The notes under the pieces are model-generated. The model saw only the letters and a list, made by a program, of their open reading frames with translations, searched no databases and was not told where the DNA came from. From Candidatus Nanopelagicales bacterium (GTDB lineage: Bacteria; Actinomycetota; Actinomycetes; S36-B12): a stretch of 64,000 nucleotides of DNA. Below are positions 1-64,000 of the stretch, one piece after another (the stretch's first letter is position 1; every line of letters begins with the position of its first letter). Location: contig SHUQ01000001.1 of NCBI GenBank assembly GCA_009694585.1, positions 7,815 to 71,814 of the forward strand, given 5' to 3'. The position numbers and the translations under genes are program-made.

Positions 1-566
1 AAACCAAGACGGTGCGACCTTCGTCTGCGCGTGCGCGAAGAAAGCCGCGGAGCCAAGCGATGCCTTCGGGATCAAGGCCATTGGCGGGCTCGTCCAAGAT
101 AAGTACCCCCGGGTCGCCCACCAAGGCCGCAGCTAGGGCCAGGCGCTGGCGCATGCCTAGGGAAAAGCCACCGACCTTGCGACCGGCGGCTTCGGTTAGG
201 CCGACGAGTGCCAAGACTTCATCGGCGCGCCCTGAGGGTAGTGACGCGGCATCGGTAATCACCTGCAGGTGACCTCGCGCGGTGCGCCCGGGGTGAAAGC
301 CGCTGGCCTCCAGCGTTGCACCAACAACGGCCGCAGGATTAGGTAACTCGCGATAGTCATGGCCGCCGACCTGAGTCGTACCGCTAGTGGGCTGCACTAA
401 GCCAAGGAGGCAGCGCAGGGTGGTGGTTTTGCCCGAGCCATTGGGGCCGAGGAACCCGGTAACACGGCCCGGTTGTGCCGTGAAAGACAAATCGGATACG
501 GCCTGGACCTTGCCGAACCTCTTGGTGAGGCTTATCACAGTGAGATGTTGCCCCTTGGGTGACATT
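1..566 (-). CDS. ABC transporter ATP-binding protein (C-terminus runs off the window start)
   Basis: Absent from the ORF track (no in-window stop). My minus-strand translation from ATG 566..564 gives MSPKGQHLTVISLTKRFGK. Walker A GPNGSGKTT is present. Signature/Walker B reads GGFSLGMRQRLALAAALVGDPGVLILDEPANGLDP. Confidence 0.9.
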
Positions 567-595
567 CCAGCAGCGTAGCGGTCTAGATTCTTGCC

Positions 596-2047
596 ATGAA
601 CCAACTCATCCCAGGTATCTCCACGACCGCAGTCACCGCCGTACCAGTCTGCGGGGAGTTGATTACGGGCAGCACCGTTATCGAGGTGCGCGCACCGTTT
701 GACGGCGCGCTGTTGGGCCAAGTGCCGGCGTTGACTGCGGCCGATGTTGATGCGGCTGTTGCATATGCGCGCAAGGCAATGCATGAGCGTCCGTTGGCCC
801 AATGGCAACGGGCTGAAATCTTGGATAAAGCTGCGCTGTTGATGGCTGAGCGCCGTGATGATTTTGCCATTGCCATCGCCCGAGAAGCAGCGAAGCCGAT
901 CAAGACTGCACGCGGTGAAGCCGACAGAGCGATTGGGACTTTCCAGTTTTCGAGCGCAGCGGCGCGAACCCTTACCGGTGACACCGTGCCCTTGGAAGCG
1001 GCAGCCGTTGGCGGGGGCAAGATTGGTTTCACGCTTCGGGTGCCGGTTGGGGTAGTCGGAGCGATCTCGCCGTTCAACTTCCCGCTTAACTTAGTAGTGC
1101 ACAAAGTGGGACCGGCAATTGCGGCTGGCTGCGCGGTGGTGCTAAAACCGGCATCACAGACCCCATTTTCCTCAATCCTGCTCGCCCGATTACTAGTGGA
1201 TGCGGGCTTGCCTGACGGCTACCTGCAAATTGTGACCGGGAGCGGTGGCACGGTAGGCAATGCGCTAGTTGATCACCCGGATGTGGCACTGATTAGTTTC
1301 ACCGGCTCAGCAGATGTTGGCTGGGGGATTCGGGCGCGGGCCCCACGTAAGCGCGTAGGCCTCGAACTTGGCAACAACGCACCGGTCATTATCGAAGCCG
1401 ATGGTGATTGGGCTACGGCGGCCGCGAAGATCAAATTGGCCGGGTTTGCCCATGCTGGTCAATCATGTATTTCCACGCAGCGGGTGCTAGTGCACCAGAG
1501 CATTGCAGATGAGTTCGTCGCGAAGCTTGTTGCGAACGTCAAGGAGTTGGTGGTCGGTGACCCGATGGACGAAGGAACTGACGTATCGGCACTTATTTCG
1601 CGTACAGAACGTGACCGGGTGGTCGGTTGGATCAGCGAGGCGGTATCGGCCGGGGGGCAGGTGGCCTGCGGTGGCGAACTCGACTCCAATGGGGTTTTGC
1701 TGCCGACCGTGATCGTCAATGCGAAGCCGGAGATGAATATCTGCGCCCTTGAGGTCTTCGGCCCGGTGGTGGCGGTGCAGACGTACGAGTCCTATGACCA
1801 AGCGCTGAAGATCGCAAATGACACCCGGTACGGCCTGCAGGCTGCGGTATTCACCTCCGATATCGCCAAAGGCCTGCAAGCAGCGCGGACTTTGGACTTC
1901 GGCGGGGTGCTCATCAACGAGGTACCAACCTGGCGGGCCGACCACATGCCTTACGGCGGGATCCGGGATTCGGGTAATACGCGGGAAGGGCCCGCGTACT
2001 CGGTGCGCGAGATGACCGAGGAGCGGTTGGTCATCATCTCGGGCTAA
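596..2047 (+). CDS. NAD(P)-dependent aldehyde dehydrogenase family protein
   Basis: 483-aa ORF with ALDH hallmarks: FNFPLNL, ELGNNAP (catalytic Glu region), GQSCISTQR (catalytic Cys), EVFGPV. Substrate not assignable. Confidence 0.9.
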   Translation: MNQLIPGISTTAVTAVPVCGELITGSTVIEVRAPFDGALLGQVPALTAADVDAAVAYARKAMHERPLAQWQRAEILDKAALLMAERRDDFAIAIAREAAKPIKTARGEADRAIGTFQFSSAAARTLTGDTVPLEAAAVGGGKIGFTLRVPVGVVGAISPFNFPLNLVVHKVGPAIAAGCAVVLKPASQTPFSSILLARLLVDAGLPDGYLQIVTGSGGTVGNALVDHPDVALISFTGSADVGWGIRARAPRKRVGLELGNNAPVIIEADGDWATAAAKIKLAGFAHAGQSCISTQRVLVHQSIADEFVAKLVANVKELVVGDPMDEGTDVSALISRTERDRVVGWISEAVSAGGQVACGGELDSNGVLLPTVIVNAKPEMNICALEVFGPVVAVQTYESYDQALKIANDTRYGLQAAVFTSDIAKGLQAARTLDFGGVLINEVPTWRADHMPYGGIRDSGNTREGPAYSVREMTEERLVIISG

Positions 2048-2104
2048 GTTTCCTTGGCGAGCCCGGTGGTCAGCAGGCGATGAAAATTGTTTTAAAGTAG
2101 GGAA

Positions 2105-3448
2105 GTGGTTGCCTCTCGTCGCCTCTCTCTGGTCCTCGCCGCCGCCTTAGCGGGCATCTTGGTCTCTTTTGGCCAAGGGGTGGGCCCAGCCATGGCGGCT
2201 GAGCCGTACCCGTCGGCTCCGACGATAAAGTCGGTTAACTCAGGCCCGGCAGCAACCGAACTGCAGGTGATTTACGCAGCTCCACTTACTGATGGTGGAT
2301 CTCCGGTAACGTCTTATCAGGTCTCCCTAGACGGTGGTACCAATTGGTTTACCTGCGCTGGTACCACTGGGGTGTGCCCACTTGGCAGCCTAGCGAGTGG
2401 ACAGACCTACTCGATGGTGCTTCGCGGGGTTAATGCCTTCGGCGCCGGCGAGATAAGCAACACGGGCGTGGGGATACCGGCCGCGGCGGGTAGTGGCTTG
2501 GCAGATAAGCCCAAGGACTTACCGAAGCCACGAGTACGTGTCAGTGCGACTTTTAACTCCGCAAGTAACAACCTTGGTGTTTCTAGCCCCACTGTTCGAC
2601 TTGGAGTCGGCACCTTGCCAAGACTGCGATTCAGTCGCGACATCCATAACAAAGCTGCGGTCGAGCGAAATCTTGCGGTTACGGCCACGAACCAGGTGGG
2701 CGTAGTCCGTGGAGTTCAGGGTGCTTGGGGTTGGCTAGACGACCGCACCGCGGTATTTCGACCGCGCACCTGGTGGCCCGGTAATTCGACAATCAAGATT
2801 GCGTCTACTTTGAATGACACAATTCTTGGCACAAGCGACATAACATCTTTGGTTGGCGCGACTTCACTCGCGCACACCTACGAGTTCTTAACAGGTAACA
2901 GCGTTGTCATAAAAGTCGATGGCAAGATCGACAGAATGACGGTCTTTGTGGATGGCGTTAAGCGAAAGATCTTCCCGGTATCTCTTGGTGCCGCTGGGTG
3001 GGAGACCACAAATGGTGTCAAAGTAATCAGTGTCGATAAAGAGCCGCTGCACACCTACACAAGTGCGGCGCTCGGCATTACTGACCCCGAGCAGCAATAC
3101 GTTCTCTCCGATGTGCCATGGAATACGCGCCTGACACCAACGGGTGAGTTCACGCACGCCGCGCCGTGGGCCTACTCAAGAATCGGAAACTGGAATGGTT
3201 CCCATGGCTGCACCAATATGTTCGAGGCGGACGCCAAGTGGATCTTTGACAACACCGTCCCGGGGGATGTCGTGATCTATTCGAAGACCGGGGGCTCAAC
3301 CGTGCAGCCATGGAATGGCCCGGGCGGCCTGTGGAATATCCCTTGGTCAAGTTGGCTTAAGAAATCCGCTCTCCACAGCATTACGCCCGACACCGCCACG
3401 GTCACAGATCCCGGTACCGCAACCCCGGCCACATCGGCAAGCGTCTAG
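2105..3448 (+). CDS. Secreted L,D-transpeptidase (YkuD domain) with N-terminal fibronectin-III-like module
   Basis: GTG start and a signal-like N-terminus. FN3-like stretch PSAPTIKSV...GGSPVTSYQVSLDGG. YkuD catalytic motif GSHGCTNM near the C-terminus. Confidence 0.8.
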   Translation: MVASRRLSLVLAAALAGILVSFGQGVGPAMAAEPYPSAPTIKSVNSGPAATELQVIYAAPLTDGGSPVTSYQVSLDGGTNWFTCAGTTGVCPLGSLASGQTYSMVLRGVNAFGAGEISNTGVGIPAAAGSGLADKPKDLPKPRVRVSATFNSASNNLGVSSPTVRLGVGTLPRLRFSRDIHNKAAVERNLAVTATNQVGVVRGVQGAWGWLDDRTAVFRPRTWWPGNSTIKIASTLNDTILGTSDITSLVGATSLAHTYEFLTGNSVVIKVDGKIDRMTVFVDGVKRKIFPVSLGAAGWETTNGVKVISVDKEPLHTYTSAALGITDPEQQYVLSDVPWNTRLTPTGEFTHAAPWAYSRIGNWNGSHGCTNMFEADAKWIFDNTVPGDVVIYSKTGGSTVQPWNGPGGLWNIPWSSWLKKSALHSITPDTATVTDPGTATPATSASV

Positions 3449-3468
3449 AAACCCGATAACGTCTCACC

Positions 3469-4644
3469 ATGCGGCTGCTGCACACCTCGGATTGGCACCT
3501 AGGGCGGACCTTGCATGGCTATGGGTTGCACGAAGCTCAGGAACAGGCCCTCGACTTCATTGTGGATCTGGCAATTTCGCGTTCGGTAGATGTCGTTGCG
3601 GTCGCCGGTGATGTTTTCGACCGTGCTATCCCACCGGTTGAATCGCTGCGAGTCTTTAATGACGTGATCGAACGACTTGCTGGCGCCGGAGTCGTCACGG
3701 TGGTCACCGCTGGTAATCACGATAGCGGTGATCGACTTGCAATCTATTCGGGCATTTTGCAAGCGGGTGTGCACGTTGTCGGTTCCCTTGCGGAGGTGGG
3801 TTCTGGTATTGAACTGGCGGATGAATTCGGTGCAATTGTTTTTTACCCGCTTCCTTATCTAGAACCTGATCTTGCCCGCGAGGTGCTTGGCACACCAGGC
3901 TCCAAACTGGAACGCAGCCATGCGGCGGTGATGGACGCGGTATTGGATCTGATCGAGTTAGATATTTCGACTCGGGGCGCGAGCAGGGCGGTCGGAATTT
4001 GCCACGCTTTTGTCGCTTCAACCGGCGCAAATCCGGAGACCTCCGACAGTGAACGAGATTTGACCGTGGGTGGCGTGCAAGTTATACCGGCTTCGATATT
4101 CGCCAATCGCGGCTTGACATACGTTGCACTCGGTCACTTGCATCGTCAGCAAGTTATTTCATCCTCCGAGCCGGTAATGGCCTACAGCGGCTCGCTATTG
4201 AGGTATTCACTTTCGGAAACTGCTCACACCAAGAGTGTTTCAATAGTAGAAATTGGCGCGGTTGGCACGCTGCCGGAAATTGAAATAGTGGAAATACCGC
4301 AGCCGCGACCAATGAGTCGCCTGCGAGCGGGGATCGATGAACTGGTGGGCGTAAACCATGAGGCAGAGCGCGGCCACTTCGTTGAGTTGATTGTCACCGA
4401 TAGGCAGCTACCAGACCGAATGCACGCCCAACTAGACGCCGTATTCCCGTACGCCCTGCGCAAGCTCTATGACCCCGAGGGCCGAGACGATATTGCCAGT
4501 GCGGAACGCGGTGATGCGCGTGGAAAGGAGCCATTGGCGCTAATTGGAGACTTTTACGTAAAGGTTACCGGCTCCCCGCCGGCGCCGGGCGAAGCCAAAT
4601 TGTTGCGCGAGATATACGAAGTTGTTCGTGGACGGGCCACCTGA
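3469..4644 (+). CDS. sbcD: Exonuclease SbcCD, nuclease subunit D (Mre11-like)
   Basis: MRLLHTSDWHLG, GDVFD, AGNHD and GHLH phosphoesterase motifs. Its stop overlaps the sbcC start (ATGA-type junction at 4644). Confidence 0.9.
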   Translation: MRLLHTSDWHLGRTLHGYGLHEAQEQALDFIVDLAISRSVDVVAVAGDVFDRAIPPVESLRVFNDVIERLAGAGVVTVVTAGNHDSGDRLAIYSGILQAGVHVVGSLAEVGSGIELADEFGAIVFYPLPYLEPDLAREVLGTPGSKLERSHAAVMDAVLDLIELDISTRGASRAVGICHAFVASTGANPETSDSERDLTVGGVQVIPASIFANRGLTYVALGHLHRQQVISSSEPVMAYSGSLLRYSLSETAHTKSVSIVEIGAVGTLPEIEIVEIPQPRPMSRLRAGIDELVGVNHEAERGHFVELIVTDRQLPDRMHAQLDAVFPYALRKLYDPEGRDDIASAERGDARGKEPLALIGDFYVKVTGSPPAPGEAKLLREIYEVVRGRAT

Positions 4645-7238
4645 TGCAAATCCATAAGCTGCGCTTTGGGGCGCTCGGGCCGTATCCGGGGGAGCATGTC
4701 ATTGACTTTGACGCCCTCGGCAGAAGCGCACTGTTTATCATTGACGGCCCTACTGGATCGGGTAAGTCGACGATTTTGGATGCACTGGTTTTTGCACTTT
4801 ATGCCGATGTGTCGGGGTCAAGTTCAGATAAACAGCGGCTGCGCTCAGCTTTCGCGGACGCAACGAGTGAGTCCTATGCCGAAGTCGAATTCACCACCGC
4901 TATGGGTAGCTACAAAGTACGGCGCAACCCGGAGTTTGGGCGCCCCAAAATCCGCGGTGAAGGCCTCACCCTTGAGAAGGCAAGCACCAGAATCTGGCGC
5001 GCAACCGGTGAACACTCCTGGGAGTTACTGTCGGCCAAGCACGTTGAGGCGGATCTGGAAATAAGTCGTGCTATCGGGTTGGACAAGAACCAGTTCCAGC
5101 AAACGGTGGTGCTACCTCAAGGTGAGTTCGCTACATTCTTGAAGGCAAAGAGCGCCGACCGGCAGCAAATCTTGGAGAAGATCTTTGCAACGAGTCTGTA
5201 CTCGCAGATACAAGAGCAATTCGATGAGGAGCGCAGGGTCGCTGAACGTGACCGACAGGTGGCGCAGGGCAGGGTGCGCGACGCCGCTCAGCAGTTGATC
5301 GGCAGACTCACGGGGCAAAACGCGACTCAGTCTGCTTCTGCGGATGAAATTGATCGAATCAAATCCCTAGAAGGTGAACCGAGTTCGCTGATCTCGCAAG
5401 TAGTAGCGGAGATTCAAGCGGCAGGCCGGCAGGCAGTGGCAACCGCCGAAGAGGACTTGATTTCCGCATCGCGACTTAAGGGCCAGCAGGAGGCACTGGT
5501 TAAGAATCTTGAGAAAGCGCTCGAGTTGGAGGCGAAGGCAACCGCAGCAAGTGCGAAATTGGACGATGCCAACTTGGCGCGGGGGCAGGCCATCGAACAC
5601 CTTGCCGAACACCAGGCCGTGGTTGCAGCGGACGCGGTAGAAGAAGATTGTGACCTTGAGATCCAAAGAGTTACCGAGGAAATCGGCGCTCTTTCTGATC
5701 TGGAGAAACGTGCTGCCGGGTTACCGGCCCGGAAAGCAGAGATCGACAAAAGCGAAAACTCCATTGTCGAATTGTGCAGCACCATTGAAGGATTTGAAAA
5801 TGAGCGGGCTTTGGCAATCCCAGCCAAGTTACGTCGGATAGCTGCATTTCTTGGTGGTGAGCAGCGGCGGGTCGAATCTGAATTCAATCAGGCTGAGGAT
5901 ATTCAAAATAAGTTGTTTGGCCAGCGTCTGACCGGGATGTCTGCTGAGTTGAGTGAGAACTTGGTGGCAGGTGTCCCGTGTCCGGTGTGCGGATCCTTGG
6001 AGCATCCGACGCCAACCGTGGCGGATCGAGTATCCGAAGATGATCTAGCGCAGGCTAAATCGCAACTGGCGAAACAAAATGCAGATCGACGTCAGATTGA
6101 AGGGCAGCTGTCGAAGCTCGCAGTGGTACTCGCAGCAGAGCAAATTGATGAAGCGCAACCGCTACCTGTTGCGGCCGAGGAATCGGCGGATGCGCAATTG
6201 GTACCTGATGTCGATTCGATCTTGCTTGAATTGCAACACCGGTTGGTCCAGGTGAATCGTGAGTTAGCCGAGGCAAAGTTGCGGTTAGCCGAATTACGTA
6301 TCCTGAAGCAGGAGCAGGAGCAGGACTATCAACGAGGTACCGCGGAGATTTTGGCCAAACTGGTCGGGGGTATTGACATTGCAGCGCGAGTTTCCCAGTT
6401 GAAGGCAGCGCGGACAGCGATTGAAGCAGTACGCAGCACAACAGCCGCAGTAAGTCAGGCGGCGGCGTCTAGTGATGCAGCGCTGAAGGCGTTGACCGAA
6501 TCACCTGACCTGGTTACAGCCGAAGTATTCGCCGAAGCCAACCAGCTTTTAGTGCAACGAGAATCAGAGGATAAACGGCTTCATGGAGTTCAGGCCAATT
6601 TACTCGAACTTGCTGATTCCGTTGATGTACTCGGATCGGAGTACGTATCAGCAGCGGTAGCGATGGATGAGTTGGCCTGCCTGGTCGGACCAGTTATTCG
6701 AATCGCTGATGTCTTGAACGGGCGCGGGGCAAATACTTTGTCGCAGCCACTGAAAGCCTATGTGGTTCAGCAGATGTTCGACGAGGTAATTGCGGCGGCA
6801 AATATCCGCCTGAGCCAGATGTTGGCCGGCCGGTTTGCTCTAGTTGATACCGAAAGTGCCACCGGGCTAGAGCGCTCGCTGGGCCTGGGGCTTGAAGTCA
6901 GGGATCTAGTTACCGAAACCAACAGGCGGACCGAAACCTTGTCGGGCGGTGAGACATTTTGTGCCTCGCTAGCGCTCGCACTTGGTCTTGCTGACACCGT
7001 CAAGTCACATGCTGGTGGGGTCGAAATTGGCGTGCTTTTCGTCGACGAAGGATTCGGGGCGCTCGACCAAGAACGTCTCGATGACGTAATGGCTGAACTT
7101 CTCAAACTGCGGGCCGATGGCCGCACCGTTGGGGTGATCAGCCACGTGAGTGAGATGAAGAAGAGCATCCTGGAGCGCATCACGGTCCTCCCACTTGGCG
7201 GAGACTTGGGAAGTACCCTTGAAGTGTCTTGGATGTAA
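4644..7238 (+). CDS. sbcC: Exonuclease SbcCD, ATPase subunit C (Rad50-like)
   Basis: 864 aa. Walker A GPTGSGKST, a long coiled-coil middle, zinc hook CPVCGSLEHP, signature LSGGETF, Walker B LFVDEGFG. Confidence 0.9.
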   Translation: MQIHKLRFGALGPYPGEHVIDFDALGRSALFIIDGPTGSGKSTILDALVFALYADVSGSSSDKQRLRSAFADATSESYAEVEFTTAMGSYKVRRNPEFGRPKIRGEGLTLEKASTRIWRATGEHSWELLSAKHVEADLEISRAIGLDKNQFQQTVVLPQGEFATFLKAKSADRQQILEKIFATSLYSQIQEQFDEERRVAERDRQVAQGRVRDAAQQLIGRLTGQNATQSASADEIDRIKSLEGEPSSLISQVVAEIQAAGRQAVATAEEDLISASRLKGQQEALVKNLEKALELEAKATAASAKLDDANLARGQAIEHLAEHQAVVAADAVEEDCDLEIQRVTEEIGALSDLEKRAAGLPARKAEIDKSENSIVELCSTIEGFENERALAIPAKLRRIAAFLGGEQRRVESEFNQAEDIQNKLFGQRLTGMSAELSENLVAGVPCPVCGSLEHPTPTVADRVSEDDLAQAKSQLAKQNADRRQIEGQLSKLAVVLAAEQIDEAQPLPVAAEESADAQLVPDVDSILLELQHRLVQVNRELAEAKLRLAELRILKQEQEQDYQRGTAEILAKLVGGIDIAARVSQLKAARTAIEAVRSTTAAVSQAAASSDAALKALTESPDLVTAEVFAEANQLLVQRESEDKRLHGVQANLLELADSVDVLGSEYVSAAVAMDELACLVGPVIRIADVLNGRGANTLSQPLKAYVVQQMFDEVIAAANIRLSQMLAGRFALVDTESATGLERSLGLGLEVRDLVTETNRRTETLSGGETFCASLALALGLADTVKSHAGGVEIGVLFVDEGFGALDQERLDDVMAELLKLRADGRTVGVISHVSEMKKSILERITVLPLGGDLGSTLEVSWM

Positions 7239-7266
7239 TGACACTCGACCGGTGAGCAGAGGATAG

Positions 7267-7618
7267 ATGTCTACCGACTTTGATCAGGCGGTAGCCATAT
7301 TCGAAATAGCGGATGGGGTCTTTGAGTGGGAGGTGCCCGATGGCTGGCAGCAGGGCCGTGGAGCCTGGGGGTGGATTACCTGTTGGCGCGCTGGTTAGGT
7401 CCGTCATCGCGGCGCAAGGTAATGACAGATTATCGGCAGATGGATTGGAGGAAATGAGCGCTCAATTCGGTCGCTCAACTGTCAGATCTATGCGCCGGTG
7501 TTGGTGGGTGTACACCAGATCCGGTGTCCACCTGGTCCACCATCACTGCTCCCAAAGTTCGGCACTGACCCAAAATCCCGGTGCTGGTTCTTCCGGATTT
7601 CGCGCCACCGTTTTCTAA
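7267..7618 (+). pseudogene. Possible relic of an acyl-CoA thioesterase-like gene (frameshifted and short)
   Basis: ATG 7267 gives MSTDFDQAVAIFEIADGVFEWEVPDGWQQGRGAWG and stops at 7396-7398. The sense continues in another frame (GGLPVGALVRSVIAAQ...) after the G-run at ~7366-7372. Only ~350 bp lies before the next gene, versus ~800 bp expected for the family. Confidence 0.35.
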
Positions 7619-7706
7619 GCATATTGAGCAATGGCTCATCGATGGCATTCCGATGAGCCCGGCGCCGCGTTTTAGCCGAACCCTCACTACCTTGAGTGGT
7701 GATTAG

Positions 7707-8264
7707 CTACCACGTAATTGATTTGGCATTTTCCAAGATGCGTTTGACGTAATTAATGGTTTCAGGAAACGGCGGAACACCATCGTATTTTGCGACGGCG
7801 CCGTAACCAGCGTTGTATGCGGCAAGTGTGTTCTCGAGGCGATTACCTGAAACATCTTTCACAAGTCTTCGATTACGGCAATTAAGTTCAGCGGCCGAAG
7901 CCAACGCATCGGCCGGGTCCCACACATTGGTCTTGCCATCTTTATTAGCATCTATCCCGTAGGCCTGCCAAACCTCGGGCATGAATTGAGCGATACCCCG
8001 AGCACCGGCGCCACTTGCGGCATTTGGATCCCAGCCACTTTCGAGCTCCATCTGGGCGAAGAACACTGCTCGTGGGATTGCCGGGCAGCGAGCAGCAGCG
8101 TCGATGACCAATTCACGGTAGTGCGCTGGGACTGGTGCTGGCCCGATCAGCCCGCGCTGCTGTGCGGTGTTTAACAGCCACCAACCGCTAGCTGTTACCA
8201 GCGCTAAGCCAGTGACAGCGATGAGGAGTGAGCGAAGCGCACGTCCACCTTTGCTCTTAGCCAC
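7707..8264 (-). CDS. Membrane-anchored lytic transglycosylase (SLT domain)
   Basis: N-terminal TM helix, then SLT motifs ELESGWDPNAASGAGARGIAQFMP and AYNAGYGAV. Confidence 0.8.
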   Translation of the reverse strand: MAKSKGGRALRSLLIAVTGLALVTASGWWLLNTAQQRGLIGPAPVPAHYRELVIDAAARCPAIPRAVFFAQMELESGWDPNAASGAGARGIAQFMPEVWQAYGIDANKDGKTNVWDPADALASAAELNCRNRRLVKDVSGNRLENTLAAYNAGYGAVAKYDGVPPFPETINYVKRILENAKSITW

Positions 8265-8325
8265 TAGGTCACGGTAACCCGACGGTCCCTAGGCGGCGGC
8301 AGCGACGCCCGGGTACGGTGATCTG

Positions 8326-9516
8326 GTGGCGAATGATTCGGGCGCGAAAGTGCCAGACCTCGATCAGGCACAGGTCGAGACCATGTTTGAACAGAAGTTA
8401 GCCGAGGCGTTCGCAGCTCTAGGCACTTTCAACCTCGCAGTTTTTGGCAAGACGGGTGTCGGCAAGTCTACTTTGGTGAACGCCATTTTTGGCCGCGATG
8501 TTGCGCGCACCGGAGTTGGCAAGTCGGTTACCAAGGGCTTGATGTACTACCGACACCCGGATGGGTTTCTTGGCCTGTATGACGCTGAAGGCTTTGAGAC
8601 CGGAACCTCGGGTAATGTCATACTCGACGGCCTTCGCAAATTGGTTAGCGAACATGGGCAACGCGCGATTGATGAGCGAATTCACGCCGTTTGGTACCTA
8701 GTGCGCTGGTCAGATCGCCGATTCGAGCAAGCGCAGGCCGGATTCGTCCAGGCTTTACATGATCTTGGATTGCCAGTGATCGTAGTAATGACGCAGGTGC
8801 CGACCCGTAATGGGCAGGTGCATCCAGAAGCCCTCGAATTTGCAGCCTATATCGAAAGCATGGAATTGCCACTAGCACCCGATGGTCGAGTGGTGCTTAC
8901 CAATGCATTGGTTGACTCCTTTACCGCATCTCCGGTTTTTGGGCTACAGAAATTATTAGATGAGACCTACGACGTGGTTCCGGTTGCCGCTGAGCGCGCA
9001 TTGACCGCGGCTCAAGTCCTTGATCTGGGACGTAAAAAAAAAGCCGTCGCTGGCATCGTTAATCAAGCGGCCGTCTTGGCGGCGGGGATAGGAGCGACAC
9101 CGATCCCATTCGCCGATGCGGCGCTACTAGTACCGAATCAGGTGGCAATGATCGCTCGCATCACCGCTGCATACGGGCTGCCTCCAAGTCGAACTCGAGC
9201 ACTGGCAATTGCCGGCTCGGTGGTCTTAACAGGTGGTGCCACCATGGCGGGCAAGTACGCTGTCACCAGTCTGCTGAAATTTGTTCCCGGTGGCGCCATT
9301 GCCGGCTCGGCAATTTCAGCCACGGTTGCCGGTGCACTCACCAAGGCGGTGGGGCTGGCCTGGGCCAAGGTATGTGAATACGCGATGAGCCTCACGCCAG
9401 AAGGGCGGGACGCATTTCTCGCAAGTTCTGAGGTCACCGAGAAGTTCGTCGGCTTCCTGAAAGTCGGTAGTTCGGCCTCGGGGATCACCAAATTAGCCAA
9501 GCGCGCCCTCACCTAA
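8326..9516 (+). CDS. GTP-binding protein with a C-terminal DUF697-like membrane domain
   Basis: P-loop GKTGVGKST, a G3-like DAEGFE, then a glycine/alanine-rich hydrophobic C-terminal half. Contains an A9 homopolymer at 9034-9042. Confidence 0.6.
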   Translation: MANDSGAKVPDLDQAQVETMFEQKLAEAFAALGTFNLAVFGKTGVGKSTLVNAIFGRDVARTGVGKSVTKGLMYYRHPDGFLGLYDAEGFETGTSGNVILDGLRKLVSEHGQRAIDERIHAVWYLVRWSDRRFEQAQAGFVQALHDLGLPVIVVMTQVPTRNGQVHPEALEFAAYIESMELPLAPDGRVVLTNALVDSFTASPVFGLQKLLDETYDVVPVAAERALTAAQVLDLGRKKKAVAGIVNQAAVLAAGIGATPIPFADAALLVPNQVAMIARITAAYGLPPSRTRALAIAGSVVLTGGATMAGKYAVTSLLKFVPGGAIAGSAISATVAGALTKAVGLAWAKVCEYAMSLTPEGRDAFLASSEVTEKFVGFLKVGSSASGITKLAKRALT

Positions 9517-9562
9517 TGGTGTTAACGTCGTCTTGTTCAATTGGATCGGGAAAGGACAACCT

Positions 9563-9967
9563 ATGAAGAAGTTACTCTTAGCGCTCGCGGCCGTGGCCGG
9601 TGCCGCCGCCGGGGTAGTCGTCTGGCGGCGACGTGGCAGTGTCGCTGGGCTTTCCGATGTCACCGACACTTGGCCAAAATCGATTGCTGCTGTAGCCGAT
9701 GGTGCTGCAGGCGGCGTTGCCTCGGCTGCTGACGCCGCCGCCAAGGTTGCCGACCGCGCAGCTCAAGTGGTCACCGATACCGCCGCCAGTGTCGCTGATA
9801 CGGCCGATGCGGCCGGTGCTTCTGCGAAGAAAGCGGCTAAGCAAACGGCTGCGGTGGCCCAAGAAATGGCCCAGGCGGCACAGGATGCGGCGGACGCAGC
9901 GGCAAAGAAGGCTGCCAGCAAGAAGGCTGCCAGCAAGAAGGCTAAATCGCAGGAGCCGAGTGCGTAA
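9563..9967 (+). CDS. Ala/Lys-rich membrane-anchored protein of unknown function
   Basis: ATG 9563 is preferred (MKKLLLALAAVAGAAAGVVVW) and is preceded by GAAAGGA. One N-terminal TM helix, a low-complexity Ala-rich body, and a 15-bp coding repeat (AASKK) at ~9905-9943. Confidence 0.45.
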   Translation: MKKLLLALAAVAGAAAGVVVWRRRGSVAGLSDVTDTWPKSIAAVADGAAGGVASAADAAAKVADRAAQVVTDTAASVADTADAAGASAKKAAKQTAAVAQEMAQAAQDAADAAAKKAASKKAASKKAKSQEPSA

Positions 9968-10078
9968 TTGCTGATGTCGGGTGCGCTTTGAGCGAACTGC
10001 GGGGCCGCGGTTTTGGCCCGAGCGGATCGTTGCCGCACAATATGGCCTGTGGCCCAGTAGGCAAATAGGAGGTAAGTC

Positions 10079-11014
10079 GTGCGATCACCGGAGTCGTTGT
10101 ACACGATTCACCAAGAGCCAATTGAGGTGGATCGACCGGTGCTCGTCTATGCATTCTCCGGATTTGTTGATGCAGGCGGCGGGGTGCGCCTTGCTGCTGC
10201 GCATATCTTGGAGACGTGTGAACACACGTTGATTGCGTCATTTGATATTGACGAGATCCTTGACTACCGTGCCCGCCGGCCGCGGATGTCTTATGTTGTA
10301 GATCATTTCGCATCGGTTGACATGCCGCAGGTGACCCTCCATGAGGTTACCTGCGCGAACGGTGAGTCGTTCCTGCTGCTGGTTGGCCCCGAGCCCGATT
10401 ACCAATGGCAACGTTTCATCGCGGCAATCGAAGGTCTGGTTCGTCGCTTCGAGGTGCGACTCGCGGTCGGGCTTTCGGCAATACCTTGGCCGATTCCACA
10501 CACTCGACCACTTGCCGTGACGGTGCACGGTAATGAGCCGGCTCTCCTTAGCCCTTACGCCTCGGTACTCGGTGAAATCGAAGTTCCGGGCCACCTTGGT
10601 GCCATGCTCGAGCTACACCTAGGCCAGCAAGGAATCCCCTCTATGGGTATCACGGCGCAAGTGCCCCACTACCTGGTGCAGTTTGAGTTTCCGCGTGCGG
10701 CGCAGACCTTACTTAATGGAGTCGGTGCTCTTACGGGGCTGGTATTACCCACAACCGACCTACAGCCGGCGGCGGTACGTGCTGAGCGCGAGGTCGCGGA
10801 GCAACTAGACGGCAATGATGAATTTGCAACAGTTGTTGCCGCTCTCGAGCAGCAATACGACCAGCTAAATGCGATGCAGCAGGGAGCCGCGGGGGGTATA
10901 TCTGATTTAACTCCACAAGGTGGCGTACCTACCGGCGATGAGATTGCGGCACAAGTCGAAGAATTTTTGCAGAGCCTTGCAGAAGGCGATGAGCCGAAAG
11001 ATACAGACAACTAG
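10079..11014 (+). CDS. PAC2 (proteasome assembly chaperone 2-like) family protein
   Basis: 311 aa. The N-terminal pattern PVLVYAFSGFVDAGGGVRLAAAHI and the acidic C-terminal tail fit my recollection of actinobacterial PAC2-family proteins. Confidence 0.6.
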   Translation: MRSPESLYTIHQEPIEVDRPVLVYAFSGFVDAGGGVRLAAAHILETCEHTLIASFDIDEILDYRARRPRMSYVVDHFASVDMPQVTLHEVTCANGESFLLLVGPEPDYQWQRFIAAIEGLVRRFEVRLAVGLSAIPWPIPHTRPLAVTVHGNEPALLSPYASVLGEIEVPGHLGAMLELHLGQQGIPSMGITAQVPHYLVQFEFPRAAQTLLNGVGALTGLVLPTTDLQPAAVRAEREVAEQLDGNDEFATVVAALEQQYDQLNAMQQGAAGGISDLTPQGGVPTGDEIAAQVEEFLQSLAEGDEPKDTDN

Positions 11015-11020
11015 TCAACG

Positions 11021-12535
11021 CTAGTTGCAGACTTTACCATTCGTTGGTGCGACTCCGCTCAGAAGATAATTGTCGATTTCCCGGTCAATACATGGTGAAC
11101 CTGCACCGTATGCAGTGTGCCCGTCGCCTTCGAAAGTGATCAACGAACTTGTCGGCAACTGTTCGTGAAGTGCTACAGCCCACGGATACGGCGTGGCTGG
11201 ATCGAATCGAGTTCCGACCACCACGATGGGTGCGCTAGTGGTAGAGGTCACCGGTTCTGGCTGGCCAGCGAAGTTATTAAACCAAAAACTGCATGGTGAG
11301 TTTCCCCAGGACATTGCGCGCGCCAGCTCAGGCACCGGGGCATTCTTGGACCATGATTTTGCTGCGGCAGCCAGGCCCGTCCGGCCCGGTGTTTGGGGTG
11401 CGTCCAAGCAGGAAACCGCGTAGAAGGCTGAATTTTGATTGCTGCCGTAACGATTCTTCCCAATTCGATCGGCGGATTGGTCGGCAATCTGCTGTAGGGG
11501 CTCACCGTTACCGCGCTCTGCTTGCCCGAGTGCCGAGCGCAAGGTGCTCCAGAACTTCGGGGTGTACATACTCCAAAAGAAGGCGGTTACCGCTTGGGCT
11601 TGATTTAGGGGCTCGTAAGTACCGGTTGGCAGCGGGCGTTGATCAAGATTGGCGAGGAGACTATTGAAGCCATCTAGCACGTCTTGCTTATCGCCCGGGT
11701 AAGGGCAGTTACTGCGTTTGGTGCAATCGGCCGCAAAGCGCACCAGAGCACCTTGAAACCCGGCCGATTGTCCTTGCGAGATCTGCATACCATTTAAACT
11801 TGGATCAACCGCGCCATCTAGCACCATGCGGCCGACATGGCTTGGGAACTCTTGGGCGTACAACGCCCCTAATGTGGTGCCGTATGAGAAGCCCAGCAGG
11901 TTCAGTTTTTCATCACCAAGTGCTGCCCGCATGATGTCAAGATCGCGCACGGTATTAGCTGTTGAAATGAATGGAGCAATTTGTGGTGAATAGCGAAGGC
12001 ATCCAGAGCTGATTTCGCGAGCAAGCCGAAGCAGGGAGTTTTGCTCGCTGAGCGAATCTGGAGTTGGATCAAAGAGGAGCCAGCGGGTGGTCTGCGCGCC
12101 CGTCATGCAGGTAACCGGGGCCGATGCGGCCACGCCTCTTGGATCAAAGCCGACGATATCGAATTGGCTCGCAACTTGCGGTGCGACAATGCCAGCTACC
12201 AAACTTGCGAAATCGGTGCCGGCGCCACCTGGCCCGCCGGGGTTAACCACTAGTGACCCGGTGAAATCTGGCCCCGTATGCCGTACCCGTGAGAGCGCAA
12301 TTTGGATGTCCCCGGCGGCCGGATTGGCATAATCCTTGGGCACGATCAACTTGGTGCATTGCCGGCCACCGGAGCAGGTGGTCCAGGTGAGGGGTTGTTC
12401 GGTATATCTTGCGAGGTCAGCGGCGGCCGCCGGGCTCAAGCCAGCAACTACAGCTGTTAAGCAGGTTGCCAGCGTAGCCAATGGGACAATCCGCCGGCGC
12501 CAGTGTTGATGCATCACCTCAGCACCGTACGTCAT
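11021..12535 (-). CDS. Secreted alpha/beta hydrolase, tripeptidyl-aminopeptidase-like
   Basis: 504 aa with a signal peptide, the nucleophile elbow GFSYG and a TAP-like C-terminal region (FEGDGHTAYG). Confidence 0.8.
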   Translation of the reverse strand: MTYGAEVMHQHWRRRIVPLATLATCLTAVVAGLSPAAAADLARYTEQPLTWTTCSGGRQCTKLIVPKDYANPAAGDIQIALSRVRHTGPDFTGSLVVNPGGPGGAGTDFASLVAGIVAPQVASQFDIVGFDPRGVAASAPVTCMTGAQTTRWLLFDPTPDSLSEQNSLLRLAREISSGCLRYSPQIAPFISTANTVRDLDIMRAALGDEKLNLLGFSYGTTLGALYAQEFPSHVGRMVLDGAVDPSLNGMQISQGQSAGFQGALVRFAADCTKRSNCPYPGDKQDVLDGFNSLLANLDQRPLPTGTYEPLNQAQAVTAFFWSMYTPKFWSTLRSALGQAERGNGEPLQQIADQSADRIGKNRYGSNQNSAFYAVSCLDAPQTPGRTGLAAAAKSWSKNAPVPELARAMSWGNSPCSFWFNNFAGQPEPVTSTTSAPIVVVGTRFDPATPYPWAVALHEQLPTSSLITFEGDGHTAYGAGSPCIDREIDNYLLSGVAPTNGKVCN

Positions 12536-12632
12536 GACGGCCGATTGGACGTATTAGCGGTCCCGAATCACTCGATCTTGGTGGGCATGGGAGGCTGTGG
12601 GGGCTTGACAGTCGTTCTTTGAAGGGAACTAA

Positions 12633-13655
12633 ATGGCCGGCAATGCCACTTTCCGCTATGCCGATACGGCAATTTTGGCGGTTGCTGTGGCTGAGGCGCC
12701 CATTGTCGTAACGTCTGACGAAATCGACAACCAACTACTTGACACGTACTCAAGAGTTGGGCTCAAGCCCGGGATGCTCGAGCGGCTCGCTGGCATATAT
12801 GAGCGACGCTGGTGGCCGTTAGATGTTACTTTTGCGGACGTGGCTGCCATGGCTGGTGCCAAGGCACTTGCGGATGCGGGCGTTGATCCAACCCAAGTCG
12901 GACTCCTCATCGATACTTCAGTGTGCCGTGATGCGCTGGAGCCGAGTGCCGCAGTTGATGTGCATGCGCAGTTGGGCCTTAGCTCATCATGTTTAAACTT
13001 TGACCTGTCCAATGCTTGTCTTGGATTCATTAACGGCATGCAGTTGGCGGCAATGTTCCTTGACTCTGGTCAGATTGACTATGCACTAATAGTCGATGGC
13101 GAAGGCAGTAGGCGACCACAAGAGTCAACGATCGCACGACTACAGCAACCCGATACCACCAAGGAAGACGTCCTTGCGAACTTCGCCACTCTTACCCTTG
13201 GGTCAGGGGGTGCGGCCATGGTTTTAGGTCGGGCCAGTGAGCATCCAGAAGGCCACCGGTTTGTCGGCGGAGTTTCGCGCGCAGCGACAGAGCACAACAA
13301 GCTCTGTGTGGGCGATATCAACGGAATGAGCACCGACGCTCGAGGTTTACTTGAGGCCGGGGTGGAACTTGCTAGCGCGGCATGGGCTGATGCTACCGAG
13401 GTCTTTGACTGGAAAGATCTCGATTGCTACATCATCCATCAGGTCTCGCAAGTTCATACGGCATCGATTGTTGACGCCCTTGGGATCGACAAGAGCAAAG
13501 TGCCGGTCACTTTTCCGACTCGCGGCAATGTCGGACCGGCCTCTGTTCCATTCACGTTGGCGCATTTTGCCGCTGATCTGGTTGCCGGCCAACGGGTTGC
13601 TTGCATGGGCATCGGCTCGGGCCTAAATGCGGCAGTCATCGAAATTGCTTGGTGA
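12633..13655 (+). CDS. oleA: OleA, FabH-like thiolase for head-to-head acyl-CoA condensation
   Basis: 340 aa, closely patterned on OleA as I recall it. Motifs: LEPSAAVDVHAQLGL, catalytic Cys in SNACLGFINGM, IDYALIVDGE, IHQVSQVHT, GNVGPASVPF, GIGSGLN. Followed by coupled oleBC and oleD. Confidence 0.85.
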   Translation: MAGNATFRYADTAILAVAVAEAPIVVTSDEIDNQLLDTYSRVGLKPGMLERLAGIYERRWWPLDVTFADVAAMAGAKALADAGVDPTQVGLLIDTSVCRDALEPSAAVDVHAQLGLSSSCLNFDLSNACLGFINGMQLAAMFLDSGQIDYALIVDGEGSRRPQESTIARLQQPDTTKEDVLANFATLTLGSGGAAMVLGRASEHPEGHRFVGGVSRAATEHNKLCVGDINGMSTDARGLLEAGVELASAAWADATEVFDWKDLDCYIIHQVSQVHTASIVDALGIDKSKVPVTFPTRGNVGPASVPFTLAHFAADLVAGQRVACMGIGSGLNAAVIEIAW

Positions 13656-16192
13656 ACCTAGTGGAGTCGGCCTCCTTGCCGCCGGCTGGTCTACCTGGCC
13701 TAGATCCATCTTGGTCGCGTCTAGCGAATGCCCCAGATCATTCCGGGAGAATTTGCACTTGGCATCTACTTGATTCGTACGCGCAGCGGTCAGGCGATGT
13801 CCCACGCCTAACTTTGGTTTGTGTTCATGGCAACCCGACTTGGTCGTATCTTTGGCGGCGCTTGGTTCAACTTGCTCCGGCCGATGTTCGCGTGGTGGCA
13901 ATGGACCAACTTGAGATGGGATTTTCTGAGCGCACCGGCGACACCCGCCGATTAGCAGACCGTGTTGCTGACCTGAGTTCACTGACCGAAGCACTTGGTA
14001 TTACCGGTCCGGTGGTGACGGTGGCCCATGATTGGGGCGGTCCAATTTCACTTGGTTGGGCGCAGCGCCATCTAGCGCAACTTGCCGGGGTGGTGCTCCT
14101 CAATACGGCGGTGCATCAACCAGTTGGTGGGCCAGCACCTGCCCTAATTCGACTAGCTCGCAGCGGCCCACTTTTGAATTTGAACACGGTGCACACGTCT
14201 GCATTTTTACGCGGCACGACTGCGTTAAGTGGGTCGAAAATGAGTAAGCAAACGGCCAAGGCCTTCCGGGCGCCGTATACGACTTCCCAGCGGCGCGTCG
14301 CTATTGGCGATTTCGTCGCCGATATTCCCTTAGAGACCGAGCACCCAAGTGCGAAGAAACTTGACTTGATAGCCGCCGACATGACCGAGTTTGAACAGGT
14401 GCCTATGTTGCTGCTTTGGGGGCCGGGTGATCCGGTATTTAGCGATCTTTATCTTGGTGACTTGATGACACGTGCCCCGCATGCTGATGTACATCGTTAT
14501 GAAGGTGCTAGGCATCTGGTAAGCGAAGACGATGAACGAGTTTTTCCCGATCTATTGCGGTGGGTTGCGAACCTAGCACTCGAGCAGCGAACTGGTTCAA
14601 ATCCAGGTGCTGGAATCGCCACGCAGCAGGTGCATCGAACCCGGCTCTGGGATGGGTTGCACGAGGCTGCTGAACGCACCCCGACTGGCGTCGCGATCGT
14701 CGAGATGTCGGGCGCTGGCCGCCGCGTCACCTGGCGCCGACTCGCCGACACCGTTGATCAATTGGCCGCCGGCCTGCACGCGAGCGGGGTTAACCCCGGT
14801 GACCGAGTGTCACTCCTCATCCCACCGGGTGCTGACTTAATTGCGGCGGTGTACGCCTGCTGGCGCATCGGTGCCGGTGTTGTCATTGCCGATGCTGGAC
14901 TAGGTATTAAGGGCATGCGTCGGGCAATTCGCGGTGCCGCGCCAGATCACGTTATCGCTATCAGATCTGGGCTGGCGCTGGCTAGAACGTTGCGTATTCC
15001 CGGTCTGCGTCTTTCGGTTAAGGGTTTGGCCGCGATCGCGCGAATTGATGCACCAATGCCGCCGGAGCCCTCGGAGTCCGCGACCGCGGTCATTGTTTTT
15101 ACCTCAGGGGCGACCGGCCCGGCTAAAGGCGTGGTCTACCGGCAATCTCAAGTAGCCGGCACCCGTGATGTGCTACGCGAGCATTATGTGATTAACCCGA
15201 GTGATGCCATCGTTGCCGCTTTTGCTCCGTGGGCGGTATTTGGACCAACGCTCGGGGTGGCGTCGGTCATCCCCGATATGGACGTCACCAAGCCACGGAC
15301 TTTGCAAGCCGTTGCGCTCGCCGAGGCAACGGCCGCTGTTGCCGGCACCTTGCTGTGGGCTTCGCCGGCGGCCCTAACAAATGTGATTGTTACCGCTGGA
15401 GCCCTGTCAGCGGAGCAGCGGCGGAGTTTTGATTCATTGCGCCTGGTTCTTGGTGCAGGAGCACCGGTGCCGCTGCCATTACTTGAACAGATACACGAGT
15501 TGGTGCCCCATGCTGATATCAGAACGCCCTACGGAATGACCGAGGTACTACCTGTTAGTGAAGTAAACCTGCCGGAAATCAGGGCAGCGGCGGGCGGTAA
15601 TGGGGTGCTAGTTGGTCGACCAGTTAATGGGGTCGAGGTTATGATCAGCGCCCTCGATGCGGATGGCAGGCCCGTCGGTGAACTTACCGACCAGAGCGAA
15701 GTGACGGGCGAAATATGTGTCAAGGCCGATCACATGCGTGATCGTTACGATCGGCTGTGGGCTACAAATTATTCGGCGTCCCGTGACTCAGGCTGGCATC
15801 GCACCGGCGACGTAGGCCATCTAGATTCCGATGGTCGGCTTTGGGTTGAAGGGCGTCTTGCACATTTAATTGTTACCGCAAGAGGCCCGGTGACCCCGGT
15901 GGGGATCGAACAGCGCGTTCAGCAATTGCCTTTTGTGCAGTGGGCAGCCGCTGTTGGGATCGGCCCTAGCGGCAATCAGTTGCCTATCGTGATCGTCACC
16001 TCAACTGATGGCACTGCTGAGGGGTTACTTGATGTCGATAGTACGCAAATGGTACGCGATCAGATACCCGAGCTTGATATTGCAGCTGTCTTGGTGCGAG
16101 ATGAGTTGCCAGTTGATATCCGACACAATTCGAAGATTGATCGCAAGGCACTGAGTTTTTGGGCGGATCAGATATTGGCAGGGCACCGCTGA
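13652..16192 (+). CDS. oleBC: Fused OleB (alpha/beta-hydrolase beta-lactone decarboxylase) and OleC (AMP-dependent beta-lactone synthetase)
   Basis: GTG 13652 overlaps the oleA TGA (GTGA). The N-terminal half has haloalkane-dehalogenase-like HGNPTWSYLWR and HDWGG. The C-terminal half has the adenylation motif FTSGATGPAKGV and TGD. Start codon choice is uncertain; the ORF track starts at 13601. Confidence 0.8.
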   Translation: MNLVESASLPPAGLPGLDPSWSRLANAPDHSGRICTWHLLDSYAQRSGDVPRLTLVCVHGNPTWSYLWRRLVQLAPADVRVVAMDQLEMGFSERTGDTRRLADRVADLSSLTEALGITGPVVTVAHDWGGPISLGWAQRHLAQLAGVVLLNTAVHQPVGGPAPALIRLARSGPLLNLNTVHTSAFLRGTTALSGSKMSKQTAKAFRAPYTTSQRRVAIGDFVADIPLETEHPSAKKLDLIAADMTEFEQVPMLLLWGPGDPVFSDLYLGDLMTRAPHADVHRYEGARHLVSEDDERVFPDLLRWVANLALEQRTGSNPGAGIATQQVHRTRLWDGLHEAAERTPTGVAIVEMSGAGRRVTWRRLADTVDQLAAGLHASGVNPGDRVSLLIPPGADLIAAVYACWRIGAGVVIADAGLGIKGMRRAIRGAAPDHVIAIRSGLALARTLRIPGLRLSVKGLAAIARIDAPMPPEPSESATAVIVFTSGATGPAKGVVYRQSQVAGTRDVLREHYVINPSDAIVAAFAPWAVFGPTLGVASVIPDMDVTKPRTLQAVALAEATAAVAGTLLWASPAALTNVIVTAGALSAEQRRSFDSLRLVLGAGAPVPLPLLEQIHELVPHADIRTPYGMTEVLPVSEVNLPEIRAAAGGNGVLVGRPVNGVEVMISALDADGRPVGELTDQSEVTGEICVKADHMRDRYDRLWATNYSASRDSGWHRTGDVGHLDSDGRLWVEGRLAHLIVTARGPVTPVGIEQRVQQLPFVQWAAAVGIGPSGNQLPIVIVTSTDGTAEGLLDVDSTQMVRDQIPELDIAAVLVRDELPVDIRHNSKIDRKALSFWADQILAGHR

Positions 16193-17172
16193 TGCGAGTC
16201 TTGGTTACCGGCGCGAGCGGGTTACTAGGTGCAGCGACCGCGCACGCGATCGCGAACCGGGGGCACGAAGTCGTGGTGTTTCAGCGTCGCGCAAGTGGTT
16301 TGCCATTCGACGAAGTTAGGGGAGACATTGGTGACGACGACGCGCTAACCCGTGTCATGGTCGGGGCCTCGGCTGTGGTGCATTTGGCAGCCAAAGTTTC
16401 GATTACCGGAACAATGGCGGAGTTTGAACGGGTAAATGTTGAAGGAACTCGGCGGGTTTTGCAGTCCGCGAAAGTGGCAGGTGCATCAAAGTTCGTCTAT
16501 GTGTCATCGCCATCGGTAGCCCATACCGGAGCTCCGATCATTGGTGCTGGTGCGCTGCCAGCTAACCCGCAGACGGCGCGCGGCCCGTATGCGAGCACGA
16601 AAGCGCAAGCCGAACTCCTAACACTGGCTCAAGATGAACCTGACTTTGCCGTCGTCGCAATTCGTCCGCATCTGGTCTGGGGGCCAGGTGATGAGCAACT
16701 CATTGGCCGCATCATTACTCGGGCGCGGGCCGGGCGGTTGTTCTTGATAGACCACGGGGTCGCGCTCATCGATACCACCTACATCGATAACGCGGCTTCG
16801 GCGCTGGTTGCCGCCGTTGAGCGGGCGGCTGAACCTTCGGTCCACGGCCGGGCATTTGTGGTGACAAATGGTGAGCCGCGAACAGTTGCGGAGCTACTAA
16901 CTCAAATCACGCGGGCCGCGGGCCTGCCTGCCCCAACGCGAAGTGTGCCTTTCGCCGCCGCTTACGGGGCCGGCCGGGTCGCCGAGCGGGTCTGGCAAAC
17001 CCGAGACTCCGAACCGCCGTTGACCGGATTCCTGGCCGAGCAATTGGCCACCGCCCACTGGTTTGACCAGCGTGAAACCCGTGCGGCATTGGCCTGGGTG
17101 CCGGCGGTGGGTTTGGCCGAGGGCTTTGGTCGGCTTACCAGCTGGTATCAGCGTGGCGCTGTGGCACTCTGA
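16192..17172 (+). CDS. oleD: OleD, NAD(P)H-dependent reductase (3-beta-HSD/epimerase family)
   Basis: ATG 16192 overlaps the oleBC stop by 1 nt. Begins MRVLVTGASGLLG (Rossmann GxxGxxG) and has the YASTK catalytic motif. Confidence 0.8.
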   Translation: MRVLVTGASGLLGAATAHAIANRGHEVVVFQRRASGLPFDEVRGDIGDDDALTRVMVGASAVVHLAAKVSITGTMAEFERVNVEGTRRVLQSAKVAGASKFVYVSSPSVAHTGAPIIGAGALPANPQTARGPYASTKAQAELLTLAQDEPDFAVVAIRPHLVWGPGDEQLIGRIITRARAGRLFLIDHGVALIDTTYIDNAASALVAAVERAAEPSVHGRAFVVTNGEPRTVAELLTQITRAAGLPAPTRSVPFAAAYGAGRVAERVWQTRDSEPPLTGFLAEQLATAHWFDQRETRAALAWVPAVGLAEGFGRLTSWYQRGAVAL

Positions 17173-17194
17173 CCGATTTTGCGCCTAATATTGA

Positions 17195-17229
17195 AAAGGC
17201 CCCTCAAAGTATGAGTTTGAGGGGCCTTT
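17195..17229. terminator. Bidirectional rho-independent terminator hairpin after oleD
   Basis: Perfect 14-bp stem aaaggcccctcaaa / tttgaggggccttt with a 7-nt loop, flanked by A/T runs, 23 nt after the oleD stop. Confidence 0.7.
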
Positions 17230-17709
17230 CCCTGAGGTCAGCTGCCTTCCGCCCGATTGCTCGGGGCGCCTGCGTTCTGTGCAGATCCGCCGCGCTCGAT
17301 CCCCGTTTCCGGTTCACCAGTCGATCCATTCCGACCTCTCACATCGCTTCCTGCAACCAACTCCGCCAGCACCCAGAGTTCCCGGAGGTCAAGCCTTCGG
17401 TTCGGCTGTCATTCTTCGATTTGACCTTCACCTTTCGGCTCAGTGGGTAATTTCTAACAGTTCACAAGTCAACACGCAAGTCAAATTCAAAAATATTTTT
17501 AAATATTATTTATTTGCCGCATCACGTTTAACATTGGTAACACAAGCACGTCTATCACCACTTATTTGACCTTGGATTCGGTTACCAGGGGTGGTGTTGG
17601 AGTAGTTAGGTCCTTTGTACTAAGGGCCTGATGCGCAAGACTGCGGATAAAAAAACCTTTACGCTGCAACGGATATCAGTGTTTCATTGTGGAGGTCATC
17701 GCGTGAAAG

Positions 17710-17883
17710 TTGCATGGGAAAGTCGCCATCGTCACCGGCGGGTAACAGGGGATGGGCGCAACCGACTGCATTTTCTTGGTAGCTGAAGGTGCGGAGGTTG
17801 TGGTCTGTGATGTTCTTGATGATCTAGGTGTGGATGTTGCGTCGCGAGTGTGTGATGTGTACCGGAACCGAGAGTGTCAATGA
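17710..17883 (+). pseudogene. Relic of a short-chain dehydrogenase/reductase gene (in-frame TAA, then truncated)
   Basis: Frame from TTG 17710 reads (M)HGKVAIVTGG*QGMGATDCIFLVAEGAEVVVCDVLDDLGVDVASR. This is the classic SDR TGGxxGxG Rossmann N-terminus, interrupted by TAA at 17743-17745. It ends after ~57 codons with no remainder of the enzyme. Confidence 0.5.
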
Positions 17884-18011
17884 CGGGGGGTCGACCGTCG
17901 GCTTGGCTTTGAAGGTGGCCACTAGCGCGGAGTAGCACTAGTCCGACGTGCCTTGCACATCTGACCCCTTTGGTATATGGTTGAATTATCAACTACCCTA
18001 GGGAGTCGTTC

Positions 18012-18974
18012 TTGCCAGCTGTGAGTGTTGCCGATGTTTTGGTGTTGCCACGTATTAGTGCACCTGATGTGACCGCAGTGGTGCGCCCGGTTAATCGCGT
18101 AGTCACCGCACTGGCCACTTTTGAGGGCGAAGGGTTTCCGGTTCGACGGCCCTTCCCGGGCCGCATGTCACTTCGTGACTCCGATCCGTTTTTGCTGCTG
18201 GATCAAATGGGTGCGGTCGAGTGGGGTGCGGGTGAGCCCAAAGGCACCCCTTGGCACCCACACCGCGGGTTTGAAACCGTCACTTACATAGTGGATGGCG
18301 CATTTGAACATCAGGACACTGCCGGCGGCGGTGGGCTCATCGCTGACGGCGCCACCCAGTGGATGACCGCTGGTTCGGGCCTGCTCCATATTGAAACTCC
18401 ACCGGAGGCCTTGGTCAGTTCTGGTGGGCTCTTTCACGGAGTGCAGCTATGGGTGAATTTGCCGGCGGCATTGAAGATGACGGCGCCTCGGTATCAAGAT
18501 ATTTCCGCGTCTTCGGTCGCTTTGGCGGCAAGCCACGACGGCGGCGCATTGGTTCGCATCATTGCCGGTGAGCTCGGTGGGATTTTTGGCCCTGGCATCA
18601 CTTGGACTCCAATTACCTATGCGCACGCGACCGTGCAGCCCGGGGCCAAAATTTCGCTCCCGTGGAACCGAAGTTTCAATGCCATGGTCTACGCCCTATC
18701 GGGTAAAGGTTTCGCCGGAGTTGAAAATGTCGAGTTTGGCGAAGGCCAGTTGGTCGACTTTGGCGCGGGTGATGCGATCACTTTCGCGGCTGATACCAAA
18801 CAGGATTCAAAGTCGCCGACCCTTGAAGTTCTCCTCCTCGGTGGCCAGCCGATTCGTGAGCCGATCGCGCACCATGGCCCGTTCGTGATGAATACCAAGG
18901 ACGAGATCATTACGGCTATGGAAGACTTCCAGTCAGGTCGGATGGGGCAGATTCCGGCGACCGCACGTCGCTAG
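18012..18974 (+). CDS. Pirin family protein
   Basis: 320 aa with the cupin metal motif HPHRGFETVTYIVDG and a second cupin half. Confidence 0.9.
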   Translation: MPAVSVADVLVLPRISAPDVTAVVRPVNRVVTALATFEGEGFPVRRPFPGRMSLRDSDPFLLLDQMGAVEWGAGEPKGTPWHPHRGFETVTYIVDGAFEHQDTAGGGGLIADGATQWMTAGSGLLHIETPPEALVSSGGLFHGVQLWVNLPAALKMTAPRYQDISASSVALAASHDGGALVRIIAGELGGIFGPGITWTPITYAHATVQPGAKISLPWNRSFNAMVYALSGKGFAGVENVEFGEGQLVDFGAGDAITFAADTKQDSKSPTLEVLLLGGQPIREPIAHHGPFVMNTKDEIITAMEDFQSGRMGQIPATARR

Positions 18975-19002
18975 TCATGGCCGATCTTCACCAGGAGGTT
19001 CA

Positions 19003-20223
19003 ATGACCGCACGCCGGTTACCGAGGTGGCACGAGGTCAAGCCACTGATCGGAGCGGAGAATCCATTCAAGAATCGTCGTGCCCGGGCTTTGTCACGGGC
19101 GGCGAGTATTTGGGATCTGCGTGCGCTCGCCCAGCGACACACTCCGTCAGCAGTGTTTGACTACACCGATGGCGCCGCAGGTGATGAGTTAGCACTTAAG
19201 CGAGCCCGCGAGGTATTTAGCCGCATTGAGTTCGCGCCTAGGGTGTTGCGCGACGTTTCGAACCTCGATACAAGCACCGAGATTCTTGGGGCGAGTAGTG
19301 CGCTACCGATTGTTTTGGCGCCGACCGGATTCACTCGGATGATGCACTATGAAGGTGAACCAGCGGTCGCTGCGGTAGCTGCCCGGGTTGGTATTCCGTA
19401 TTCACTTTCGACCCTTGGCACAACTTCGATTGAAGATTTGGCAAACGCCGTACCAAATGTGCGGCGCTGGTTTCAACTCTATCTAATGCGCGATCGTAGC
19501 CCGAGTCTGGAGTTACTTGAGCGTGCGACTGCAGCCGGCTATGAAACGTTGATATTGACTGTCGATGCACCGGTCGCGGGGATACGTCGGCGCGATGTGC
19601 GAAATGGCCTGACGATACCGCCAAAACTGTCGCTCTCGACGCTTGCCAATATGTCTCGTTACCCCGCATGGTGGTTCAACGTGCTGACAACCGATCCACT
19701 GGAGTTTGCGACATTTCGGAGCTCCGAGGGTACCGTCGCGGATCTGATGAATCGAGTTTTTGATCCATCACTGACCGCGGCTGATGTGGAGTGGGCCCGT
19801 GCATCATGGGCCGGCAAGATAGTTGTTAAGGGGGTGCAGTCGGTGCAGGATGCGCAGCTTGTTGCCGATCTAGGTGTAGATGCAATAGTGCTTTCCAACC
19901 ATGGCGGCCGGCAATTGGATAAAGCCCCGGTGCCACTGGAGCAGCTCCCATTGGTGAAGGCAACGGTGGGCGAAAATCTGTCGATATTCATTGACGGGGG
20001 AGTGATGTCTGGCAGCGATGTTGTCGCAGCCGTAGCACTAGGTGCTGACGCAGTACTGATTGGTCGCGCGTATCTATATGGATTAATGGCTGGGGGTCAG
20101 GCCGGAGTGCAGCGGGCGGTCGATATTTTGCAGCAGGAGATCGGGACCACTATGTCCTTACTTGGAGCCCGCAGTATTAACGAACTCACGCCAGATTGCG
20201 TGAGATTTCGTGCCCCACGGTAG
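19003..20223 (+). CDS. lldD: FMN-dependent alpha-hydroxy-acid (L-lactate) dehydrogenase/oxidase
   Basis: 406 aa with the SNHGGRQLD motif and a TIM-barrel FMN pattern (GADAVLIGR). The symbol is a family-level guess. Confidence 0.8.
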   Translation: MTARRLPRWHEVKPLIGAENPFKNRRARALSRAASIWDLRALAQRHTPSAVFDYTDGAAGDELALKRAREVFSRIEFAPRVLRDVSNLDTSTEILGASSALPIVLAPTGFTRMMHYEGEPAVAAVAARVGIPYSLSTLGTTSIEDLANAVPNVRRWFQLYLMRDRSPSLELLERATAAGYETLILTVDAPVAGIRRRDVRNGLTIPPKLSLSTLANMSRYPAWWFNVLTTDPLEFATFRSSEGTVADLMNRVFDPSLTAADVEWARASWAGKIVVKGVQSVQDAQLVADLGVDAIVLSNHGGRQLDKAPVPLEQLPLVKATVGENLSIFIDGGVMSGSDVVAAVALGADAVLIGRAYLYGLMAGGQAGVQRAVDILQQEIGTTMSLLGARSINELTPDCVRFRAPR

Positions 20224-20237
20224 TTCGGGTCGAGGTG

Positions 20238-20426
20238 TTAGCCGCTCTTGCGGCGGTGCTCGCGCTTGCCACCGGCCTTACTTGATTCGTCCTTAACCCC
20301 TCCGCTGTCGGCATCAATATTTGAGCCGGAGTGACCGCCCTTTTTGTTTTTGGCCTCAAGGGCCAAGCGGAAGCGTTCCTTGGGGTCATTGGGGTCCGGT
20401 GTTTTGGGTGTCTTCGAGGGTGCCAT
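20238..20426 (-). CDS. Small basic conserved actinobacterial protein (DUF5302-like)
   Basis: 62 aa. KERFRLALEAKNKK ... GGKREHRRKSG matches the KFREALERK...RRKSG pattern I recall for this family. Confidence 0.5.
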   Translation of the reverse strand: MAPSKTPKTPDPNDPKERFRLALEAKNKKGGHSGSNIDADSGGVKDESSKAGGKREHRRKSG

Positions 20427-20476
20427 GGGTCAAGTCTCGCACTGCGGATGACCCCGGTTGCGGTGGGTGCCCGTGG

Positions 20477-20983
20477 TTGAATGGCTCGGTGGAACTAGTC
20501 AGGGTGATCTTGGGGGTGTTGGCCCTAGGGGTGGTAGTAGGCGGCTGCGGGTCGTCAACCGACCAGGTGTCCGGGGGCTTGCCTTTGGATGCGAACGTGC
20601 GATACCAGTTCAATGACTCCTCGGTACCACCTGCCTATCACCGCAGTTTCGAGTTGACCGTAACAGCCGAGCGGGCTCGCCTAATTGTTGATAGCTACGG
20701 TGAAATCCTCGCCGATAAGGAAGTCCAAGCGGTCGATGCAGCCTGGGCCACACTAGTTAAGACATACCCGCAATTGGAGTCGGTGGCGGCGGTGGAGCCG
20801 GAGCAAGGGTGTGTTGGCGGCACGAGTCGGTCACTGACAATCACCCTAGGGGACAAAGTCCTCAAAGAGATCTTCCTTGACGATTGTGGCGGGGTAAATG
20901 ATGATGCTGCCACTGCGATATCCGACTGGGTCCAGCCGGCGAAGCAACTCTTCCCCGCGATTGACGTACTAGCGCCAAGTTGA
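20477..20983 (+). CDS. Putative lipoprotein of unknown function (start uncertain)
   Basis: The track ORF from 20321 overlaps the opposite-strand small gene. Candidate starts TTG 20477 / GTG 20489 give a signal peptide ending in the lipobox-like VVGGCGSS. Confidence 0.45.
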   Translation: MNGSVELVRVILGVLALGVVVGGCGSSTDQVSGGLPLDANVRYQFNDSSVPPAYHRSFELTVTAERARLIVDSYGEILADKEVQAVDAAWATLVKTYPQLESVAAVEPEQGCVGGTSRSLTITLGDKVLKEIFLDDCGGVNDDAATAISDWVQPAKQLFPAIDVLAPS

Positions 20984-21007
20984 TGGGGTGGGCTCGGTGC
21001 CGTCTGA

Positions 21008-22258
<1,251 letters not shown>

Positions 22259-22265
22259 CCAGAAC

Positions 22266-22928
22266 TCAGTAGGTGGGCTCGCGCTTCTTAACCGCGGCGA
22301 TGACCCGGTAGGTGACAGGCAGTAACACGACTTCGAGGAGTGTCTTATACAGATATCCAATGACCACGTAGTTAAGGAACTCGCCACCGGTGATGATGCC
22401 GTAAAACGCAATAGTGCAAAAGACCACCGTGTCGGCTAACTCGCCGATCACCGTGGAGCCGATTAAGCGCAGCCAGAGGGCCTTTTCTTGGGTACGTTCC
22501 TTTATCTTCACCAAGACATATGCGTTAAGTAGTTGACCGACAAAGTATCCGCAGATGCTGGCCAGAACTATTCGCGGCACAAAGCCCAGTACCGCTTCAA
22601 ACGCTGCTTGGTTTTCATATCCATTGGCCGGTGGTGAGATCTGAACGAGCCAAAAGGTGAGGGCAGCAAGCACGGCAAGGGCGAATCCCAGGTAGATCGC
22701 GCGCCGAGCTGCTTTGAGCCCGTAAACCTCACTTAAGACATCGCCGGTGATATAGACGAGTGGGAATAAGAAGGCACCGCCATCGGTGATGATGGGCCCG
22801 AACTCGATCAACTTGGTGGCACCGATATTGGAAATAAGTAGTAGACCGCAGAAGACGGCTACTACAACCGGGTAATAGCCCTTTGTAACCGCCGCAAAAT
22901 GGGCGGTGGTGCGGGCGCGCTTGCTCAT
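22266..22928 (-). CDS. yhhQ: Queuosine-precursor transporter (YhhQ/DUF165 family)
   Basis: 220-aa polytopic membrane protein with ISNIGATKLIEFGPIITDGGAFLFPLVYITGDVLSEVYG. Convergent with tgt. Confidence 0.75.
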   Translation of the reverse strand: MSKRARTTAHFAAVTKGYYPVVVAVFCGLLLISNIGATKLIEFGPIITDGGAFLFPLVYITGDVLSEVYGLKAARRAIYLGFALAVLAALTFWLVQISPPANGYENQAAFEAVLGFVPRIVLASICGYFVGQLLNAYVLVKIKERTQEKALWLRLIGSTVIGELADTVVFCTIAFYGIITGGEFLNYVVIGYLYKTLLEVVLLPVTYRVIAAVKKREPTY

Positions 22929-22938
22929 CGTGTTCGGC

Positions 22939-23271
22939 TCACCTGGTGATGCTGCCCCATTGCATGATCACGATACCGGCGATGACAATGCCCATGCCGC
23001 CGATGGAAACCGGGCTCATCTTCTCCCCGAAGATCAACCAGCCGCCAATCGCGGCACCAACGGTGCCAAGTGCCGACCAGGTCGCATAAGTCGGCCCCAC
23101 CCCGAGGCTCTTTAGGGTCTGAGCAAGCAACGTAAAGGCGAGGCCATAGCCGGCCACCACGATCAGGGATGGCCACAGGCGGCTGAAGCCGTCACTGGCT
23201 TTGAGCGCGAGGGTGCCCATGACCTCGCTAAGGATGGCAAGCAAGAGCAGTAGATAAGGCATTGTTCTCAA
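22939..23271 (-). CDS. Small multidrug resistance (SMR/EmrE-like) efflux protein
   Basis: 110 aa, four TM helices, conserved membrane Glu in LAILSEVMGT. Confidence 0.85.
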   Translation of the reverse strand: MRTMPYLLLLLAILSEVMGTLALKASDGFSRLWPSLIVVAGYGLAFTLLAQTLKSLGVGPTYATWSALGTVGAAIGGWLIFGEKMSPVSIGGMGIVIAGIVIMQWGSITR

Positions 23272-23295
23272 CTCCTTAAGCCCCCGGTCCTTTCG

Positions 23296-23368
23296 TGCCC
23301 CCGGCAGGATTCGAACCTGCGACCGTCGGTACCGGAAACCGGCGCTCTATCCCCTGAGCTACGGAGGC
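23296..23368 (-). tRNA. tRNA-Arg (anticodon CCG)
   Basis: Hand-folded minus-strand cloverleaf. Acceptor gcctccg/cgggggc (one G-U), D arm gctc/gagc, anticodon loop ttCCGgt, T arm gcagg-ttcgaat-cctgc, discriminator A, no encoded CCA. Confidence 0.85.
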
Positions 23369-23450
23369 GCAGAGCGACTTCGCTCAACGACACATTGTGC
23401 CGCAGCGCAGGGCGCCCACTAGGTGGGGGTGCGAACAGTGTTACTGGGGT

Positions 23451-24413
23451 CTAGCCGGCGGTATCTACCCCGGCGTGGCCCTCGCCTGCATCGTTATAGG
23501 ACCTCGGATCCTCAGTTGGCTCCAGATGGGTCAAGATCTGGGCTCCAGGTAGCGCAAGAGCGATGGCCGATTCAACTCGTTCAACTAAGTCGTGGCCTGT
23601 CGCAATCGTCCACTGCCCTGGCACGAGCACGTGCATGGAGACAAAACGCTGCTGGCCGGATTCGCGAGTCTGCAGGGCATGGAATGCCAATTCCCCCTTT
23701 GGGTACTCGGCCACGAAGGCATTGATGATATCGACGACGCGGGCCTCATCTTCGCCATTAAGGGCTCGATCCATGAGGCCGTGAACTGAATTGCGAATCA
23801 ACGCGTAACCGGTCCACAAAATATTCAAGCCGACCGCGATCGCGACAATCGAGTCCAGCGGCAGCCAGCCCGTGAGGGCTACTAAGCCAACACCGAGTAC
23901 TACTCCTATTGAAGTCCAGACGTCAGTGATTAGGTGTTTGCCATCGGCGACAAGGGTTATTGAGCGATGCCTGCGTCCAGCGCGCAAAATCAGCCATCCC
24001 ACAGCGGCGTTAATGCCGGTAGCGGCCAACGTGATGAGTAGGCCGACCCCAAGGGCTTCTAAAGGTTGTGGGTGCACTATCCGTTCAATGGCCGAATAGA
24101 CGATGACGATCGCGGCAACGAAGATCATTAGCCCTTCGATGCCAGCGGAGAAGTACTCTGCTTTGCCATGGCCGTAGTGGTGGGTGCTGTCTGCGGGGCG
24201 GGAGACGATGATCAAGGCGATCAGCGCGACAATCGCTGCCACCAGATTGACAACTGATTCCAGGGCATCTGAGAGCAGGCCAACTGAACCGGTCAGCAGA
24301 TAGGCCCAGAGCTTGAGCGCGATGGTCGCCATGGCTGCGGCGATTGATAACCAAGCCCACCGCAACAGTGAGGGTGAACTATCTCCACGCTCGGTTAGGG
24401 TGCCAAGATTCAC
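23451..24413 (-). CDS. Cation diffusion facilitator (CDF) metal efflux transporter
   Basis: 320 aa. Six TM helices with the LSDALESVVN and HxxxD-type (ITDVWTS) motifs, plus a cytoplasmic C-terminal domain. Confidence 0.85.
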   Translation of the reverse strand: MNLGTLTERGDSSPSLLRWAWLSIAAAMATIALKLWAYLLTGSVGLLSDALESVVNLVAAIVALIALIIVSRPADSTHHYGHGKAEYFSAGIEGLMIFVAAIVIVYSAIERIVHPQPLEALGVGLLITLAATGINAAVGWLILRAGRRHRSITLVADGKHLITDVWTSIGVVLGVGLVALTGWLPLDSIVAIAVGLNILWTGYALIRNSVHGLMDRALNGEDEARVVDIINAFVAEYPKGELAFHALQTRESGQQRFVSMHVLVPGQWTIATGHDLVERVESAIALALPGAQILTHLEPTEDPRSYNDAGEGHAGVDTAG

Positions 24414-24494
24414 CGGAGCATCATCTCAGAGAATCCGAGACGAATCGCCATTAACTTTCCAACGCCGGTAGGTCAAGGGTGCGAAGATGGACCC

Positions 24495-25355
24495 GTGCAT
24501 CCAAAACTAAAGGCCGTAATGGACTCGGTTAAAGATATTGGCCTGCGGTTCACCGAGCACCGAAACTCGTTGGCAGCCGGTGGCTTGGCCTACTTCGTGG
24601 CACTTGCGGTCGCTCCGGCGGCCGTAGTTGTGGGCGCATTAGCCGGACTCTTACTCGGCCCCGATCAAGTTCGAAGCGCGATCAGTTCCCTTGCAGGGGA
24701 GGATCCGATCCAAGGGCAAGCACTCAAGCCAATTACCGATTCTCTGGTAACTGCTACCGAGCACACATCAGCCAGCGGTTTAACCGTCACTTCGCTGGTC
24801 GGCCTGATCGTGGCAATCTATGCGGCCTCGAAAGTTGTATTCGGTTTGCGCTTGGCACTTGATGGGGTATTCGAAACCCTGCCTAAACGTCGTGGCTCAA
24901 TAGGTCGGGTCATCGCGACTTTGATCACTTTGATCGCAATGATCATGGTGGTCGGTGCCTTTGTAGCCCTGACGGTGTTGCCCCGAATGCTAACTGGGCT
25001 GGGCTTAACTCAGGTCCGCGTCTTTTCCGGGATCGGGATCGTCGACTGGGCACTTAGCGCGGCACTTATTTGGTTGGCAATCAGGTGGGTGTTGCGTCAT
25101 GCACCAAACAACCCAAAGCGGATCCCTTGGTTGGCACTTGGCCCAATCTTCATTACCTTTTGGCTGCTAGCCGTAAGTGCCGGGCTCGGCACCTACGCGA
25201 ATTTTTCAACAACCCTCGGGTCGGCAATTGCGGTATTCGGTGGGGTGGTGGTTTTCTTACTCTGGTTCTACCTCGGGTTTCTCGGTCTGCTAATCGGTGC
25301 CGAGATCGAGGCGCAGCGTCAGCGCAGTGAAAATCTGCGGGTGGAAATGAAGTGA
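24495..25355 (+). CDS. YihY/BrkB family membrane protein
   Basis: 286 aa, polytopic. The N-terminal LAAGGLAYFVALAVAP is typical of the family. Confidence 0.7.
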   Translation: MHPKLKAVMDSVKDIGLRFTEHRNSLAAGGLAYFVALAVAPAAVVVGALAGLLLGPDQVRSAISSLAGEDPIQGQALKPITDSLVTATEHTSASGLTVTSLVGLIVAIYAASKVVFGLRLALDGVFETLPKRRGSIGRVIATLITLIAMIMVVGAFVALTVLPRMLTGLGLTQVRVFSGIGIVDWALSAALIWLAIRWVLRHAPNNPKRIPWLALGPIFITFWLLAVSAGLGTYANFSTTLGSAIAVFGGVVVFLLWFYLGFLGLLIGAEIEAQRQRSENLRVEMK

Positions 25356-25502
25356 ATGTGGCGGGTGTGACAGATGTTCAATCGAGGGACCAACCCTGAC
25401 AAGTTCCTTACAAAACTCGCCGAAACCGATGTTTGACTTGCCCTGAATTTAGGTACATCAGTAAGTGTCACTTCCGAATCGGGGGATTAGAAAGTGACAA
25501 AA

Positions 25503-25536
25503 GTGAAGGGCCCCGCCAATCGGCGAGGCCCTTCAC
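25503..25536. terminator. Hairpin terminator downstream of cspA
   Basis: gtgaagggcc ... ggcccttcac: a 10-bp GC-rich stem 16 nt beyond the cspA stop. Confidence 0.55.
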
Positions 25537-25551
25537 GTTAATCAGGTTCAA

Positions 25552-25755
25552 CTAGCCAACAGTAACTTTGTCAGCCTGCGGGCCCTTGGGGCCTTGAACG
25601 ATTTCGAACTCCACTGCCTGGTTCTCTTCTAGTGAACGGTAGCCGTCCGACTGGATTGACGAGTAGTGGACGAAAACGTCCGGTCCGCCGTCAGCTTGGG
25701 CGATAAAGCCGTAGCCTTTTTCAGCGTTAAACCACTTCACGGTGCCTTGAGCCAT
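25552..25755 (-). CDS. cspA: Cold-shock protein (CspA family)
   Basis: [18 protein letters not shown] and VFVHYS RNP motifs. I start at the second in-frame ATG (25755). Confidence 0.9.
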
Positions 25756-25974
25756 GGTGCACATTCTCCTTGCGCGGAACGTCGCGACGGACGGTCGCCC
25801 GTCGCGTGGCCTAGCCGTTCAAACCTCGTCCCGGCATCTGTGCACGTGCTCAGAAACTCCGACGCTCACCTAGGTGGGCACCATAGAACGGTGGTGCTGA
25901 TCTGGCCTTGCCTAGACGGAGCATAGCCCCCCGCCCCGTGATAGCAAGCAAAATCTAATGGTTACGCTCCAGTA

Positions 25975-27630
25975 GTGACCCCTGAGGACCTGGCCGTGAG
26001 CGTGCGCGCGGCCGTCTTGGCGTGGATATCCGAGGCCGGCCTAGGGATCGAACTCCAGGACGAATTTAAGTTGGAGCGCCCAAAATCCCGTGATCACGGG
26101 GATTACGCGACCAATATCGCCTTGGCGCTGGCCAAACCGGCCCAACTGTCCCCCCGAGTTATCGCCGAGTTATTGGCGCCAAAGATTGCCGAAATACCAG
26201 GGGTCAGCGCCGCCGAAATTGCCGGCCCGGGGTTCATAAATATTCGACTCGATAGTGCCACTTTGGGACAAACGGCCCAAATCATTGTTGAGGCCGGAGC
26301 CGCATATGGCACCGGTTCGGCCCTTGCTGGCCAGCAAATCAACGTCGAATTCATCTCTGCGAACCCGACCGGCCCCTTGCATCTGGGACACACCAGATGG
26401 GCTGCTGTCGGTGATGCCATCACGCGGGTGCTTGTCGCTGCCGGGGCGAAGGTGTCGACCGAGTTCTATATCAATGACCGTGGTGTGCAGATGGATAAGT
26501 TCGGCGCATCGGTAATGGCGGCCGCGCACGACAATGAGATCCCCGAGGATGGCTATCAGGGTGCGTACATTCACGATCTGGCAGCGGCGATTGTTATTGC
26601 GCGCCCGAGTATCAAAGTCCTGCCGATCGAAGAGCAGTTCATTGCATTTCGTGAAGCGGCATACGCGCTCCAACTAAAGCAACAGCAGCAAGTCCTTGAA
26701 CAATTTCGAACAAATTTTGATTTCTGGACGTCTGAACGCGCACTGCACGAGTCCAATGCGGTTGAGCACGGTTTAGAACTACTTCGTGATCAGGGTCATG
26801 TATATGAACTTGACGGCGCGGTGTGGTTACGCACCACAGATTTCGGTGACGACAAAGATCGGGTATTAGTTAAGGCTGATGGCGAGTACACGTACTTTGC
26901 TTCAGATACCGCCTATTACGTTAACAAACGTGAACGCAACTTCGACCTATGTATTTATCTGCTTGGTGCGGATCATCACGGTTACGTAAACAGACTGCGC
27001 GCGGTTGCTGCATGTAATGGCGATCAACTAGATCAGGTCGAAGTGCTCATCGGGCAACTCGTTAAGATCACTCGCGGTGGCGAGGAAGTAAAGTTATCCA
27101 AGCGAGCTGGCAATATCGTTACTTTGGACGAGTTAGTTGACGAGGTCGGTGTCGATGCCGCTCGGTACTCGCTGATCCGTTATCCGGTGGATTCTCCATT
27201 GACCCTAGATCTTGAGGCCATCACACTGCGCACCAATGACAACCCGGTGTTTTACGTCCAGTACGCCCATGCGCGCGTCGCGTCGGTGCTGCGAAACGCC
27301 GCCGAACTGGGTATCGACTGGCGTAATTTGCAATTTGATGCGGGATTACTGTCCCATGAGCGCGAGAATGAGCTCCTGGGTGCACTTGCCGAATTCCCTC
27401 GAGTGGTGGCCGGTGCAGCTGAGCTGCGCGAACCCCATCGGGTGGCTAGATATCTGGAGGATCTAGCCTCGATCTACCACCGGTTCTACGACAGTTGCCG
27501 GGTCCTGCCGCGAGGCGATGAGGACTTGACCCCCGAGCAGGTGGCTCGGTTATGGCTCTGTGCGGCTACCCGCCAAACTATTTTCAATGGGCTGCAACTG
27601 CTTGGGGTCAGCGCACCCGATCGCATGTGA
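25975..27630 (+). CDS. argS: Arginine--tRNA ligase
   Basis: 551 aa. HIGH-type SANPTGPLHLGH, class I core, C-terminal anticodon-binding domain ending ...SAPDRM. Confidence 0.95.
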   Translation: MTPEDLAVSVRAAVLAWISEAGLGIELQDEFKLERPKSRDHGDYATNIALALAKPAQLSPRVIAELLAPKIAEIPGVSAAEIAGPGFINIRLDSATLGQTAQIIVEAGAAYGTGSALAGQQINVEFISANPTGPLHLGHTRWAAVGDAITRVLVAAGAKVSTEFYINDRGVQMDKFGASVMAAAHDNEIPEDGYQGAYIHDLAAAIVIARPSIKVLPIEEQFIAFREAAYALQLKQQQQVLEQFRTNFDFWTSERALHESNAVEHGLELLRDQGHVYELDGAVWLRTTDFGDDKDRVLVKADGEYTYFASDTAYYVNKRERNFDLCIYLLGADHHGYVNRLRAVAACNGDQLDQVEVLIGQLVKITRGGEEVKLSKRAGNIVTLDELVDEVGVDAARYSLIRYPVDSPLTLDLEAITLRTNDNPVFYVQYAHARVASVLRNAAELGIDWRNLQFDAGLLSHERENELLGALAEFPRVVAGAAELREPHRVARYLEDLASIYHRFYDSCRVLPRGDEDLTPEQVARLWLCAATRQTIFNGLQLLGVSAPDRM

Positions 27631-27654
27631 CCGGGTATCGAATACCCTGCGCCT

Positions 27655-29004
27655 GTGCGAAACAATAATCTGTCAACCGAATTGGACCCAGCCATCTGGC
27701 CGCGTTCGGCGGAGCGCAATAGTGCGGGCGCCCTAGAGATCGGTGGCGTCGATTGCCGGGATTTAGTAGCGGAGTACAAGTCTCCGGTCTACGTACTCGA
27801 TGAAGTTGATGCCCGATCCCGCGCCCAGAACTTTCTCCAGGCATACGAAAGTGCTGGTGCCACCACGGTCTATTACGCGGCAAAGGCTTTTTTGGCAACG
27901 GCGGTTGCTAAGTGGGTTACCGAAGCCGGTCTTGGTGTCGATGTGGCATCCGGGGGTGAACTCGAGGTGGTGCTGCGTGCCGGTGTGCCTGGCCATCGAG
28001 TCTTGATGCACGGTAATAACAAGTCGACGGCCGAGCTCGAATTAGCACTTGCCGCTGGGGTCGGGCGCATAGTTATCGATTCCTTCGATGAGATCGTTCG
28101 AGTCGCTGATGTTGCGAACCGCATGGGCATGGTGCAGCAGGTGTTGCTGCGCGTGACTGTCGGGGTAGAGGCGCATACGCACGAATTCATCGCAACCGCG
28201 CACGAGGATCAAAAGTTTGGACTATCGGTGGCTTCTGGAGATGCGGCGGAAGCGGTCCGGCGCATCGCGAAGCTCCCGTCACTGTCATTTGCCGGGTTGC
28301 ACTCACATATTGGCTCTCAGATATTTGACGCATCTGGCTTTAATGAAGCTGCTGCGCGAGTTGCGGCATTTGCAAGGTCACTTCGTGATGAGCAAGGCGT
28401 GGGTGTCAACGAACTTAATCTAGGCGGTGGTATGGGTATCGCCTATGTCGAAGGGGATGACCCCCTTGACTTAGCTGAGATGGCTGAGCAGATCTGCGCG
28501 GTAGTGCGAAGTGAATGCGAATTGGCTGGTATTGAAGTGCCGGCGCTGGCTTTTGAGCCGGGCCGGGCGATTATCGGTCCCGCCGGAGTGACCATCTATG
28601 AGGTCGGAACCGTTAAGCCGATTGAGCTTGATGAGGGGGTCGTTCGCACGTATATATCGGTCGACGGCGGCATGAGCGACAATATTCGCACCGCACTTTA
28701 TGATGCGGAATACTCGGTGGTGCTGGCCTCGCGACTCTCAACCTCTGAGCCGATGTTGGCGCGGGTGGTTGGTAAACACTGCGAATCTGGCGACATCGTG
28801 GTGCGCGATACGTGGTTGCCGTCAGATGTAGTCCCTGGCGATCTATTGGCTGTAGCAGCAACGGGTGCCTACTGCCGCTCAATGTCTTCCAACTACAACT
28901 ACCTGCCGCGGCCGGCGGTTATCGCAGCGCGGGATCGTGCTACCTCGGTGGTGTTGCGCCGCGAAACCACCGAAGACCTGTTGGCTTTAGATCCCGGCGC
29001 TTGA
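27655..29004 (+). CDS. lysA: Diaminopimelate decarboxylase
   Basis: 449 aa PLP fold-III decarboxylase (YAAKAF, HSHIGSQ, EPGRAI, CESGD) in conserved argS-lysA-hom order. Confidence 0.95.
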   Translation: MRNNNLSTELDPAIWPRSAERNSAGALEIGGVDCRDLVAEYKSPVYVLDEVDARSRAQNFLQAYESAGATTVYYAAKAFLATAVAKWVTEAGLGVDVASGGELEVVLRAGVPGHRVLMHGNNKSTAELELALAAGVGRIVIDSFDEIVRVADVANRMGMVQQVLLRVTVGVEAHTHEFIATAHEDQKFGLSVASGDAAEAVRRIAKLPSLSFAGLHSHIGSQIFDASGFNEAAARVAAFARSLRDEQGVGVNELNLGGGMGIAYVEGDDPLDLAEMAEQICAVVRSECELAGIEVPALAFEPGRAIIGPAGVTIYEVGTVKPIELDEGVVRTYISVDGGMSDNIRTALYDAEYSVVLASRLSTSEPMLARVVGKHCESGDIVVRDTWLPSDVVPGDLLAVAATGAYCRSMSSNYNYLPRPAVIAARDRATSVVLRRETTEDLLALDPGA

Positions 29005-29008
29005 TCTA

Positions 29009-29423
29009 TTACCGCTCTGAGCCTGCGACTAGTTCCTCGGGCATCTCGGCGGTCGAGCGAGTGATCATCCAAATCACCACGGCGATCACCGGGCCAACCA
29101 AGGGCGCCAAGATTTTGAGCCAGACCTAGCCAAGGGCCCCCCACCGGCAAATAGAACTGGACCAAATGAGGGGACCGGGTTCGCCGACGTGCCGGGTCAA
29201 GAGCACCTCGAGCAAGAACGCACCGGCCATATCAATATTGTCAGCGGGCTCAAGATACCGGGCCGAATGCGGAGGCAACGCCAACAACCCCATTACCGGG
29301 CCCGCCACCGTCTTCTCCAACTTTGGCTGCGACGCTAAATATCGAAGCGCCTACTGCCAAGAAGACCAGCAAGAAAGTTCCTAGGAACTCTTCGACGAGT
29401 TTGCGAGACAGGGAGGTGGCCAT
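29009..29423 (-). pseudogene. Decayed MIP/aquaporin-family channel gene
   Basis: AAGGAG RBS plus ATG 29423 gives MATSLSRKLVEEFLGTFLLVFLAVGA (MIP N-terminus). The sense then hops frames twice: AGAFLLEVLLT, then VWLKILAPLVGPVIAVVIWMI (MIP C-terminus) to stop 29009-29011. About 415 bp remain, versus ~700 bp expected, and I saw no intact NPA boxes. Confidence 0.55.
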
Positions 29424-29562
29424 GGCTCTCCTTAATGCGAGGTCATTGCCTTCTTGGGCGGAAAGTCTTTGGTCTGAGCCCAAGGGGTGATTTGGGGCGC
29501 CGGTGCCGCCCAGACTCAGCCCAGATGGGGGACACGACCAGTGGACCTGAGAGGCTTGGCAC

Positions 29563-30855
29563 ATGTCTCGTACCCTGACCGTGGCCCTACTCGGTGGTGG
29601 CACCGTTGGCGCCCAAGTGGCCCGACTGATTGATACCAGTGCTGCGGATTTGGAGCACCGGGTGGGTGCGCCGGTGGTGTTAACCGCGGTTGCTGTGCGA
29701 GACACCACCAAAGCACGGCCGGGTATTCCCCCTGAATTGATCACCGGTGATGCGATGGCGGTAGCCACCAGTGGCGCTGACATCGTGGTCGAACTCATGG
29801 GCGGCGTCGAGCCGGCCCGATCACTTATCTTGGCGGCGATGGCAGCGGGGTCAAGTGTGGTGACCGCGAATAAGGCGTTGCTGGCCGCTGATGGCGCGAC
29901 TTTGCATGCGGCGGCGGCTAACTATGGAGTCGATCTCTACTTCGAGGCTTCGGTGGCCGGTGCTATCCCATTACTGCGCCCGCTTCGTGAGTCCTTAGCG
30001 GGTGACCGTGTTACTAAAGTCATGGGCATCGTCAATGGCACCACCAACTTCATGCTGACCAAGATGGATGAAGAAGGCGCTGACTATGACGAGGTATTTG
30101 CTGAAGCCGATGCACTCGGCTATCTGGAAGCCGATCCAACACTTGATATCGATGGGCATGATGCCGCGGCTAAAGCAGCGATCCTGGCCGAATTGGCCTT
30201 CCACACCAAGGTCACCCTTGACGATGTCTATTGCGAGGGGATCTCAAAAGTCACCTCGGCCGACATTATCGCTGCGCAGCAAATGGGTTTTGTGATCAAG
30301 TTACTTGCGGTTGCCGAAATTAAGGGCGATAACGAAGGCGTGATTGTTCGGGTGCACCCCTCAATGGTGCCGCGCGATCATCCATTGGCAAGTGTGCGTG
30401 GGACCTTCAACGCGGTATTTATTGAAGCGGAATCAGCGGGTCAAATGATGTTCTACGGCCGAGGTGCCGGGGGAGCGCCAACGGCCAGTGCGGTACTTGG
30501 TGATGTCGTTGCTGCCGCTCGCAATCGCCTGACGGGTGGACGGGGCCCTGGGCAAAGTACGTATGCGAACCTCGAGCCACTACCAATAGGTGCGGCAATG
30601 ACTCGCTACTACGTTAACCTTGATGTGACCGATCGCCCCGGCGTACTCGCTACCATCGCAGCGGCGTTCTCCGATAACGGCGTGAGCATTCAGGTGGTTC
30701 GTCAAGATGGTCATGGCGACGAAGCCGGTTTACTCGTGAGAACGCATCTGGCAAGTGATGCGGCATTGCGGGCCACCGTCGATCAACTTCGCGAACTTGA
30801 GACGGTCAAGCGTGTGGTTGGGGTAATGCGTGTCGAAGGTGAGGCCGGAGTTTAA
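29563..30855 (+). CDS. hom: Homoserine dehydrogenase
   Basis: 430 aa. N-terminal GGGTVG Rossmann motif, catalytic domain and C-terminal ACT domain. Confidence 0.95.
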
Positions 30856-30857
30856 TC

Positions 30858-31919
30858 ATGGTGCACCAATGGCGCGGGTTAATCGAGGAGTACCGCGATC
30901 GATTGCCGGTAACTGCATCAACTCCGGTGGTCACTTTGGGTGAAGGCGGCACCCCGCTGGTTTACGCCTGCACTTTAAGTGAGATGACCGGATGCTCCGT
31001 GTGGCTTAAGTACGAAGGCGCCAATCCGACCGGATCCTTCAAGGACCGCGGCATGACGATGGCAATCTCAAAAGCGGCAGAAGCCGGCGCTCGGGCGGTA
31101 ATTTGCGCTTCGACGGGCAATACCTCGGCAAGTGCAGCGGCATATGCAGTAAAAGCCGGCATGGTGTGCGGAGTGTTGGTACCTCAAGGCAAGATCGCGA
31201 TGGGCAAACTTGCTCAAGCGCTCGTGCATGGTGCGACTTTGCTGCAAGTCGACGGTAATTTCGATGACTGCTTGGCCATAGCTCGTGATTTGGCGGAGAA
31301 TTATCCGGTTGAACTCGTCAATAGCGTTAACCCGTCGCGGATCGAAGGTCAAAAAACCGCGGCTTTTGAAATCGTCGACATGTTGGGCTTTGCCCCCGAT
31401 ATCCACTGCATACCTGTAGGGAATGCGGGCAACATCACCGCTTATTGGCGTGGCTACTGTGAGTATCACCGTGACGGGATTTCTCCCTCGCGCCCGCGCA
31501 TGTGGGGTTTTCAAGCCGCCGGGGCAGCACCGCTCGTCCTTGGTGCTCCTGTTTTGAACCCTGAGACGATCGCAACGGCTATCAGGATTGGTAACCCAGC
31601 CTCATGGGACTTTGCGGTTGCGGCGCGCGATGAATCCTCTGGGCTGATTGACATGGTTACCGACGACGAAATCTTGATGGCCTACCACCTGATTGCAAGT
31701 CGCGAAGGCTTGTTCTGCGAGCCGGCGAGTGCGGCCAGTGTCGCAGGACTATTGAAATTGCACGCGGCCGGTCAACTCGATGCGGGGCAATCGGTGGTTT
31801 GCACTTTGACCGGACATGGACTTAAAGATCCACAATGGGCACTTGCTGACGCCAAGGATCTAGTTGTTGTCCCGATTGATGCCAAAGCGGCGGCGCGCGC
31901 CTTGGGCTTGGACTCCTAA
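30858..31919 (+). CDS. thrC: Threonine synthase
   Basis: 353 aa with the PLP lysine motif [10 protein letters not shown]. Confidence 0.95.
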
Positions 31920-32839
31920 TGGCAGCAGAACTGCGCCGAGAACCCATGCGTATTCTAGTTCCGGCGTCGAGTGCAAATATCGGACCAGCATTTGATTCAG
32001 CAGGCCTAGCACTTGACATCGTTGACGATCTAGTAGCGATGATTACTGATGATGATGGTGTCTTGATCGAAGTCGCAGGTGAAGGTGCCGGCAGCGTCGC
32101 ACTTGATGAGTCGCACCTGGTTGCCCGTTCCATGGTGCTTGGGTTTGCCGCTATGGACGCGAATCCGCATGGCTTCATTCTGCGTTGCAATAACGCGATT
32201 CCACATGGCAGAGGTTTGGGATCATCGGCTGCCGCCATCGTGGGCGGGCTGGCCTTGGCGCGTGCCTTAGTCGTTGACGGGGACTCCTTGCTGCCCGATG
32301 CAGCGTTGCTGCAGGTTGCAAAATCGATGGAATCCCACCCCGACAATATTTCGGCTGCCCTTTATGGTGGCCTGATATTTGCCTGGACCAACGAGTCTGG
32401 GTCGGCCGGTCATATCCGCCTTGACCTGCATCCGGCAATTAGGCCGGTAATCGCGGTGCCGGCATCGGGTTTGCCAACGGCGGAGGCTAGGTCGGCTTTG
32501 CCACTGGAAGTTGCTTTCGAGGACGCAGCATTTAATGTCGCACGATCGGCGCTACTCCTGCATGCGCTAACCACCGAGCCCGCTCACCTGTTGGAAGCCA
32601 CTTCCGATCGCCTCCACCAAAACCTGCGCCGATCAATGTACGGTCCGTCCTTGGAGTTAGTGGAGGCGCTAAGAGCCGCGGGCGTGCCGGCGGTAATTTC
32701 CGGGGCCGGCCCCAGTGTGCTGGCGCTGGCATCTGATGCCACAGTTGGCATGGTGGCAGGCTTGGCGGGGGCGCTTTGGCGGGTAAGCCAAGTGTCGGTG
32801 GCAGGGCAAGGGGTGCGTACCGTCCCAATCGAAAGGTGA
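31919..32839 (+). CDS. thrB: Homoserine kinase
   Basis: GHMP kinase motif PHGRGLGSSAAA. Start abuts the thrC stop. Confidence 0.9.
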   Translation: MAAELRREPMRILVPASSANIGPAFDSAGLALDIVDDLVAMITDDDGVLIEVAGEGAGSVALDESHLVARSMVLGFAAMDANPHGFILRCNNAIPHGRGLGSSAAAIVGGLALARALVVDGDSLLPDAALLQVAKSMESHPDNISAALYGGLIFAWTNESGSAGHIRLDLHPAIRPVIAVPASGLPTAEARSALPLEVAFEDAAFNVARSALLLHALTTEPAHLLEATSDRLHQNLRRSMYGPSLELVEALRAAGVPAVISGAGPSVLALASDATVGMVAGLAGALWRVSQVSVAGQGVRTVPIER

Positions 32840-33020
32840 CCCCCGGTTCGTGCCGGGGAGGCAAACCCGTGTTATAGTGAGATCGCTCCAATGGTGACGG
32901 CCAATTTGCCGTACTCCCTCAAGTGACAAATTCGAAGCCCTTTTCGGGTATTTCATTCGGATAGAACCTCGGATTGTCACTTTCCATCGTGATGGAGCTC
33001 CCATCGAATAAAGGAATTGC

Positions 33021-34739
33021 GTGACCGAAACAACGTCCGCCGCAAAATCAACCAAAGGTAGCGGCAGTGACCTCTCAGCAATGTTGCTTCCCGAGTTGAA
33101 ACAGGTGGCCTCCAAATTGGGCATCGCTGGCTCCCGCGCTATGCGCAAGGGGGACCTAGTAGCAGCAATAAGTGAAAAACGGCAGGGCAGCGAGCGCTCA
33201 AGTGGCGGGGGTCGCGCACCGCGAACCACCTCGCGCACAACGGCAACTGCATCGCCGGCCGCCGCCGAACAGGCAGAAGCTCCAGCCCAGGCCGCACCAG
33301 CAACTGACGACAACGCGCCTCGCACCGATAACCGCGACAACCGCAGTGGCGGTGATCGTAATAACCGTAATTTCAATAATGACCGCGGTGATCGTAATAA
33401 CCGTAATTTCAATAATGACCGCGGGAACCGCAACAGCGGCAATGACCGGAATAACGGTGGCGATCGCAGTGGTGGTAACGATCGGAGCGATCGCGGGTTC
33501 GATGGCAGTCGCCGCCGGGGCCGTGATCGTTCGCGTGATCGAGGTCCGCGCCGTGAGGGCGGTTTCAACGAAGCCGAACTCGAAATTTCACCAGATGACA
33601 TCCTGACCCCGGTAGCGGGCATTCTCGATGTCATGGAGAACTACGCATTTGTTCGCACCAGTGGCTATATGCCTGGGCCGAATGACGTTTATGTGTCGTT
33701 GTCGCTGGTGCGCAAGCATGGGCTCCGCAAGGGCGATGCGGTAACCGGATTAGTCCGGCAGCCACTCGACGGTGAGCGCCGAGAGAAATTTAACCCGCTA
33801 GTTCGCATCGATACTGTCAACGGTGGCGATCTTGAAGCCGCACGTAATCGACCAGAGTTCTCGAAGCTGACTCCGTTGTACCCACAAGATCGGCTGCGCC
33901 TAGAGAATGACCCGAGTAATTTGACCACCCGGGTAATTGATCTAGTATCACCGATCGGCAAGGGTCAGCGCGGCTTGATCGTCTCCCCGCCAAAGGCGGG
34001 CAAGACCATGGTGCTGCAAGCAATCGCGAATGCGATCACCGCAAATAACCCCGAAGTACATCTCATGGTCGTTCTAGTTGACGAGCGCCCAGAAGAAGTA
34101 ACCGACATGCAACGCTCGGTCAAGGGTGAGGTAATTGCGTCGACATTTGACCGCCCGGCTGAAGATCACACCATCATCGCTGAACTGTCTATTGAGCGAG
34201 CTAAGCGTTTGGTCGAACTCGGCCACGATGTCGTGGTGCTACTTGACTCGATGACCCGTCTGGGTCGTGCCTACAACTTGGCGGCGCCGGCCTCGGGTCG
34301 GATCCTCTCCGGTGGCGTCGACTCAACTGCGCTCTACCCACCCAAGAAATTCTTCGGCGCGGCCCGCAATATCGAAGGTGGTGGCTCCCTCACCATCTTG
34401 GCCACGGCATTAGTTGAAACTGGTTCACGGATGGACGAGGTGATCTTCGAAGAGTTCAAGGGCACCGGCAATATGGAACTCAAGTTAGACCGCCGCCTGG
34501 CCGATAAGCGGGTATTCCCAGCGGTTGATGTTGACTCCTCCGGTACTCGCAAGGAAGAACTGCTCATGACTCCCGAGGAGTTAAAAATCGTCTGGAAGTT
34601 GCGCAGGGTGCTTCATGCCCTTGACCAGCAGCAGGCGATCGAGTTGCTGCTTACCAAATTGCGCGACACCAAGACCAATGCCGAGTTCTTGATGCAGATT
34701 CAAAAGACCACTGCATCAGGCAATGGTGAAGACGACTAG
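33021..34739 (+). CDS. rho: Transcription termination factor Rho with an Arg/Asn/Asp/Gly-rich N-terminal insertion
   Basis: 572 aa. Rho N-terminal helix bundle ([14 protein letters not shown]), ~130-aa low-complexity insert, CSD-like RNA-binding domain, Walker A SPPKAGKT. Confidence 0.95.
33351..33422 (+). repeat. Perfect 2 x 36-bp in-frame tandem repeat inside the rho insertion domain
   Basis: ggtgatcgtaataaccgtaatttcaataatgaccgc occurs twice back to back (33351-33386, 33387-33422). It encodes [12 protein letters not shown] twice. Confidence 0.95.
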
Positions 34740-34877
34740 CAGGTAGCCGGCAGGACCCCCAAAAAAAGGCGGATTACCCGCTGGTGGGCCGGGGGTGCAA
34801 TAATGACCACGCTGCGGTTCACGGTCCCGATCAATTCGATCGGGCAGCCGACCCGGAGCTGACAAGAGGAGTTAGCT

Positions 34878-35105
34878 GTGAAGGCCGATATTCATCCGGC
34901 ATATGCCGAAACGACGGTGACCTGCACCTGTGGCACTACATTCACCACCCGCAGCACCGCGAAGAACGGCAGTATCCACGCCGACGTCTGCTCCCAGTGC
35001 CACCCGTTCTATACCGGTAAGCAGAAGATTCTTGATACTGGCGGTCGGGTCGCTAAATTCGAAACTCGTTACGGCAAGGCGGGCGACAAGTCCGCTGACA
35101 ATTAG
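34878..35105 (+). CDS. rpmE: 50S ribosomal protein L31 (zinc-ribbon type A)
   Basis: MKADIHPAY..., with CTC and [10 protein letters not shown] cysteines. Confidence 0.95.
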
Positions 35106-35109
35106 CTTC

Positions 35110-35195
35110 TGATCCCGGGCGCCGGCCCGGGATCGACCGCGTGTCTCCCCCGTCATGCGGTCGGTCCCTGACCGGCGCCCGGGATTGTTTTATTT
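35110..35195 (+). terminator. Compound hairpin structure with U-tract after rpmE
   Basis: 35111-35124 (atcccgggcgccgg) is the exact reverse complement of 35171-35184 and is followed by tgttttattt. A nested hairpin lies at 35134-35142/35153-35161. A competing local hairpin lies at 35110-35133. Confidence 0.5.
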
Positions 35196-35249
35196 ACCTT
35201 CAGCGAATTGTCGTGGTGCATTTATCCCTAGGGTATCTAGGAAGGAGGA

Positions 35250-36326
35250 TTGATGTTTGAGTCATGTGCCGAGCTTTCAGTTGAGTACAGCGATCTCGAA
35301 CTCAAACTCGCAGATCCAGCGGTGCACGCTGATCAGTCAGTAGCTCGGAGATACGGCCGTCGATATGCCGAACTGCGTCCGATCATCACCGTCTACCGAG
35401 ATTGGGCAGCGCTCGCTGACGACGTCATTGCCGCGACCGAGCTTGCTGACGATGACCAGTCCTTTGCTGATGAACTCCCGGGCTTGATCGAACGCGAAAA
35501 AGCAGCGGCGGAACACTTAACCCGTTTGCTGCTACCGCGCGACCCACTTGATGACAAGGACGTGATCTTGGAGGTCAAGGCGGGGGAGGGCGGCGAAGAG
35601 TCGGCGCTATTTGCCGCCGACCTACTGCGGATGTACATGCGCTACGCGGAGCGTCGTGGTTGGGCCACACAAATTATCGATGCGGTTGAATCCGATCTCG
35701 GTGGCTACAAGGATGTGGCACTGGCTATTAAGGCCCGTGGTAACCCTGAGCCTGGTGATGCTCCCTATGCGCGACTGAAATATGAGGGCGGGGTCCATCG
35801 CGTACAACGCGTGCCGGTAACTGAATCCCAAGGGCGTATCCATACTTCCGCTGCGGGTGTTCTTGTGTTTCCCGAGGCCGAAGACGTCGACGTTGTGGTA
35901 GACCCGAATGATCTGCGGATCGATGTATTTCGATCATCAGGCCCAGGCGGGCAAAGCGTCAATACGACCGATTCAGCGGTACGTATCACCCATATTCCAA
36001 CCGGGGTGGTGGTATCCTGCCAGAACGAAAAGAGCCAGCTACAAAACCGGGAGCAGGCCATGCGTATCTTGCGGGCCCGGTTGCTGGCTGCGGCGCAGGA
36101 GCAGGCTGCGCAAGATGCTTCCGATGCGCGCAGGCTGCAGGTGCGCACCGTTGACCGAAGCGAGCGCATTCGAACTTTCAATTTTCCCGAGAATCGACTT
36201 GCCGACCACCGCGTTGGCTATAAGTCACATAACCTGGACCAAATCCTTGATGGTGATCTTGATGACGTAATTAACGCCTGCTTGGCGGCGGATAACGCGG
36301 TGCGGTTAGGTGACACCCCATCGTGA
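35250..36326 (+). CDS. prfA: Peptide chain release factor 1
   Basis: 358 aa with [23 protein letters not shown] (GGQ) and a PxT-type recognition region. Confidence 0.95.
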
Positions 36327-37309
36327 ATTGGGATGTTGACCAGACCACCGGCGGACGAGTCACCGTTCGCGACGTGCTCATCGACGCCGAGCGACGCCTA
36401 GCCACCGCTGACATCCCATCACCGAATGTCGATGCTGCTGAAATCATCGCATTTGCACTTGGAGTACGACGAAACCGAATGATTTTGCAGGATTTAGTCA
36501 CTCCTGAGCAACGGGTGCGAGTTGAACAGCTCATGACCAAGCGGCTCTCGAGGGTGCCGTTACAACACCTTTTGGGCACTGCGGCATTCCGCCATATCGA
36601 ACTGCAAGTGGGGCCAGGAGTTTTCATCCCGCGTCCTGAAACTGAGCTCGTTGTTGAAGCCGGTATCCGTGAATTGCGCGAGCTTGCGGCACCGGCGCGG
36701 ATCGCGGTGGACTTATGTGCGGGGAGTGGGGCCGTAGCGCTGTCGATTGGGGTTGAAGTTGAAAACTCTCGGGTATACGCCGTAGAAGTTGATGATGAGG
36801 CGGTGCGCTGGACCAGGCGCAATTTAGCCGCACAGGAGACGGCATTAACGGCAGCAAGATCTCGCGTCGATGTGGTTCAAGATGACGCAGTTTTAGTCGC
36901 TGATGCTGGACATAGACTCGCCCGGTTGGCCGGTCAGGTCGCGGTTATCGTTTCGAATCCGCCGTATATACCGGCTCGCATGGTGCCGAGAGAGCCAGAA
37001 GTTCGCGACTATGAGCCCAAGGTGGCCCTATTTGCTGGTGAAGATGGTCTTGACGTAGTGCGCGGCGTGCTGCGAACTGCAGCAATTTTACTAAAGCCAG
37101 GTGGCATGGTGGTGATTGAGCATGCCGATGTGCAAGGTGCTGATGCTGGGTTAGCCGGGGTCGCCGGTCTGGCTCAGAGTTTGGTTGCGGATGAAGAGCT
37201 TTCGCTGCTGGCCAATTTGCCGATCGGTCAAATAATTTGGCGCGAAGTAGTGGATCGCAAAGATTTCAATGGCTTACCGCGGTTTACTATAGCTCGTCGA
37301 GCTAGTTAG
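36323..37309 (+). CDS. prmC: Release-factor glutamine N5-methyltransferase
   Basis: Overlaps the prfA stop. SAM motif DLCAGSGA and catalytic NPPY (VSNPPYIP). Confidence 0.9.
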
Positions 37310-37323
37310 ATGAGGGGCTGTTA

Positions 37324-38025
37324 ATGCTGCGGTTGGCATGCGGAACAAGTGCCGATCACCCAGATCGACCGCGCGCACTTAGTGCAGCAACTTCAGCGGC
37401 TCGGCGCGGCGATTTGATTTTAGTCCCGACCGAAAGCGTCTATGCGCTAGCAACTGATCCATTTAGCGTCCGCGGGGTCGCCTGCTTACGCAAGGCCAAA
37501 GGTCAGTCCGAAAAAGTTCCGGTACCCATCATGGTGCCGAGTGCCGCGACGATGAGCGGGCTCGCGGTGCACGTTGGGTTGCCGGCGGCCCGGGCTCTGA
37601 TGCTGAATTTTTGGCCCGGCTTGTTGACCTTGCTGTTTGAGCCGCAGTCAACTCTGGCCTGGGAAATGCCACGTGATGCACCACTTGCGGCGCGGATGCC
37701 ACTGCACCCACTACTGCTTGAGTTGCTCCGTGCCACCGGCCCATTGGCGGTTACCGGGGCTAATGTCGCCGGATTGTCGCCCGCAACTACCGTCGACGAG
37801 GCGGTTGAACAATTTGGTGAAGCCATCGTGATGGCACTTGATGTCGGCGAACTGGGTATGGCGCCCGAAAACTCCAGTGCTGACCTAACTGAGATTATCA
37901 GCACCGTGGTGGACCTTCGGGGTCAAGCCCCAGAGGTGTTAAGGGTGGGCGCCATTTCAGTAGCCGAACTGCGGGCGGTCTGCCCGGATATGATCGACTC
38001 GACGTCGGGGTCGGCGCCCGACTAG
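37324..38025 (+). CDS. tsaC: L-threonylcarbamoyladenylate synthase (Sua5/YwlC/TsaC family)
   Basis: 233 aa. LILVPTESVYALATDP and the downstream YrdC-fold pattern, in the conserved position after prmC. Confidence 0.8.
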   Translation: MLRLACGTSADHPDRPRALSAATSAARRGDLILVPTESVYALATDPFSVRGVACLRKAKGQSEKVPVPIMVPSAATMSGLAVHVGLPAARALMLNFWPGLLTLLFEPQSTLAWEMPRDAPLAARMPLHPLLLELLRATGPLAVTGANVAGLSPATTVDEAVEQFGEAIVMALDVGELGMAPENSSADLTEIISTVVDLRGQAPEVLRVGAISVAELRAVCPDMIDSTSGSAPD

Positions 38026-38073
38026 ACCGGCCGGTATTGCGTAGAGTGGGTCCGCCAACAACAAGGGAGTTAG

Positions 38074-39336
38074 ATGAGCAGCACGCCGTTTTGGGGTCCG
38101 GATTTCGACGCATTGGCCGCCGAGGATCCACAGATTGCCGGCGTGGTTTTGGCCGAACTCGAGCGCCTGCGCAGCGGTCTGCAACTCATCGCCAGCGAGA
38201 ACTTCACTTCACCTGCTGTCTTAGCGGCCCTCGGATCGACACTAAGTAATAAGTACGCCGAAGGTTACCCGGGCCGCCGGTATTACGGCGGCTGCGCCGA
38301 AGTCGACGTCGCCGAGGAAATCGGCATCTCGCGTGCCAAAGAGCTCTTTAGCGCAGATCACGCCAACCTCCAGCCACATAGTGGAGCCAGCGCCAATATC
38401 GCCGCCTACGGTGCCTTCGTAATGCCGGGTGAAACCGTGCTCGCGATGAGTTTGCCCCACGGAGGCCACCTCACCCATGGCTCCAAAGTTAATTTTTCAG
38501 GCAAGTGGTTCAACATAATTTCGTATGGGGTGCGCAAGGACACCGAACTTATTGATTACGACGAGGTGCGGGCGCTGGCTGTTGAACACCGGCCCAAGAT
38601 GATCATTTGTGGGGCGACAGCATATTCGCGACTCATTGATTTCGCGGCTTTTCGTTCGATCGCCGACGAGGTGGGCGCAATTTTGATGGTTGACGCTGCC
38701 CATTTCATCGGTTTGGTCGCGGGTAAGGCCATCCCTAGCCCGGTGCCCTTCGCCGATGTCGTCACTTTCACTACCCACAAAGTACTGCGCGGCCCACGCG
38801 GGGGCATGATCTTGTGCAAGGCCGAGCATGCGGCGGCCATTGACAAGGCGGTTTTCCCGATGATGCAAGGCGGGCCACTGATGCATGCCGTGGCGGCCAA
38901 GGCGGTGGCACTTAAAGAGGCAGCCACTCCCGCTTTTCAGGAGCATGCCAAGCAAGTAATCGTCAATGCCCAAGCGCTTGCGGCGGGATTGGCTGCTGAA
39001 GGGATGCGCCCGGTTAGTGGTGGCACCGATACCCATCTAGCACTTTTTGATCTGCAGCCCCTCGGCGTTACCGGGTCCGAAGCTGAAGTCCGCTGTAATG
39101 CTGCTCGCATCACCCTTAACAAGAATTCAATTCCCTACGATCCACAACCACCGTCGGTGGGCTCGGGTATTCGGGTGGGCACTCCTGCGGTGACCACGCA
39201 AGGGATGAATGCGGGAAATATGCAAGAGATTGCAGCTTTGATTGGCTGTGCGGTTCGTGATCCCTCAACTGCGGATGCAGTGGCAGCTGATGTATTGGAT
39301 TTGGTCACCAGGCACCCGGCCTACCCGCAGGGCTAA
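38074..39336 (+). CDS. glyA: Serine hydroxymethyltransferase
   Basis: 420 aa. LIASENFTSPAV, and the PLP lysine in TTHKVLRGPRGG. Confidence 0.95.
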   Translation: MSSTPFWGPDFDALAAEDPQIAGVVLAELERLRSGLQLIASENFTSPAVLAALGSTLSNKYAEGYPGRRYYGGCAEVDVAEEIGISRAKELFSADHANLQPHSGASANIAAYGAFVMPGETVLAMSLPHGGHLTHGSKVNFSGKWFNIISYGVRKDTELIDYDEVRALAVEHRPKMIICGATAYSRLIDFAAFRSIADEVGAILMVDAAHFIGLVAGKAIPSPVPFADVVTFTTHKVLRGPRGGMILCKAEHAAAIDKAVFPMMQGGPLMHAVAAKAVALKEAATPAFQEHAKQVIVNAQALAAGLAAEGMRPVSGGTDTHLALFDLQPLGVTGSEAEVRCNAARITLNKNSIPYDPQPPSVGSGIRVGTPAVTTQGMNAGNMQEIAALIGCAVRDPSTADAVAADVLDLVTRHPAYPQG

Positions 39337-39375
39337 TCATTGTCCGAACCGCTTCACCGAAGTTGACCGAGAGGA

Positions 39376-40503
39376 GTGGCTGTGCGCGAATATCTCCTGT
39401 GTTTACTCGCGGCTGCCGCGGTCACCTACTTGACCACCCCACTTGTTGAGCGGTTCGCGATTCGGTTCGGTTTTGTCGCGCAAGTGCGCGATCGTGACGT
39501 GCACGCCGAATCCACCCCGCGCCTTGGCGGCATCGCGATGATGCTGGGCCTTTCGACCGGCCTACTGCTCGCCAGCAAGCTACCGATGATGGGTTCGGTT
39601 TTCGAAACGGGCAGCGCACCACTGGCCCTGCTTACGGGTGTTGCCATCATCGTCTTACTCGGAATCATCGACGATAAGTGGGGGCTGGACGCTCCGATCA
39701 AACTTGCCGGTCAGGTGTTGGCCGCAGGGGTGATGGCCTTTCAAGGTATTGCCGTTATTTGGCTACCGATCGGGGGCACATTCGTCCTCGACCCGCTAAC
39801 AAGTGTGCTATTCACCGTATTAATTGTCTTAATCAGTATTAACGCCATCAACTTCATTGACGGGCTTGACGGCCTAGCCGCAGGCATAGTGGCGGTGGCA
39901 GCCGGGGCATTCTTCGCTTATTCGTATCTACTCTCGGTGGTGCTCGGGGTCGAGCGTGCGACTTTGGCGACCTTGGTTTCGGTGCTTCTAGTTGGCATGT
40001 GTATTGGATTCCTGCCGCACAACGTCTACCGGGCGCGCATCTTCATGGGCGACACCGGCTCGATGATGCTGGGTTTGCTGCTGGCTGCTAGCACTATTAC
40101 TTTGTCCGGTCAGGTCGATCCAAGTGCGCTGGCTGGCCCGACCATCATCCCGACTTTGCTGCCCATCTTGCTGCCGATCGCGGTCATGGCGGTCCCGCTA
40201 GTGGATCTGCTACTGGCGGTGGTGCGTCGCACCCGAGCAGGCCGCAATCCCTTTGCCCCCGATAAGCAGCACCTGCACCACCGGCTGTTGGAGATGGGGC
40301 ACTCTCAAGCCCGGGCCGTCTTAATCATGTACGCCTGGACGGCACTGGTTGCCGGCACCGCGGTCGCAATTGCTTTTGTGCCGGTGCCCTACGCGGTGGG
40401 TGGATTCGTGGTTGGTCTTGGCCTGCTGATCTTTGTGGTGCGCCGCCCGCCCAAGGCCCCGGTAGCCGCGGTCCGGCACCTACATAGCGGCACCCACGGA
40501 TAG
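39376..40503 (+). CDS. wecA: Undecaprenyl-phosphate GlcNAc-1-phosphate transferase (WecA/Rfe, MraY-like GT4 family)
   Basis: 375-aa polytopic protein. IIDDKWGL, NAINFIDGLDGLA, MGDTGS motifs. Position upstream of the atp operon as in mycobacteria. Confidence 0.85.
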   Translation: MAVREYLLCLLAAAAVTYLTTPLVERFAIRFGFVAQVRDRDVHAESTPRLGGIAMMLGLSTGLLLASKLPMMGSVFETGSAPLALLTGVAIIVLLGIIDDKWGLDAPIKLAGQVLAAGVMAFQGIAVIWLPIGGTFVLDPLTSVLFTVLIVLISINAINFIDGLDGLAAGIVAVAAGAFFAYSYLLSVVLGVERATLATLVSVLLVGMCIGFLPHNVYRARIFMGDTGSMMLGLLLAASTITLSGQVDPSALAGPTIIPTLLPILLPIAVMAVPLVDLLLAVVRRTRAGRNPFAPDKQHLHHRLLEMGHSQARAVLIMYAWTALVAGTAVAIAFVPVPYAVGGFVVGLGLLIFVVRRPPKAPVAAVRHLHSGTHG

Positions 40504-40529
40504 GCGCCGGGGGAGGTCACCCCTACACG

Positions 40530-41102
40530 TTGAACCGCCGTGCCCGTGATACCTTTTCGTCCGCGGTCAGCAATGAGTTAGTTTCGATCGCCAAAATTGC
40601 GGGAGGATCATTGTCGGCGCCAGTTGATGAGACGCCTTTTGTTCTACCATCCGTGATTTTTAGGCCGGCCCGGCTCGCCATATTTTGCATAGTCTTGGGC
40701 GCATTGGCAATCGTGCTTGCGGCCCTAGCCGGAGCGATCATGTTCGGAGTTTTCTTTGCCATCGGCCTAGCTTTGGGTCTTACCAATGCGCAGGTGGTGA
40801 GTTGGTCAGTGGCCGCGATCACCGCTCAAGATCACCCGCTAAAGCGGGGTATGGCGCTGAACTCTGCCACTCGACTCCTGGTTATCACTGTGATCGCGCT
40901 CGTCATTGCGTTTGTCTTTCGACCATTTGGATTCGGCGTCTTGTTTGGCATCGCACTTTTTCAGGTGGTCTTGGTGCTGAGCACTGTTATCCCGGTCTGG
41001 ATGAAGATCCGCAAAGGTGAGCCAAATGAGGCCCAGCCGCAGGATTTAACCGCGCCGATCAGCCTCGCTTCGAAAGCTGATCCTGACGTCGGGAGGTCAT
41101 AA
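40530..41102 (+). CDS. Hypothetical membrane protein, possibly AtpI-like
   Basis: Four predicted TM helices immediately upstream of atpB. Assigned by position only; start uncertain. Confidence 0.4.
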
Positions 41103-41104
41103 CA

Positions 41105-42189
<1,085 letters not shown>

Positions 42190-42198
42190 CGATTCGCA

Positions 42199-42696
42199 AT
42201 GGGTGTAGCAGTGATTTCTGGCGCGACCGTTTTAGCGACTGAGGCTGAAGCTGGCACCACCAACTTCCTAGTCCCGAACGGTACCTTCTTCTTCATCTTG
42301 GTGATTTTCCTAATTGTTTTTGGCGTGATTGCCAAATTCGTGGTGCAACCAGTGCAGAAAGTCTTGGACGAGCGTGACCGCTTGGTTGCCCAGACCGCAT
42401 TCGACAACCGCCGGGCCGCGGAGCAAGATGCGGCCGCCGAGTCCGAGTTCAAGCAGGAACTAACTTCGGCCCGATCTGAGGCAGGCGGCCTTCGAGACCA
42501 AGCTAGGTCAGAGGGACGCCAGGTTGCCGACGACCTGCGAGCTGGGGCGAACGACAAGGTGGCAGAAAAGTTGCGGCAGGCAAGTGAGGTACTAAAAGTC
42601 GAGGGGGATGCCCTCGCTCCAAGCCTCGATGCGAGCGTGGACAACTTGTCGGTGGCATTGGCTAACCGGATCCTCGGTGTGGATGGTAGGGGCTGA
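42199..42696 (+). CDS. atpF: F-type ATP synthase subunit b
   Basis: 165 aa. One N-terminal TM helix, then a charged coiled coil. Confidence 0.85.
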   Translation: MGVAVISGATVLATEAEAGTTNFLVPNGTFFFILVIFLIVFGVIAKFVVQPVQKVLDERDRLVAQTAFDNRRAAEQDAAAESEFKQELTSARSEAGGLRDQARSEGRQVADDLRAGANDKVAEKLRQASEVLKVEGDALAPSLDASVDNLSVALANRILGVDGRG

Positions 42697-44030
42697 TGGC
42701 TACTTTCATTGGGCAGCTCATCGGTTTCGCGGTGATTGTCCTGATCATCATGAAGTACGTCGTTCCACCCGTGCGCAAAATGATGGTAGAACGTCAGGCC
42801 GCGGTGCGCGCTGAACTCGAGGAGAGCGCCAAAGCCGGCCAGCGTCTTGCCGATGCCGACCGTTTTCGCGCACAGCGAATGGATGAGGGGCGCTTAGAGG
42901 CCGCTCACATTATTGACGAGGCCGCCTCGGACTCGGTTCGCATTGGCGAGCAGTTGCGTATTCAAGGCGGCGTCGAGGCCGAGCGTATTGAGGTGCAGGG
43001 CGACCAACAGGTTTTACTGATGCGGTCGCAACTTATTCGCGAACTTCGCGGTGAGCTTGGCGCGCAGGCATTGAGTAGGGCAACAGAAATCGTGAAAGCG
43101 TACGTAGCCGACCCGGCAGAACAGTCGGCAACTGTCGACAGGTTCCTCGACGAAGTCGAGTCGATGGCCCCGGCGCTCTTCACTCCAGAAGTCACGGCAA
43201 CCAACCTGCGTCCAGCCAGCCGCGAAGCGCAGGCGGAGGTGGTGGCTCGGTTTGATGCTGTAGCGGCACCACTTTCAGTTGATGATCTCTCGGCGCTGTC
43301 TGGTGAACTGGGTGGGGTCTACGCGCTGTTGCTGCGCGAGTCGACACTGGCACGCCATCTCGCTGAGACCGGTGGTGTAGTCGACTCCAAGCAAAAGCTG
43401 TTGGAGCAATTGTTCGCCAGCAAGGTGGGTCCTAGCACTTTGGCGATTCTCAGTACCGCGGTGTCGGCGCGCTGGTCGACAATAAGTGATTTCGTTCACT
43501 GCGTTGAGTACGTTGCCAGGCTCAGCCTGCTGGAGCGGGCCGACCGGGAGCATCAGGCCGACGAGGTGGCCGAGCAACTCTTCCGATTCGGTCGCGTGCT
43601 AGCAGCGCAACCGCGACTGACATCATTGCTAAGCGACTACCGCGAGCAGGCTTCTGGCCGGATCGCCTTACTGCGATCTATCTTGGATGCCGGCAGTGGC
43701 GCCAACCCAACGACCATCGCGTTCCTAGTCCAAACCATCGAACTACTGCATGGTGAGCGTGCCGACGAAGCCGTCCAGGAATTGGCCCAACTTGCGGCCG
43801 CTCGCCGCGGCGAGATTGTCGCCGAGGTAAATGCGGCAGCCGACCTCAGTGAATCCCAGCGGCAGCGTCTAACCGAGGTGCTCACGCGCATTTATCACCA
43901 CCCCGTGTCGGTGCGCCTTGTCGTCGGACCTAGGCTGCTGGGGGGCTTGTCGGTCACGATTGGCGACGAAGTCATTGACGGAACCCTTTCTGCCCGGCTG
44001 GCCGCAGCCGCGATGAAACTACCCAGCTAG
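42696..44030 (+). CDS. atpH: Fused ATP synthase b-like / delta subunit
   Basis: 444 aa. The N-terminal b-type TM plus coiled coil (MATFIGQLIGFAVIVLIIMKYVVPPV) joins to an OSCP/delta domain ending VIDGTLSARL. Confidence 0.85.
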   Translation: MATFIGQLIGFAVIVLIIMKYVVPPVRKMMVERQAAVRAELEESAKAGQRLADADRFRAQRMDEGRLEAAHIIDEAASDSVRIGEQLRIQGGVEAERIEVQGDQQVLLMRSQLIRELRGELGAQALSRATEIVKAYVADPAEQSATVDRFLDEVESMAPALFTPEVTATNLRPASREAQAEVVARFDAVAAPLSVDDLSALSGELGGVYALLLRESTLARHLAETGGVVDSKQKLLEQLFASKVGPSTLAILSTAVSARWSTISDFVHCVEYVARLSLLERADREHQADEVAEQLFRFGRVLAAQPRLTSLLSDYREQASGRIALLRSILDAGSGANPTTIAFLVQTIELLHGERADEAVQELAQLAAARRGEIVAEVNAAADLSESQRQRLTEVLTRIYHHPVSVRLVVGPRLLGGLSVTIGDEVIDGTLSARLAAAAMKLPS

Positions 44031-44094
44031 ATGAAGTTAGCCAACTAACGGTGCCTAATAGCCAACTACTAGGACGAAGAGGAAGACGAGCAAC

Positions 44095-45741
44095 ATGCCA
44101 GAGTTGACAATCTCCGCTCAAGACATTCAGGGCGCCATCGAGAACTACGTATCGGGTCTTGAGGTCGGCACCGGTCGTGAGGAGGTCGGGAGCGTAATCG
44201 ATTCCGGCGACGGTATCGCTCACGTTGAGGGCTTGCCATCGGTCATGGCCCAAGAGTTGCTGGAGTTCTCCGGCGGCGTCATGGGGATGGCTCTCAACCT
44301 CGACGAGCACCAAATCGGCGCGGTAATTCTGGGCGACTTCTCCAAGATCGAAGAGGGTCAGTCGGTCAAGGGGACAAAAGAGGTGCTCTCGGTTCCGGTT
44401 GGTGACGCGTTCCTTGGCCGGGTAGTCAACCCATTGGGCGAGCCGATCGATGGTCGCGGGGAGATCATCGCTGAACGTCGCCGCCCCCTTGAGTTGCAGG
44501 CGCCCTCGGTGGTCCAACGCCAAAGTGTCCATGAGCCGCTCCAGACTGGTATCAAGGCGATCGATGCGATGACGCCCATCGGGCGGGGTCAGCGCCAACT
44601 GATCATCGGCGACCGTAAGACGGGCAAGACCGCGGTATGTGTTGACACGATTTTGAACCAGCGCCAGAACTGGGAGACCGGGGATCCCGCCAAGCAGGTG
44701 CGTTGCGTATACGTCGCGATCGGCCAGAAGGGCACCACGATCGCCAGTGTGCGTCGGGCGTTGGATGAGGGCGGTGCGATGGAGTACACCACCATCGTTG
44801 CCTCACCGGCTTCTGATCCGGCCGGCTTCAAATACCTTGCCCCATACACCGGTTCGGCCATCGGTCAGCACTGGATGTACGAGGGCAAGCACGTGCTAAT
44901 CGTGTTTGACGATCTCACCAAGCATGCCGAGGCGTACCGCGCGATCTCCTTGTTGCTGCGCCGGCCGCCGGGCCGTGAGGCATACCCCGGCGACGTGTTC
45001 TACTTGCATTCGCGTTTGCTAGAGCGTTGCGCGAAGCTCTCCGATGAACTGGGTGCCGGGTCGATGACCGGCCTGCCGATCATCGAGACCAAGGCCAACG
45101 ATATTTCGGCTTACATCCCGACCAACGTCATCTCGATTACCGATGGCCAGTGCTTCTTGGAGACCGATCTATTCAACCAAGGCGTTCGCCCGGCTATCAA
45201 CGTCGGTGTTTCCGTATCTCGGGTAGGTGGCGCAGCGCAAATTAAGGCGATGAAGGAAGTAGCCGGTTCGCTGCGGCTGGATCTGTCGCAGTATCGAGAG
45301 TTGGAGGCCTTCGCGGCATTCGCCTCGGACCTAGATGCGGTTTCCAAGGCGCAGCTCGAGCGAGGTGCTCGATTGGTGGAGCTCTTGAAGCAAAATCAGT
45401 TCAGCCCCATGTCCGTTCAGGATCAGGTCGTGGCCATCTGGCTGGGAACCAGAGGCCACCTAGATTCCGTCCCCGTGGCTGATGTCACCCGCTTTGAGTG
45501 GGAGTTCATTGAGCATCTGAAGGTGTCGCGTGCGGGAATTTTCACCGAAATCAGGGACACCTTGAAACTCTCCGAAGACACTGAGCAGCAACTCGTAGTT
45601 GCCGTGGGCGACTTCAAAAAGGGTTTCGCCACCTCAGACGGGAGCTCGGTCATTCCCGAAGCTCATGTTGCGGCACTGGCTGAGGGCGACGTGGAGAAGG
45701 AGTCTGTCCAGGTGCACAAGCCGGCTCCGAAGAAGAAGTAA
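44095..45741 (+). CDS. atpA: F-type ATP synthase subunit alpha
   Basis: 548 aa, Walker A GDRKTGKT. Confidence 0.95.
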
Positions 45742-46664
45742 TGGCAGCGACATTACGCGAACTTCGCGGACGAATCCGCTCAGCGGAGTCGATCAAGAAA
45801 ATCACCAAGGCCCAAGAACTCATCGCGACGTCGCGAATAGCCAAGGCGCAGGCCCGGGTTCAAGCTGCCCGGCCATACTCGGAAGAGATCACCAAAATGC
45901 TTTCTGAGCTTGCCTCCGAAGCGGCACTTGACCACCCGCTTCTGGTGCCTAGGGAGAATCCCAAGCGCGCCGGTGTGCTGGTGGTGACTTCGGACCGCGG
46001 ACTGTGTGGTGGCTATAACGCGAATGTTTTGCGCTTGGCCGAGGAGTTGATTTCACTACTTCGTCAGGAGGGCAAAGCCCCGGTCATCTATGTGATCGGA
46101 CGCAAAGCGCAGGGCTATTTCAGCTTCCGCAATTGGGCCATAACGAAGGCCTGGGTAGGGATCTCTGAGCGGCCGACGTACGAGAACGCCCAGGAGATTG
46201 CCGACTCGTTGGTGGCGGCCTTTCTCGCCGGGGCTGACGACGACGGCGACTATCCGGGGGCCGATGGCACCTTGGGTGTCGATGAGTTGCATATCGTATT
46301 TACGGAGTTCCGATCGATGCTGTCCCAGACCGCAGATGCTCGACGAATCGCACCAATGGAAGTGGAGTACGTCGAAGAGGATCACGGGCCACAGACTTTA
46401 TTCTCCTTCGAGCCCGACGCCAGCACGCTCTTCGAGTCGCTCCTGCCTCGATACGTGGCAACTCGAATCTTCTCGGCACTACTTGAGTCGGCTGCCTCAG
46501 AATCGGCTGCTCGCCGCCGTGCCATGAAAGCGGCCACTGACAATGCTGATGACCTCATCAAAGAACTAACCTTGATGTCCAACCGTGAGCGTCAAGCTCA
46601 GATCACCCAAGAAATAAGCGAAATCGTCGGCGGGGCCAATGCCCTAGCCGATGCCGCCAAGTAG
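45741..46664 (+). CDS. atpG: F-type ATP synthase subunit gamma
   Basis: 307 aa. N-terminal [20 protein letters not shown] and C-terminal [12 protein letters not shown]. Confidence 0.95.
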
Positions 46665-48143
<1,479 letters not shown>

Positions 48144-48176
48144 TGCGGACTTGGTTGAGTCGAGGGGTGGTGTGAA

Positions 48177-48542
48177 ATGGCCGAACTAGATGTAACGATC
48201 GTCGCTGTCGAGCGGAAAATCTGGTCGGGCAAGGCTACTTTTCTATTCACCCGTACGACCGCTGGTGATATCGGAATTCTGCCTCGCCATATCCCGCTGG
48301 TGGCCAAACTCGTCGACGATGCCATGGTCCGGGTGGAGCGCGAGGGTGAAGACGACTTGCGCATCGCGGTTGATGGGGGCTACCTCTCGGTCACCGAGGC
48401 CGGCGTCACAATTTTGGCGGAGTCCGCTGAGTTTGAGTCAGAGATCGATGAGGGTCTTGCCAAGACCGACGCGGCCTCGGAGGATCCTCGTACCGTCGCT
48501 CGTGGCCGAGCCCGGCTGAGAGCACTAGGTCAAATCGACTAA
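48177..48542 (+). CDS. atpC: F-type ATP synthase subunit epsilon
   Basis: 121 aa in the terminal operon position, with a beta-sandwich N-terminal pattern. Confidence 0.9.
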
Positions 48543-48603
48543 GAAGTAGGGCCTTCGGCCAAAGTCGCGGCCATTTTGCGTCGCGAACAGGTGTGGCCAT
48601 GTG

Positions 48604-49179
48604 TCATCTATTGGCGCCGGGCTGCCACAGCACATCGCCGCCGGCTTGCTTATTGGCAAAGCGGGCGAGAATGAAGAGTAAATCGCTCAGCCGATTGACG
48701 TAAGTTGCGGTTAAGTAGTTCATGCCGCCGTGGTAGGTATCCCAGGCAGCCCAAATCGACCGCTCCGCCCGCCGTGCCACGGTGCGTGCCACGTGCAATT
48801 GGGCTGCTGTGCTGGTGCCCCCGGGCAAAACAAATGAACGTAGTGGCTCAAGTTGGTCATTGTATTTGTCGCAGGCTTGTTCTAGATGGTCGACATAGGC
48901 TTGGGTGACGCGAAGGGGCTCGTGCGCAGGGCTGTCTACAACCGGGGTACATAGATCGGCGCCAACATCAAATAGATCATTTTGGATGCGTAGCAGCAGG
49001 ACCCGAACCTCGTCTGAGACTTTGGTGGCGGCCAGCACCATCCCGATGGCACAGTTGGCCTCATCAACGTCGGCATAGGCCTTAAGGCGTGGGTCGTTCT
49101 TGCCGGTCCGGCTCATATCCCCAAGTGAGGTGGTGCCGTCATCACCGGTGCGAGTATAGATCTTGGTCAGGTTAACCAT
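48604..49179 (-). CDS. ATP:cob(I)alamin adenosyltransferase, PduO type
   Basis: 191 aa beginning KIYTRTGDDGTTSL, the signature PduO-type N-terminus. Confidence 0.85.
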   Translation of the reverse strand: MVNLTKIYTRTGDDGTTSLGDMSRTGKNDPRLKAYADVDEANCAIGMVLAATKVSDEVRVLLLRIQNDLFDVGADLCTPVVDSPAHEPLRVTQAYVDHLEQACDKYNDQLEPLRSFVLPGGTSTAAQLHVARTVARRAERSIWAAWDTYHGGMNYLTATYVNRLSDLLFILARFANKQAGGDVLWQPGANR

Positions 49180-49243
49180 GGGGGCTCCTTTGCTTGATCA
49201 GACCCTATGACATCTTCTGGGCTAACGCTCGTACGATGCGTAC

Positions 49244-50521
49244 GTGGAGGTCTTGAGCATCGTGGGCGGGCAGCGCCTGCACGGCACCGTTCGGGTCACC
49301 GGTGCTAAGAACTCCGTCCTAAAACTCATGGCGGCCGCACTATTGGCCCAGGGCACTACCACCTTGACCGAAGTACCAAATATCTTAGATGTCGAGATCA
49401 TGGCGGAGTTGCTCCGCAGGCTAGGGTGTGCAGTTGACCACGATGGCCAAACTCGGCGAGTAAGTATCTCGGTGCCAGAAGTATTGGCCCATCGAGCCGA
49501 CTATGACCTGGTGCGGCGCATGCGGGCATCGATTTGTGTGCTCGGCCCACTGCTAGCTCGATGCGGAGCGGCTGAGGTGGCGCTACCTGGCGGCGACAAC
49601 ATCGGGTCACGGGGTTTGGATATGCACATCGCGGGCCTGCGGAAGTTGGGGGCTGAAGTCACCAATGAGCATGGCTATTTGATTGCCACATCCCAGCAAC
49701 GTTTGAGTGGCGGCTCAATTTGGCTGGACTTCCCGAGCGTCGGTGCCACTGAAACATTGTTGATGGCAGCGGTGACGGCTAGTGGGGTGAGCGTTATTGA
49801 GAATGTCGCCCGTGAGCCAGAGATTGTCGATATCTGCGAGATGCTAATCAATATGGGTGCGTCGATTGACGGAGTAGGTACCGCAACTTTAACAATCGAA
49901 GGCGTTGACCAACTAGAGCCCGTGGTGCACTGCACGGTCAGCGATCGGATTGTCGCGGGCACTTGGGCGGTCGCGGCTGCGATGACCCACGGCGATATAA
50001 CGGTACTGAACTCTAATCCGGGGCATCTGCAAGTGGCGCTCGACAAACTCGTCAGCGCCGGCGCTCAGGTAAGTGTCGTCGCTGATGGGTTTCGCGTAGA
50101 GATGGATAACAGGCCACTAGCGGTCGATGTTGTCACCTTGCCTTACCCGGGTTTCCCCACCGACCTACAACCACAGTTCATTGCACTAAATGCCATCGCG
50201 AGTGGAGCGGCACTTGTTACTGAGAATCTTTTCGAGGCTCGGTTTCGCTTTGTTCAGGAACTGGCCCGACTCGGGGCAGATGTGCGCACCGATGGGCATC
50301 ATGCGCTGGTGCGCGGGCGCGCGAATTTATCCGGTGCACCGGTTGAGGCCACCGATATTCGCGCGGGTGCAGGGTTGGTCCTTGCTGGTTTAGTTGCAGA
50401 CGGCACCACGACTATCTACGGGGCGTCGCATCTTGATCGCGGCTATGCCGACTTCGTGCCGGCATTAATTGGTCTGGGGGCTCAAGTAGAGCGAATCGAA
50501 GCCGAGTCGCTTTTTACTTGA
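49244..50521 (+). CDS. murA: UDP-N-acetylglucosamine 1-carboxyvinyltransferase
   Basis: 425 aa. [12 protein letters not shown], and the active-site loop with D in place of C ([11 protein letters not shown]), as in actinobacterial MurA. Confidence 0.95.
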
Positions 50522-50858
50522 TTCGAGCTAGCACTTTTTGAGCGTTTTCAACGTCGGCTGGCCAGACCATCAACCTGGGGCCGTCATTAGTCTGTGCGAG
50601 GTTAGCTCGTACCCCGGCCGCCTCGAGCCCGCGGCGCCACAGTTCACCCTCGAGATAGGTGCTCGGGGTGGCAAGGACGACCAGCATCCCGTACTCGGAG
50701 GGGGCGCCACTACGTGCCGGTGCCGCAACTACGCTGTTGCCGCGGCTAAAAGCCCAGCGCAAGATCAGCGCTAAGACGGCGACGCCGAGCAGGGCAAATA
50801 GGGGCCCAAAGGCGAAGGAGTAGGCATTCCAGGCGGGCACGAGATAAGTCTCACGCAC
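50514..50858 (-). CDS. Hypothetical small membrane protein
   Basis: 114 aa, one TM helix then a soluble domain. No family recognised. Confidence 0.4.
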
Positions 50859-50884
50859 TCAAGGAATTCCCGCACGGTGATCAG

Positions 50885-52927
50885 GTGACCGGGCCTCGCT
50901 ATCCTTATGGGGTGCCCACTGCCATGGATCAATCGCGTGCCAAGGACAAGCCGTGGCTGATCCGGACTTATGCCGGTCACTCCTCGCCTAGTGAATCCAA
51001 TGCCCTGTACCGGCGGAACTTGGCCAAAGGACAGACCGGACTGTCGGTGGCTTTTGATCTGCCCACCCAAACCGGGTACGACCCAGATTCACCGATGGCC
51101 CTCGGCGAGGTTGGCAAAGTCGGGGTGCCGATTGCTCACCTAGGCAATATGCGAGCGTTGCTGGAGGCGATTCCGCTCGACAAAATGAATACCTCAATGA
51201 CCATCAACGCCACCGCGATGTGGATGCTGGCGTTATATGTGGTGGCCGCTGAAGATACTGGGGTACCCGCCAACCTATTGCAGGGTACGACCCAGAACGA
51301 CATCATCAAGGAGTACCTGTCGCGCGGAACATATGTGTTCCCCCCCGAGCCATCCCTTCGGTTGATCACTGACATGGTCACTTATACTGTGAAGAATATT
51401 CCGAAATGGAATCCGATCAACATTTGTAGCTACCACCTACAAGAGGCCGGAGCGACTCCGGTTCAGGAAATTGCCTACGCCATGAGCACCGCGATCGCGG
51501 TGCTCGATGCGGTGCGCGACAGCGGTCAGGTAGATCCTGCTGACTTTGGTGATGTGGTAGCGCGAATGTCCTTCTTTGTCAATGCCGGCGTGCGTTTCGT
51601 TGAAGAAATGTGCAAGATGCGCGCTTTCGTGGAGATTTGGGATCGCATTACCTTGACGAGATACGGTGTTCAGAACCCAGATCAGCGAAGGTTCAGGTAC
51701 GGGGTGCAAGTTAACTCACTGGGTTTAACTGAAGCGCAACCTGAGAACAATGTGCAACGAATAGTTCTTGAGATGCTCGCTGTGACGATGTCAAAGGATG
51801 CAAGGGCGCGCGCGATTCAACTCCCAACCTGGAATGAGGCGTTAGGGTTGCCGCGCGCCTGGGATCAGCAGTGGTCACTTCGCATTCAGCAAGTACTTGC
51901 CTTCGAGAGCGATCTACTGGAGTACGAGGATCTCTTCACCGGCTCTGTGGTCATTGAAAGAATTGTCAACGAAATGATTGCCGAAGCCACCACTGAACTC
52001 GACTATGTGCTCGAGCTAGGGGGTGCGGTCGCGGCGGTCGAGAGTGGATATATGAAACAGCAGATGGTGCAGGCTCACTCCCAGCGGCGCACTCGTATTG
52101 AATCTGGTGAACAAATCGTCGTAGGAGTAAATGCTTTCCAGGAAAGTGAAGCTAATCCGCTGCTTGCTGATCTAGATGCTGCCGTGCTCGTGGTAGATCC
52201 CGAGGTTGAAGCCCAGGCAATTGCAGACCTTAAATCGTGGCGGGCTGCACGTGATCACGAGCAGGTTGCTAAGGCTCTGGCGCAACTGCATGAACAGGCC
52301 AAGACTTCCGTGAACCTCATGAAAGCGACTATCGAATGTGTTCGTGTAGGTGTTACCACCGGCGAGTGGACGTCCACACTGCGCGACGTATTCGGCGAAT
52401 ATCGGGCACCTACAGGTATCGGTGGGGTGGTCGGGGCATCCAGTTCTGATCTGGACGAGGTGCGCCGTGCGGTTGCAATTACCTCGGATGAATGTGGTTC
52501 ACCACTTCGTTTGCTGGTTGGCAAGCCTGGCTTAGATGGACACTCCAATGGTGCCGAGCAAATCGCGGTCCGCGCCCGTGATGCGGGATTCGAAGTTATC
52601 TATCAAGGCATCAGATTGACCCCGGAGCAGATCGTGGCGGCGGCAGTTGCCGAGGATGTGGATGTAGTGGGCCTGTCAATTCTCTCCGGATCACATCGGG
52701 CCTTGGTGCCGGCGGTGGTAGATGGGCTGCGTGCCCGCGGCCTAACTGAGGTGCCCGTGGTGGTCGGTGGCATCATTCCGGACGCCGATGCCACTTGGTT
52801 GCGTGAGCGCGGGGTGGCCGAGGTATTTACTCCTAAGGATTACGACGCGACCGTCATCATGCGGAGCATTGTTGACACGGTGCGTGCCGCCAAATCAATG
52901 CCACCCTTGCCAAGTCCGTGCGCATAG
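50885..52927 (+). CDS. Adenosylcobalamin-dependent acyl-CoA mutase, single-chain (MeaA/ethylmalonyl-CoA-mutase-like)
   Basis: 680 aa. [15 protein letters not shown]...[22 protein letters not shown] resembles MeaA as I recall it. The C-terminal B12 domain has DxHxxG (LDGHSNG). Substrate not assignable. Confidence 0.8.
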
Positions 52928-53004
52928 TCATTGCCCGCTGCACCGTCAACTATGTCGGTCGCTTAAAAGCGCACCTCCCCGCAGCCGTTCGGGTGATCAT
53001 GATC
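52918..53004 (+). pseudogene. nucS: nucS (EndoMS) 5' fragment, first 29 codons only
   Basis: GTG 52918 (overlapping the mutase stop) gives [29 protein letters not shown]. This is the conserved NucS N-terminus. Similarity ends abruptly at ~53004-53007. Confidence 0.8.
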
Positions 53005-53007
53005 CAA

Positions 53008-53151
53008 TTGAGCGACCCACCCGAACCTCGCTCGGAGATCACAGTTCCAAGACCTGCGAGGGAGGTGCCGCGATGACTATCACGATCCTCAATTCCTTCT
53101 TCGGGGTCGCGGTCCTGATCCTCTCGGCGGCTGGCCTTGTTGTCGTCTTCG
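53008..53151 (+). repeat. Inverted-repeat arm A: orphan copy of the permease RBS plus first 79 nt
   Basis: Exact reverse complement of 58460-58603, checked by hand at 144/144 nt. Contains GAGGGAGG and an ATG at 53073 encoding [26 protein letters not shown]. Confidence 0.95.
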
Positions 53152-53634
53152 ATCACCATGACGTCGCTGCAGTTCAACGGCAAATGCTGCCGCATCCCGA
53201 GAACGTACGGCGTAGTGAAGCTCATAGTCAGCACCCTGAACCTTCAGCTGCGCAGCCATCGACATCAACGGGGTCACGCCGATCCCGCCAGCCAGCAGCA
53301 CAGAACACTTGGATTCCGAGACCAGGTGAAAGTCATTTCTCGGGTCCGAGACCTGCAGCGAATCGCCCGGGCTAAGACCGTGCATGAATTGAGATCCGCC
53401 ATTGCTGATTTCTTGCTGGCGCACGGCGAGTCGGTACTCCGATTGGTCCGGCGGTCAGACTTCAGTCACGAGCGAGTAGCACCGCGTCGTGCCGTCAGGA
53501 ATTGCAATTCGCACATGGGATCCGGGGGTGAATCTCGGGAGTGCCGTGCGAGTCGCACGAGCGAGAGTCAACTCTCGAACGCCTGGAGCGATGAGTTGAC
53601 TGTCGATCACGACCAACTGCAAACTCATCGACAT
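53152..53634 (-). pseudogene. PDR/VanB-type FMN-NAD ferredoxin reductase, nonsense-interrupted and 3'-truncated
   Basis: GGAG plus ATG 53634 gives MSMSLQLVVID...GSHVRIAIPDGTTRCYSLVTEV, then an in-frame TGA (53455-53457). It continues PPDQSEYRLAVRQQEISNGGSQFMH...VLLAGGIGVTPLMSM...ELHYAVRSRDAAAFAVELQRRHGD and ends at the repeat boundary 53151/53152. The rest of the NAD domain and the 2Fe-2S domain are absent. Confidence 0.7.
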
Positions 53635-53652
53635 TCTTGGCTCCACATCCAT

Positions 53653-53684
53653 ATTCTATGACATTTCATATATTAATCGTCAAG
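53653..53684 (-). promoter_or_regulatory. Candidate promoter/operator (site 1 of a shared motif) upstream of the reductase relic
   Basis: Minus strand: TTGACG, AT-rich spacer containing ATATATGA, then TAGAAT. Shares TATGAC-N3-TCATATATT-N3/4-GTCAAG with 59937-59963. Confidence 0.45.
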
Positions 53685-53729
53685 TTTCTTGCAACCTGCA
53701 GGGCCGTCCTGAGACCTCGCGGTGCAACG

Positions 53730-55043
53730 TCAGGACAAGCGGCAATCAAGGGGCAATCTCGGCGATGCCACGAGGCGCTCAACGGCGGATCCCACGTGCA
53801 GCACGGCCGACTCTCCGTAGTGTCGACCAATGATTTGCAGGCCCACCGGCATCTGATCACCTGACCTCTGGCACGGAACGCTCATCGCCGGTAATCCAAT
53901 GATCGAAGCCGGGACATTGAGTCCAAGCAACGCCGGGACCACCGGAACATCCCCTTGAGGGAGCGCAACCACAGTGTCGGTCGACAAGGGCGCCACACAT
54001 GGAAGCGTCGGGGCAGTCACGACATCAACATGTCGAGTTGCTTCGATCCACGAGCGGGCGATGGCAGCACGGATCCTTTGAGCGCGGATGTACTGGCGCG
54101 CAGGGCGCAACGCTCCCACCTCGAGATATGACCGCACCTCGTCTGAATACATGTCCGCTTTCGCCGGATACCACTCCCGATGGGCGTCCAGACTCTCCGG
54201 CAGGTTGACGGCGAAGGCCACAGCAACCGCGTATTCAAGCAAGGGAATGTGCACAGGCACGAGGACCGCTCCCGCTTCCTCAAGTGCCGACAACGAGTCT
54301 CGGACAGCGTTCTCGACCTCGGGATCAACGTTGTCGAAGAAGTAGTTCGTCGGGACTCCGATGCGAACACCTGCAACATCCTTGGCGAGATCGCGTGCGT
54401 AATCTTCAGCTCGATCCGATATGACCGACAGCACATCCGCCACATCGGCGACCGTTCGGCAGATGGGACCTACGGCGTCAAAGCTCCAGGCCATCGTCAC
54501 TACACCCGTCACCGGCACGAGACCGTGCGTCGGACGCAACCCGACCACTCCGCAACAGGCAGCAGGGATACGCACTGAACCCAACGTGTCAGTCCCCAGT
54601 GAGAGGTCGCAGTAGCCTGCGGCCACAACTGCGGCGGACCCTCCACTTGAACCACCAACTACTCGATCGAGATCGATGGGGTTGTTCGTCTCAGGGGTCG
54701 TCACACCAAAGGCAAATTCGTGGGTTCGAGCCTTTCCGATGAGGATGGCTCCCGCCCGGCTCATTCGATCGACCGCGACCGCATCGGTGTCAGGAATCCG
54801 CCCTTCTAGGACCTTAGAGCCCGCACTTGTTTCGATGCCCGCGGTATCGAAGAGATCCTTTGCCGCCCAGAGCCGGCCCTCAAGTCGCCGAGACCTCCCT
54901 ATGCTTACCGCATCATCTGACGCGCCCGCCTCCGACATGGCGCGGGTTAGGCATGTCCTGGCAAAGGCCGAGACCAGTGGCTCTCGCTCCTTGATGGACA
55001 CCTCACTTCTCGCAACAGCCGCAGCGGCCGAGATACCCGTCAC
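53730..55043 (-). CDS. Amidase-signature enzyme (AtzE/GatA-like)
   Basis: 437 aa. Catalytic Lys region LIGKARTHEF, GGSSGGSAA, GTDTLGSVRIPAACCG. Its GTG start overlaps the TGA of the upstream 67-aa ORF (GTGA). Confidence 0.9.
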   Translation of the reverse strand: MTGISAAAAVARSEVSIKEREPLVSAFARTCLTRAMSEAGASDDAVSIGRSRRLEGRLWAAKDLFDTAGIETSAGSKVLEGRIPDTDAVAVDRMSRAGAILIGKARTHEFAFGVTTPETNNPIDLDRVVGGSSGGSAAVVAAGYCDLSLGTDTLGSVRIPAACCGVVGLRPTHGLVPVTGVVTMAWSFDAVGPICRTVADVADVLSVISDRAEDYARDLAKDVAGVRIGVPTNYFFDNVDPEVENAVRDSLSALEEAGAVLVPVHIPLLEYAVAVAFAVNLPESLDAHREWYPAKADMYSDEVRSYLEVGALRPARQYIRAQRIRAAIARSWIEATRHVDVVTAPTLPCVAPLSTDTVVALPQGDVPVVPALLGLNVPASIIGLPAMSVPCQRSGDQMPVGLQIIGRHYGESAVLHVGSAVERLVASPRLPLDCRLS

Positions 55044-55243
55044 GACGTCTCTCCATAGCGAGCGACCGGCGGCGCAGACAGCAGGAGCAGTGATTCCGGG
55101 AAGTCGTCTATGGCATCGAACATGCCGCGGAACGTGGCGTCGATTGCAGCGATCACTTCGGCTCGCTCGCCCGGAGGCAGATGTACTCCCGCCGACTCAG
55201 CAATCACCACAACCTCCTCGCTTGTGAACTCACGGGACGTCAT
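55040..55243 (-). CDS. 67-aa acidic protein, candidate AtzG/GatC-like amidase partner
   Basis: MTSREFTSEEVVVIAESAGVHLPPGERAEVIAAIDATFRGMFDAIDDFPE... Preceded by GGAAGGAG and translationally coupled to the amidase. Size and position match AtzG-type subunits. Homology not verified. Confidence 0.55.
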   Translation of the reverse strand: MTSREFTSEEVVVIAESAGVHLPPGERAEVIAAIDATFRGMFDAIDDFPESLLLLSAPPVARYGETS

Positions 55244-55255
55244 ATTTGCTCCTTC

Positions 55256-55945
55256 CTAGAGAACGAGATGTCTTTCGATTTGTTCCCGCGATGAGCCAGT
55301 GACCGGGCCCGCCTCGACAACCCGCCCGCTCGACATGACGATGAAGTCATGCGCAAGGGGAAGGGCGTAGTTCAAGTGCTGTTCCACAAGGAGGATGCTC
55401 AAGCCTCTGCTGCTCGCACGTCTGACCGCCTCTTGGAACATTCCGAGCAGGCCCGGCTGAACGCCCTCGACGATCTCGTCGAGAATCGCTACACGGGAGG
55501 CGTTCGCCAATGTTCGAACGGCAATGAGCATCTTCTGCTCACCGCCGCTGAGCGTCCCCGCCTTTTGTGTCATGCGCTCGCGAATCCGCGGAAAGCAGTT
55601 GAGCATCGCTTCCTCCTCTCTATTGTCACCGCCCTGTCGAGCCAATTTGAGGTTCGTTTCAACGGTCAGGTCCGAGAAAATCGAACGTTCCTGCGCGGCA
55701 TAGCCGACCCCCGCCCTGACGATCACATGGGTTCGCTTTCCGCTGATCGGTTCGCCATCAAGAAGCACTCGCCCACAAGAAAGCGGGAGATAGCCCATGA
55801 TCCCCCTCAAGAGCGTCGTCTTCCCGACTCCGTTCCGGCCGAAGATTGCCACGATCTGACCGGGCTCGACTGATAGCGAGACATCAGTAACCACCTGGGT
55901 GGTGCCATAGCCCGTGCCGAGATGCTCCACCTCCAGTCCCGTCAT
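55256..55945 (-). CDS. ABC transporter ATP-binding protein (LivF/UrtE-like)
   Basis: 229 aa. Walker A GRNGVGKTT, signature LSGGEQKM, Walker B ILDE. ATGA overlap with the upstream gene. Confidence 0.9.
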   Translation of the reverse strand: MTGLEVEHLGTGYGTTQVVTDVSLSVEPGQIVAIFGRNGVGKTTLLRGIMGYLPLSCGRVLLDGEPISGKRTHVIVRAGVGYAAQERSIFSDLTVETNLKLARQGGDNREEEAMLNCFPRIRERMTQKAGTLSGGEQKMLIAVRTLANASRVAILDEIVEGVQPGLLGMFQEAVRRASSRGLSILLVEQHLNYALPLAHDFIVMSSGRVVEAGPVTGSSREQIERHLVL

Positions 55946-57714
55946 CCTCCCTCCCCCAGGTAGAGGTCGCGAACCTTGCGATCCTCGCTTACCTCCGAGA
56001 CCGTGCCATCTGCAATGAGGGCTCCCTGATCGAGGACGAGAATGCGATCGGCAATGCTTCGCACGAAGTCGAAGTCATGTTCAACGATCAAAACCGCAGC
56101 ACCACTTCTCGCGAGGTAGACGAGCACCTGCCCGATAGCTGCGCGGTCAGCGGACTCCATTCCCGCCGTAGGTTCGTCGAGTAGGACGACCTGGGACTGC
56201 GAGCCGAGGACCATGCATACCTCGAGGAACTGCTTCTGCCCGTGAGCCAAACTGCCGGCGTCGTCATTGAGCCGTGCGAGTAGACCGTGCTGCCGCGCAA
56301 GCGACATGACATCTTCTGGGATCGGGAGGCATTGATCGCGAACCAGCCAATCCCTCATTCGCAACTTGGGGTCACGCGCTCCGATGAACAGGTTGTCAGC
56401 GACTGACAGGCTCTCGAACACACGCGGATTTTGAAACTTGCGCTTCACTCCAAGTCGCGCGACCTTCCAGATCGGTATCCCGAGCATCTCTTTGCCCACG
56501 AGGATCGCCTTGCCGTGCGCATCGGAGAGTGCTCCGCTCAGGAATGCGATCAGTGTCGACTTTCCTGCGCCATTCGGCCCGATCAAGGCAGTCACGTGGC
56601 CGAAGTCGAAGGACACTCGATCAACGTCGAGTGCAGTGAAGGAACCGAATCGCTGGATAAGCTTTTCGCCTACGAATGCCGGGCCCTCTGGGTGCGAAGA
56701 CGAGGCGACTGCGGGCTCGAGTTGCAGAGGCCTAGGCGCATTGAGTCTGGAACCAAGGACTCGGATCGGCCAATAGAGCCCGTCCGGCAGGAACATCACG
56801 ACGATGATGAAGATCAAAGCTAGAAGGATCTGCCAGTAGTCAAGGAAGATTCCACTCAACTCGTTGCTCACCATATTCACAAGCAGAGCACCAAATGCAG
56901 CTGCTGCCAGTGAGTTTCTCCCCCCGATGGCGCACCAGAGCACGATGAAAGTGGAGAACGCAAAGCCGATTCTGTCCGGAGCCGCGATCTGGGAATAGAG
57001 TGCGTCGAGCACGCCTGCGAAGGCCGTCACGATGGCACCGAGGACAAAAACCCTGCGCTGTACGAGTTCGGCGTTCGTTCCGAAGAACCGTATTCTCATC
57101 GAGTCGTCGCGCACGCTTGCAATAACGCGGCCAAGGTTGCTGCGCGTTATCACCGCCATGCCGAGCAGCAACATGGCGAACACCACAAAGCCGATGTAAT
57201 AGCTCAGCAGGGGATCCTTCGGAAGCACCCGATCTAACGGGATGCCATTTTGACCACCCGTTACGGACGTGAACTTCAACGCGAGTTGTTCAAACGCGAC
57301 CGCCGTGCAGAAGGTCATGACAGAAATCAGGAAAGCACCTGCCCGAACACCGAACGACACCCGAGCAAGGATCCATGCGAGCGCCCCGGCCGCCGCGCAG
57401 CCGATGAAGATGCCGGCAACGAGCCCTGGAGCTACAGGGTACGACTCGATCCCCTTGGCAGCGGCATACGCACCAAGCCCAAAGAATGCCGCCTGTCCAA
57501 GGGCCAAGATTCCGCAGTAGCCCCACACGAGTGCCAACGCGCTGGCCGCCATCGCGTACGGGAAATAGGAGGCCAGACTGGAGACTCTGTACGAGTCCAG
57601 CAGGAACGGACAGGCTGCCAAAATGATGAGCAGGCACACCGGATCGCGCCACCACGGCGAGTTGAGGATCGGTACTGCCGAAGCGAACGACCAACCGTTC
57701 AACGCGTTCTTCAC
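55942..57714 (-). CDS. Fused ABC permease (LivM/UrtC-like) and ATPase (LivG/UrtD-like)
   Basis: 590 aa. An N-terminal ~330-aa polytopic permease, then Walker A GPNGAGKST, signature-region LAHGQKQFLE, Walker B LLDEP. Confidence 0.9.
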   Translation of the reverse strand: MKNALNGWSFASAVPILNSPWWRDPVCLLIILAACPFLLDSYRVSSLASYFPYAMAASALALVWGYCGILALGQAAFFGLGAYAAAKGIESYPVAPGLVAGIFIGCAAAGALAWILARVSFGVRAGAFLISVMTFCTAVAFEQLALKFTSVTGGQNGIPLDRVLPKDPLLSYYIGFVVFAMLLLGMAVITRSNLGRVIASVRDDSMRIRFFGTNAELVQRRVFVLGAIVTAFAGVLDALYSQIAAPDRIGFAFSTFIVLWCAIGGRNSLAAAAFGALLVNMVSNELSGIFLDYWQILLALIFIIVVMFLPDGLYWPIRVLGSRLNAPRPLQLEPAVASSSHPEGPAFVGEKLIQRFGSFTALDVDRVSFDFGHVTALIGPNGAGKSTLIAFLSGALSDAHGKAILVGKEMLGIPIWKVARLGVKRKFQNPRVFESLSVADNLFIGARDPKLRMRDWLVRDQCLPIPEDVMSLARQHGLLARLNDDAGSLAHGQKQFLEVCMVLGSQSQVVLLDEPTAGMESADRAAIGQVLVYLARSGAAVLIVEHDFDFVRSIADRILVLDQGALIADGTVSEVSEDRKVRDLYLGEGG

Positions 57715-58538
57715 CGACCTGACCTACTATCCTTGATCTTCATGGCAATCATGGCAACGACGAGCACCGCGATACTTGCGGTCGTAGCATCCGCGATCGT
57801 GGCAAATATCCCGCCAGTTCCGCCCAGAAGTCCAGCAGCCGGACCAATACCCAGCAACGTTGGGCCAGCGAGAATCGTTGTGAGGAAGCCACCGACAAGG
57901 AAGTTTCCGCCCATGGTGGGAGCGATGGTGACCATGGGAGCAAGCAGTGCACCAGCGACACCTGCTAGGAGCCACCCTGTCCCGAAACTCAAGGCGTACA
58001 CTCGATCTACGTTAATCCCAATGCCCCGTGCAAGGTCGGGATCACTGATGACCGCCCGCACTGTTTTACCCAGCGACGTGAACCGCTCGATGACCCACAT
58101 TGCGGTGAGGAGCACAGCAGCAAAGGCGATGATGAAGAGTCGGTAGGCGCTGAAATCACTGCCGAGGATGCTCACTGGGGCATCGAAGGGGGCATCCAAC
58201 GAGCTGTACCCGGGGTCGAATGCACCGATGAGCTCACGGATAAGCAAGCCCAGCCCCCACGTCGCGAGGATGGTGTCGAGAATTCGTCGATAGAGCCGCC
58301 GGATGAGGAGTCGCTCGATTACCACGCCAAGGACACCAATACCGATCCCGGCCACAACAATGCCCAGCCAGAACGGCATCCAGTCCCTCGCGATGAGAGC
58401 GACGTAGGCACCAAGCATCATGGCTTCACCGTGTGCGAAGTTCACGACCTTCATGAGACCGAAGACGACAACAAGGCCAGCCGCCGAGAGGATCAGGACC
58501 GCGACCCCGAAGAAGGAATTGAGGATCGTGATAGTCAT
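57711..58538 (-). CDS. ABC permease (LivH/UrtB-like)
   Basis: ATG 58538 is preceded by GAGGGAGG. The 29-codon upstream extension in the track ORF is rejected. Polytopic, overlaps the next gene by 4 nt. Confidence 0.9.
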   Translation of the reverse strand: MTITILNSFFGVAVLILSAAGLVVVFGLMKVVNFAHGEAMMLGAYVALIARDWMPFWLGIVVAGIGIGVLGVVIERLLIRRLYRRILDTILATWGLGLLIRELIGAFDPGYSSLDAPFDAPVSILGSDFSAYRLFIIAFAAVLLTAMWVIERFTSLGKTVRAVISDPDLARGIGINVDRVYALSFGTGWLLAGVAGALLAPMVTIAPTMGGNFLVGGFLTTILAGPTLLGIGPAAGLLGGTGGIFATIADATTASIAVLVVAMIAMKIKDSRSGR

Positions 58539-58603
58539 CGCGGCACCTCCCTCGCAGGTCTTGGAACTGTGATCTCCGAGCGAGGTTCGGGTGGGTCGCT
58601 CAA
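58460..58603 (-). repeat. Inverted-repeat arm B (native permease start region)
   Basis: Identical to the reverse complement of 53008-53151. Spans 65 nt of the SBP-permease intergenic region plus the first 79 nt of the permease gene. Confidence 0.95.
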
Positions 58604-58653
58604 CTCGGCGTCCCACCCGAACCATCTCACTTCAGTCTTACGCGGTCAGTGCC

Positions 58654-59901
58654 TTAGAACGAGCACTGCTCCCCGGGTGATACATCCGGGAACGCCTTCA
58701 CGAGTGAGTACGTACCGGTTTCGTCAGCGACAAGGAGATGCATCGTGGCGGTTGCATGGTGCGTCTTCGCATCGATTGTGAGTGCTCCACGCGGAGAGTC
58801 AGGGAGTTGGATACCAGCCAGCGCCTTGATCAATGCAGATGCCTCGGTCGTGCCTGCTGCGTTGGCTGCCTTGGCGAGGGCCTGAATACCGTCGTAGGTC
58901 GCCTCAGTCAGCGTATTCTGAGAGAAGGCATCTGGATTCGCGGCCTTGTAGGCAGCAATCATCGCCTTGTTCGCCGGAGTATCAACCCCGGCAAAGTAGC
59001 CGAATCCGCCGTAAATGCCCGCTGCTGCTGCACCAAGCGCCTGAGCGTAGTCATCGGTCATCGTCAACGAAAGTTGCTTCGTTGACTTGTCCATGCCTGA
59101 TTGACGCCAGTTCTTCACGAACGCACCGAAATCACCACCGACGAGGCCCGTAACGATTGAGTCCGCGCCTGCGTCCTGCGCCTTCTTGAGGATTGCGCCG
59201 AAGTCCGAGGTACCGAACGGAACGAGCTCTTGACCCACGACCTTGCCGCCAGCAGACTCGATTGACTTCTGTGCCAGCGGGAACACCGTCTGCGGCCATA
59301 CATAGTCGTGACCGATGAAGAAAACCTTCTTGGCGCCGACATCCGTGACGAAGCTCTTGTAGATCGGGTCGTACTGCGCAGGAACCTCTCCGATGACGAA
59401 CATGTTTGGCAGACAGGCACCCCCCTCGTAAAGGGTCGTGTAGACAAAGGGAATCCCAGACTCTTCAACCTGACTGATGAAGCCCTCGCGAGTCGCGCTG
59501 TCCGTCATCGCGACAAGTGCGTTCACGCCATCCTGCTCTAGGAGCTTGCTCACAGCCTTGGCACCGGTCGTCGGATTAGATCCATCATCAGCAATGATGA
59601 TCTCAATCGGCTGACCATTGACACCCCCGAGATCGTTGATCTGCTTCATTGCAAGTTCGACAGTCGCCTGTACCGGCGGGCCATAGATTGCCGCAGGCCC
59701 AGTCAACGAGGTAACCACGCCTACTTTCAGTGGAGCCGATGGCGCCATTGACGCGGGCGCCATTGACGCGCTGGTAGCAGTCTCCGGTTGGCTCGCTGCT
59801 GTTGACGCCGACTCTGTTCCTGACGTACTTCCTGAGCTGCACGCTGCTAAGAGCATGCCCGCGGCGACCGTAGCAACCGCAAATGTGTTTCGCTTAAGCA
59901 T
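58654..59901 (-). CDS. Lipoprotein substrate-binding protein, AmiC/UrtA-like (amide/urea-binding branch of the Liv family)
   Basis: ATG 59901 after GGAGGA gives MLKRNTFAVATVAAGMLLAAC (lipobox). The core FVYTTLYEGGACLPNMF, FFIGHDYVWPQ, GVDTPANKAMI parallels AmiC motifs (YPTLYEGFE..PN, FIGSDYIYP, SIDTPASRAF) as I recall them. Confidence 0.8.
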   Translation of the reverse strand: MLKRNTFAVATVAAGMLLAACSSGSTSGTESASTAASQPETATSASMAPASMAPSAPLKVGVVTSLTGPAAIYGPPVQATVELAMKQINDLGGVNGQPIEIIIADDGSNPTTGAKAVSKLLEQDGVNALVAMTDSATREGFISQVEESGIPFVYTTLYEGGACLPNMFVIGEVPAQYDPIYKSFVTDVGAKKVFFIGHDYVWPQTVFPLAQKSIESAGGKVVGQELVPFGTSDFGAILKKAQDAGADSIVTGLVGGDFGAFVKNWRQSGMDKSTKQLSLTMTDDYAQALGAAAAGIYGGFGYFAGVDTPANKAMIAAYKAANPDAFSQNTLTEATYDGIQALAKAANAAGTTEASALIKALAGIQLPDSPRGALTIDAKTHHATATMHLLVADETGTYSLVKAFPDVSPGEQCSF

Positions 59902-59932
59902 GTAATTCCTCCAAGTGGAATAGGGTTGACAA

Positions 59933-59963
59933 AGTGTATGACTTCTCATATATTTCTGTCAAG
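59933..59963 (-). promoter_or_regulatory. Candidate promoter/operator (site 2 of the shared motif) for the transporter-amidase operon
   Basis: Minus strand: TTGACA, 18-nt AT-rich spacer with ATATATGA, then TACACT, ~30 nt upstream of the SBP ATG. Lies in the divergent region with the MarR gene. Palindrome CTGAGgcttCTCAG at 59971-59984. Confidence 0.45.
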
Positions 59964-60026
59964 GACTTTTCTGAGGCTTCTCAGGAGTTGAATTCATGCC
60001 AAGTACGCTAACGTTTTCCGAACACG

Positions 60027-60518
60027 ATGACCGGCAAACGGGGTTGGAGATCGGTTTCCATGGCCGAAGAAGCATTCGTCCCCGGATATCTCCTGTATCT
60101 GTTGACGGCGTCAAGTCAGGCCGCAAGCGGTCAATTCCACAGCTTCGTGAAGTCTCAGGGCCTTCGTGTTCCCGAGTGGCGAATACTTGCCTGCTTGCGG
60201 GACGCAGACGGTCAGATGATCACCGAGCTCTCGCGCAATGCACTGTTCGAGCAGTCCCATCTCACGAAGACCGTCAACCAGATGGAGGCACGAAGGCTCG
60301 TCACACGCAAGACAGACTCGCACGATCTGAGGCGCGTTCGAATTTGGCTCACGAGTCGTGGTCGCAAGCTGGCCGATCAACTGGTCACCGAAGCACGCGA
60401 GCACGAAGCGAAGCTTCTCGGCTCAATGTCAACATCGGATGCCCAGCGAATCAAGCCGGCACTGCGCTCACTTCTCGACCTGCTGAGCGAAGCCGACGTC
60501 GACATCGACATCGCATAG
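60027..60518 (+). CDS. MarR family transcriptional regulator
   Basis: 163 aa (or start at ATG 60060). Winged-helix core ITELSRNALFEQSHLTKTVNQMEARRLVTRKTDSHDLRRVRIWLTSRG. Confidence 0.85.
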   Translation: MTGKRGWRSVSMAEEAFVPGYLLYLLTASSQAASGQFHSFVKSQGLRVPEWRILACLRDADGQMITELSRNALFEQSHLTKTVNQMEARRLVTRKTDSHDLRRVRIWLTSRGRKLADQLVTEAREHEAKLLGSMSTSDAQRIKPALRSLLDLLSEADVDIDIA

Positions 60519-60567
60519 CGTCCACGAGCGGCCGAGGCATTAGCTGCGCCTGCCTCAAAGGTTTCGA

Positions 60568-61884
60568 ATGACTATGTGGGCGCCTCATGCTGAGGGAACG
60601 CCGTGGTCACACCTCGATGAACAGAACACAGCTGCATTGATTCGTCAACTGAGCTACGTCAACGAAAACTCAGCCTTCTACCGGGTGAAATGGCAAAAAG
60701 CCGGCATCGATGTGAAGTTGGTGCGGACGCTTGGAGATCTCCGCGAATTCCCCTTCACCGAGAAAGATGAACTCCGATTCGATCAGGTGACGAACGGTGG
60801 CCTTGGGTCTTATGCATGCGCAAGCCTTACCGAAACGATTCGAATTCACTCCTCGAGCGGCACAACCGGTCGCCCAAGTTTCATTGGCGTCACACGCGAA
60901 GACGCAGCGATCTGGACTGAGTCCCTGACACGAGTCTTCACCTGCATGGGCGTCACCGAAGACGACGTATTTCTTCATGCAACCGGACTCAGTTTCTTCG
61001 TAGGCGGACTCCCGGTCAAGGATGCCATTGAAGGGATCGGTGCGGCCTTCGTCCCGATCGGCACTGGAGCATCCGATCGACTCGTTCAGGCGAACGACGC
61101 GCTCGGCGGAACAGTCTTGTTCTGCACACCTTCATATGCGCGCTACTTAGCGGACTACATGCAACAGCGACTCGGGCGCGATGCGCGTTCACTCGGATTG
61201 CGGAGAGTCCTTCTTGGCGCTGAGCCAGGCGGCGGCGTGCGGGCAATCCGCGAGGGAATCGAAGCGGCCTTCGGATGCCACGTACGCGAGGCGTACGGCA
61301 ATAGCGATCTCCTGCCGGCATTCGCTGCGACGTGCGATGCTCAAGGCGGCAATCACCTGCTCACACCTGACCTGCTCTACCTAGAAGTGATCGACCCGGA
61401 CTCAGGCGAGGTCCTGCCATGGGAAACCGGAGTACAGGGTGAACTCGTCGGGACGAGCCTTCGACGGTGGTCCGCTCCCTTGGTTCGATTCCGGACACGC
61501 GATCACGTTGTCGTGAATACTCAGCCCTGCGAGTGCGGTCGATCCGGTCCGCGCATCCTGTGCGTCGGTCGCACCGACGACATGCTTATCGTCTCCGGCG
61601 TAAACATCTGGCCGAGCGCAATCGCCGACGTCGTGGAGACATTCGTTCCTAGAGTGACGGGCGCACTCCGTGTCATTGTCAACGGCTATGGACCAGCAGT
61701 ACCCCCGCCTCTCCATATTCGCGTTGAGCGCGCAGGAGACATTGACGAACAACTCGGGGACGAAATCGCCTTGGCGATCCGCGAACGACTTCAAGTCAAG
61801 GCGGCCATCGAACTCGTCCCGATGAACTCCATCCCCCGCTCGGAGATGAAGACCTCACTTATCGACAGGATTTTCCCATCATGA
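60568..61884 (+). CDS. PaaK-like adenylate-forming CoA ligase (phenylacetate-CoA ligase family)
   Basis: 438 aa. IHSSSGTTGRPSF, YGNSD and GRTDDMLIVSGVNIWP motifs. Substrate unknown. Confidence 0.85.
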   Translation: MTMWAPHAEGTPWSHLDEQNTAALIRQLSYVNENSAFYRVKWQKAGIDVKLVRTLGDLREFPFTEKDELRFDQVTNGGLGSYACASLTETIRIHSSSGTTGRPSFIGVTREDAAIWTESLTRVFTCMGVTEDDVFLHATGLSFFVGGLPVKDAIEGIGAAFVPIGTGASDRLVQANDALGGTVLFCTPSYARYLADYMQQRLGRDARSLGLRRVLLGAEPGGGVRAIREGIEAAFGCHVREAYGNSDLLPAFAATCDAQGGNHLLTPDLLYLEVIDPDSGEVLPWETGVQGELVGTSLRRWSAPLVRFRTRDHVVVNTQPCECGRSGPRILCVGRTDDMLIVSGVNIWPSAIADVVETFVPRVTGALRVIVNGYGPAVPPPLHIRVERAGDIDEQLGDEIALAIRERLQVKAAIELVPMNSIPRSEMKTSLIDRIFPS

Positions 61885-63059
61885 CTGGTCGAGCATTTCA
61901 TGAGACCTACATTGACCTTCGTGAATCATGGACCTCGCCATTCGTTCGGTGGCAGGGGGAACTTCAATCGGTGAACAGCCTTGATCTAGCCGCCATCGTC
62001 ACGGCGCGGGCCCTGGAACATCGTGCGATCGACCCGGCCGACTTTGACGAGGTCATCCTCGGCTGGACCGTGCCGCAGCGCCAGGGGTTCTACGGCGCTC
62101 CCACCCTCGCTGCACGTATTGGGGCGCCAACCACATCCGGCCCAATGATCTCCCAAGCGTGCGCGACGTCTGTCGCATGTCTCGTTGCCGCAGGTGCAAA
62201 CAATGAGAGTCGGGCTGCCCTGGTCGTCACAACTGACCGGACAAGTAATGGCCCGCTGCTTATCTATCCCCAACCCTCGGCTACGGGCGGTGCGCCCGAG
62301 CAGGAGACCTGGGTGCTCGACAACTTCGCGCGCGACCCGTGGGGCGGGTCATCCATGGCCGAGGCCGCTGATGCCGTCGCTCACGAAGAGGCGATCAGTC
62401 GCGAAGAGATCGACGACGTCACAATCCTCAGGCACGAGCAGTATGCCCTTGCGCTTGACGACGATCGAGCGTTCCATCGGCGCTACATGGTGGAGGCCGC
62501 ATTCACCGATCGCCGGGGAGATCACCGGGTGAGCGCTGACGCGGGAATCTACGCCCTCGATCCGGGGCGGACCCGCGCCTTGGTGGCTAGCGTTGATGGT
62601 GGCGTCGTCACCCGTGACACCCAGACTCACCCTGCGGACGGTTGCGCTGGCGTCGTCGTGCGGCATGGAGTTCCATCCCGGGGGCCGACGATTCGAATCC
62701 TCGCAGCGGGCTTCTCACGCGTTCAACGAGCACGGATGCCGAGGGCAGTGGTGCCTGCAGCGCTGTGTGCCTTGAGTGCGGCGGCGCTCAACATCCAAGA
62801 CATGAATCAAGTGAACACCCACAATCCATTTGCCGTCAGCGATGCGTACTTCAGTCGGGAAACGGGATTTTCATCCGAAGCCATGAACTGCTTCGGGTCG
62901 CCGCTCGTCTACGGCCATCCTCAAGCACCCACGGGCATGCGTGCTGTCATTGAACTGGCGCACTCATTGGCCCAACGAGGCGGTGGCCTCGGACTCTTCA
63001 CTGGATGCGCGGCTGGTGACACAGCGGGTGCACTCGTTATCGAGGTGACAGGCTCGTAG
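61881..63059 (+). CDS. Thiolase-like protein with atypical active-site motifs
   Basis: 392 aa. ATGA overlap with the ligase gene. Nucleophile Cys in ISQACATS. HNPFA replaces the usual NEAFA. GHPQAPTG, GCAAGDTAG. Confidence 0.75.
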   Translation: MTGRAFHETYIDLRESWTSPFVRWQGELQSVNSLDLAAIVTARALEHRAIDPADFDEVILGWTVPQRQGFYGAPTLAARIGAPTTSGPMISQACATSVACLVAAGANNESRAALVVTTDRTSNGPLLIYPQPSATGGAPEQETWVLDNFARDPWGGSSMAEAADAVAHEEAISREEIDDVTILRHEQYALALDDDRAFHRRYMVEAAFTDRRGDHRVSADAGIYALDPGRTRALVASVDGGVVTRDTQTHPADGCAGVVVRHGVPSRGPTIRILAAGFSRVQRARMPRAVVPAALCALSAAALNIQDMNQVNTHNPFAVSDAYFSRETGFSSEAMNCFGSPLVYGHPQAPTGMRAVIELAHSLAQRGGGLGLFTGCAAGDTAGALVIEVTGS

Positions 63060-63264
63060 ATCGAATGCGCGTTCACGTCGCCTGTGAGACCTTCACTCAG
63101 AACCCCATGACACGGCGTCTCGCCCAACTCGGTGCTTGGGCTGGTCAGGTCAAATGCAGATGTCCACCCGGGCCACCTATGAGCGCGGAGCCAGGTTCGA
63201 AGGGGATTCGGGCATGCGCTGGTGCAAGGCGGCTTAGGGTGCCCGGCTCAAGTGTAAAAGATTC

Positions 63265-63293
63265 TTGACATACATTTAGCATTCACCTACCTT
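63265..63293 (+). promoter_or_regulatory. Candidate promoter of the truncated HTH gene
   Basis: TTGACA (63265-63270), 17-nt spacer, TACCTT (63288-63293), only 3-6 nt before GTG/ATG 63297/63300 (near-leaderless). Confidence 0.35.
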
Positions 63294-63296
63294 GGC

Positions 63297-63420
63297 GTGA
63301 TGGAACTCGCGGAGTTGGGGGCCACGATTCGCCGCACCCGTCTCGCCAGCGGGATTAGCCAGGCGCAGATGGCACGCATGGTGGGCGTTTCACGAGCCAC
63401 GATCAACTACGCCGAGACGG
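63297..63420 (+). pseudogene. Truncated XRE/HipB-like helix-turn-helix gene (first ~41 codons only)
   Basis: [42 protein letters not shown] is a complete HTH. The frame then runs out-of-frame through nucS sequence (the 113-aa track ORF is chimeric). Confidence 0.6.
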
Positions 63421-63421
63421 G

Positions 63422-63817
63422 GGCGTTGATCTGGGCCTGCAAAAGGACGGCGTTGAGGCCCGCCTGCAGGCGCTGCTGGCCACCCATGTGGGGGTGCTGG
63501 GCGCCGATTGGACACTCATCCGCCGGGAGTACCCCACCGCCATTGGGCCGGTTGATCTGCTCTGCAGGGATGGCGCTGGGGCCACGGTGGCCGTCGAAAT
63601 TAAGCGGCGCGGTGAAATCGACGGGGTCGAGCAATTAACCCGGTATTTGGCCTTGTTAAACCGAGATCCGCTGCTCGCGCCGGTGCAGGGGGTATTTGCG
63701 GCGCAGGAGATCAAACCACAGGCGCGCACCTTGGCGCAGGATCGAGGGATCAGGTGCGTGGTATTGGATTACGACTACCTGTTGGGCACCGCCGATCCAA
63801 GTCTTCGACTGTTTTGA
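63422..63817 (+). pseudogene. nucS: nucS (EndoMS) 3' fragment: linker plus RecB-like nuclease domain
   Basis: [82 protein letters not shown]...[29 protein letters not shown] closely matches the C-terminal half of mycobacterial NucS as I recall it. Confidence 0.85.
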
Positions 63818-63837
63818 CCAACTGACAGAATCCACCT

Positions 63838-64000
63838 ATGAGCGAAGCCCCCATGAGCAATTCTTCAACCACAGCCATTCCTGTTGCCATCACCCGAGTT
63901 GGTGTTATTGGTTTAGGCACCATGGGGGCTGGTATAGCCGAGGTTGTGGCCCGCAGTGGGGTACGGGTTTGGGCGGTCGAAACAACCGAAGCCGACCTCG
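63838..64000 (+). CDS. 3-hydroxyacyl-CoA dehydrogenase (N-terminal part, runs off the window end)
   Basis: MSEAPMSNSSTTAIPVAITRVGVIGLGTMGAGIAEVVARSG is the NAD-binding GxGxxG N-terminus typical of Hbd/FadB-type enzymes. Confidence 0.75.
   Translation, partial: MSEAPMSNSSTTAIPVAITRVGVIGLGTMGAGIAEVVARSGVRVWAVETTEADL

Follow-up and report, generated by a model that had tools for sequence, protein, structure and literature searches.

In most Actinobacteria, no post-replicative mismatch repair other than NucS (EndoMS) is known to us, and the gene is normally under strong purifying selection. In natural mutS/mutL-deficient mutator lineages and in the polymorphic mutS-rpoS region of enterobacteria, horizontally acquired DNA is found at the mismatch-repair locus, and loss of mismatch repair (MMR) is expected to relax the recombination barrier with diverged DNA. 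The N-terminal domain of NucS is needed for dimerisation, for folding and stability, and for the recognition of the mismatch in a base pocket (PMC8228993). Strong transition-biased mutators upon NucS loss are described for M. smegmatis, S. coelicolor, C. glutamicum and M. abscessus (PMC5290159, PMC7015689, PMC9769700). The mutation rates of M. tuberculosis are hardly altered when nucS is deleted, and a back-up MMR has been proposed there (PMC12892979), which means that a NucS-null strain is not automatically a mutator. NucS is reported to lie inside a variable genomic island in the genus Planktophila, which belongs to the order Nanopelagicales (PMC12817590).

In the present work, we analyse a broken nucS gene of Candidatus Nanopelagicales bacterium, an uncultured lake actinobacterium. 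The window, i.e. the whole stretch of DNA that was analysed, comprises 64,000 nt (GCA_009694585.1 SHUQ01000001.1:7815-71814), and of the genome, the analysis covered this window together with short contigs. We will argue that a foreign fragment similar to that on contig L093 was very probably captured by illegitimate recombination, that nucS was pseudogenised, and that the event is recent and has left no visible mutator signature.

Six related loci (L001, L002 and L086-L089) were aligned with the window; the sister lineages come from more than 15 datasets. In six sister lineages, at ca 80-82% nucleotide identity, the same two genes, mutase and hbd, enclose an intact, uninterrupted nucS of 227 aa, and the uninterrupted meaA-like/nucS/hbd arrangement that the original prediction had suggested looking for in close relatives is thus indeed present there. 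Colinearity between the relatives and the window extends to 53001-53004 and resumes at 63422, and the stretch of their nucS that has no counterpart in the window amounts to 201 nt (L086, L089, L001) or 204 nt (L002). The mutase-nucS-hbd synteny is found in these six loci and in L096-L105, which confirms the orthologous position of the remnants. The mutase, whose stop overlaps the nucS GTG, is colinear with all sister loci, and the hbd/fadB-like gene follows directly after nucS in all relatives. The ancestral order was atpC, cobalamin adenosyltransferase, murA, a small ORF, acyl-CoA mutase, nucS and hbd. In this species, a segment of 10,417 nt now stands in place of 201 nt of nucS, which comprised codons 30-96, most of the N-terminal domain. 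The features of the locus are collected in Table 1.

Table 1. Features at the disrupted nucS locus (positions counted from the first letter of the window).
Feature	Position	Strand	Basis
Fused B12-dependent acyl-CoA mutase ('meaA-like'; MM_CoA_mutase + B12-binding, 667 aa as called)	50924..52927	+	Gene calls and Pfam on identical contigs
nucS 5' remnant, codons 1-29	52918..53004	+	Translation, Pfam; alignment to relatives ends here
Filler: 147-149-nt inverted duplicate of urtB/livH 5' region (58457-58605)	53006..53154	.	BLAST, repeat search, L093 match
Truncated reductase pseudogene (FAD/NAD/2Fe-2S type)	53148..53634	-	Codon-by-codon comparison with L093 gene
Amidase (amidase-signature family)	53730..55043	-	Pfam Amidase E=1.2e-93; NCBIfam
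Conserved 67-aa ORF between ATPase and amidase genes	55040..55243	-	Gene calls
ABC ATPase, UrtE/LivF-like	55256..55945	-	Profile matches
Fused ABC permease-ATPase, UrtC-UrtD/LivM-LivG-like	55942..57714	-	Profile matches
ABC permease, UrtB/LivH-like, 275 aa, start ATG 58538	57711..58538	-	Profile matches; 275-aa calls in L091/L093
Native copy of duplicated segment	58457..58605	.	BLAST, repeat search, junction alignments
Periplasmic substrate-binding protein, UrtA/LivK-like	58654..59949	-	Peripla_BP_6 E=1.5e-86
MarR-family regulator, divergent from transporter operon	60060..60518	+	Pfam MarR E=7.5e-9; gene calls
PaaK-like (phenylacetate-CoA ligase family) acyl-CoA ligase	60568..61884	+	AMP-binding + AMP-binding_C_2
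Thiolase-family protein (= NCBI MSO26502.1, MAG 'Candidatus Nanopelagicales bacterium')	61881..63059	+	Profile and protein matches
XRE/HipB-like regulator 5' fragment, ~40 codons, HTH	63297..63419	+	HTH_31 E=8.4e-9, HTH_3; Y4mF/HipB-like
nucS 3' remnant, codons ~97-227 + stop	63422..63817	+	NucS_C, alignment to relatives
3-hydroxyacyl-CoA dehydrogenase (hbd/fadB-like), start of 599-aa gene	63853..64000	+	Gene calls (L083-L085, sister loci)

The NucS of this locus is homologous to EndoMS (structure 5GKE). Translation of 52918-53160 gives 29 NucS residues followed by unrelated sequence, the frame running 23 codons into the insert before the stop at 53074-53076. Pfam matches this fragment to positions 5-33 of the 100 in NucS_N (E=7.8e-9), and the rest of the N-terminal domain, of the PH-like/beta-barrel type, is absent. 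On the other side, translation of 63350-63817 yields NucS sequence from 63422 to the terminal SLRLF and stop codon, with an in-frame stop upstream at 63356-63358. This fragment, the RecB-like nuclease domain, matches positions 1-107 of the 124 in NucS_C (E=1e-36) and is 92-94% identical to the intact NucS of the sister lineages. It keeps an open frame, the PVDLL...VEIKRR nuclease-domain motifs, the D...ExK nuclease motif region and the C-terminus (...DPSLRLF), where the residues are identical to those of the relatives. The two fragments are 10,417 nt apart and no continuous nucS ORF exists.

The translations at both junctions show no in-frame fusion of either fragment to a functional partner, and the XRE start at 63297/63300 enters the 3' part of nucS in a different frame. 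Gene callers report a 109-aa ORF from the GTG at 63488 within the 3' remnant, for which no ribosome-binding site is evident on reading the sequence. The original prediction of a split nucS with part of the N-terminal domain deleted, 60-70 codons missing and neither fragment fused in frame is borne out by the comparison with the six relatives, the loss being 67 codons. Judged from the sequence, nucS appears here to be a pseudogene, with the dimerisation/mismatch-recognition domain gone and the nuclease domain left without a proper start, and NucS-dependent mismatch repair from this locus would consequently be lost.

It is important to establish that the junctions are real, since metagenome assemblies can be chimeric and the contigs at this locus break at the 147-nt repeat. 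The junctions recur in independent assemblies at 99.8-100% identity, the right one in three sequencing runs and the left one in one. The left junction is crossed by the Logan contig L082 (SRR31412735) at 99.96% identity, the contig ending 30 nt into the repeat, and the right one by L083, L084 and L085 (SRR31412735, SRR12053441 and SRR8561390) at 99.8-99.97%. One of the runs carrying a junction originates from Lake Baikal, at a depth of 1250 m. Both junctions are also supported by the gene order in one ENA assembly, where a contig of ERZ1305449 leads from the mutase to the amidase and the ATPase with the same spacing as the window. For the 5.3 kb between the inverted copies, the orientation is taken from short-read assemblies, with the window and one ENA contig in agreement. 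The chimera that the original prediction had itself raised, with junctions lacking support, is contradicted by these assemblies.

The broken nucS was found in every dataset sampled and is not a minority variant there. No intact conspecific allele above 94% amino acid identity is present in the protein database, the best full-length NucS being at 94%. It would seem that all members of the species that were sampled have inherited the disrupted allele.

A bona fide mobile element (IS, transposon, ICE or prophage) was also considered as the source of the insert. However, no transposase, integrase or recombinase is found in it; its ORFs belong to the amidase, ABC transporter, MarR, CoA ligase, thiolase, reductase and XRE families, and the non-coding gaps are below 250 nt each. 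No tRNA was found at the insert, and junction alignments and a repeat search gave neither terminal repeats, inverted ones included, nor a target-site duplication at its ends; the target shows the 201-nt deletion instead. In addition, the ends of the block fall inside genes, cutting through the reductase gene on one side and the XRE-type gene on the other. An assembly or binning chimera, or an insertion of such an element, is thus extremely unlikely.

The junction alignments show that microhomology at each of the three joints is limited to a few bases, a sign of illegitimate recombination. The left junction is composite, the filler being placed at the left end of the insert, with the nucS remnant on one side and the truncated reductase gene on the other. 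The filler is 99.3% identical to the native copy over 147 nt according to BLAST and 99% complementary in the repeat search, and 149 nt match L093. At the native copy there is a perfect palindrome with a 12-bp stem (58584-58595 / 58612-58623), and the boundary of the copied segment lies inside its 16-nt loop.

These features suggest that the fragment was captured in nucS at a double-strand break or during template-switching repair. The joining would have occurred by end-joining or a microhomology-mediated route, as far as the anatomy of the joints can tell, and the 149-nt inverted filler would have been copied at one joint from inside the fragment itself. The capture would not have gone by transposition, nor by site-specific or homologous recombination.

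We now consider what the insert encodes. In the reductase remnant, codons 1-162 of 317 are kept, and compared with the intact 317-aa gene of L093 it has a nonsense change of W60 (TGG to TGA) at 53455-53457; it gives a weak FAD_binding_6 match, while the intact homologue carries DmmA-like_N/NAD_binding_1/Fer2. The amidase is AtzE/indoleacetamide-hydrolase-like, and the best NCBIfam matches of the acyl-CoA ligase are PaaK models; these, like all NCBIfam matches of the cluster, fall below the curated (equivalog) cut-offs. The 67-aa ORF occurs also in L090, L091 and L093 and has no family match in NCBIfam. An ORF at 59996-60571 was rejected as the MarR gene in favour of the shorter one in Table 1. 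The XRE fragment ends at the right junction, out of frame with nucS, and the homologous gene of L093 continues differently. Going by these family assignments, the likely gain is the uptake and hydrolysis of an amide, the (aryl)acetate-type acid so released being activated with CoA.

The same cluster of amide transporter, amidase, PaaK-like ligase and thiolase also occurs on other contigs, in surroundings that differ and contain no nucS: in L090 it forms one operon with PaaX, and in L091 and L093 it is accompanied by a Rieske oxygenase/reductase. At the nucleotide level, the insert is 96.3% identical to L093, rising to ca 99% at its ends, and 92% identical to L091, whereas the nearest relative of the core is only 82% identical, and NucS identity to any relative is at most 94% at the amino acid level. 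The block is absent from this locus in the sister lineages, as implied by the ~10.4-kb accessory insertion of the original prediction, and its closest relative is nearer than that of the core. The compositional comparison with the flanks that had been proposed was made on tetranucleotides, GC content and GC3. The tetranucleotide correlation to the core is 0.785 for the insert, compared to 0.954-0.982 for 17 core chunks and 0.957-0.975 for the sister loci, which is a foreign signature, while the GC content (59.3% vs 57.8%) and GC3 (0.640 vs 0.611, p=0.045) differ little from the core. The correlation between the insert and the L093 flank is 0.904, this flank being only 4.2 kb long and possibly accessory DNA itself.

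Another option considered was an intragenomic rearrangement, in which a long-resident block moved into nucS. The similar GC content and the lack of mobility genes would agree with such a move, as would the fact that the exact thiolase protein is confined to the nucS context; the block is accordingly single-copy, which fits a move better than a duplication. However, the tetranucleotide signature matches the L093 flank rather than the core, the identity to L093 far exceeds that between the core and its relatives, and no homologue of the thiolase exists at 60-90% amino acid identity, although the sister species are well sampled. We consider a rearrangement of this kind very unlikely; the fragment would instead have been acquired horizontally from an L093-like actinobacterial donor, known from contigs only.

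With nucS destroyed at its only known locus and no intact conspecific allele in the databases, a natural transition-biased hypermutator could be anticipated by analogy with the four laboratory species in the reports cited above, and the original prediction had proposed this, invoking the gene relics of the window. The substitution spectra provide no evidence for it. In the core flanks (5.6 kb), the Ts/Tv ratio of the lineage-specific substitutions is 1.84, compared to a range of 1.22-2.85 in the sisters whose nucS is intact. The branch is not longer either, with 179 private changes, the nearest of these sisters having 211. In the insert, the window branch has 88 transitions and 66 transversions (1.33), and the L093 branch 76 and 57. 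The within-species SNPs (n=16) comprise 12 transitions and 4 transversions (3.0); on the assumption that transitions make up 95% or more of new mutations, 12 or fewer out of 16 would have a binomial probability of about 0.007 by our own estimate, with the reservation that these SNPs are clustered and may be recombination imports.

None of the three comparisons gives a transition excess over the controls, at a power that is low, since the remnants show hardly any decay and the event is hence recent. Compared with 113 homologues, the 131-codon nucS remnant has only 2-3 unusual residues. One of them, P4L (CCG to CTG), is polymorphic within the species and affects a proline that is invariant in 113/113 homologues; its mutation in the window strain indicates relaxed constraint. 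In terms of sequence divergence, the insertion would accordingly be recent.

As to the relics, the one in an SDR gene at ~17713 is real and speaks for a mutator, as do, by being transitions, the P4L change and the reductase nonsense change. The one at 53152 is the truncated reductase gene, a by-product of the insertion; it arises from the truncation itself and is not evidence of genome-wide decay. The SDR relic is the only other one verified, and inspection of the ORF list suggests an ordinary coding density for the window. Considering also the minimal effect of nucS deletion in M. tuberculosis (PMC12892979), we find a hypermutator lineage somewhat doubtful.

The missing mutator signature would also be explained if mismatch repair were retained and the disruption silent. 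A second nucS could reside in a genomic island, as NucS does in Planktophila (PMC12817590), another MMR could act, as the back-up proposed for M. tuberculosis (PMC12892979), or the C-terminal fragment, with its open frame and catalytic motifs, could still work as a nuclease. For the latter, the lost domain would have provided dimerisation, stability and the mismatch pocket (PMC8228993), the 109-aa ORF starts at a GTG without an evident ribosome-binding site, and the invariant proline is already mutated. A second NucS above 94% identity was not seen, and a divergent paralogue would not be recognisable as belonging to this genome. We regard retained repair as rather unlikely. If there is no second nucS, mutS or mutL, the persistence of this deep-lake species with nucS destroyed in every sampled population and without transition bias would mean either an unknown back-up repair or a lineage caught just after the loss of MMR, a combination to which we assign a small chance.

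A wild population with nucS broken in every sampled dataset offers a test, outside the laboratory, of hypermutation and relaxed recombination, or of back-up repair. If the lineage is just past the loss of MMR, it would offer a chance to follow in nature what becomes of a NucS-null lineage in the long term, and a relaxed recombination barrier, if true, might have helped the mosaic foreign block to become established. The locus is also a clean, resolved case of foreign metabolic DNA entering a chromosome without mobile-element machinery. It is a well-documented pseudogenisation event and not a new type of system.

Compared with the functional NucS/EndoMS of Actinobacteria and Archaea (5GKE, 2VLD), both fragments are unambiguous NucS, and the locus has the conserved position downstream of the atp operon, flanked by the mutase and hbd; the differences are the missing 67 N-terminal codons, the 10.4 kb between the remnants and the lack of a continuous ORF. 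The laboratory nucS deletion mutators and the natural nucS polymorphisms of M. tuberculosis share with this case the loss of NucS in an actinobacterium presumably devoid of MutS/MutL. Here, however, the null allele is natural, belongs to a free-living lake bacterium, arose by DNA capture rather than by point mutation or engineered deletion, is present in every sampled dataset, and has no detectable transition-biased signature. The gene set of the insert is that of amide/(aryl)acetamide utilisation clusters (Urt/Liv-type ABC transporter, amidase, PaaK-like ligase and thiolase, with a PaaX or MarR regulator), but in contrast to L091 and L093 it lacks the oxygenase and has the reductase reduced to a stub. 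Known cases of illegitimate integration with filler (NHEJ, microhomology-mediated or template-switch) likewise have microhomology joints, a target deletion and genes truncated at both ends of the insert, and those with templated insertions have a short inverted segment and a boundary in a hairpin loop. Finally, relative to the mutS-rpoS region of enterobacteria, the repair system is a different one, the repair gene itself is the point of integration, and in the sampled datasets the allele is no minority variant.

The nucS gene of the window consists of two remnants. The 5′ remnant opens at the GTG at 52918, and its frame then reads unrelated sequence up to a stop at 53074-53076; it matches the Pfam profile NucS_N at positions 5-33 of 100 (E=7.8e-9). 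The 3′ remnant has a clean frame at 63422-63817, ending in ...DPSLRLF and the stop codon, with an in-frame stop upstream at 63356-63358, and it matches NucS_C at positions 1-107 of 124 (E=1e-36). A scan with the C-terminal fragment of a set of species-representative genomes, from which the source genome is absent, identified L001 and L002 as close MAG loci (best match 92% at the amino-acid level). At the DNA level, both are colinear with window 48000-53001/53004 and 63422-64000 (79-80% identity), and each carries an uninterrupted nucS of 227 aa, with its start overlapping the mutase stop upstream, as in the window. (The mutase gene as called has 667 aa; a longer 680-aa ORF uses another start.) Further sister loci were obtained via the protein database, namely L086-L088 (three runs), L089, and L096-L105 (one NCBI MAG and nine runs). 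The gene order is the same in all sister loci: atpC, cobalamin adenosyltransferase, murA, a small ORF, mutase, nucS, a hydroxyacyl-CoA dehydrogenase of 576-604 aa (hbd), a 284-aa ORF and a hydrolase. In the six sister loci that were aligned, the alignment with the window ends at 53001-53004 and restarts at 63422. The window lacks 201 nt of the relatives' nucS (204 in L002), which means that 67 codons (30-96) have been replaced by 10,417 nt. The original prediction, that nucS is split and partly deleted by an insertion of about 10.4 kb, is thus a correct description, and relatives show the uninterrupted mutase/nucS/hbd order that it had proposed to look for.

The original prediction had also raised the concern that the junctions might be an assembly artefact. 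Exact-protein matching gave contigs of the same organism from independent assemblies, with 99.8-100% nucleotide identity, and both junctions recur in them. The left one is crossed by L082 (SRR31412735), a contig that ends 30 nt into a 147-nt repeat, and the right one by L083 (SRR31412735), L084 (SRR12053441) and L085 (SRR8561390, a Lake Baikal winter metagenome from 1250 m; PMC7678222), all three with the order thiolase, 109-aa NucS_C ORF, hbd. In ENA ERZ1305449, one contig runs from the mutase via the amidase to the ATPase and three run from the thiolase via NucS_C to hbd, the agreement here being in gene order and spacing only. Since identical junctions are found in independent assemblies, a chimera can be rejected. 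When the C-terminal fragment was searched against 5.8 billion proteins, the truncated 109-aa ORF was recovered, and every full-length NucS had an identity of 94% or less. A JGI metagenome scan for a 38-mer specific to the species, taken at the right junction, gave no match. Taken together, the junction contigs and the protein search show that the broken allele is present in every sampled member of the species, with no intact conspecific allele on record. We consider the structural account of the disrupted locus to be secure, with high confidence.

The lost codons make up most of the N-terminal domain of EndoMS, according to an alignment to 5GKE. This domain is responsible for dimerisation and proper folding, and the mismatched bases, once flipped, are accommodated at a site within it (review PMC8228993). 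For the C-terminal nuclease domain, inspection of the sequence finds only an internal GTG start (63488) with no evident ribosome-binding site, the start codon of the truncated XRE gene reads into the 3′ remnant out of frame, and a scan of 62900-64000 gave no sigma-70 promoter. With the N-terminal domain gone, only an internal GTG available and XRE out of frame, the locus is regarded as a pseudogene. By sequence and position it is an orthologue of NucS, lacking the complete N-terminal domain and continuous ORF of a functional member, and it is quite probable that NucS repair has been lost from the genome. The 3′ remnant has hardly decayed, with three unusual residues relative to 113 homologues, which fits an insertion that is recent in terms of divergence, roughly 1% or less by estimate. 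At 63432 the window has T in place of the C found in L083 and L085, giving Leu, one of the three unusual residues, for a Pro that is invariant in all 113 homologues; as a strain polymorphism this fits a relaxation of constraint following the disruption.

Genes and gene fragments of the 10.4-kb block
Feature	Coordinates	Strand	Remarks
Reductase stub	53148-53634	-	codons 1-162 of 317; one nonsense change, TGG to TGA (codon-by-codon comparison)
Amidase	53730-55043	-	
Conserved 67-aa ORF	55040-55243	-	
UrtE/LivF-like ATPase	55256-55945	-	
Fused UrtC-UrtD-like permease-ATPase	55942-57714	-	
UrtB/LivH-like permease	57711-58538	-	
UrtA/LivK-like binding protein	58654-59949	-	
MarR regulator	60060-60518	+	
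PaaK-like CoA ligase	60568-61884	+	
Thiolase	61881-63059	+	NCBI MSO26502.1
XRE/HipB-like HTH regulator	63297-63419	+	first ~40 codons

The thiolase record in the table derives from a 75-kb contig of a MAG labelled Candidatus Nanopelagicales bacterium. For the binding-protein gene, gene callers take another start than that of the 431-aa ORF. The MarR frame is the real one, and the overlapping longest ORF at 59996-60571 (191 aa; GC2 0.62, GC3 0.47; no family match) is probably spurious. All NCBIfam matches of the block proteins lie below the curated cut-offs. The genes support a reading as a functional module for the uptake and hydrolysis of an amide and the CoA activation of an (aryl)acetate-type product, because a distant version, L090 (Logan ERR14822393; 66% nucleotide identity), holds the same genes colinearly as one operon: PaaX, binding protein, permeases, ATPases, 66-aa ORF, amidase, PaaK-like ligase and thiolase. 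Its PaaX regulator hints that the module may handle a phenylacetate-related amide. As no transposase, integrase or tRNA gene is present in the block, terminal inverted repeats and a target duplication are absent, and its ends fall within genes, readings as a transposon, an ICE or a tRNA island were rejected.

We now turn to the origin of the block. Outside the 90% cluster of the thiolase, its nearest relatives share only 60% identity, whereas NucS is 92-94% identical in sister species, and a JGI scan with the thiolase gave one short close contig (L106), all other matches being at most 57% identical. Two variant members of the 90% cluster sit on contigs where the block has another context. L093, L094 and L095 (source assemblies ERZ27280223, ERR3719144 and ERR5863107) match window 53148-63328 at 96.1-96.3% nucleotide identity, and L091 and L092 match 53148-63069 at 92%. 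On these contigs, none of which bears nucS, the reductase at the left of the block is intact (317 aa) and is accompanied by a Rieske oxygenase, and unrelated genes follow on the right. The continuation of the XRE gene in L093 differs from that in the window. In L093 (11420-11470), and also in L094 and L095, this XRE/HipB-like gene has a 75-nt in-frame deletion that removes the helix-turn-helix between two GCCACGAT direct repeats, while the window keeps the segment (63329-63403). Together with the cut genes, this means that the block is a truncated piece from a relative of L093 and not from L093 itself. The divergence from L093 is mosaic, amounting to about 1% at the two block extremities and 4-9% over the ABC-transporter genes (55500-59000), so that block variants have recombined, before or after the transfer.

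The original prediction had proposed comparing the composition of the insert with that of its flanks. GC hardly discriminates (59.3% in the insert vs 57.8% in the core; GC3 0.640 vs 0.611, p=0.045), but the tetranucleotides are foreign. Their correlation between insert and window core is r=0.785, compared to 0.954-0.982 for 17 core chunks of the same size and 0.957-0.975 for sister-species loci, and the L093 flank correlates at 0.904 with the insert and only 0.784 with the window core. Another option considered was that resident DNA had been translocated internally into nucS. This is unlikely, as the block has no counterpart in the well-sampled sister species, reaches 96-99% identity with L093, against at most 82% for any core relative, and is foreign in composition. 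The same three observations speak for a horizontal transfer from an L093-like donor, and the block is to be classed with horizontally acquired DNA and not with mobile elements. In a comparison of protein occurrence, the donor contigs and a sister species had no samples in common.

The mode of entry can be approached by comparing the three novel joints with sequence of the donor type (L093) and of the recipient type (L086 and others). At the first joint, nucS (...GTGATCATGATC) is joined through CAA and TTGAGCG... to an inverted copy of the urtB 5′ region, with at most 3 nt shared. This filler, at 53006/53008-53154, is the reverse complement of 58457-58603/58605 (99% over 147-149 nt). At the second joint, 53148-53154, it meets the reductase gene, the bases in common being TTCG, then A/G, then TC. 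The third joint, between the XRE gene and nucS, lies within a G run at ~63416-63421 adjoining a shared GGCGTT. This anatomy, with a deleted target, a cut gene on either side, joints that share a few bases of microhomology, and a short inverted templated filler, suggests illegitimate recombination; transposition, site-specific recombination and homologous recombination do not appear to fit it. The foreign fragment could have entered by end-joining with fragment capture, and microhomology-mediated template switching would also fit the joints. Upstream of urtB, between the binding-protein and permease genes, there is a perfect 12-bp palindrome (58584-58595 / 58612-58623; GGTTCGGGTGGG...CCCACCCGAACC), the filler boundary sits in its 16-nt loop, and a half-copy is present at 53008-53027. 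The nucS 9-mer GTTCGGGTG (52987-52995), about 10 nt before the first joint, is identical to one arm (chance of roughly 1-2% by a rough estimate). This match allows the new joint to form a 9-bp hairpin, and it may or may not have guided the recombination. Because of the two inverted copies, short-read contigs break there. The 5.3 kb between the copies could flip, and for the orientation presented here the window and one ENA contig agree.

The disrupted gene had led to the proposal that the organism is a natural, transition-biased mutator. A transition-dominated spectrum is described for nucS mutants (PMC5290159, PMC7015689), and is not seen in the core, block or within-species SNP comparisons. 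Over 5,556 aligned core columns the window has 179 private changes, 116 transitions and 63 transversions (ratio 1.84), with 1.22-2.85 in the nucS-intact sisters and 211 changes in the nearest one. Within the block, polarised with L091, the ratio is 1.33 on both the window branch (88/66) and the L093 branch (76/57). The within-species SNPs are 12 transitions to 4 transversions and clustered, which suggests recombination imports; the sister-species control (L086/L087/L088) has only 3-4 SNPs, too few to use. The outgroup distances of the window are not larger than those of the nearest sister. Given how recent the insertion is, most substitutions in these counts are older than it, and the tests thus bound the divergence after the event at an estimated few tenths of a percent, with which a raised rate remains compatible. 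The hypermutator reading is accordingly unsupported, and we regard it as rather doubtful. Three points call for caution: a second nucS, or mutS/mutL, may be present elsewhere in the genome; a genomic island of Planktophila, of the order Nanopelagicales, is reported to carry NucS (PMC12817590); and in M. tuberculosis, deletion of nucS alters the spectrum and hardly the rate (PMC12892979).

Four gene relics had been cited as fitting a mutator. The one at 17710 is a real SDR fragment (~17713-17850; adh_short positions 1-43 of 195, an in-frame stop inside TGGxxGxG and nothing after), located directly upstream of an intact pirin gene (18012-18974). That at 53152 is instead the reductase gene cut by the insertion, and six-frame translation gives nothing recognisable at 7267 and 29009. 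A possible further gene fragment near the latter is a 182-aa ORF at 29253-29798 on the minus strand, whose match to the MIP/aquaporin N-terminus is weak and partial (positions 5-51 of 222, below cut-off). From the ORF list, the coding density of the window looks ordinary. At 3469-7238, a 391-aa ORF precedes the gene of an SbcC/Rad50-like ATPase of 864 aa (AAA_23, SbcC_Walker_B); the two are probably an SbcCD pair, in which case another DNA-end-processing system is intact in the same window.

We classify the event as pseudogenisation through illegitimate capture of foreign DNA. It would offer a natural NucS-null population for testing, and it is a cleanly resolved case of gene acquisition without a recombinase. 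No published report of a nucS gene inactivated by insertion in nature came up in a limited literature search; nucS variants of engineered and clinical origin are known. For the MutS/MutL systems, both the loss of mismatch repair in nature and the presence of foreign DNA at the corresponding loci are known.

Follow-up and report, generated by a model that had tools for sequence, protein, structure and literature searches.

The window, a 64,000-nt stretch of DNA, contains a 10.4-kb block (53008–63421/27) that lies within nucS in place of ~204 bp of that gene (~codons 30–96), and a perfect inverted repeat lies inside this block. The features of the locus are as follows:

50924–52927, + strand: methylmalonyl-CoA mutase, 667 aa from the ATG at 50924 (Pfam MM_CoA_mutase and B12-binding)
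52918–53007, + strand: 5' remnant of nucS, codons 1 to ~30 (tblastn with a NucS sequence, translation, alignment to L004, L095 and L096)
53008–53151, + strand: arm A, an orphan inverted copy of 65 nt of intergenic DNA with the ribosome-binding site GAGGGAGG and of permease codons 1–26
53073–53375, + strand: chimeric 100-codon ORF, a product of the junction (translation)
53148–53151, no strand: CGAA microhomology at junction J2 (three-way comparison of the window, L089/L090/L094 and arm B)
53152–53634, − strand: ferredoxin-reductase pseudogene, retaining codons 1–161 of a 317-aa protein
53730–55043, − strand: amidase-signature enzyme, 437 aa (Pfam Amidase)
55040–58538, − strand: block with a 67-aa ORF as its first member
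55256–55945, − strand: ABC ATPase (Pfam)
55942–57714, − strand: permease–ATPase fusion (Pfam)
57711–58538, − strand: LivH-type permease, 275 aa, BPD_transp_2 (Pfam)
58460–58603, − strand: arm B, the native copy, joined without a break to both the SBP gene and the intact permease
58585–58624, − strand: intergenic hairpin GGTTCGGGTGGGACGC-cgagttga-GCGACCCACCCGAACC (DNA fold −20.2 kcal/mol, z = −5.7)
58654–59901, − strand: substrate-binding lipoprotein (SBP), 415 aa, Peripla_BP_6 (Pfam, start codon, lipobox)
59996–63059, + strand: block with a 191-aa ORF as its first member, MarR-like by annotation at the same position in relatives
60568–61884, + strand: PaaK-like AMP ligase (Pfam, annotations of related contigs)
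61881–63059, + strand: thiolase-like protein (Pfam, annotations of related contigs)
63297–63427, + strand: truncated XRE-type HTH gene, ~43 codons, with junction J3 at its end
63422–63817 (approximate start), + strand: 3' remnant of nucS, codons ~97–227, RecB-like nuclease domain

The sequence-only reading had claimed a perfect 144-bp inverted repeat, and this claim is borne out: when both strands are read, 53008–53151 is the reverse complement of 58460–58603 over 144 consecutive bases with zero mismatches. A repeat search delimited the arms as 53008–53154 and 58457–58603 (147 nt, 99% complementarity, 5302-nt spacer). Self-BLAST detected no other long repeat in the 64-kb window, the sole extra match being a 40-nt tandem at 33349–33424; a perfect 144-nt match within 64 kb cannot be due to chance. 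Each arm consists of 65 nt of SBP–permease intergenic DNA and the first 79 nt of the 275-aa permease gene, with the ATG of arm A at 53073; this composition had been described correctly, as had the direct continuation of arm B into the intact permease. Translations also support the earlier description of arm A as an orphan, wedged between nucS codon 29/30 (...RVIMI) and a reductase remnant ending ...AVELQRRHGD. The duplicated segment starts, at the outer end of arm A, inside the loop of the SBP–permease intergenic hairpin, which is conserved in L089. In the chimeric ORF, the ribosome-binding site, start codon and first transmembrane stretch of the permease would be followed by antisense sequence from the reductase remnant.

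The mutase stop codon overlaps the nucS start, the mutase being the upstream core neighbour, and the window's exact mutase protein is also present on independent contigs. The 3' remnant of nucS does not share the reading frame of the HTH remnant, and its longest ORF has 109 aa (P0172) and starts from an internal GTG. This continuation of nucS 10.4 kb downstream was absent from the sequence-only reading. The insertion inactivates nucS and has removed most of the N-terminal domain, on which dimerisation and mismatch recognition depend.

Within the block, the reductase pseudogene is without the C-terminal NAD-binding and 2Fe-2S part and carries an in-frame W60* (TGG to TGA at 53455–53457), a nonsense change that the earlier reading did not mention. 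The amidase is 100% identical to NCBI MSO26494.1, from a Candidatus Nanopelagicales MAG; the gene order of 55040–58538 matches native clusters; and 59996–63059 forms the right half of the inserted fragment. A promoter scan placed divergent promoter-like sites at 59926–59962, beside the SBP gene, and the transporter–amidase operon is still whole and under its own promoter. Pfam coverage comprised ORFs ≥180 aa across 1–41 kb and the main ORFs of 49–63 kb, and none of these encodes a recombinase, transposase, integrase or other mobile-element protein; 41–48 kb was judged by synteny with an annotated relative, and the 67-aa ORF, the HTH fragment and the smallest ORFs fall outside the Pfam scan.

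Both parental arrangements are found in relatives. The mutase, nucS and the 3-hydroxyacyl-CoA dehydrogenase gene are uninterrupted in L004, where nucS adjoins the mutase, and in L095–L098, which share the same wider synteny. The full native cluster occurs in L089–L094 and L099 at 92–99% nucleotide identity to the window copy, and homology extends beyond both window breakpoints into a full-length reductase (317 aa with DmmA-like_N, NAD_binding_1 and Fer2 in L089–L093), Rieske alpha/beta and the rest of the HTH gene. Compared with these loci, the window copy is cut in the reductase and HTH genes, both whole in the native locus. Divergence between the window and L089 is a mosaic of ~1% and 5–6%, and therefore shows later recombination.

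Three junctions are novel, and all three are of short or zero homology. J1 (nucS/arm A), at ~53005–53008, lies in the loop of the −20 kcal/mol hairpin and has a microhomology of uncertain length (0–3 nt). At J2, CGAA is common to the native reductase (...GGTGATCGAA, then TGTTC) and the reverse complement of permease codon 26/27 (...GAGACCGAA, then GACGAC); the base-by-base polarity agrees with a ...CGAA-3' end that primes on a 5'-TTCG-3' site of its own strand. J3 has the microhomology GGCGT(T) at 63422–63427.

The locus is best read as a 10.4-kb piece of a transporter/amidase cluster placed in nucS of an uncultured freshwater actinobacterium by short-homology joining. We think it probable that a single complex event of illegitimate recombination (or closely linked events) gave rise to the inverted repeat as a by-product: a templated inverted insertion that involved no dedicated element. 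In the ancestor, a 599-aa 3-hydroxyacyl-CoA dehydrogenase gene would have been contiguous with the mutase and nucS genes. From the accessory cluster, a 10.27-kb stretch (in cluster orientation: HTH', thiolase-like, AMP ligase, MarR-like, SBP, two permeases and ATPases, amidase, reductase') would have been joined into a break in nucS, with loss of the ~204 bp. The reductase end (3' ...GATCGAA) would have annealed, 5.3 kb back on the same or a sister strand, to TTCG at permease codon 26/27, and primed ~140 nt of synthesis toward the SBP gene; synthesis would have halted in the loop of the strong SBP–permease hairpin, and the end would have been joined to nucS codon ~30. The outcome would be arm A, 144 bp of templated sequence copied in inverted orientation from the intergenic region and the start of the permease gene, while the fragment's other end would have been joined to nucS at GGCGT(T). 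The steps, in this putative order, may have proceeded by fold-back and template switch or by fragment end-joining, and the donor may have been the same genome or a close strain.

Kindred classes are ODIRA-type switches between leading and lagging strands (PMC4689423, PMC10766183, PMC10766186), MMBIR/FoSTeS complex rearrangements, fold-back inverted duplications and the tandem inversion duplications of Salmonella. The window shares several traits with these classes: novel junctions with 0–6 nt of microhomology; a short templated inverted segment copied from a few kilobases away; a change of strand where a short inverted match occurs (CGAA/TTCG in the window); and a breakpoint at a hairpin-forming quasi-palindrome, with no involvement of a recombinase. 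Such cases are mostly described as amplifications or copy-number variants from yeast, human and laboratory enterobacteria, whereas the window has an accessory-cluster fragment inserted in a core gene of a wild uncultured actinobacterium, an inverted copy of only 144 bp and a spacer of 5.3 kb.

Two-fragment end-joining, in which the 10.27-kb piece was ligated to one of 144 bp that ended at the hairpin loop, fits as well: it is consistent with the same junctions, and SbcCD, which cuts DNA hairpins, is encoded at 3469–7238. Alternatively, the flipped isomer could have formed first and been turned round afterwards by homologous recombination; the three novel junctions are exactly the same in either isomer, and sequence therefore cannot tell them apart. 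A multi-step origin is unlikely. Either a larger inverted duplication of the cluster in nucS was trimmed by deletion to 144 bp, or an intergenic-region-to-reductase' fragment and a permease-5'-to-HTH' fragment were joined head to head and a later homologous inversion restored the SBP–permease operon. The identical junction sequences of the flipped isomer and the intact SBP–permease operon, the arrangement favoured by selection, are compatible with such a course, and deletions between short direct repeats do occur in the cluster (the HTH gene of L089 is without 75 bp between two GCCACGAT repeats); however, no intermediate was found in any public contig searched, and more events are needed than in a single template-switch series.

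The sequence-only reading had left open whether the repeat is an invertible cassette or a scar. The scar is supported by the J2/J3 microhomology, the hairpin-loop end and both parental loci in relatives; nothing in the present data supports a programmed or functional DNA switch. The earlier geometric argument holds, in that the arms share the ribosome-binding site, the ATG and codons 1–26, and homologous recombination between them would invert 53152–58459 yet leave the permease ORF intact. We nevertheless regard as very improbable a recombinase-free switch in which RecA exchange between the 144-bp arms flips this segment at a useful rate, selection maintains it, and the permease-to-amidase genes are driven alternately by the SBP promoter and by transcription reading through from the mutase operon. 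The 100% identity of the arms had been taken as a sign of a recent event or ongoing conversion; the junction-bearing strains differ by 0–8 SNPs per 2–6 kb outside one recombination tract, and in so nearly clonal a population zero differences in 144 nt are expected and gene conversion is unneeded. In ERZ1305449, contigs of one strain break at the outer ends of the arms (BKWbyRI6, a 5586-bp contig of arm, interior and arm) and at the inner ends (4BSRazdQ, _mE_SaJA), the pattern that mixed orientations would give, but any 144-bp repeat longer than k causes such breaks, which are thus uninformative on orientation. A further point in favour of the switch is that NucS loss is reported to raise homeologous, but not homologous, recombination (PMC8228993). 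On the other side, arm A is read through in two assemblies, the 75-kb MAG contig and ENA contig 9TV1NWlo, which agree in orientation, and no flipped contig of 53152–58459 was found among the public contigs searched. Moreover, arm A is sufficiently explained as a junction by-product, and the interior has no promoter or alternative coding cassette that would give a flip meaning, save for the lost SBP coupling. The identical arms are rather a passive substrate, at which RecA could occasionally, if rarely, invert 53152–58459.

Hin/Gin/Fim-type switches, shufflons and invertons are programmed invertible DNA segments, and the window resembles them in that inverted repeats flank a segment whose inversion would change the promoter driving its genes; it differs in having no recombinase gene among the scanned ORFs, arms that are long gene fragments instead of short recombination sites, no observed second orientation and a repeat of clearly accidental origin. 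RecA-mediated inversions are known between dispersed inverted repeats, e.g. rrn operons or IS copies; there, as here, perfect inverted homology is usable by general recombination and both isomers are viable, whereas the repeat in the window is short (144 bp), so that a low rate is expected, and is a unique gene fragment instead of a multicopy element.

It is most improbable that the block is a transposon, genomic island or integrative element with the inverted repeat at its ends. An accessory cluster does lie within a core gene, and the Rieske oxygenase of the native cluster, whose closest proteins outside the clade are alphaproteobacterial (~70% identity), suggests a history of horizontal transfer; however, the ends of the insert are not formed by the arms (arm B lies within it, 4.8 kb short of the right end), the scanned ORFs include no transposase or integrase gene, ~204 bp of target were deleted in place of a target-site duplication, and both insert ends cut otherwise whole genes. 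An assembly artefact, in which a chimeric contig or reads made arm A and its junctions, is just as improbable: the source is a short-read MAG contig, and widely used maximum k values and read lengths come near the repeat length of 144, but all three junctions (J1, J2, J3) and the boundaries of both arms are seen again in a separate ENA assembly and in unitigs of at least five independent SRA runs, which refutes it. Among these data, J1, arm A and J2 are spanned in a strain with a different amidase allele (P0123); ENA contig 9TV1NWlo crosses J1, the whole of arm A and J2 with the window's 803-bp mutase-to-amidase spacing. J3 is crossed by Logan contigs L001–L003 and three ENA contigs. Four Logan contigs from four SRA runs (L084–L087) end at 53122, i.e. 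J2 plus k−1, L088 contains J1 and ends at 53037, and L100 ends at ~58574, inside arm B; each end lies exactly 30 nt (k−1) into an arm.

The nucS knock-out is dominant in several samples, and we consider it a more interesting by-product than the inverted repeat. SNPs in the available strains comprise 12 transitions to 5 transversions, and a clear mutator signature is absent from these few SNPs. Loss-of-function mutants of nucS/EndoMS (PMC5290159, PMC8228993) likewise have a disrupted gene of the non-canonical mismatch repair of Actinobacteria. In the published cases that we found, all from cultured Mycobacterium, Streptomyces and similar genera, the gene was deleted by engineering or carries point polymorphisms, whereas the window nucS is a natural insertional knock-out that is dominant in an environmental population.

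The mismatch-repair endonuclease gene nucS is split in the window by a large insert. tblastn with a NucS query placed residues 4-33 at 52918-53007 and residues 96-226 at 63422-63814, on the same strand and 10.4 kb apart. The insert is a truncated 10.27-kb copy of a transporter/amidase gene cluster plus a 144-bp arm, and stands in place of ~204 bp of nucS; from left to right it carries arm A (the orphan copy of the inverted repeat), a reductase remnant, the amidase/ABC-transporter operon, a divergent unit (a 191-aa MarR-like ORF, a PaaK-like AMP ligase and a thiolase-like protein) and a truncated helix-turn-helix (HTH) gene. Otherwise the window is made up of a conserved core region (thr genes, rho, prfA, glyA, atp operon, murA, mutase).

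Features of the rearranged region (window coordinates unless a contig is named)
50885-52927: methylmalonyl-CoA mutase (Pfam)
52918-53007: nucS remnant, upstream part
53008-53151: arm A
53730-55043, (-): amidase (Pfam)
55256-55945, (-): ABC ATPase (Pfam)
55942-57714, (-): permease-ATPase fusion (Pfam)
57711-58538, (-): LivH-type permease (Pfam)
58460-58603: arm B, the native copy of the inverted repeat
58654-59901, (-): Peripla_BP_6 binding protein, the substrate-binding protein (SBP) (Pfam)
63297-63427: truncated XRE-type HTH gene; enters the nucS 3' part in a different frame
63422-63817: nucS remnant, 3' part
L089:11410-16603 and L094:11573-18556 (related contigs): native cluster continuation past the amidase, with reductase, Rieske alpha/beta, CoA ligase and SDR

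Because nucS codons ~30-96 (about 68 codons) are lost and the remnants are separated, the split gene is predicted to be inactive. The 3' remnant and the ORF upstream of it are in different frames, and in public gene calls the remnant yields a product of 109 aa with NucS_C only; no one polypeptide at this locus has both the NucS_N and the NucS_C domain, as a functional NucS/EndoMS does.

A repeat search over 50-62 kb returned a single outstanding inverted repeat (arms 53008-53154 and 58457-58603; 147 nt, 99%), and self-BLAST found no further long repeats in the window. The sequence-only reading had claimed a 144-nt exact inverted repeat, and reading both strands indeed gives 144 consecutive identities between 53008-53151 and the reverse complement of 58460-58603. 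As the ATG of the permease copy lies at 53073 in arm A, the arm consists of 65 nt of SBP-permease intergenic DNA with GAGGGAGG and 79 nt of the permease gene, the composition that reading had assigned to it; its placement of arm A between nucS codon 29/30 and a reductase remnant terminating ...RRHGD also holds. No Rfam match was found in 50000-64000. A predicted chimeric ORF of 100 codons (53073-53375) joins the permease's translation start (RBS and start codon) and first hydrophobic stretch to antisense reductase sequence. Elsewhere, a tandem repeat at 33349-33424 (40-nt perfect direct repeat, offset 36 nt) lies in the N-terminal region of rho (33021-34739).

Un-rearranged versions of both parental loci are found in relatives: nucS in L004 and L095-L098, and the cluster in L089-L094 and L099. 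L004 is the closest GTDB species representative by mutase (91% aa identity), and the metagenomic contigs L095-L098 are closer by NucS (92-94% aa identity; flanks 80-83% nt); all carry the mutase, an intact 227-aa nucS, a 599/604-aa 3HCDH and then a 284- or 291-aa ORF, and the upstream genes of L095-L097 match the window. The best intact NucS match in public data reaches 92-94% identity only; the window amidase matches NCBI MSO26494.1, a protein of a 'Candidatus Nanopelagicales bacterium' MAG (75-kb contig), at 100% identity. The native cluster is 92-99% identical in nucleotide sequence to the window copy, and its homology extends past both window breakpoints: the amidase is followed by a complete reductase of 317 aa (DmmA-like_N, NAD_binding_1, Fer2), Rieske alpha and beta, a CoA ligase and an SDR, and at the opposite end lies the remainder of the HTH gene. 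Of that HTH gene, L089 (1650-1790) has lost 75 bp still present in the window (63300-63427), through a deletion between two GCCACGAT copies; the cluster thus also undergoes short-repeat deletions.

No homologue of the Rieske subunit above 70% identity was found outside the clade; Rieske alpha is ~70% identical to alphaproteobacterial proteins, with named best hits mostly from Rhodobacterales. The cluster fits an accessory, horizontally mobile one. Its sequences suggest a horizontally acquired pathway of aromatic-amide catabolism, of which the window lineage would retain only the uptake/amidase and ligase/thiolase parts. Since the cluster appears accessory and the NCBI entries of the source MAG contain no Rieske alpha above 70% identity, a weak negative because this MAG is incomplete, there is a hint that the fragment derives from the DNA of a related strain and not from another copy within the genome itself.

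With parental sequences taken from L089/L090/L094 for the cluster and from L004/L095/L096 for nucS, all three novel junctions can be read. At the junction of arm A and the reductase remnant (J2), the native reductase passes from ...CATGGTGATCGAA to TGTTCTTG and the permease reverse complement from ...CATGAGACCGAA to GACGACAAC, whereas the window passes from ...CATGGTGATCGAA to GACGACAAC, with a 4-nt microhomology, CGAA. At the junction of nucS and arm A (J1), nucS ...GTGATCATGATCCAA is joined to TTGAGCG, with a microhomology of 0-3 nt, the range being set by uncertain ancestral bases. At the junction of the HTH remnant and the nucS 3' part (J3), HTH ...GACGGGGGCGTT followed by CCGCC and nucS ...CTCGGCGT(C/T) followed by GATC give ...GGGGGCGTT followed by GATCTGG, with a microhomology of 5-6 nt, GGCGT(T). 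Arm A reproduces exactly, in inverted orientation, a stretch 5.3 kb off inside the same inserted fragment, and the arm's outer end falls within the loop of an intergenic hairpin, GGTTCGGGTGGGACGC-cgagttga-GCGACCCACCCGAACC (-20.2 kcal/mol, z = -5.7), which is kept in L089.

At J2, a 3' end terminating in ...CGAA would pair with 5'-TTCG-3' at permease codon 26/27, on the same strand 5.3 kb upstream, and extension from the paired end would yield the arm's reverse complement exactly, GACGACAACAAGG.... Short homology at all three junctions, an inverted insert copied from a template, a breakpoint in a hairpin loop, a deletion of target sequence and the lack of element genes among the scanned ORFs are together characteristic of microhomology-mediated template switching or fold-back priming, or perhaps of the end-joining of fragments; replicative and end-joining mechanisms would both be compatible with the junction sequences. 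Like fold-back or template-switch scars, the region has junctions of a few bases (J1, 0-3 nt; J2, CGAA; J3, GGCGT(T)), a templated inverted insertion from nearby sequence (arm A) and both un-rearranged parental arrangements in relatives, and it is a well-documented further case of a known kind of rearrangement. Of the two readings offered from the sequence alone, the scar is thus upheld by the junctions, the templated insert and the parental loci, and the switch is unsupported.

SbcCD cuts DNA hairpins; sbcD and sbcC homologues lie at 3469-7238 and may be relevant to breakage at the intergenic hairpin. The 9-mer GTTCGGGTG in nucS (window 52986-52994), 12 nt 5' of J1, is the same as part of the left arm of that hairpin (58613-58621) and can pair with the start of arm A; this fold (-10.8 kcal/mol, z = -1.75) falls short of significance, and no specific strand-switch model accommodated the 9-mer.

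The geometry proposed for an invertible cassette is correct: exchange between the arms would flip 53152-58459 and leave the permease intact. As the two isomers have identical novel junctions, the sequence is silent on which formed first. Site-specific inversion systems are likewise bounded by inverted repeats, but the 144-nt perfect arms of the window far exceed typical recombinase sites in length and consist of gene sequence. Such systems also encode a serine or tyrosine recombinase within the segment or beside it, whereas a Pfam scan of ORFs of at least 180 aa over 1-41 kb and of the main ORFs over 49-63 kb found no recombinase, integrase, invertase or transposase domain; 41-48 kb was judged by synteny with the annotated L095 (ATP synthase genes), and a 67-aa ORF and the HTH fragment lay outside the scan. 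We consider it highly improbable that the accidental 144-bp inverted duplication has been co-opted as a RecA-driven, recombinase-free phase switch, one that would shift the permease/ATPase/amidase genes from the SBP promoter to transcription reading through from the mutase operon and back, in a lineage whose recombination and mutation rates the nucS knock-out has altered.

Both contigs that cross arm A, those of the window MAG and of ENA 9TV1NWlo, have the window orientation, and no flipped-orientation contig was found among the assembled contigs examined. The remaining contigs end at the arms: four Logan contigs from four SRA runs terminate at 53122, 30 nt (k-1) into arm A from J2, L088 stops at 53037, the same 30 nt past J1 in arm A, and L100 stops after 30 nt of arm B. 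Contig breaks arise at any repeat longer than k, so these are expected and do not speak for a switch. A metagenome search with a conserved 34-mer from the arm gave one match, L099, which is of the native type and silent on orientation. Predicted promoter-like sites in the SBP/MarR divergent region stay with the operon, and arm identity is explained without gene conversion. The low rating of a functional switch thus follows from the lack of evidence of use, the expected breaks, the arm identity expected in a near-clonal population and the operon's own promoter-like sites.

A transposon or genomic island is rejected, as arm B is internal to the insert, the scanned ORFs contain no transposase or integrase, ~204 bp of target were lost with no duplication, and both insert ends truncate genes. 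An assembly artefact is dismissed because every junction recurs in independent Logan and ENA contigs. ENA 9TV1NWlo runs through the mutase, the nucS remnant, arm A, the reductase remnant and the amidase, matches the window in their spacing (803 bp) and orientation, and carries a different amidase allele (P0123); ENA BKWbyRI6 (5586 bp) comprises arm B, the interior and arm A; and L001-L003 and three ENA contigs cross J3, where the thiolase adjoins a 109-aa NucS_C-only ORF. Unitigs pass J1 in one run, J2 in four and J3 in three, all of them unbranched, so an intact nucS allele and a native full-length reductase copy are not comparably abundant in those samples.

Outside one tract, junction-bearing strains differ by 0-8 SNPs per 2-6 kb. 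That the arms are identical had been ascribed to a very recent event or to ongoing gene conversion or flipping; the recent event stands, and gene conversion between the arms is unnecessary in so near-clonal a population. The reductase remnant differs from L089 at 5/483 positions, among them an in-frame TGA at 53455-53457 (W60*, TGG to TGA), which is pseudogene decay following truncation. Since L084 has W60* as well, the rearrangement is older than the small diversity among junction-bearing strains, yet recent. The exceptional tract is in L084 (L084:748-1100, corresponding to 55898-56250), where 44 mismatches fall in ~350 bp (12% divergence) at the ATPase/permease-ATPase boundary; otherwise L084 is identical to the window over 3.9 kb, bar an isolated SNP at 55448, and the tract looks like an import by homeologous recombination. 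Divergence between the window and L089 is a mosaic, ~1% in the amidase, reductase remnant, thiolase and AMP-ligase and 5-6% in the SBP and permease, which indicates recombination after the event.

The repeat itself is an ordinary structural scar, yet an unusually clean natural bacterial example: with the parental loci, three junctions, templated insert and hairpin-loop breakpoint all readable, how it arose can be retraced at close to single-base detail. The main interest lies in the natural nucS knock-out made by the rearrangement. NucS is the mismatch-repair endonuclease of Actinobacteria, with an N-terminal domain for dimerisation and mismatch recognition; its loss leads to hypermutation and increased homeologous recombination in the laboratory, and nucS is reported absent from only two of ~300 class Actinobacteria species surveyed (PMC5290159, PMC8228993). 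The SNPs among junction-bearing strains (12 transitions, 5 transversions) are few and not extreme, a small sample in which a mutator spectrum is not clear. The disrupted nucS is the sole allele seen in unitigs of several independent runs, and since unitigs cross J1 (one run) and J3 (three runs) without a branch to an intact allele, the knock-out by insertion dominates at this locus in several independent metagenomes. Were the phase switch real, the nucS-null state would be a stable, environmentally successful mutator or hyper-recombinator genotype, not a transient one. If there is no second nucS copy, the population is a natural test of the persistence of a repair-deficient lineage outside the laboratory.

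Follow-up and report, generated by a model that had tools for sequence, protein, structure and literature searches.

What a transporter operon that ends in an amidase gene imports, and whether the very small gene in front of the amidase belongs to the enzyme, are questions raised by six minus-strand genes of the window, i.e. the whole 64,000-nt stretch of DNA analysed here. The host is a freshwater actinobacterium. The operon is intact. In order, its first four genes encode the importer (lipoprotein binding protein, permease, permease-ATPase fusion and ATPase), and the last two encode a 67-aa acidic protein and an amidase-signature enzyme (Table 1). A sequence-only reading had taken it for a six-gene operon that couples an AmiC/UrtA-type importer to an AtzE-like amidase with an AtzG/GatC-like partner, and had considered the substrate unreadable from the sequence.

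Organization of the operon

ORF calls and the sequence itself agree with the packed arrangement first proposed. Overlaps of 4 nt are found at 57714/57711 (GTGA), 55945/55942 (ATGA) and 55043/55040 (GTGA), and the 12 nt between the ATPase stop and the start of the small ORF contain GGAAGGAG. The longest ORF of the binding protein extends to 59949. The start at 59901 is nevertheless better, since it yields MLKRNTFAVATVAAGMLLAAC, which contains a lipobox (LLAAC, as expected of the lipoprotein claimed earlier), and since a -35/-10 match is located 32 nt upstream of it. This minus-strand match (TTGACA-18-TACACT, 59962-59933) faces a plus-strand one (TTGACA-17-TATATT, 59926-59954), both being consensus matches; no palindrome was found in the intergenic region. 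Permease 1 most likely starts at the ATG at 58538, which is preceded by GAAGGAGG and gives the length called in relatives, the longest-ORF start being 58625.

The gene order is identical in 13 further related loci. Together with pN/pS values of 0.18 for the small ORF and 0.13 for the amidase, this indicates that the arrangement is not due to chance. The operon is not self-contained, as it continues 3' of the amidase in nine close relatives. As to the suggestion of an accessory insertion, the flanks differ among close relatives, but the G+C content is not deviant.

Table 1. Features of the operon and its surroundings (window positions)
Feature	Position	Strand	Evidence
Inverted duplicate of permease-1 ribosome-binding site and first 27 codons	53008..53154	+	partner arm 58457-58603; 147 nt, 99% complementary
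Truncated pseudogene remnant of IadC-like reductase gene	53148..53634	-	89% nt identity to L001
Amidase-signature hydrolase, 437 aa, Lys62/Ser132/Ser156	53730..55043	-	PF01425 1.2e-93
GatC-like acidic mini-subunit, 67 aa, presumed amidase partner	55040..55243	-	strong RBS; GTGA overlap with amidase
Second ATPase, UrtE-like, 229 aa	55256..55945	-	ABC_tran 1.2e-26; UrtE 200.8 bits (cut-off 285.8)
Permease 2-ATPase fusion, UrtC-like + UrtD-like, 590 aa	55942..57714	-	BPD_transp_2 residues 45-306; ABC_tran 368-517
Permease 1, UrtB-like, 275 aa	57711..58538	-	BPD_transp_2 1.7e-28; UrtB models 170-177 bits, below cut-offs
Lipoprotein substrate-binding protein, 415 aa	58654..59901	-	Peripla_BP_6 1.5e-86; AmiC/UrtA branch, cluster-B
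Divergent promoter region, importer operon/MarR gene	59902..60026		consensus matches only
MarR-family regulator, HpaR-like, divergent	60027..60518	+	HpaR model 56 bits, below cut-off; MarR Pfam on L001 and L173 orthologues
PaaK-family acid-CoA ligase, 438 aa	60568..61884	+	AMP-binding + AMP-binding_C_2
Divergent thiolase, 392 aa	61881..63059	+	Thiolase_N + Thiolase_C; 4-nt overlap with ligase gene

The importer and its binding protein

Urt models are the top family models for all four transporter proteins, every score being below its cut-off. The subunit types are those of UrtABCDE, and the solved structures nearest to the binding protein include UrtA; in the window, however, the UrtC and UrtD counterparts are fused (UrtD 208 bits, UrtC 170 bits). 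This fusion, already noticed in the initial reading and visible as two domains in one chain, is kept in all related loci at 576-590 aa.

The placement of the binding protein with AmiC and UrtA rather than with LivJ/K was borne out. It reaches 197.5 bits on the UrtA model (cut-off 492.75) versus 75 bits on a LivJ-type model. Among solved structures it matches 8tg1 (3.9e-46), UrtA 7s6e (about 1.5e-37) and AmiC (about 1.6e-27 to 1.8e-27), with LivJ at about 1e-9, and IadK2 is matched at 3.8e-15 only. These comparisons support grouping it with urea/amide binders and not with amino-acid binders.

In sequence alignments, the pocket positions read T-S-Y-L-E-Y-W-(V/G)-T in the binding protein, a pattern invariant in five orthologues (54-94% identity), and W-S-Y-Q-E-Y-F-N-S in UrtA. 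Ser122, Tyr141, Glu146 and Tyr190 of UrtA are retained, while Trp120, Gln144 and Asn246 are replaced by Thr, Leu and Val/Gly, respectively. The urea-contacting residues of UrtA are strictly conserved (PMC10392092), and with three of them replaced the candidate assignment as a UrtA/urea binder was rejected. AmiC, the acetamide sensor of Pseudomonas aeruginosa, is matched at six of nine aligned positions, including the Ser/Tyr/Glu/Tyr set, and is likewise associated with an amidase; its Tyr83, Pro107 and Tyr152 correspond to Thr, Leu and Trp. Since the change of Tyr83 to Thr should enlarge the cavity, the pocket looks AmiC-like but roomier. The retained residues would be those holding the C(=O)NH2 group, and the replaced ones those that held the second nitrogen of urea, now small or hydrophobic. 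AmiC is a cytoplasmic regulator working with AmiR, whereas the window protein is a lipoprotein for an ABC importer, and identity between the two is only 26%.

The amidase and the 67-aa protein

The amidase contains both motifs read earlier, GGSSGGSAA and GSVRIPA, and K62, S132, S133 and S156 are invariant across the alignment of its clade. Its best NCBIfam matches are AtzE-family models (293 and 284 bits, cut-offs 461 and 426), and GatA gives 263 bits (cut-off 481). In the PDB it matches GatA (3.9e-56) and AtzE 6c62_A (4.2e-52). In a rough tree, it lies on a branch apart from AtzE, and the true GatA sequences group in a clade of their own. The description as AtzE-like thus held for the enzyme class and for the nearest models; membership of the AtzE family was rejected on the scores, which are below every curated cut-off, and on the separate branch. 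The coupling of an amide-type ABC importer to an amidase-signature enzyme agrees with both domains and operon order. On the curated indoleacetamide-hydrolase model the amidase obtains 274 bits (cut-off 532), an observation that counts against aryl-acetamides.

The 67-aa protein is acidic, as it has 12 Asp/Glu versus 4 Arg, and no Pfam or NCBIfam model matches it, including the AtzG-like PF13318. A search of 5.8 billion proteins returned only four close homologues, to which a profile run against 1.8 billion representatives added none. Its pN/pS and its conserved place nevertheless mark it as a genuine gene: syntenic orthologues of 63-67 aa lie directly upstream of the amidase in the 13 related loci, and position, length and coupling are kept down to 53% amidase identity. 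Beside most surveyed amidases of roughly 40% identity the partner ORF is undetectable.

In hhalign comparisons, the small ORF gave a probability of 87.5% (E 3.6e-6) against 43 true GatC sequences, the alignment keeping register from the N-terminus onwards, of 96.3% against other amidase-partner ORFs and of 51% against the AtzG family, with column-shuffled controls at or below 1.1%. A broader profile that included the other amidase-partner ORFs found GatC 4wj3_C (8.4e-6) and AtzG 6c62_C (0.11), whereas the orthologue-only profile reached neither in a plain HMM search of the PDB, so that the evidence for homology comes from profile-profile comparison and from intermediates. The predicted structure (mean pLDDT 69) has helices at residues 8-17 and 24-46, and GatC chains are nine of its top 12 Foldseek matches, all with E above 0.4. 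By these profile comparisons the protein is remotely homologous to GatC, and by analogy it is presumed to be the partner subunit of the amidase. The proposed similarity and synteny with amidase partners were therefore found, and a small GatC/AtzG-like protein had indeed been missed by standard HMM libraries, but it is nearer to GatC than to AtzG.

In AtzG-AtzE (1-carboxybiuret hydrolase of Pseudomonas sp. ADP) and the related HpxX-HpxY pairs, the gene of an amidase-signature enzyme is likewise directly preceded by one for a protein of about 67 aa. AtzE requires AtzG as an obligate partner and is insoluble without it (PMC6219798). The AtzG-AtzE and window pairs are both of GatC/GatA stock, and their small-protein families align without a register shift. 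Unlike AtzG-AtzE, the window amidase and small protein are each below the family thresholds, the host is an actinobacterium and not a proteobacterium, and the context is aromatic-acid rather than ureide catabolism.

Flanking genes and loss of the downstream block

A PaaK-family ligase lies beside the amidase in every orthologous locus, followed by a thiolase. The regulator is MarR in the window lineage and PaaX, a type associated with phenylacetyl-CoA, in three orthologous loci. The window ligase obtains 260 and 220 bits on PaaK models (cut-offs 700 and 646), and the thiolase 129 bits on TIGR01930 (cut-off 240). Among solved structures, the ligase is closest to phenylacetate-CoA ligases (7e-53) and, about equally, to 2-hydroxyisobutyryl-CoA synthetase (1.8e-50); this near-equality counts against aryl-acetamides.

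Nine contigs of 92-99% identity run on past the amidase into further genes; six of them extend far enough to reveal a reductase and a Rieske oxygenase, and all six have both. Some 95 nt past the amidase, L001 (92% nt identity) and L173-L176 (96-97%) have the reductase gene and then those for the Rieske alpha and beta subunits, for a CoA ligase and for an SDR, except that the shorter contig L175 has Rieske alpha without beta. The alpha (large) subunit, examined in L001, matches Variovorax structures, confirmed as IadD, at 2.4e-146 and 5e-145, the next match being 6e-32; judged by these matches it is IadD-like, and an apparent orthologue. Because the gap before the block is AT-rich, the iad genes may have their own promoter, in which case adjacency to the amidase need not mean one pathway. 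For orthologous loci at greater distance (53-58% amidase identity), the available sequence shows no iad genes, which counts against aryl-acetamides.

The window strain has lost this block. The reductase remnant is covered by L173-L177 contigs that align at 96-99%, homology to the relatives stops exactly at 53148, and a TGG-to-TGA stop in the remnant is found in the window only. The inverted duplicate in Table 1, a sequence present as a single copy in relatives, forms the rearrangement junction. The downstream iad-type genes were thus lost by rearrangement at 53148, leaving importer, partner and amidase intact.

The iad locus of Variovorax comprises the IadCDE oxygenase, IadF ligase, IadG thiolase, MarR regulators and the IadK2 binding protein (PMC12633357). 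Its counterparts here are the genes after the amidase in the relatives and, in the window, the MarR regulator and ligase-thiolase pair. The described locus, however, imports the free acid via IadK2, another class of binding protein (PMC10374108), whereas an amide-type importer and an amidase lie upstream here and the L001 and L173-L176 loci show no IadK2-type auxin binding protein. A term search of three iad papers returned no upstream amidase-signature enzyme, only IadI, there annotated as kynurenine formamidase and suggested to be a broad-specificity amidase.

Proposed function and alternatives

With a probability that we place slightly above even, the module serves uptake and hydrolysis of a carboxamide, most likely an aryl-acetamide such as indole-3-acetamide or phenylacetamide, via an AtzEG-like two-subunit amidase. 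The amide would be captured by the membrane-anchored AmiC-like binding protein and, flux presumably being inward, imported by the Urt-type ABC transporter made of the permease, the permease-ATPase fusion and the ATPase. In the cytoplasm, a Ser-cisSer-Lys amidase, probably of the same ancestral stock as GatA and AtzE, would free ammonia and the acid. The 67-aa GatC-derived subunit, co-made through translational coupling, may wrap the amidase and keep it folded and soluble, by analogy with AtzG-AtzE and GatC-GatA. The free acid would pass to the neighbouring CoA ligase and thiolase under MarR control and, in the closest relatives, also to the IadCDE-type oxygenase encoded directly downstream, for the first step of auxin degradation. 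Something of the substrate can thus be read after all: the iad genes, together with the PaaK-family ligase, the thiolase and the PaaX/MarR regulators, favour an aryl-acetamide over a ureide, and aromatic amides are likelier than urea-like compounds because the operon of the closest relatives runs into auxin-degradation genes. Amidase-signature enzymes hydrolysing indole-3-acetamide as well as phenylacetamide are documented (PMC4844348).

It is unlikely that a small aliphatic amide or ureide (acetamide, formamide, biuret or an oxalurate-like compound) is scavenged purely for nitrogen by an amidase acting like AtzE/HpxY. AtzE and Urt models are the best matches of amidase and transporter, the AmiC-like polar set is retained, and atzG-atzE clusters often adjoin ABC transporters for nitrogen compounds (PMC6219798), but all these scores miss the curated cut-offs and no atzH/hpxZ-like, allophanate hydrolase or urease gene lies near the operon. 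Moreover, the replaced urea residues and the pocket enlarged at Tyr83 argue against it, and the ligase, thiolase, PaaX/MarR regulators and relatives' iadCDE act on an aromatic-acid carbon skeleton. A self-contained pathway for beta-keto amides (acetoacetamide, benzoylacetamide), in which the amidase would give a beta-keto acid, the ligase a beta-ketoacyl-CoA and the thiolase two acyl-CoAs, seems more doubtful. Partner, amidase, ligase and thiolase, often with overlapping stops and starts, are the only transporter-adjacent catabolic genes of the distant loci, a set that would suffice chemically for beta-keto amides only, and the thiolase is atypical. However, no precedent was found, the ligase's solved relatives use aryl-acetates or 2-hydroxyisobutyrate, PaaX points to phenylacetyl-CoA, and it would be unexplained why the junction with iadCDE is fixed in the window lineage.

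Two further alternatives concern the pair itself. That the amidase acts alone, with the 67-aa ORF conserved yet dispensable or vestigial, is improbable: the missing family match, the few homologues and the many related amidases that lack a detectable partner would fit, but purifying selection, retained position, length and coupling, GatC homology significant against shuffled controls, and the AtzG precedent argue against it. Database annotation as GatC and GatA of the tRNA-dependent amidotransferase is hardly credible. In NCBI the amidase is annotated as 'GatCAB subunit A', its best PDB matches are GatA structures, with the same fold and catalytic triad, and the small gene comes first and matches GatC in its N-terminal helix-loop-helix. 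Against this, the GatA score is below threshold and true GatA sequences stand apart in the rough tree, no gatB is adjacent, and both genes lie within a catabolic transporter operon, to which they are translationally coupled, in an arrangement conserved across loci. At 67 aa versus about 95 in the collected true GatC, the small protein lacks the C-terminal third.

Structure of the amidase operon

The six minus-strand ORFs that the sequence-only reading had described were all found in this Candidatus Nanopelagicales metagenome-assembled genome. Pfam recognized a Peripla_BP_6 binding protein, two BPD_transp_2 permeases, a separate ATPase and an amidase-signature enzyme; the second permease carries BPD_transp_2 and ABC_tran in one protein, as the proposed fusion requires. 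The tight packing was likewise confirmed, with 4-nt overlaps at 57714/57711, 55945/55942 and 55043/55040 (the last read directly as GTGA), and with a 12-nt gap between the ATPase stop and the small ORF that contains the strong ribosome-binding site GGAAGGAG. The binding protein is a predicted lipoprotein, as had been stated: its start at 59901, just downstream of a minus-strand -35/-10 match, gives a signal peptide with the lipobox LLAAC at its end. A palindromic operator was looked for in the divergent promoter region and was not found. Permease 1 probably starts at 58538, a position matching the calls in relatives.

In the NCBI annotation, the small ORF is a "hypothetical protein" and the amidase is "GatCAB subunit A", a label that is almost certainly wrong. 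The NCBI amidase product MSO26494.1 (454 aa; window 53730-55094) begins at an ATC codon 17 codons further upstream and overlaps the small ORF; an exact search for this product gave no contig. A GTG start at 55043, preceded by a GGAGAG site, fits better.

Coordinates of features in the window and in related contigs
Feature	Location	Strand	Remark
ATP synthase operon	41105-48143		otherwise ordinary
ATP synthase subunit	42696-44030		444 aa; joins b-type and delta (OSCP) domains
Cobalamin adenosyltransferase gene	48604-49179
Fused methylmalonyl-CoA-mutase-like protein	50885-52927		680 aa; own B12-binding domain
Inverted repeat, arm 1	53008-53154		147 nt, 99% complementary to arm 2; abuts 53148
Inverted repeat, arm 2	58457-58603		permease-1 RBS and first 27 codons
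Truncated IadC-like reductase pseudogene	53148-53634	minus	487 nt left
Six-gene operon	53730-59901	minus
Amidase	53730-55043	minus	437 aa
Small ORF	55040-55243	minus	67 aa
Ligase, thiolase and MarR genes	60027-63059	opposite to operon
Amidase, contig L001	10201-11586		461 aa
iad-like block, contig L001	11773-18756		right after amidase; includes thiolase-like gene
iad-like block, contig L173	11410-16603		right after amidase

A short gatC-like gene upstream of the amidase

The small ORF is a genuine gene: a strong ribosome-binding site precedes it, it is start-stop coupled to the amidase, its pN/pS is 0.18 (0.13 for the amidase), and nine near-identical contigs, as well as four loci with 53-58% identical amidases, have an ORF of 63-67 aa at this position. 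Neither Pfam nor NCBIfam gave a relevant match to this ORF or to two orthologues at E up to 10, and PF13318 and HpxX (NF033624) were among the models not matched; in the same test, authentic AtzG matched PF13318 at 7.9e-9. A single-sequence PDB search gave a chance match only. A word-index search found four close homologues, a number that a full scan of 1.8 billion representatives with the shallow small-ORF HMM did not increase.

The orthologues were then compared by hhalign with 43 true GatC sequences from gatCAB loci and with four short partner ORFs that precede other amidases, both taken from the genome and metagenome amidase scans. They aligned with GatC (87.5%, E 3.6e-6, 54 columns from the N-terminus), with the other partner ORFs (96.3%, E 1.5e-9) and with the AtzG family alignment (51%, E 1.5e-4, 53 columns), all in one common register, and thirty column-shuffled controls reached a maximum of 1.1%. 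The AtzG family itself matched GatC at just 1.7%, so the small protein is closer to GatC than AtzG is. A profile including two intermediates matched PDB GatC chains at 8.4e-6 and 5e-4, and AtzG at 0.11. The orthologue-only profile found no GatC in the PDB and gave weak acyl-carrier-protein matches (E 0.1 or worse); an acyl-carrier identity was dropped because the protein has no DSL-type motif and the profile-profile result points to GatC.

The AlphaFold model of the small protein, of modest quality (pLDDT 69), consists of two helices and an extended tail. Foldseek gave no significant match (E >0.4), and GatC chains made up nine of its twelve top matches. The first rank went to the helical N-terminal domain of an amidase from Rhodococcus N-771 (PDB 3a1k; 46 columns, rmsd 2.2, probability 0.89, E 0.48), a hint that in some amidases a counterpart of the GatC-like partner is fused to the enzyme.

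Taken together, the profile comparisons argue that the small protein is homologous to GatC, with no direct Pfam match. For the GatC/AtzG-like partner proposed earlier, the GatC part stood, while the AtzG-type models were not matched. Similarity to amidase partners and conserved synteny with them, whose absence the sequence-only reading had named among the grounds against its proposal, were both present.

AtzG derives from GatC and is a non-catalytic, obligate partner, without which AtzE is insoluble (PMC6219798); AtzEG was the sole characterised catabolic amidase found in this analysis to need such a partner. A combined partner profile recovered six further short GatC-like ORFs upstream of non-GatA amidases, and GatC-like amidase partners seem to extend beyond the AtzG family. 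At least ten such ORFs (57-108 aa) lie just upstream of non-GatA amidases in loci L010, L011, L023, L037, L044, L047, L091, L151, L161 and L172, whose hosts are Pseudomonadota, Chloroflexota, Actinomycetota and unclassified metagenome contigs.

Relationship of the amidase to known families

The amidase has the motifs GGSSGGSAA and GSVRIPA and a Ser-cisSer-Lys amidase-signature core, in which catalytic Lys62, Ser132 and Ser156 (and also S133) are invariant in the window-clade alignment. Scans of genomes and metagenomes with the amidase alignment, which matched generic motifs, gave relatives of up to 44% identity among the matches listed. In contig L001, a close relative of the window, loss of the stop that the window and the other orthologues use gives the amidase an extra 24-aa tail.

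Scores of module proteins against curated family models (no cut-off was reached)
Protein	Model	Score (bits)	Cut-off (bits)
Binding protein	UrtA TIGR03407	197.5	492.75
Permease 1	UrtB	169.7	250.3
Permease 2 part of fusion	UrtC	169.5	296.2
ATPase part of fusion	UrtD	208.2	304.1
Second ATPase	UrtE	200.8	285.8
Amidase	AtzE family NF006631	293.2	461
Amidase	AtzE family TIGR02715	284.3	425.75
Amidase	indoleacetamide hydrolase NF005688	273.8	532
Amidase	GatA	263	481
Ligase	PaaK NF041878	259.9	700
Ligase	PaaK TIGR02155	219.7	646.3

The window amidase is about as close to solved GatA structures as to those of AtzE. In a rough neighbour-joining tree without support values, the window clade stood apart from both AtzE and true GatA; its neighbours were other amidases that likewise have a small upstream ORF, and most sampled partnerless amidases fell in one separate large clade. 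The "AtzE-like" label given to the enzyme earlier did not survive as a family assignment, given this separate branch and the scores under the AtzE cut-offs. The cluster context differs as well: in AtzG/HpxX clusters an NTF2-like gene (atzH/hpxZ) adjoins the pair, whereas no ORF of this type was found downstream of the amidase in the window or any related locus. The public label would instead make the pair part of a tRNA amidotransferase (GatCAB), and the small protein does resemble GatC. However, GatC is about 95 aa and works with GatA and GatB, while the window ORF has 67 aa; no gatB was found at the locus and the GatA score is far under its cut-off, and this reading was rejected. By those families' own criteria, the module lies outside the AtzE, AtzG-like, GatCAB, UrtA and IaaH families.

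The transporter and its binding pocket

For all four transporter proteins the top-scoring models were those of the urea transporter (Urt), each well under its curated cut-off. The solved structure closest to the binding protein is PDB 8TG1, with pocket residues that look urea-binder-like, accompanied by three UrtA structures and AmiC; amino-acid binders came far behind, in agreement with the earlier placement nearer to urea and amide binders. In UrtA, Trp120, Ser122, Tyr141, Gln144, Glu146, Tyr190, Asn246 and Ser274 show strict conservation across bacteria and archaea; the Gln144 side chain and Asn246 contact the first urea nitrogen, Ser122 and the Gln144 main chain the second, and Ser122 and Tyr190 the oxygen (PMC10392092). 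In sequence alignment, the window protein retains Ser122, Tyr141, Glu146 and Tyr190 and replaces Trp120 by Thr, Gln144 by Leu, Asn246 by Val/Gly and Ser274 by Thr, a pattern that is the same in five orthologues (54-94% identity). With AmiC, its pocket agrees at six of nine positions. Judged from these replacements and the score, the protein is not a UrtA. Its pocket may still grip a carboxamide group, with space for a larger hydrophobic substituent, and suggests a route for widening a urea/acetamide pocket to fit a larger amide.

Neighbouring genes in orthologous loci

A PaaK-family ligase and a thiolase accompany the module in every orthologous locus, with a PaaX regulator additionally in three; the window has a MarR gene beside them. 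The ligase belongs to the PaaK family at the family level (AMP-binding_C_2, PaaK structures as top PDB matches), and is equally close to a 2-hydroxyisobutyrate enzyme and to PaaK.

The operon had been read as a set of six genes, which does not hold in close relatives. In L001 and L173-L176, contigs from different samples with 92-97% nt identity to the window, genes for a reductase and a Rieske alpha subunit come after the amidase; in L001, L173, L174 and L176, those for a beta subunit, a CoA ligase and an SDR were seen as well. This combination of reductase and Rieske alpha genes occurs in five contigs besides L001, four of which include the beta gene too. The shorter contigs L002, L003 and L177 (93-99% identity) end before or within the oxygenase block. 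The Rieske alpha protein, tested in L001, matched the Variovorax IadD structures of auxin degradation at 2.4e-146 and 5e-145; its next match was at 6e-32. No IadK2-type binding protein is visible in the close-relative loci, nor are iad genes in the distant orthologous loci. The locus offers a concrete and testable connection of an amide-type importer with the iad genes of auxin degradation in freshwater actinobacteria, and iad loci in Nanopelagicales-type freshwater actinobacteria may merit separate study.

Proposed role of the module

From this analysis we conclude that the module is probably an amide importer feeding a two-subunit amidase that would work like AtzEG; we infer its complex and its regulation. 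The substrate is most likely an aryl-acetamide, with indole-3-acetamide as the specific candidate in the window lineage. Conversion of an amide into an acid, followed by formation of a CoA ester, is a familiar route in aldoxime-nitrile gene clusters. The pair would be an AtzEG equivalent from another phylum and another pathway, in which the partner is detected by no family model, and such amidases may not express successfully in another host if the small gene is left out.

A broader reading, which we regard as tentative and rather unlikely as a whole, joins an unrecognised family of GatC-derived mini-subunits to an entry point for auxin amide in planktonic Nanopelagicales. The mini-subunits, unseen by Pfam and NCBIfam, would be obligatory for a whole clade of catabolic amidases. 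The AmiC-like lipoprotein would bind indole-3-acetamide with high affinity, the Urt-type transporter would bring it in, and the two-subunit amidase would make indole-3-acetic acid, which IadCDE-type enzymes would then break down. If true, the form of auxin harvested by these freshwater bacteria would be the amide and not the free acid.

Probable rearrangement downstream of the amidase

Window homology to all eight relatives reaching this point stops exactly at 53148, where one arm of the inverted repeat abuts. The repeat appears to mark a lineage-specific rearrangement junction; an assembly chimera is less likely. That it flanks a mobile unit was rejected, as the relatives show a lineage-specific junction. 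The IadD/IadE oxygenase and IadC reductase genes are absent from the window, with only the truncated iadC-like pseudogene left. Its TGG-to-TGA stop occurs in no relative, and real loss is therefore favoured over assembly error; the sequence favours the view that the auxin-oxygenase block of the relatives was lost here.

On the right flank, the match to L001 stops near 63069 and that to L173 near 63328, and the neighbouring genes differ (Lsr2 vs AAA_14 ATPase), which is consistent with a variable genomic region. Beyond the 53148 junction lie core genes, namely the fused mutase, a murA-like gene, the cobalamin adenosyltransferase and the ATP synthase operon. The adenosyltransferase and mutase-like genes have no homologues in the relatives' loci and are therefore probably unrelated to the amide module.
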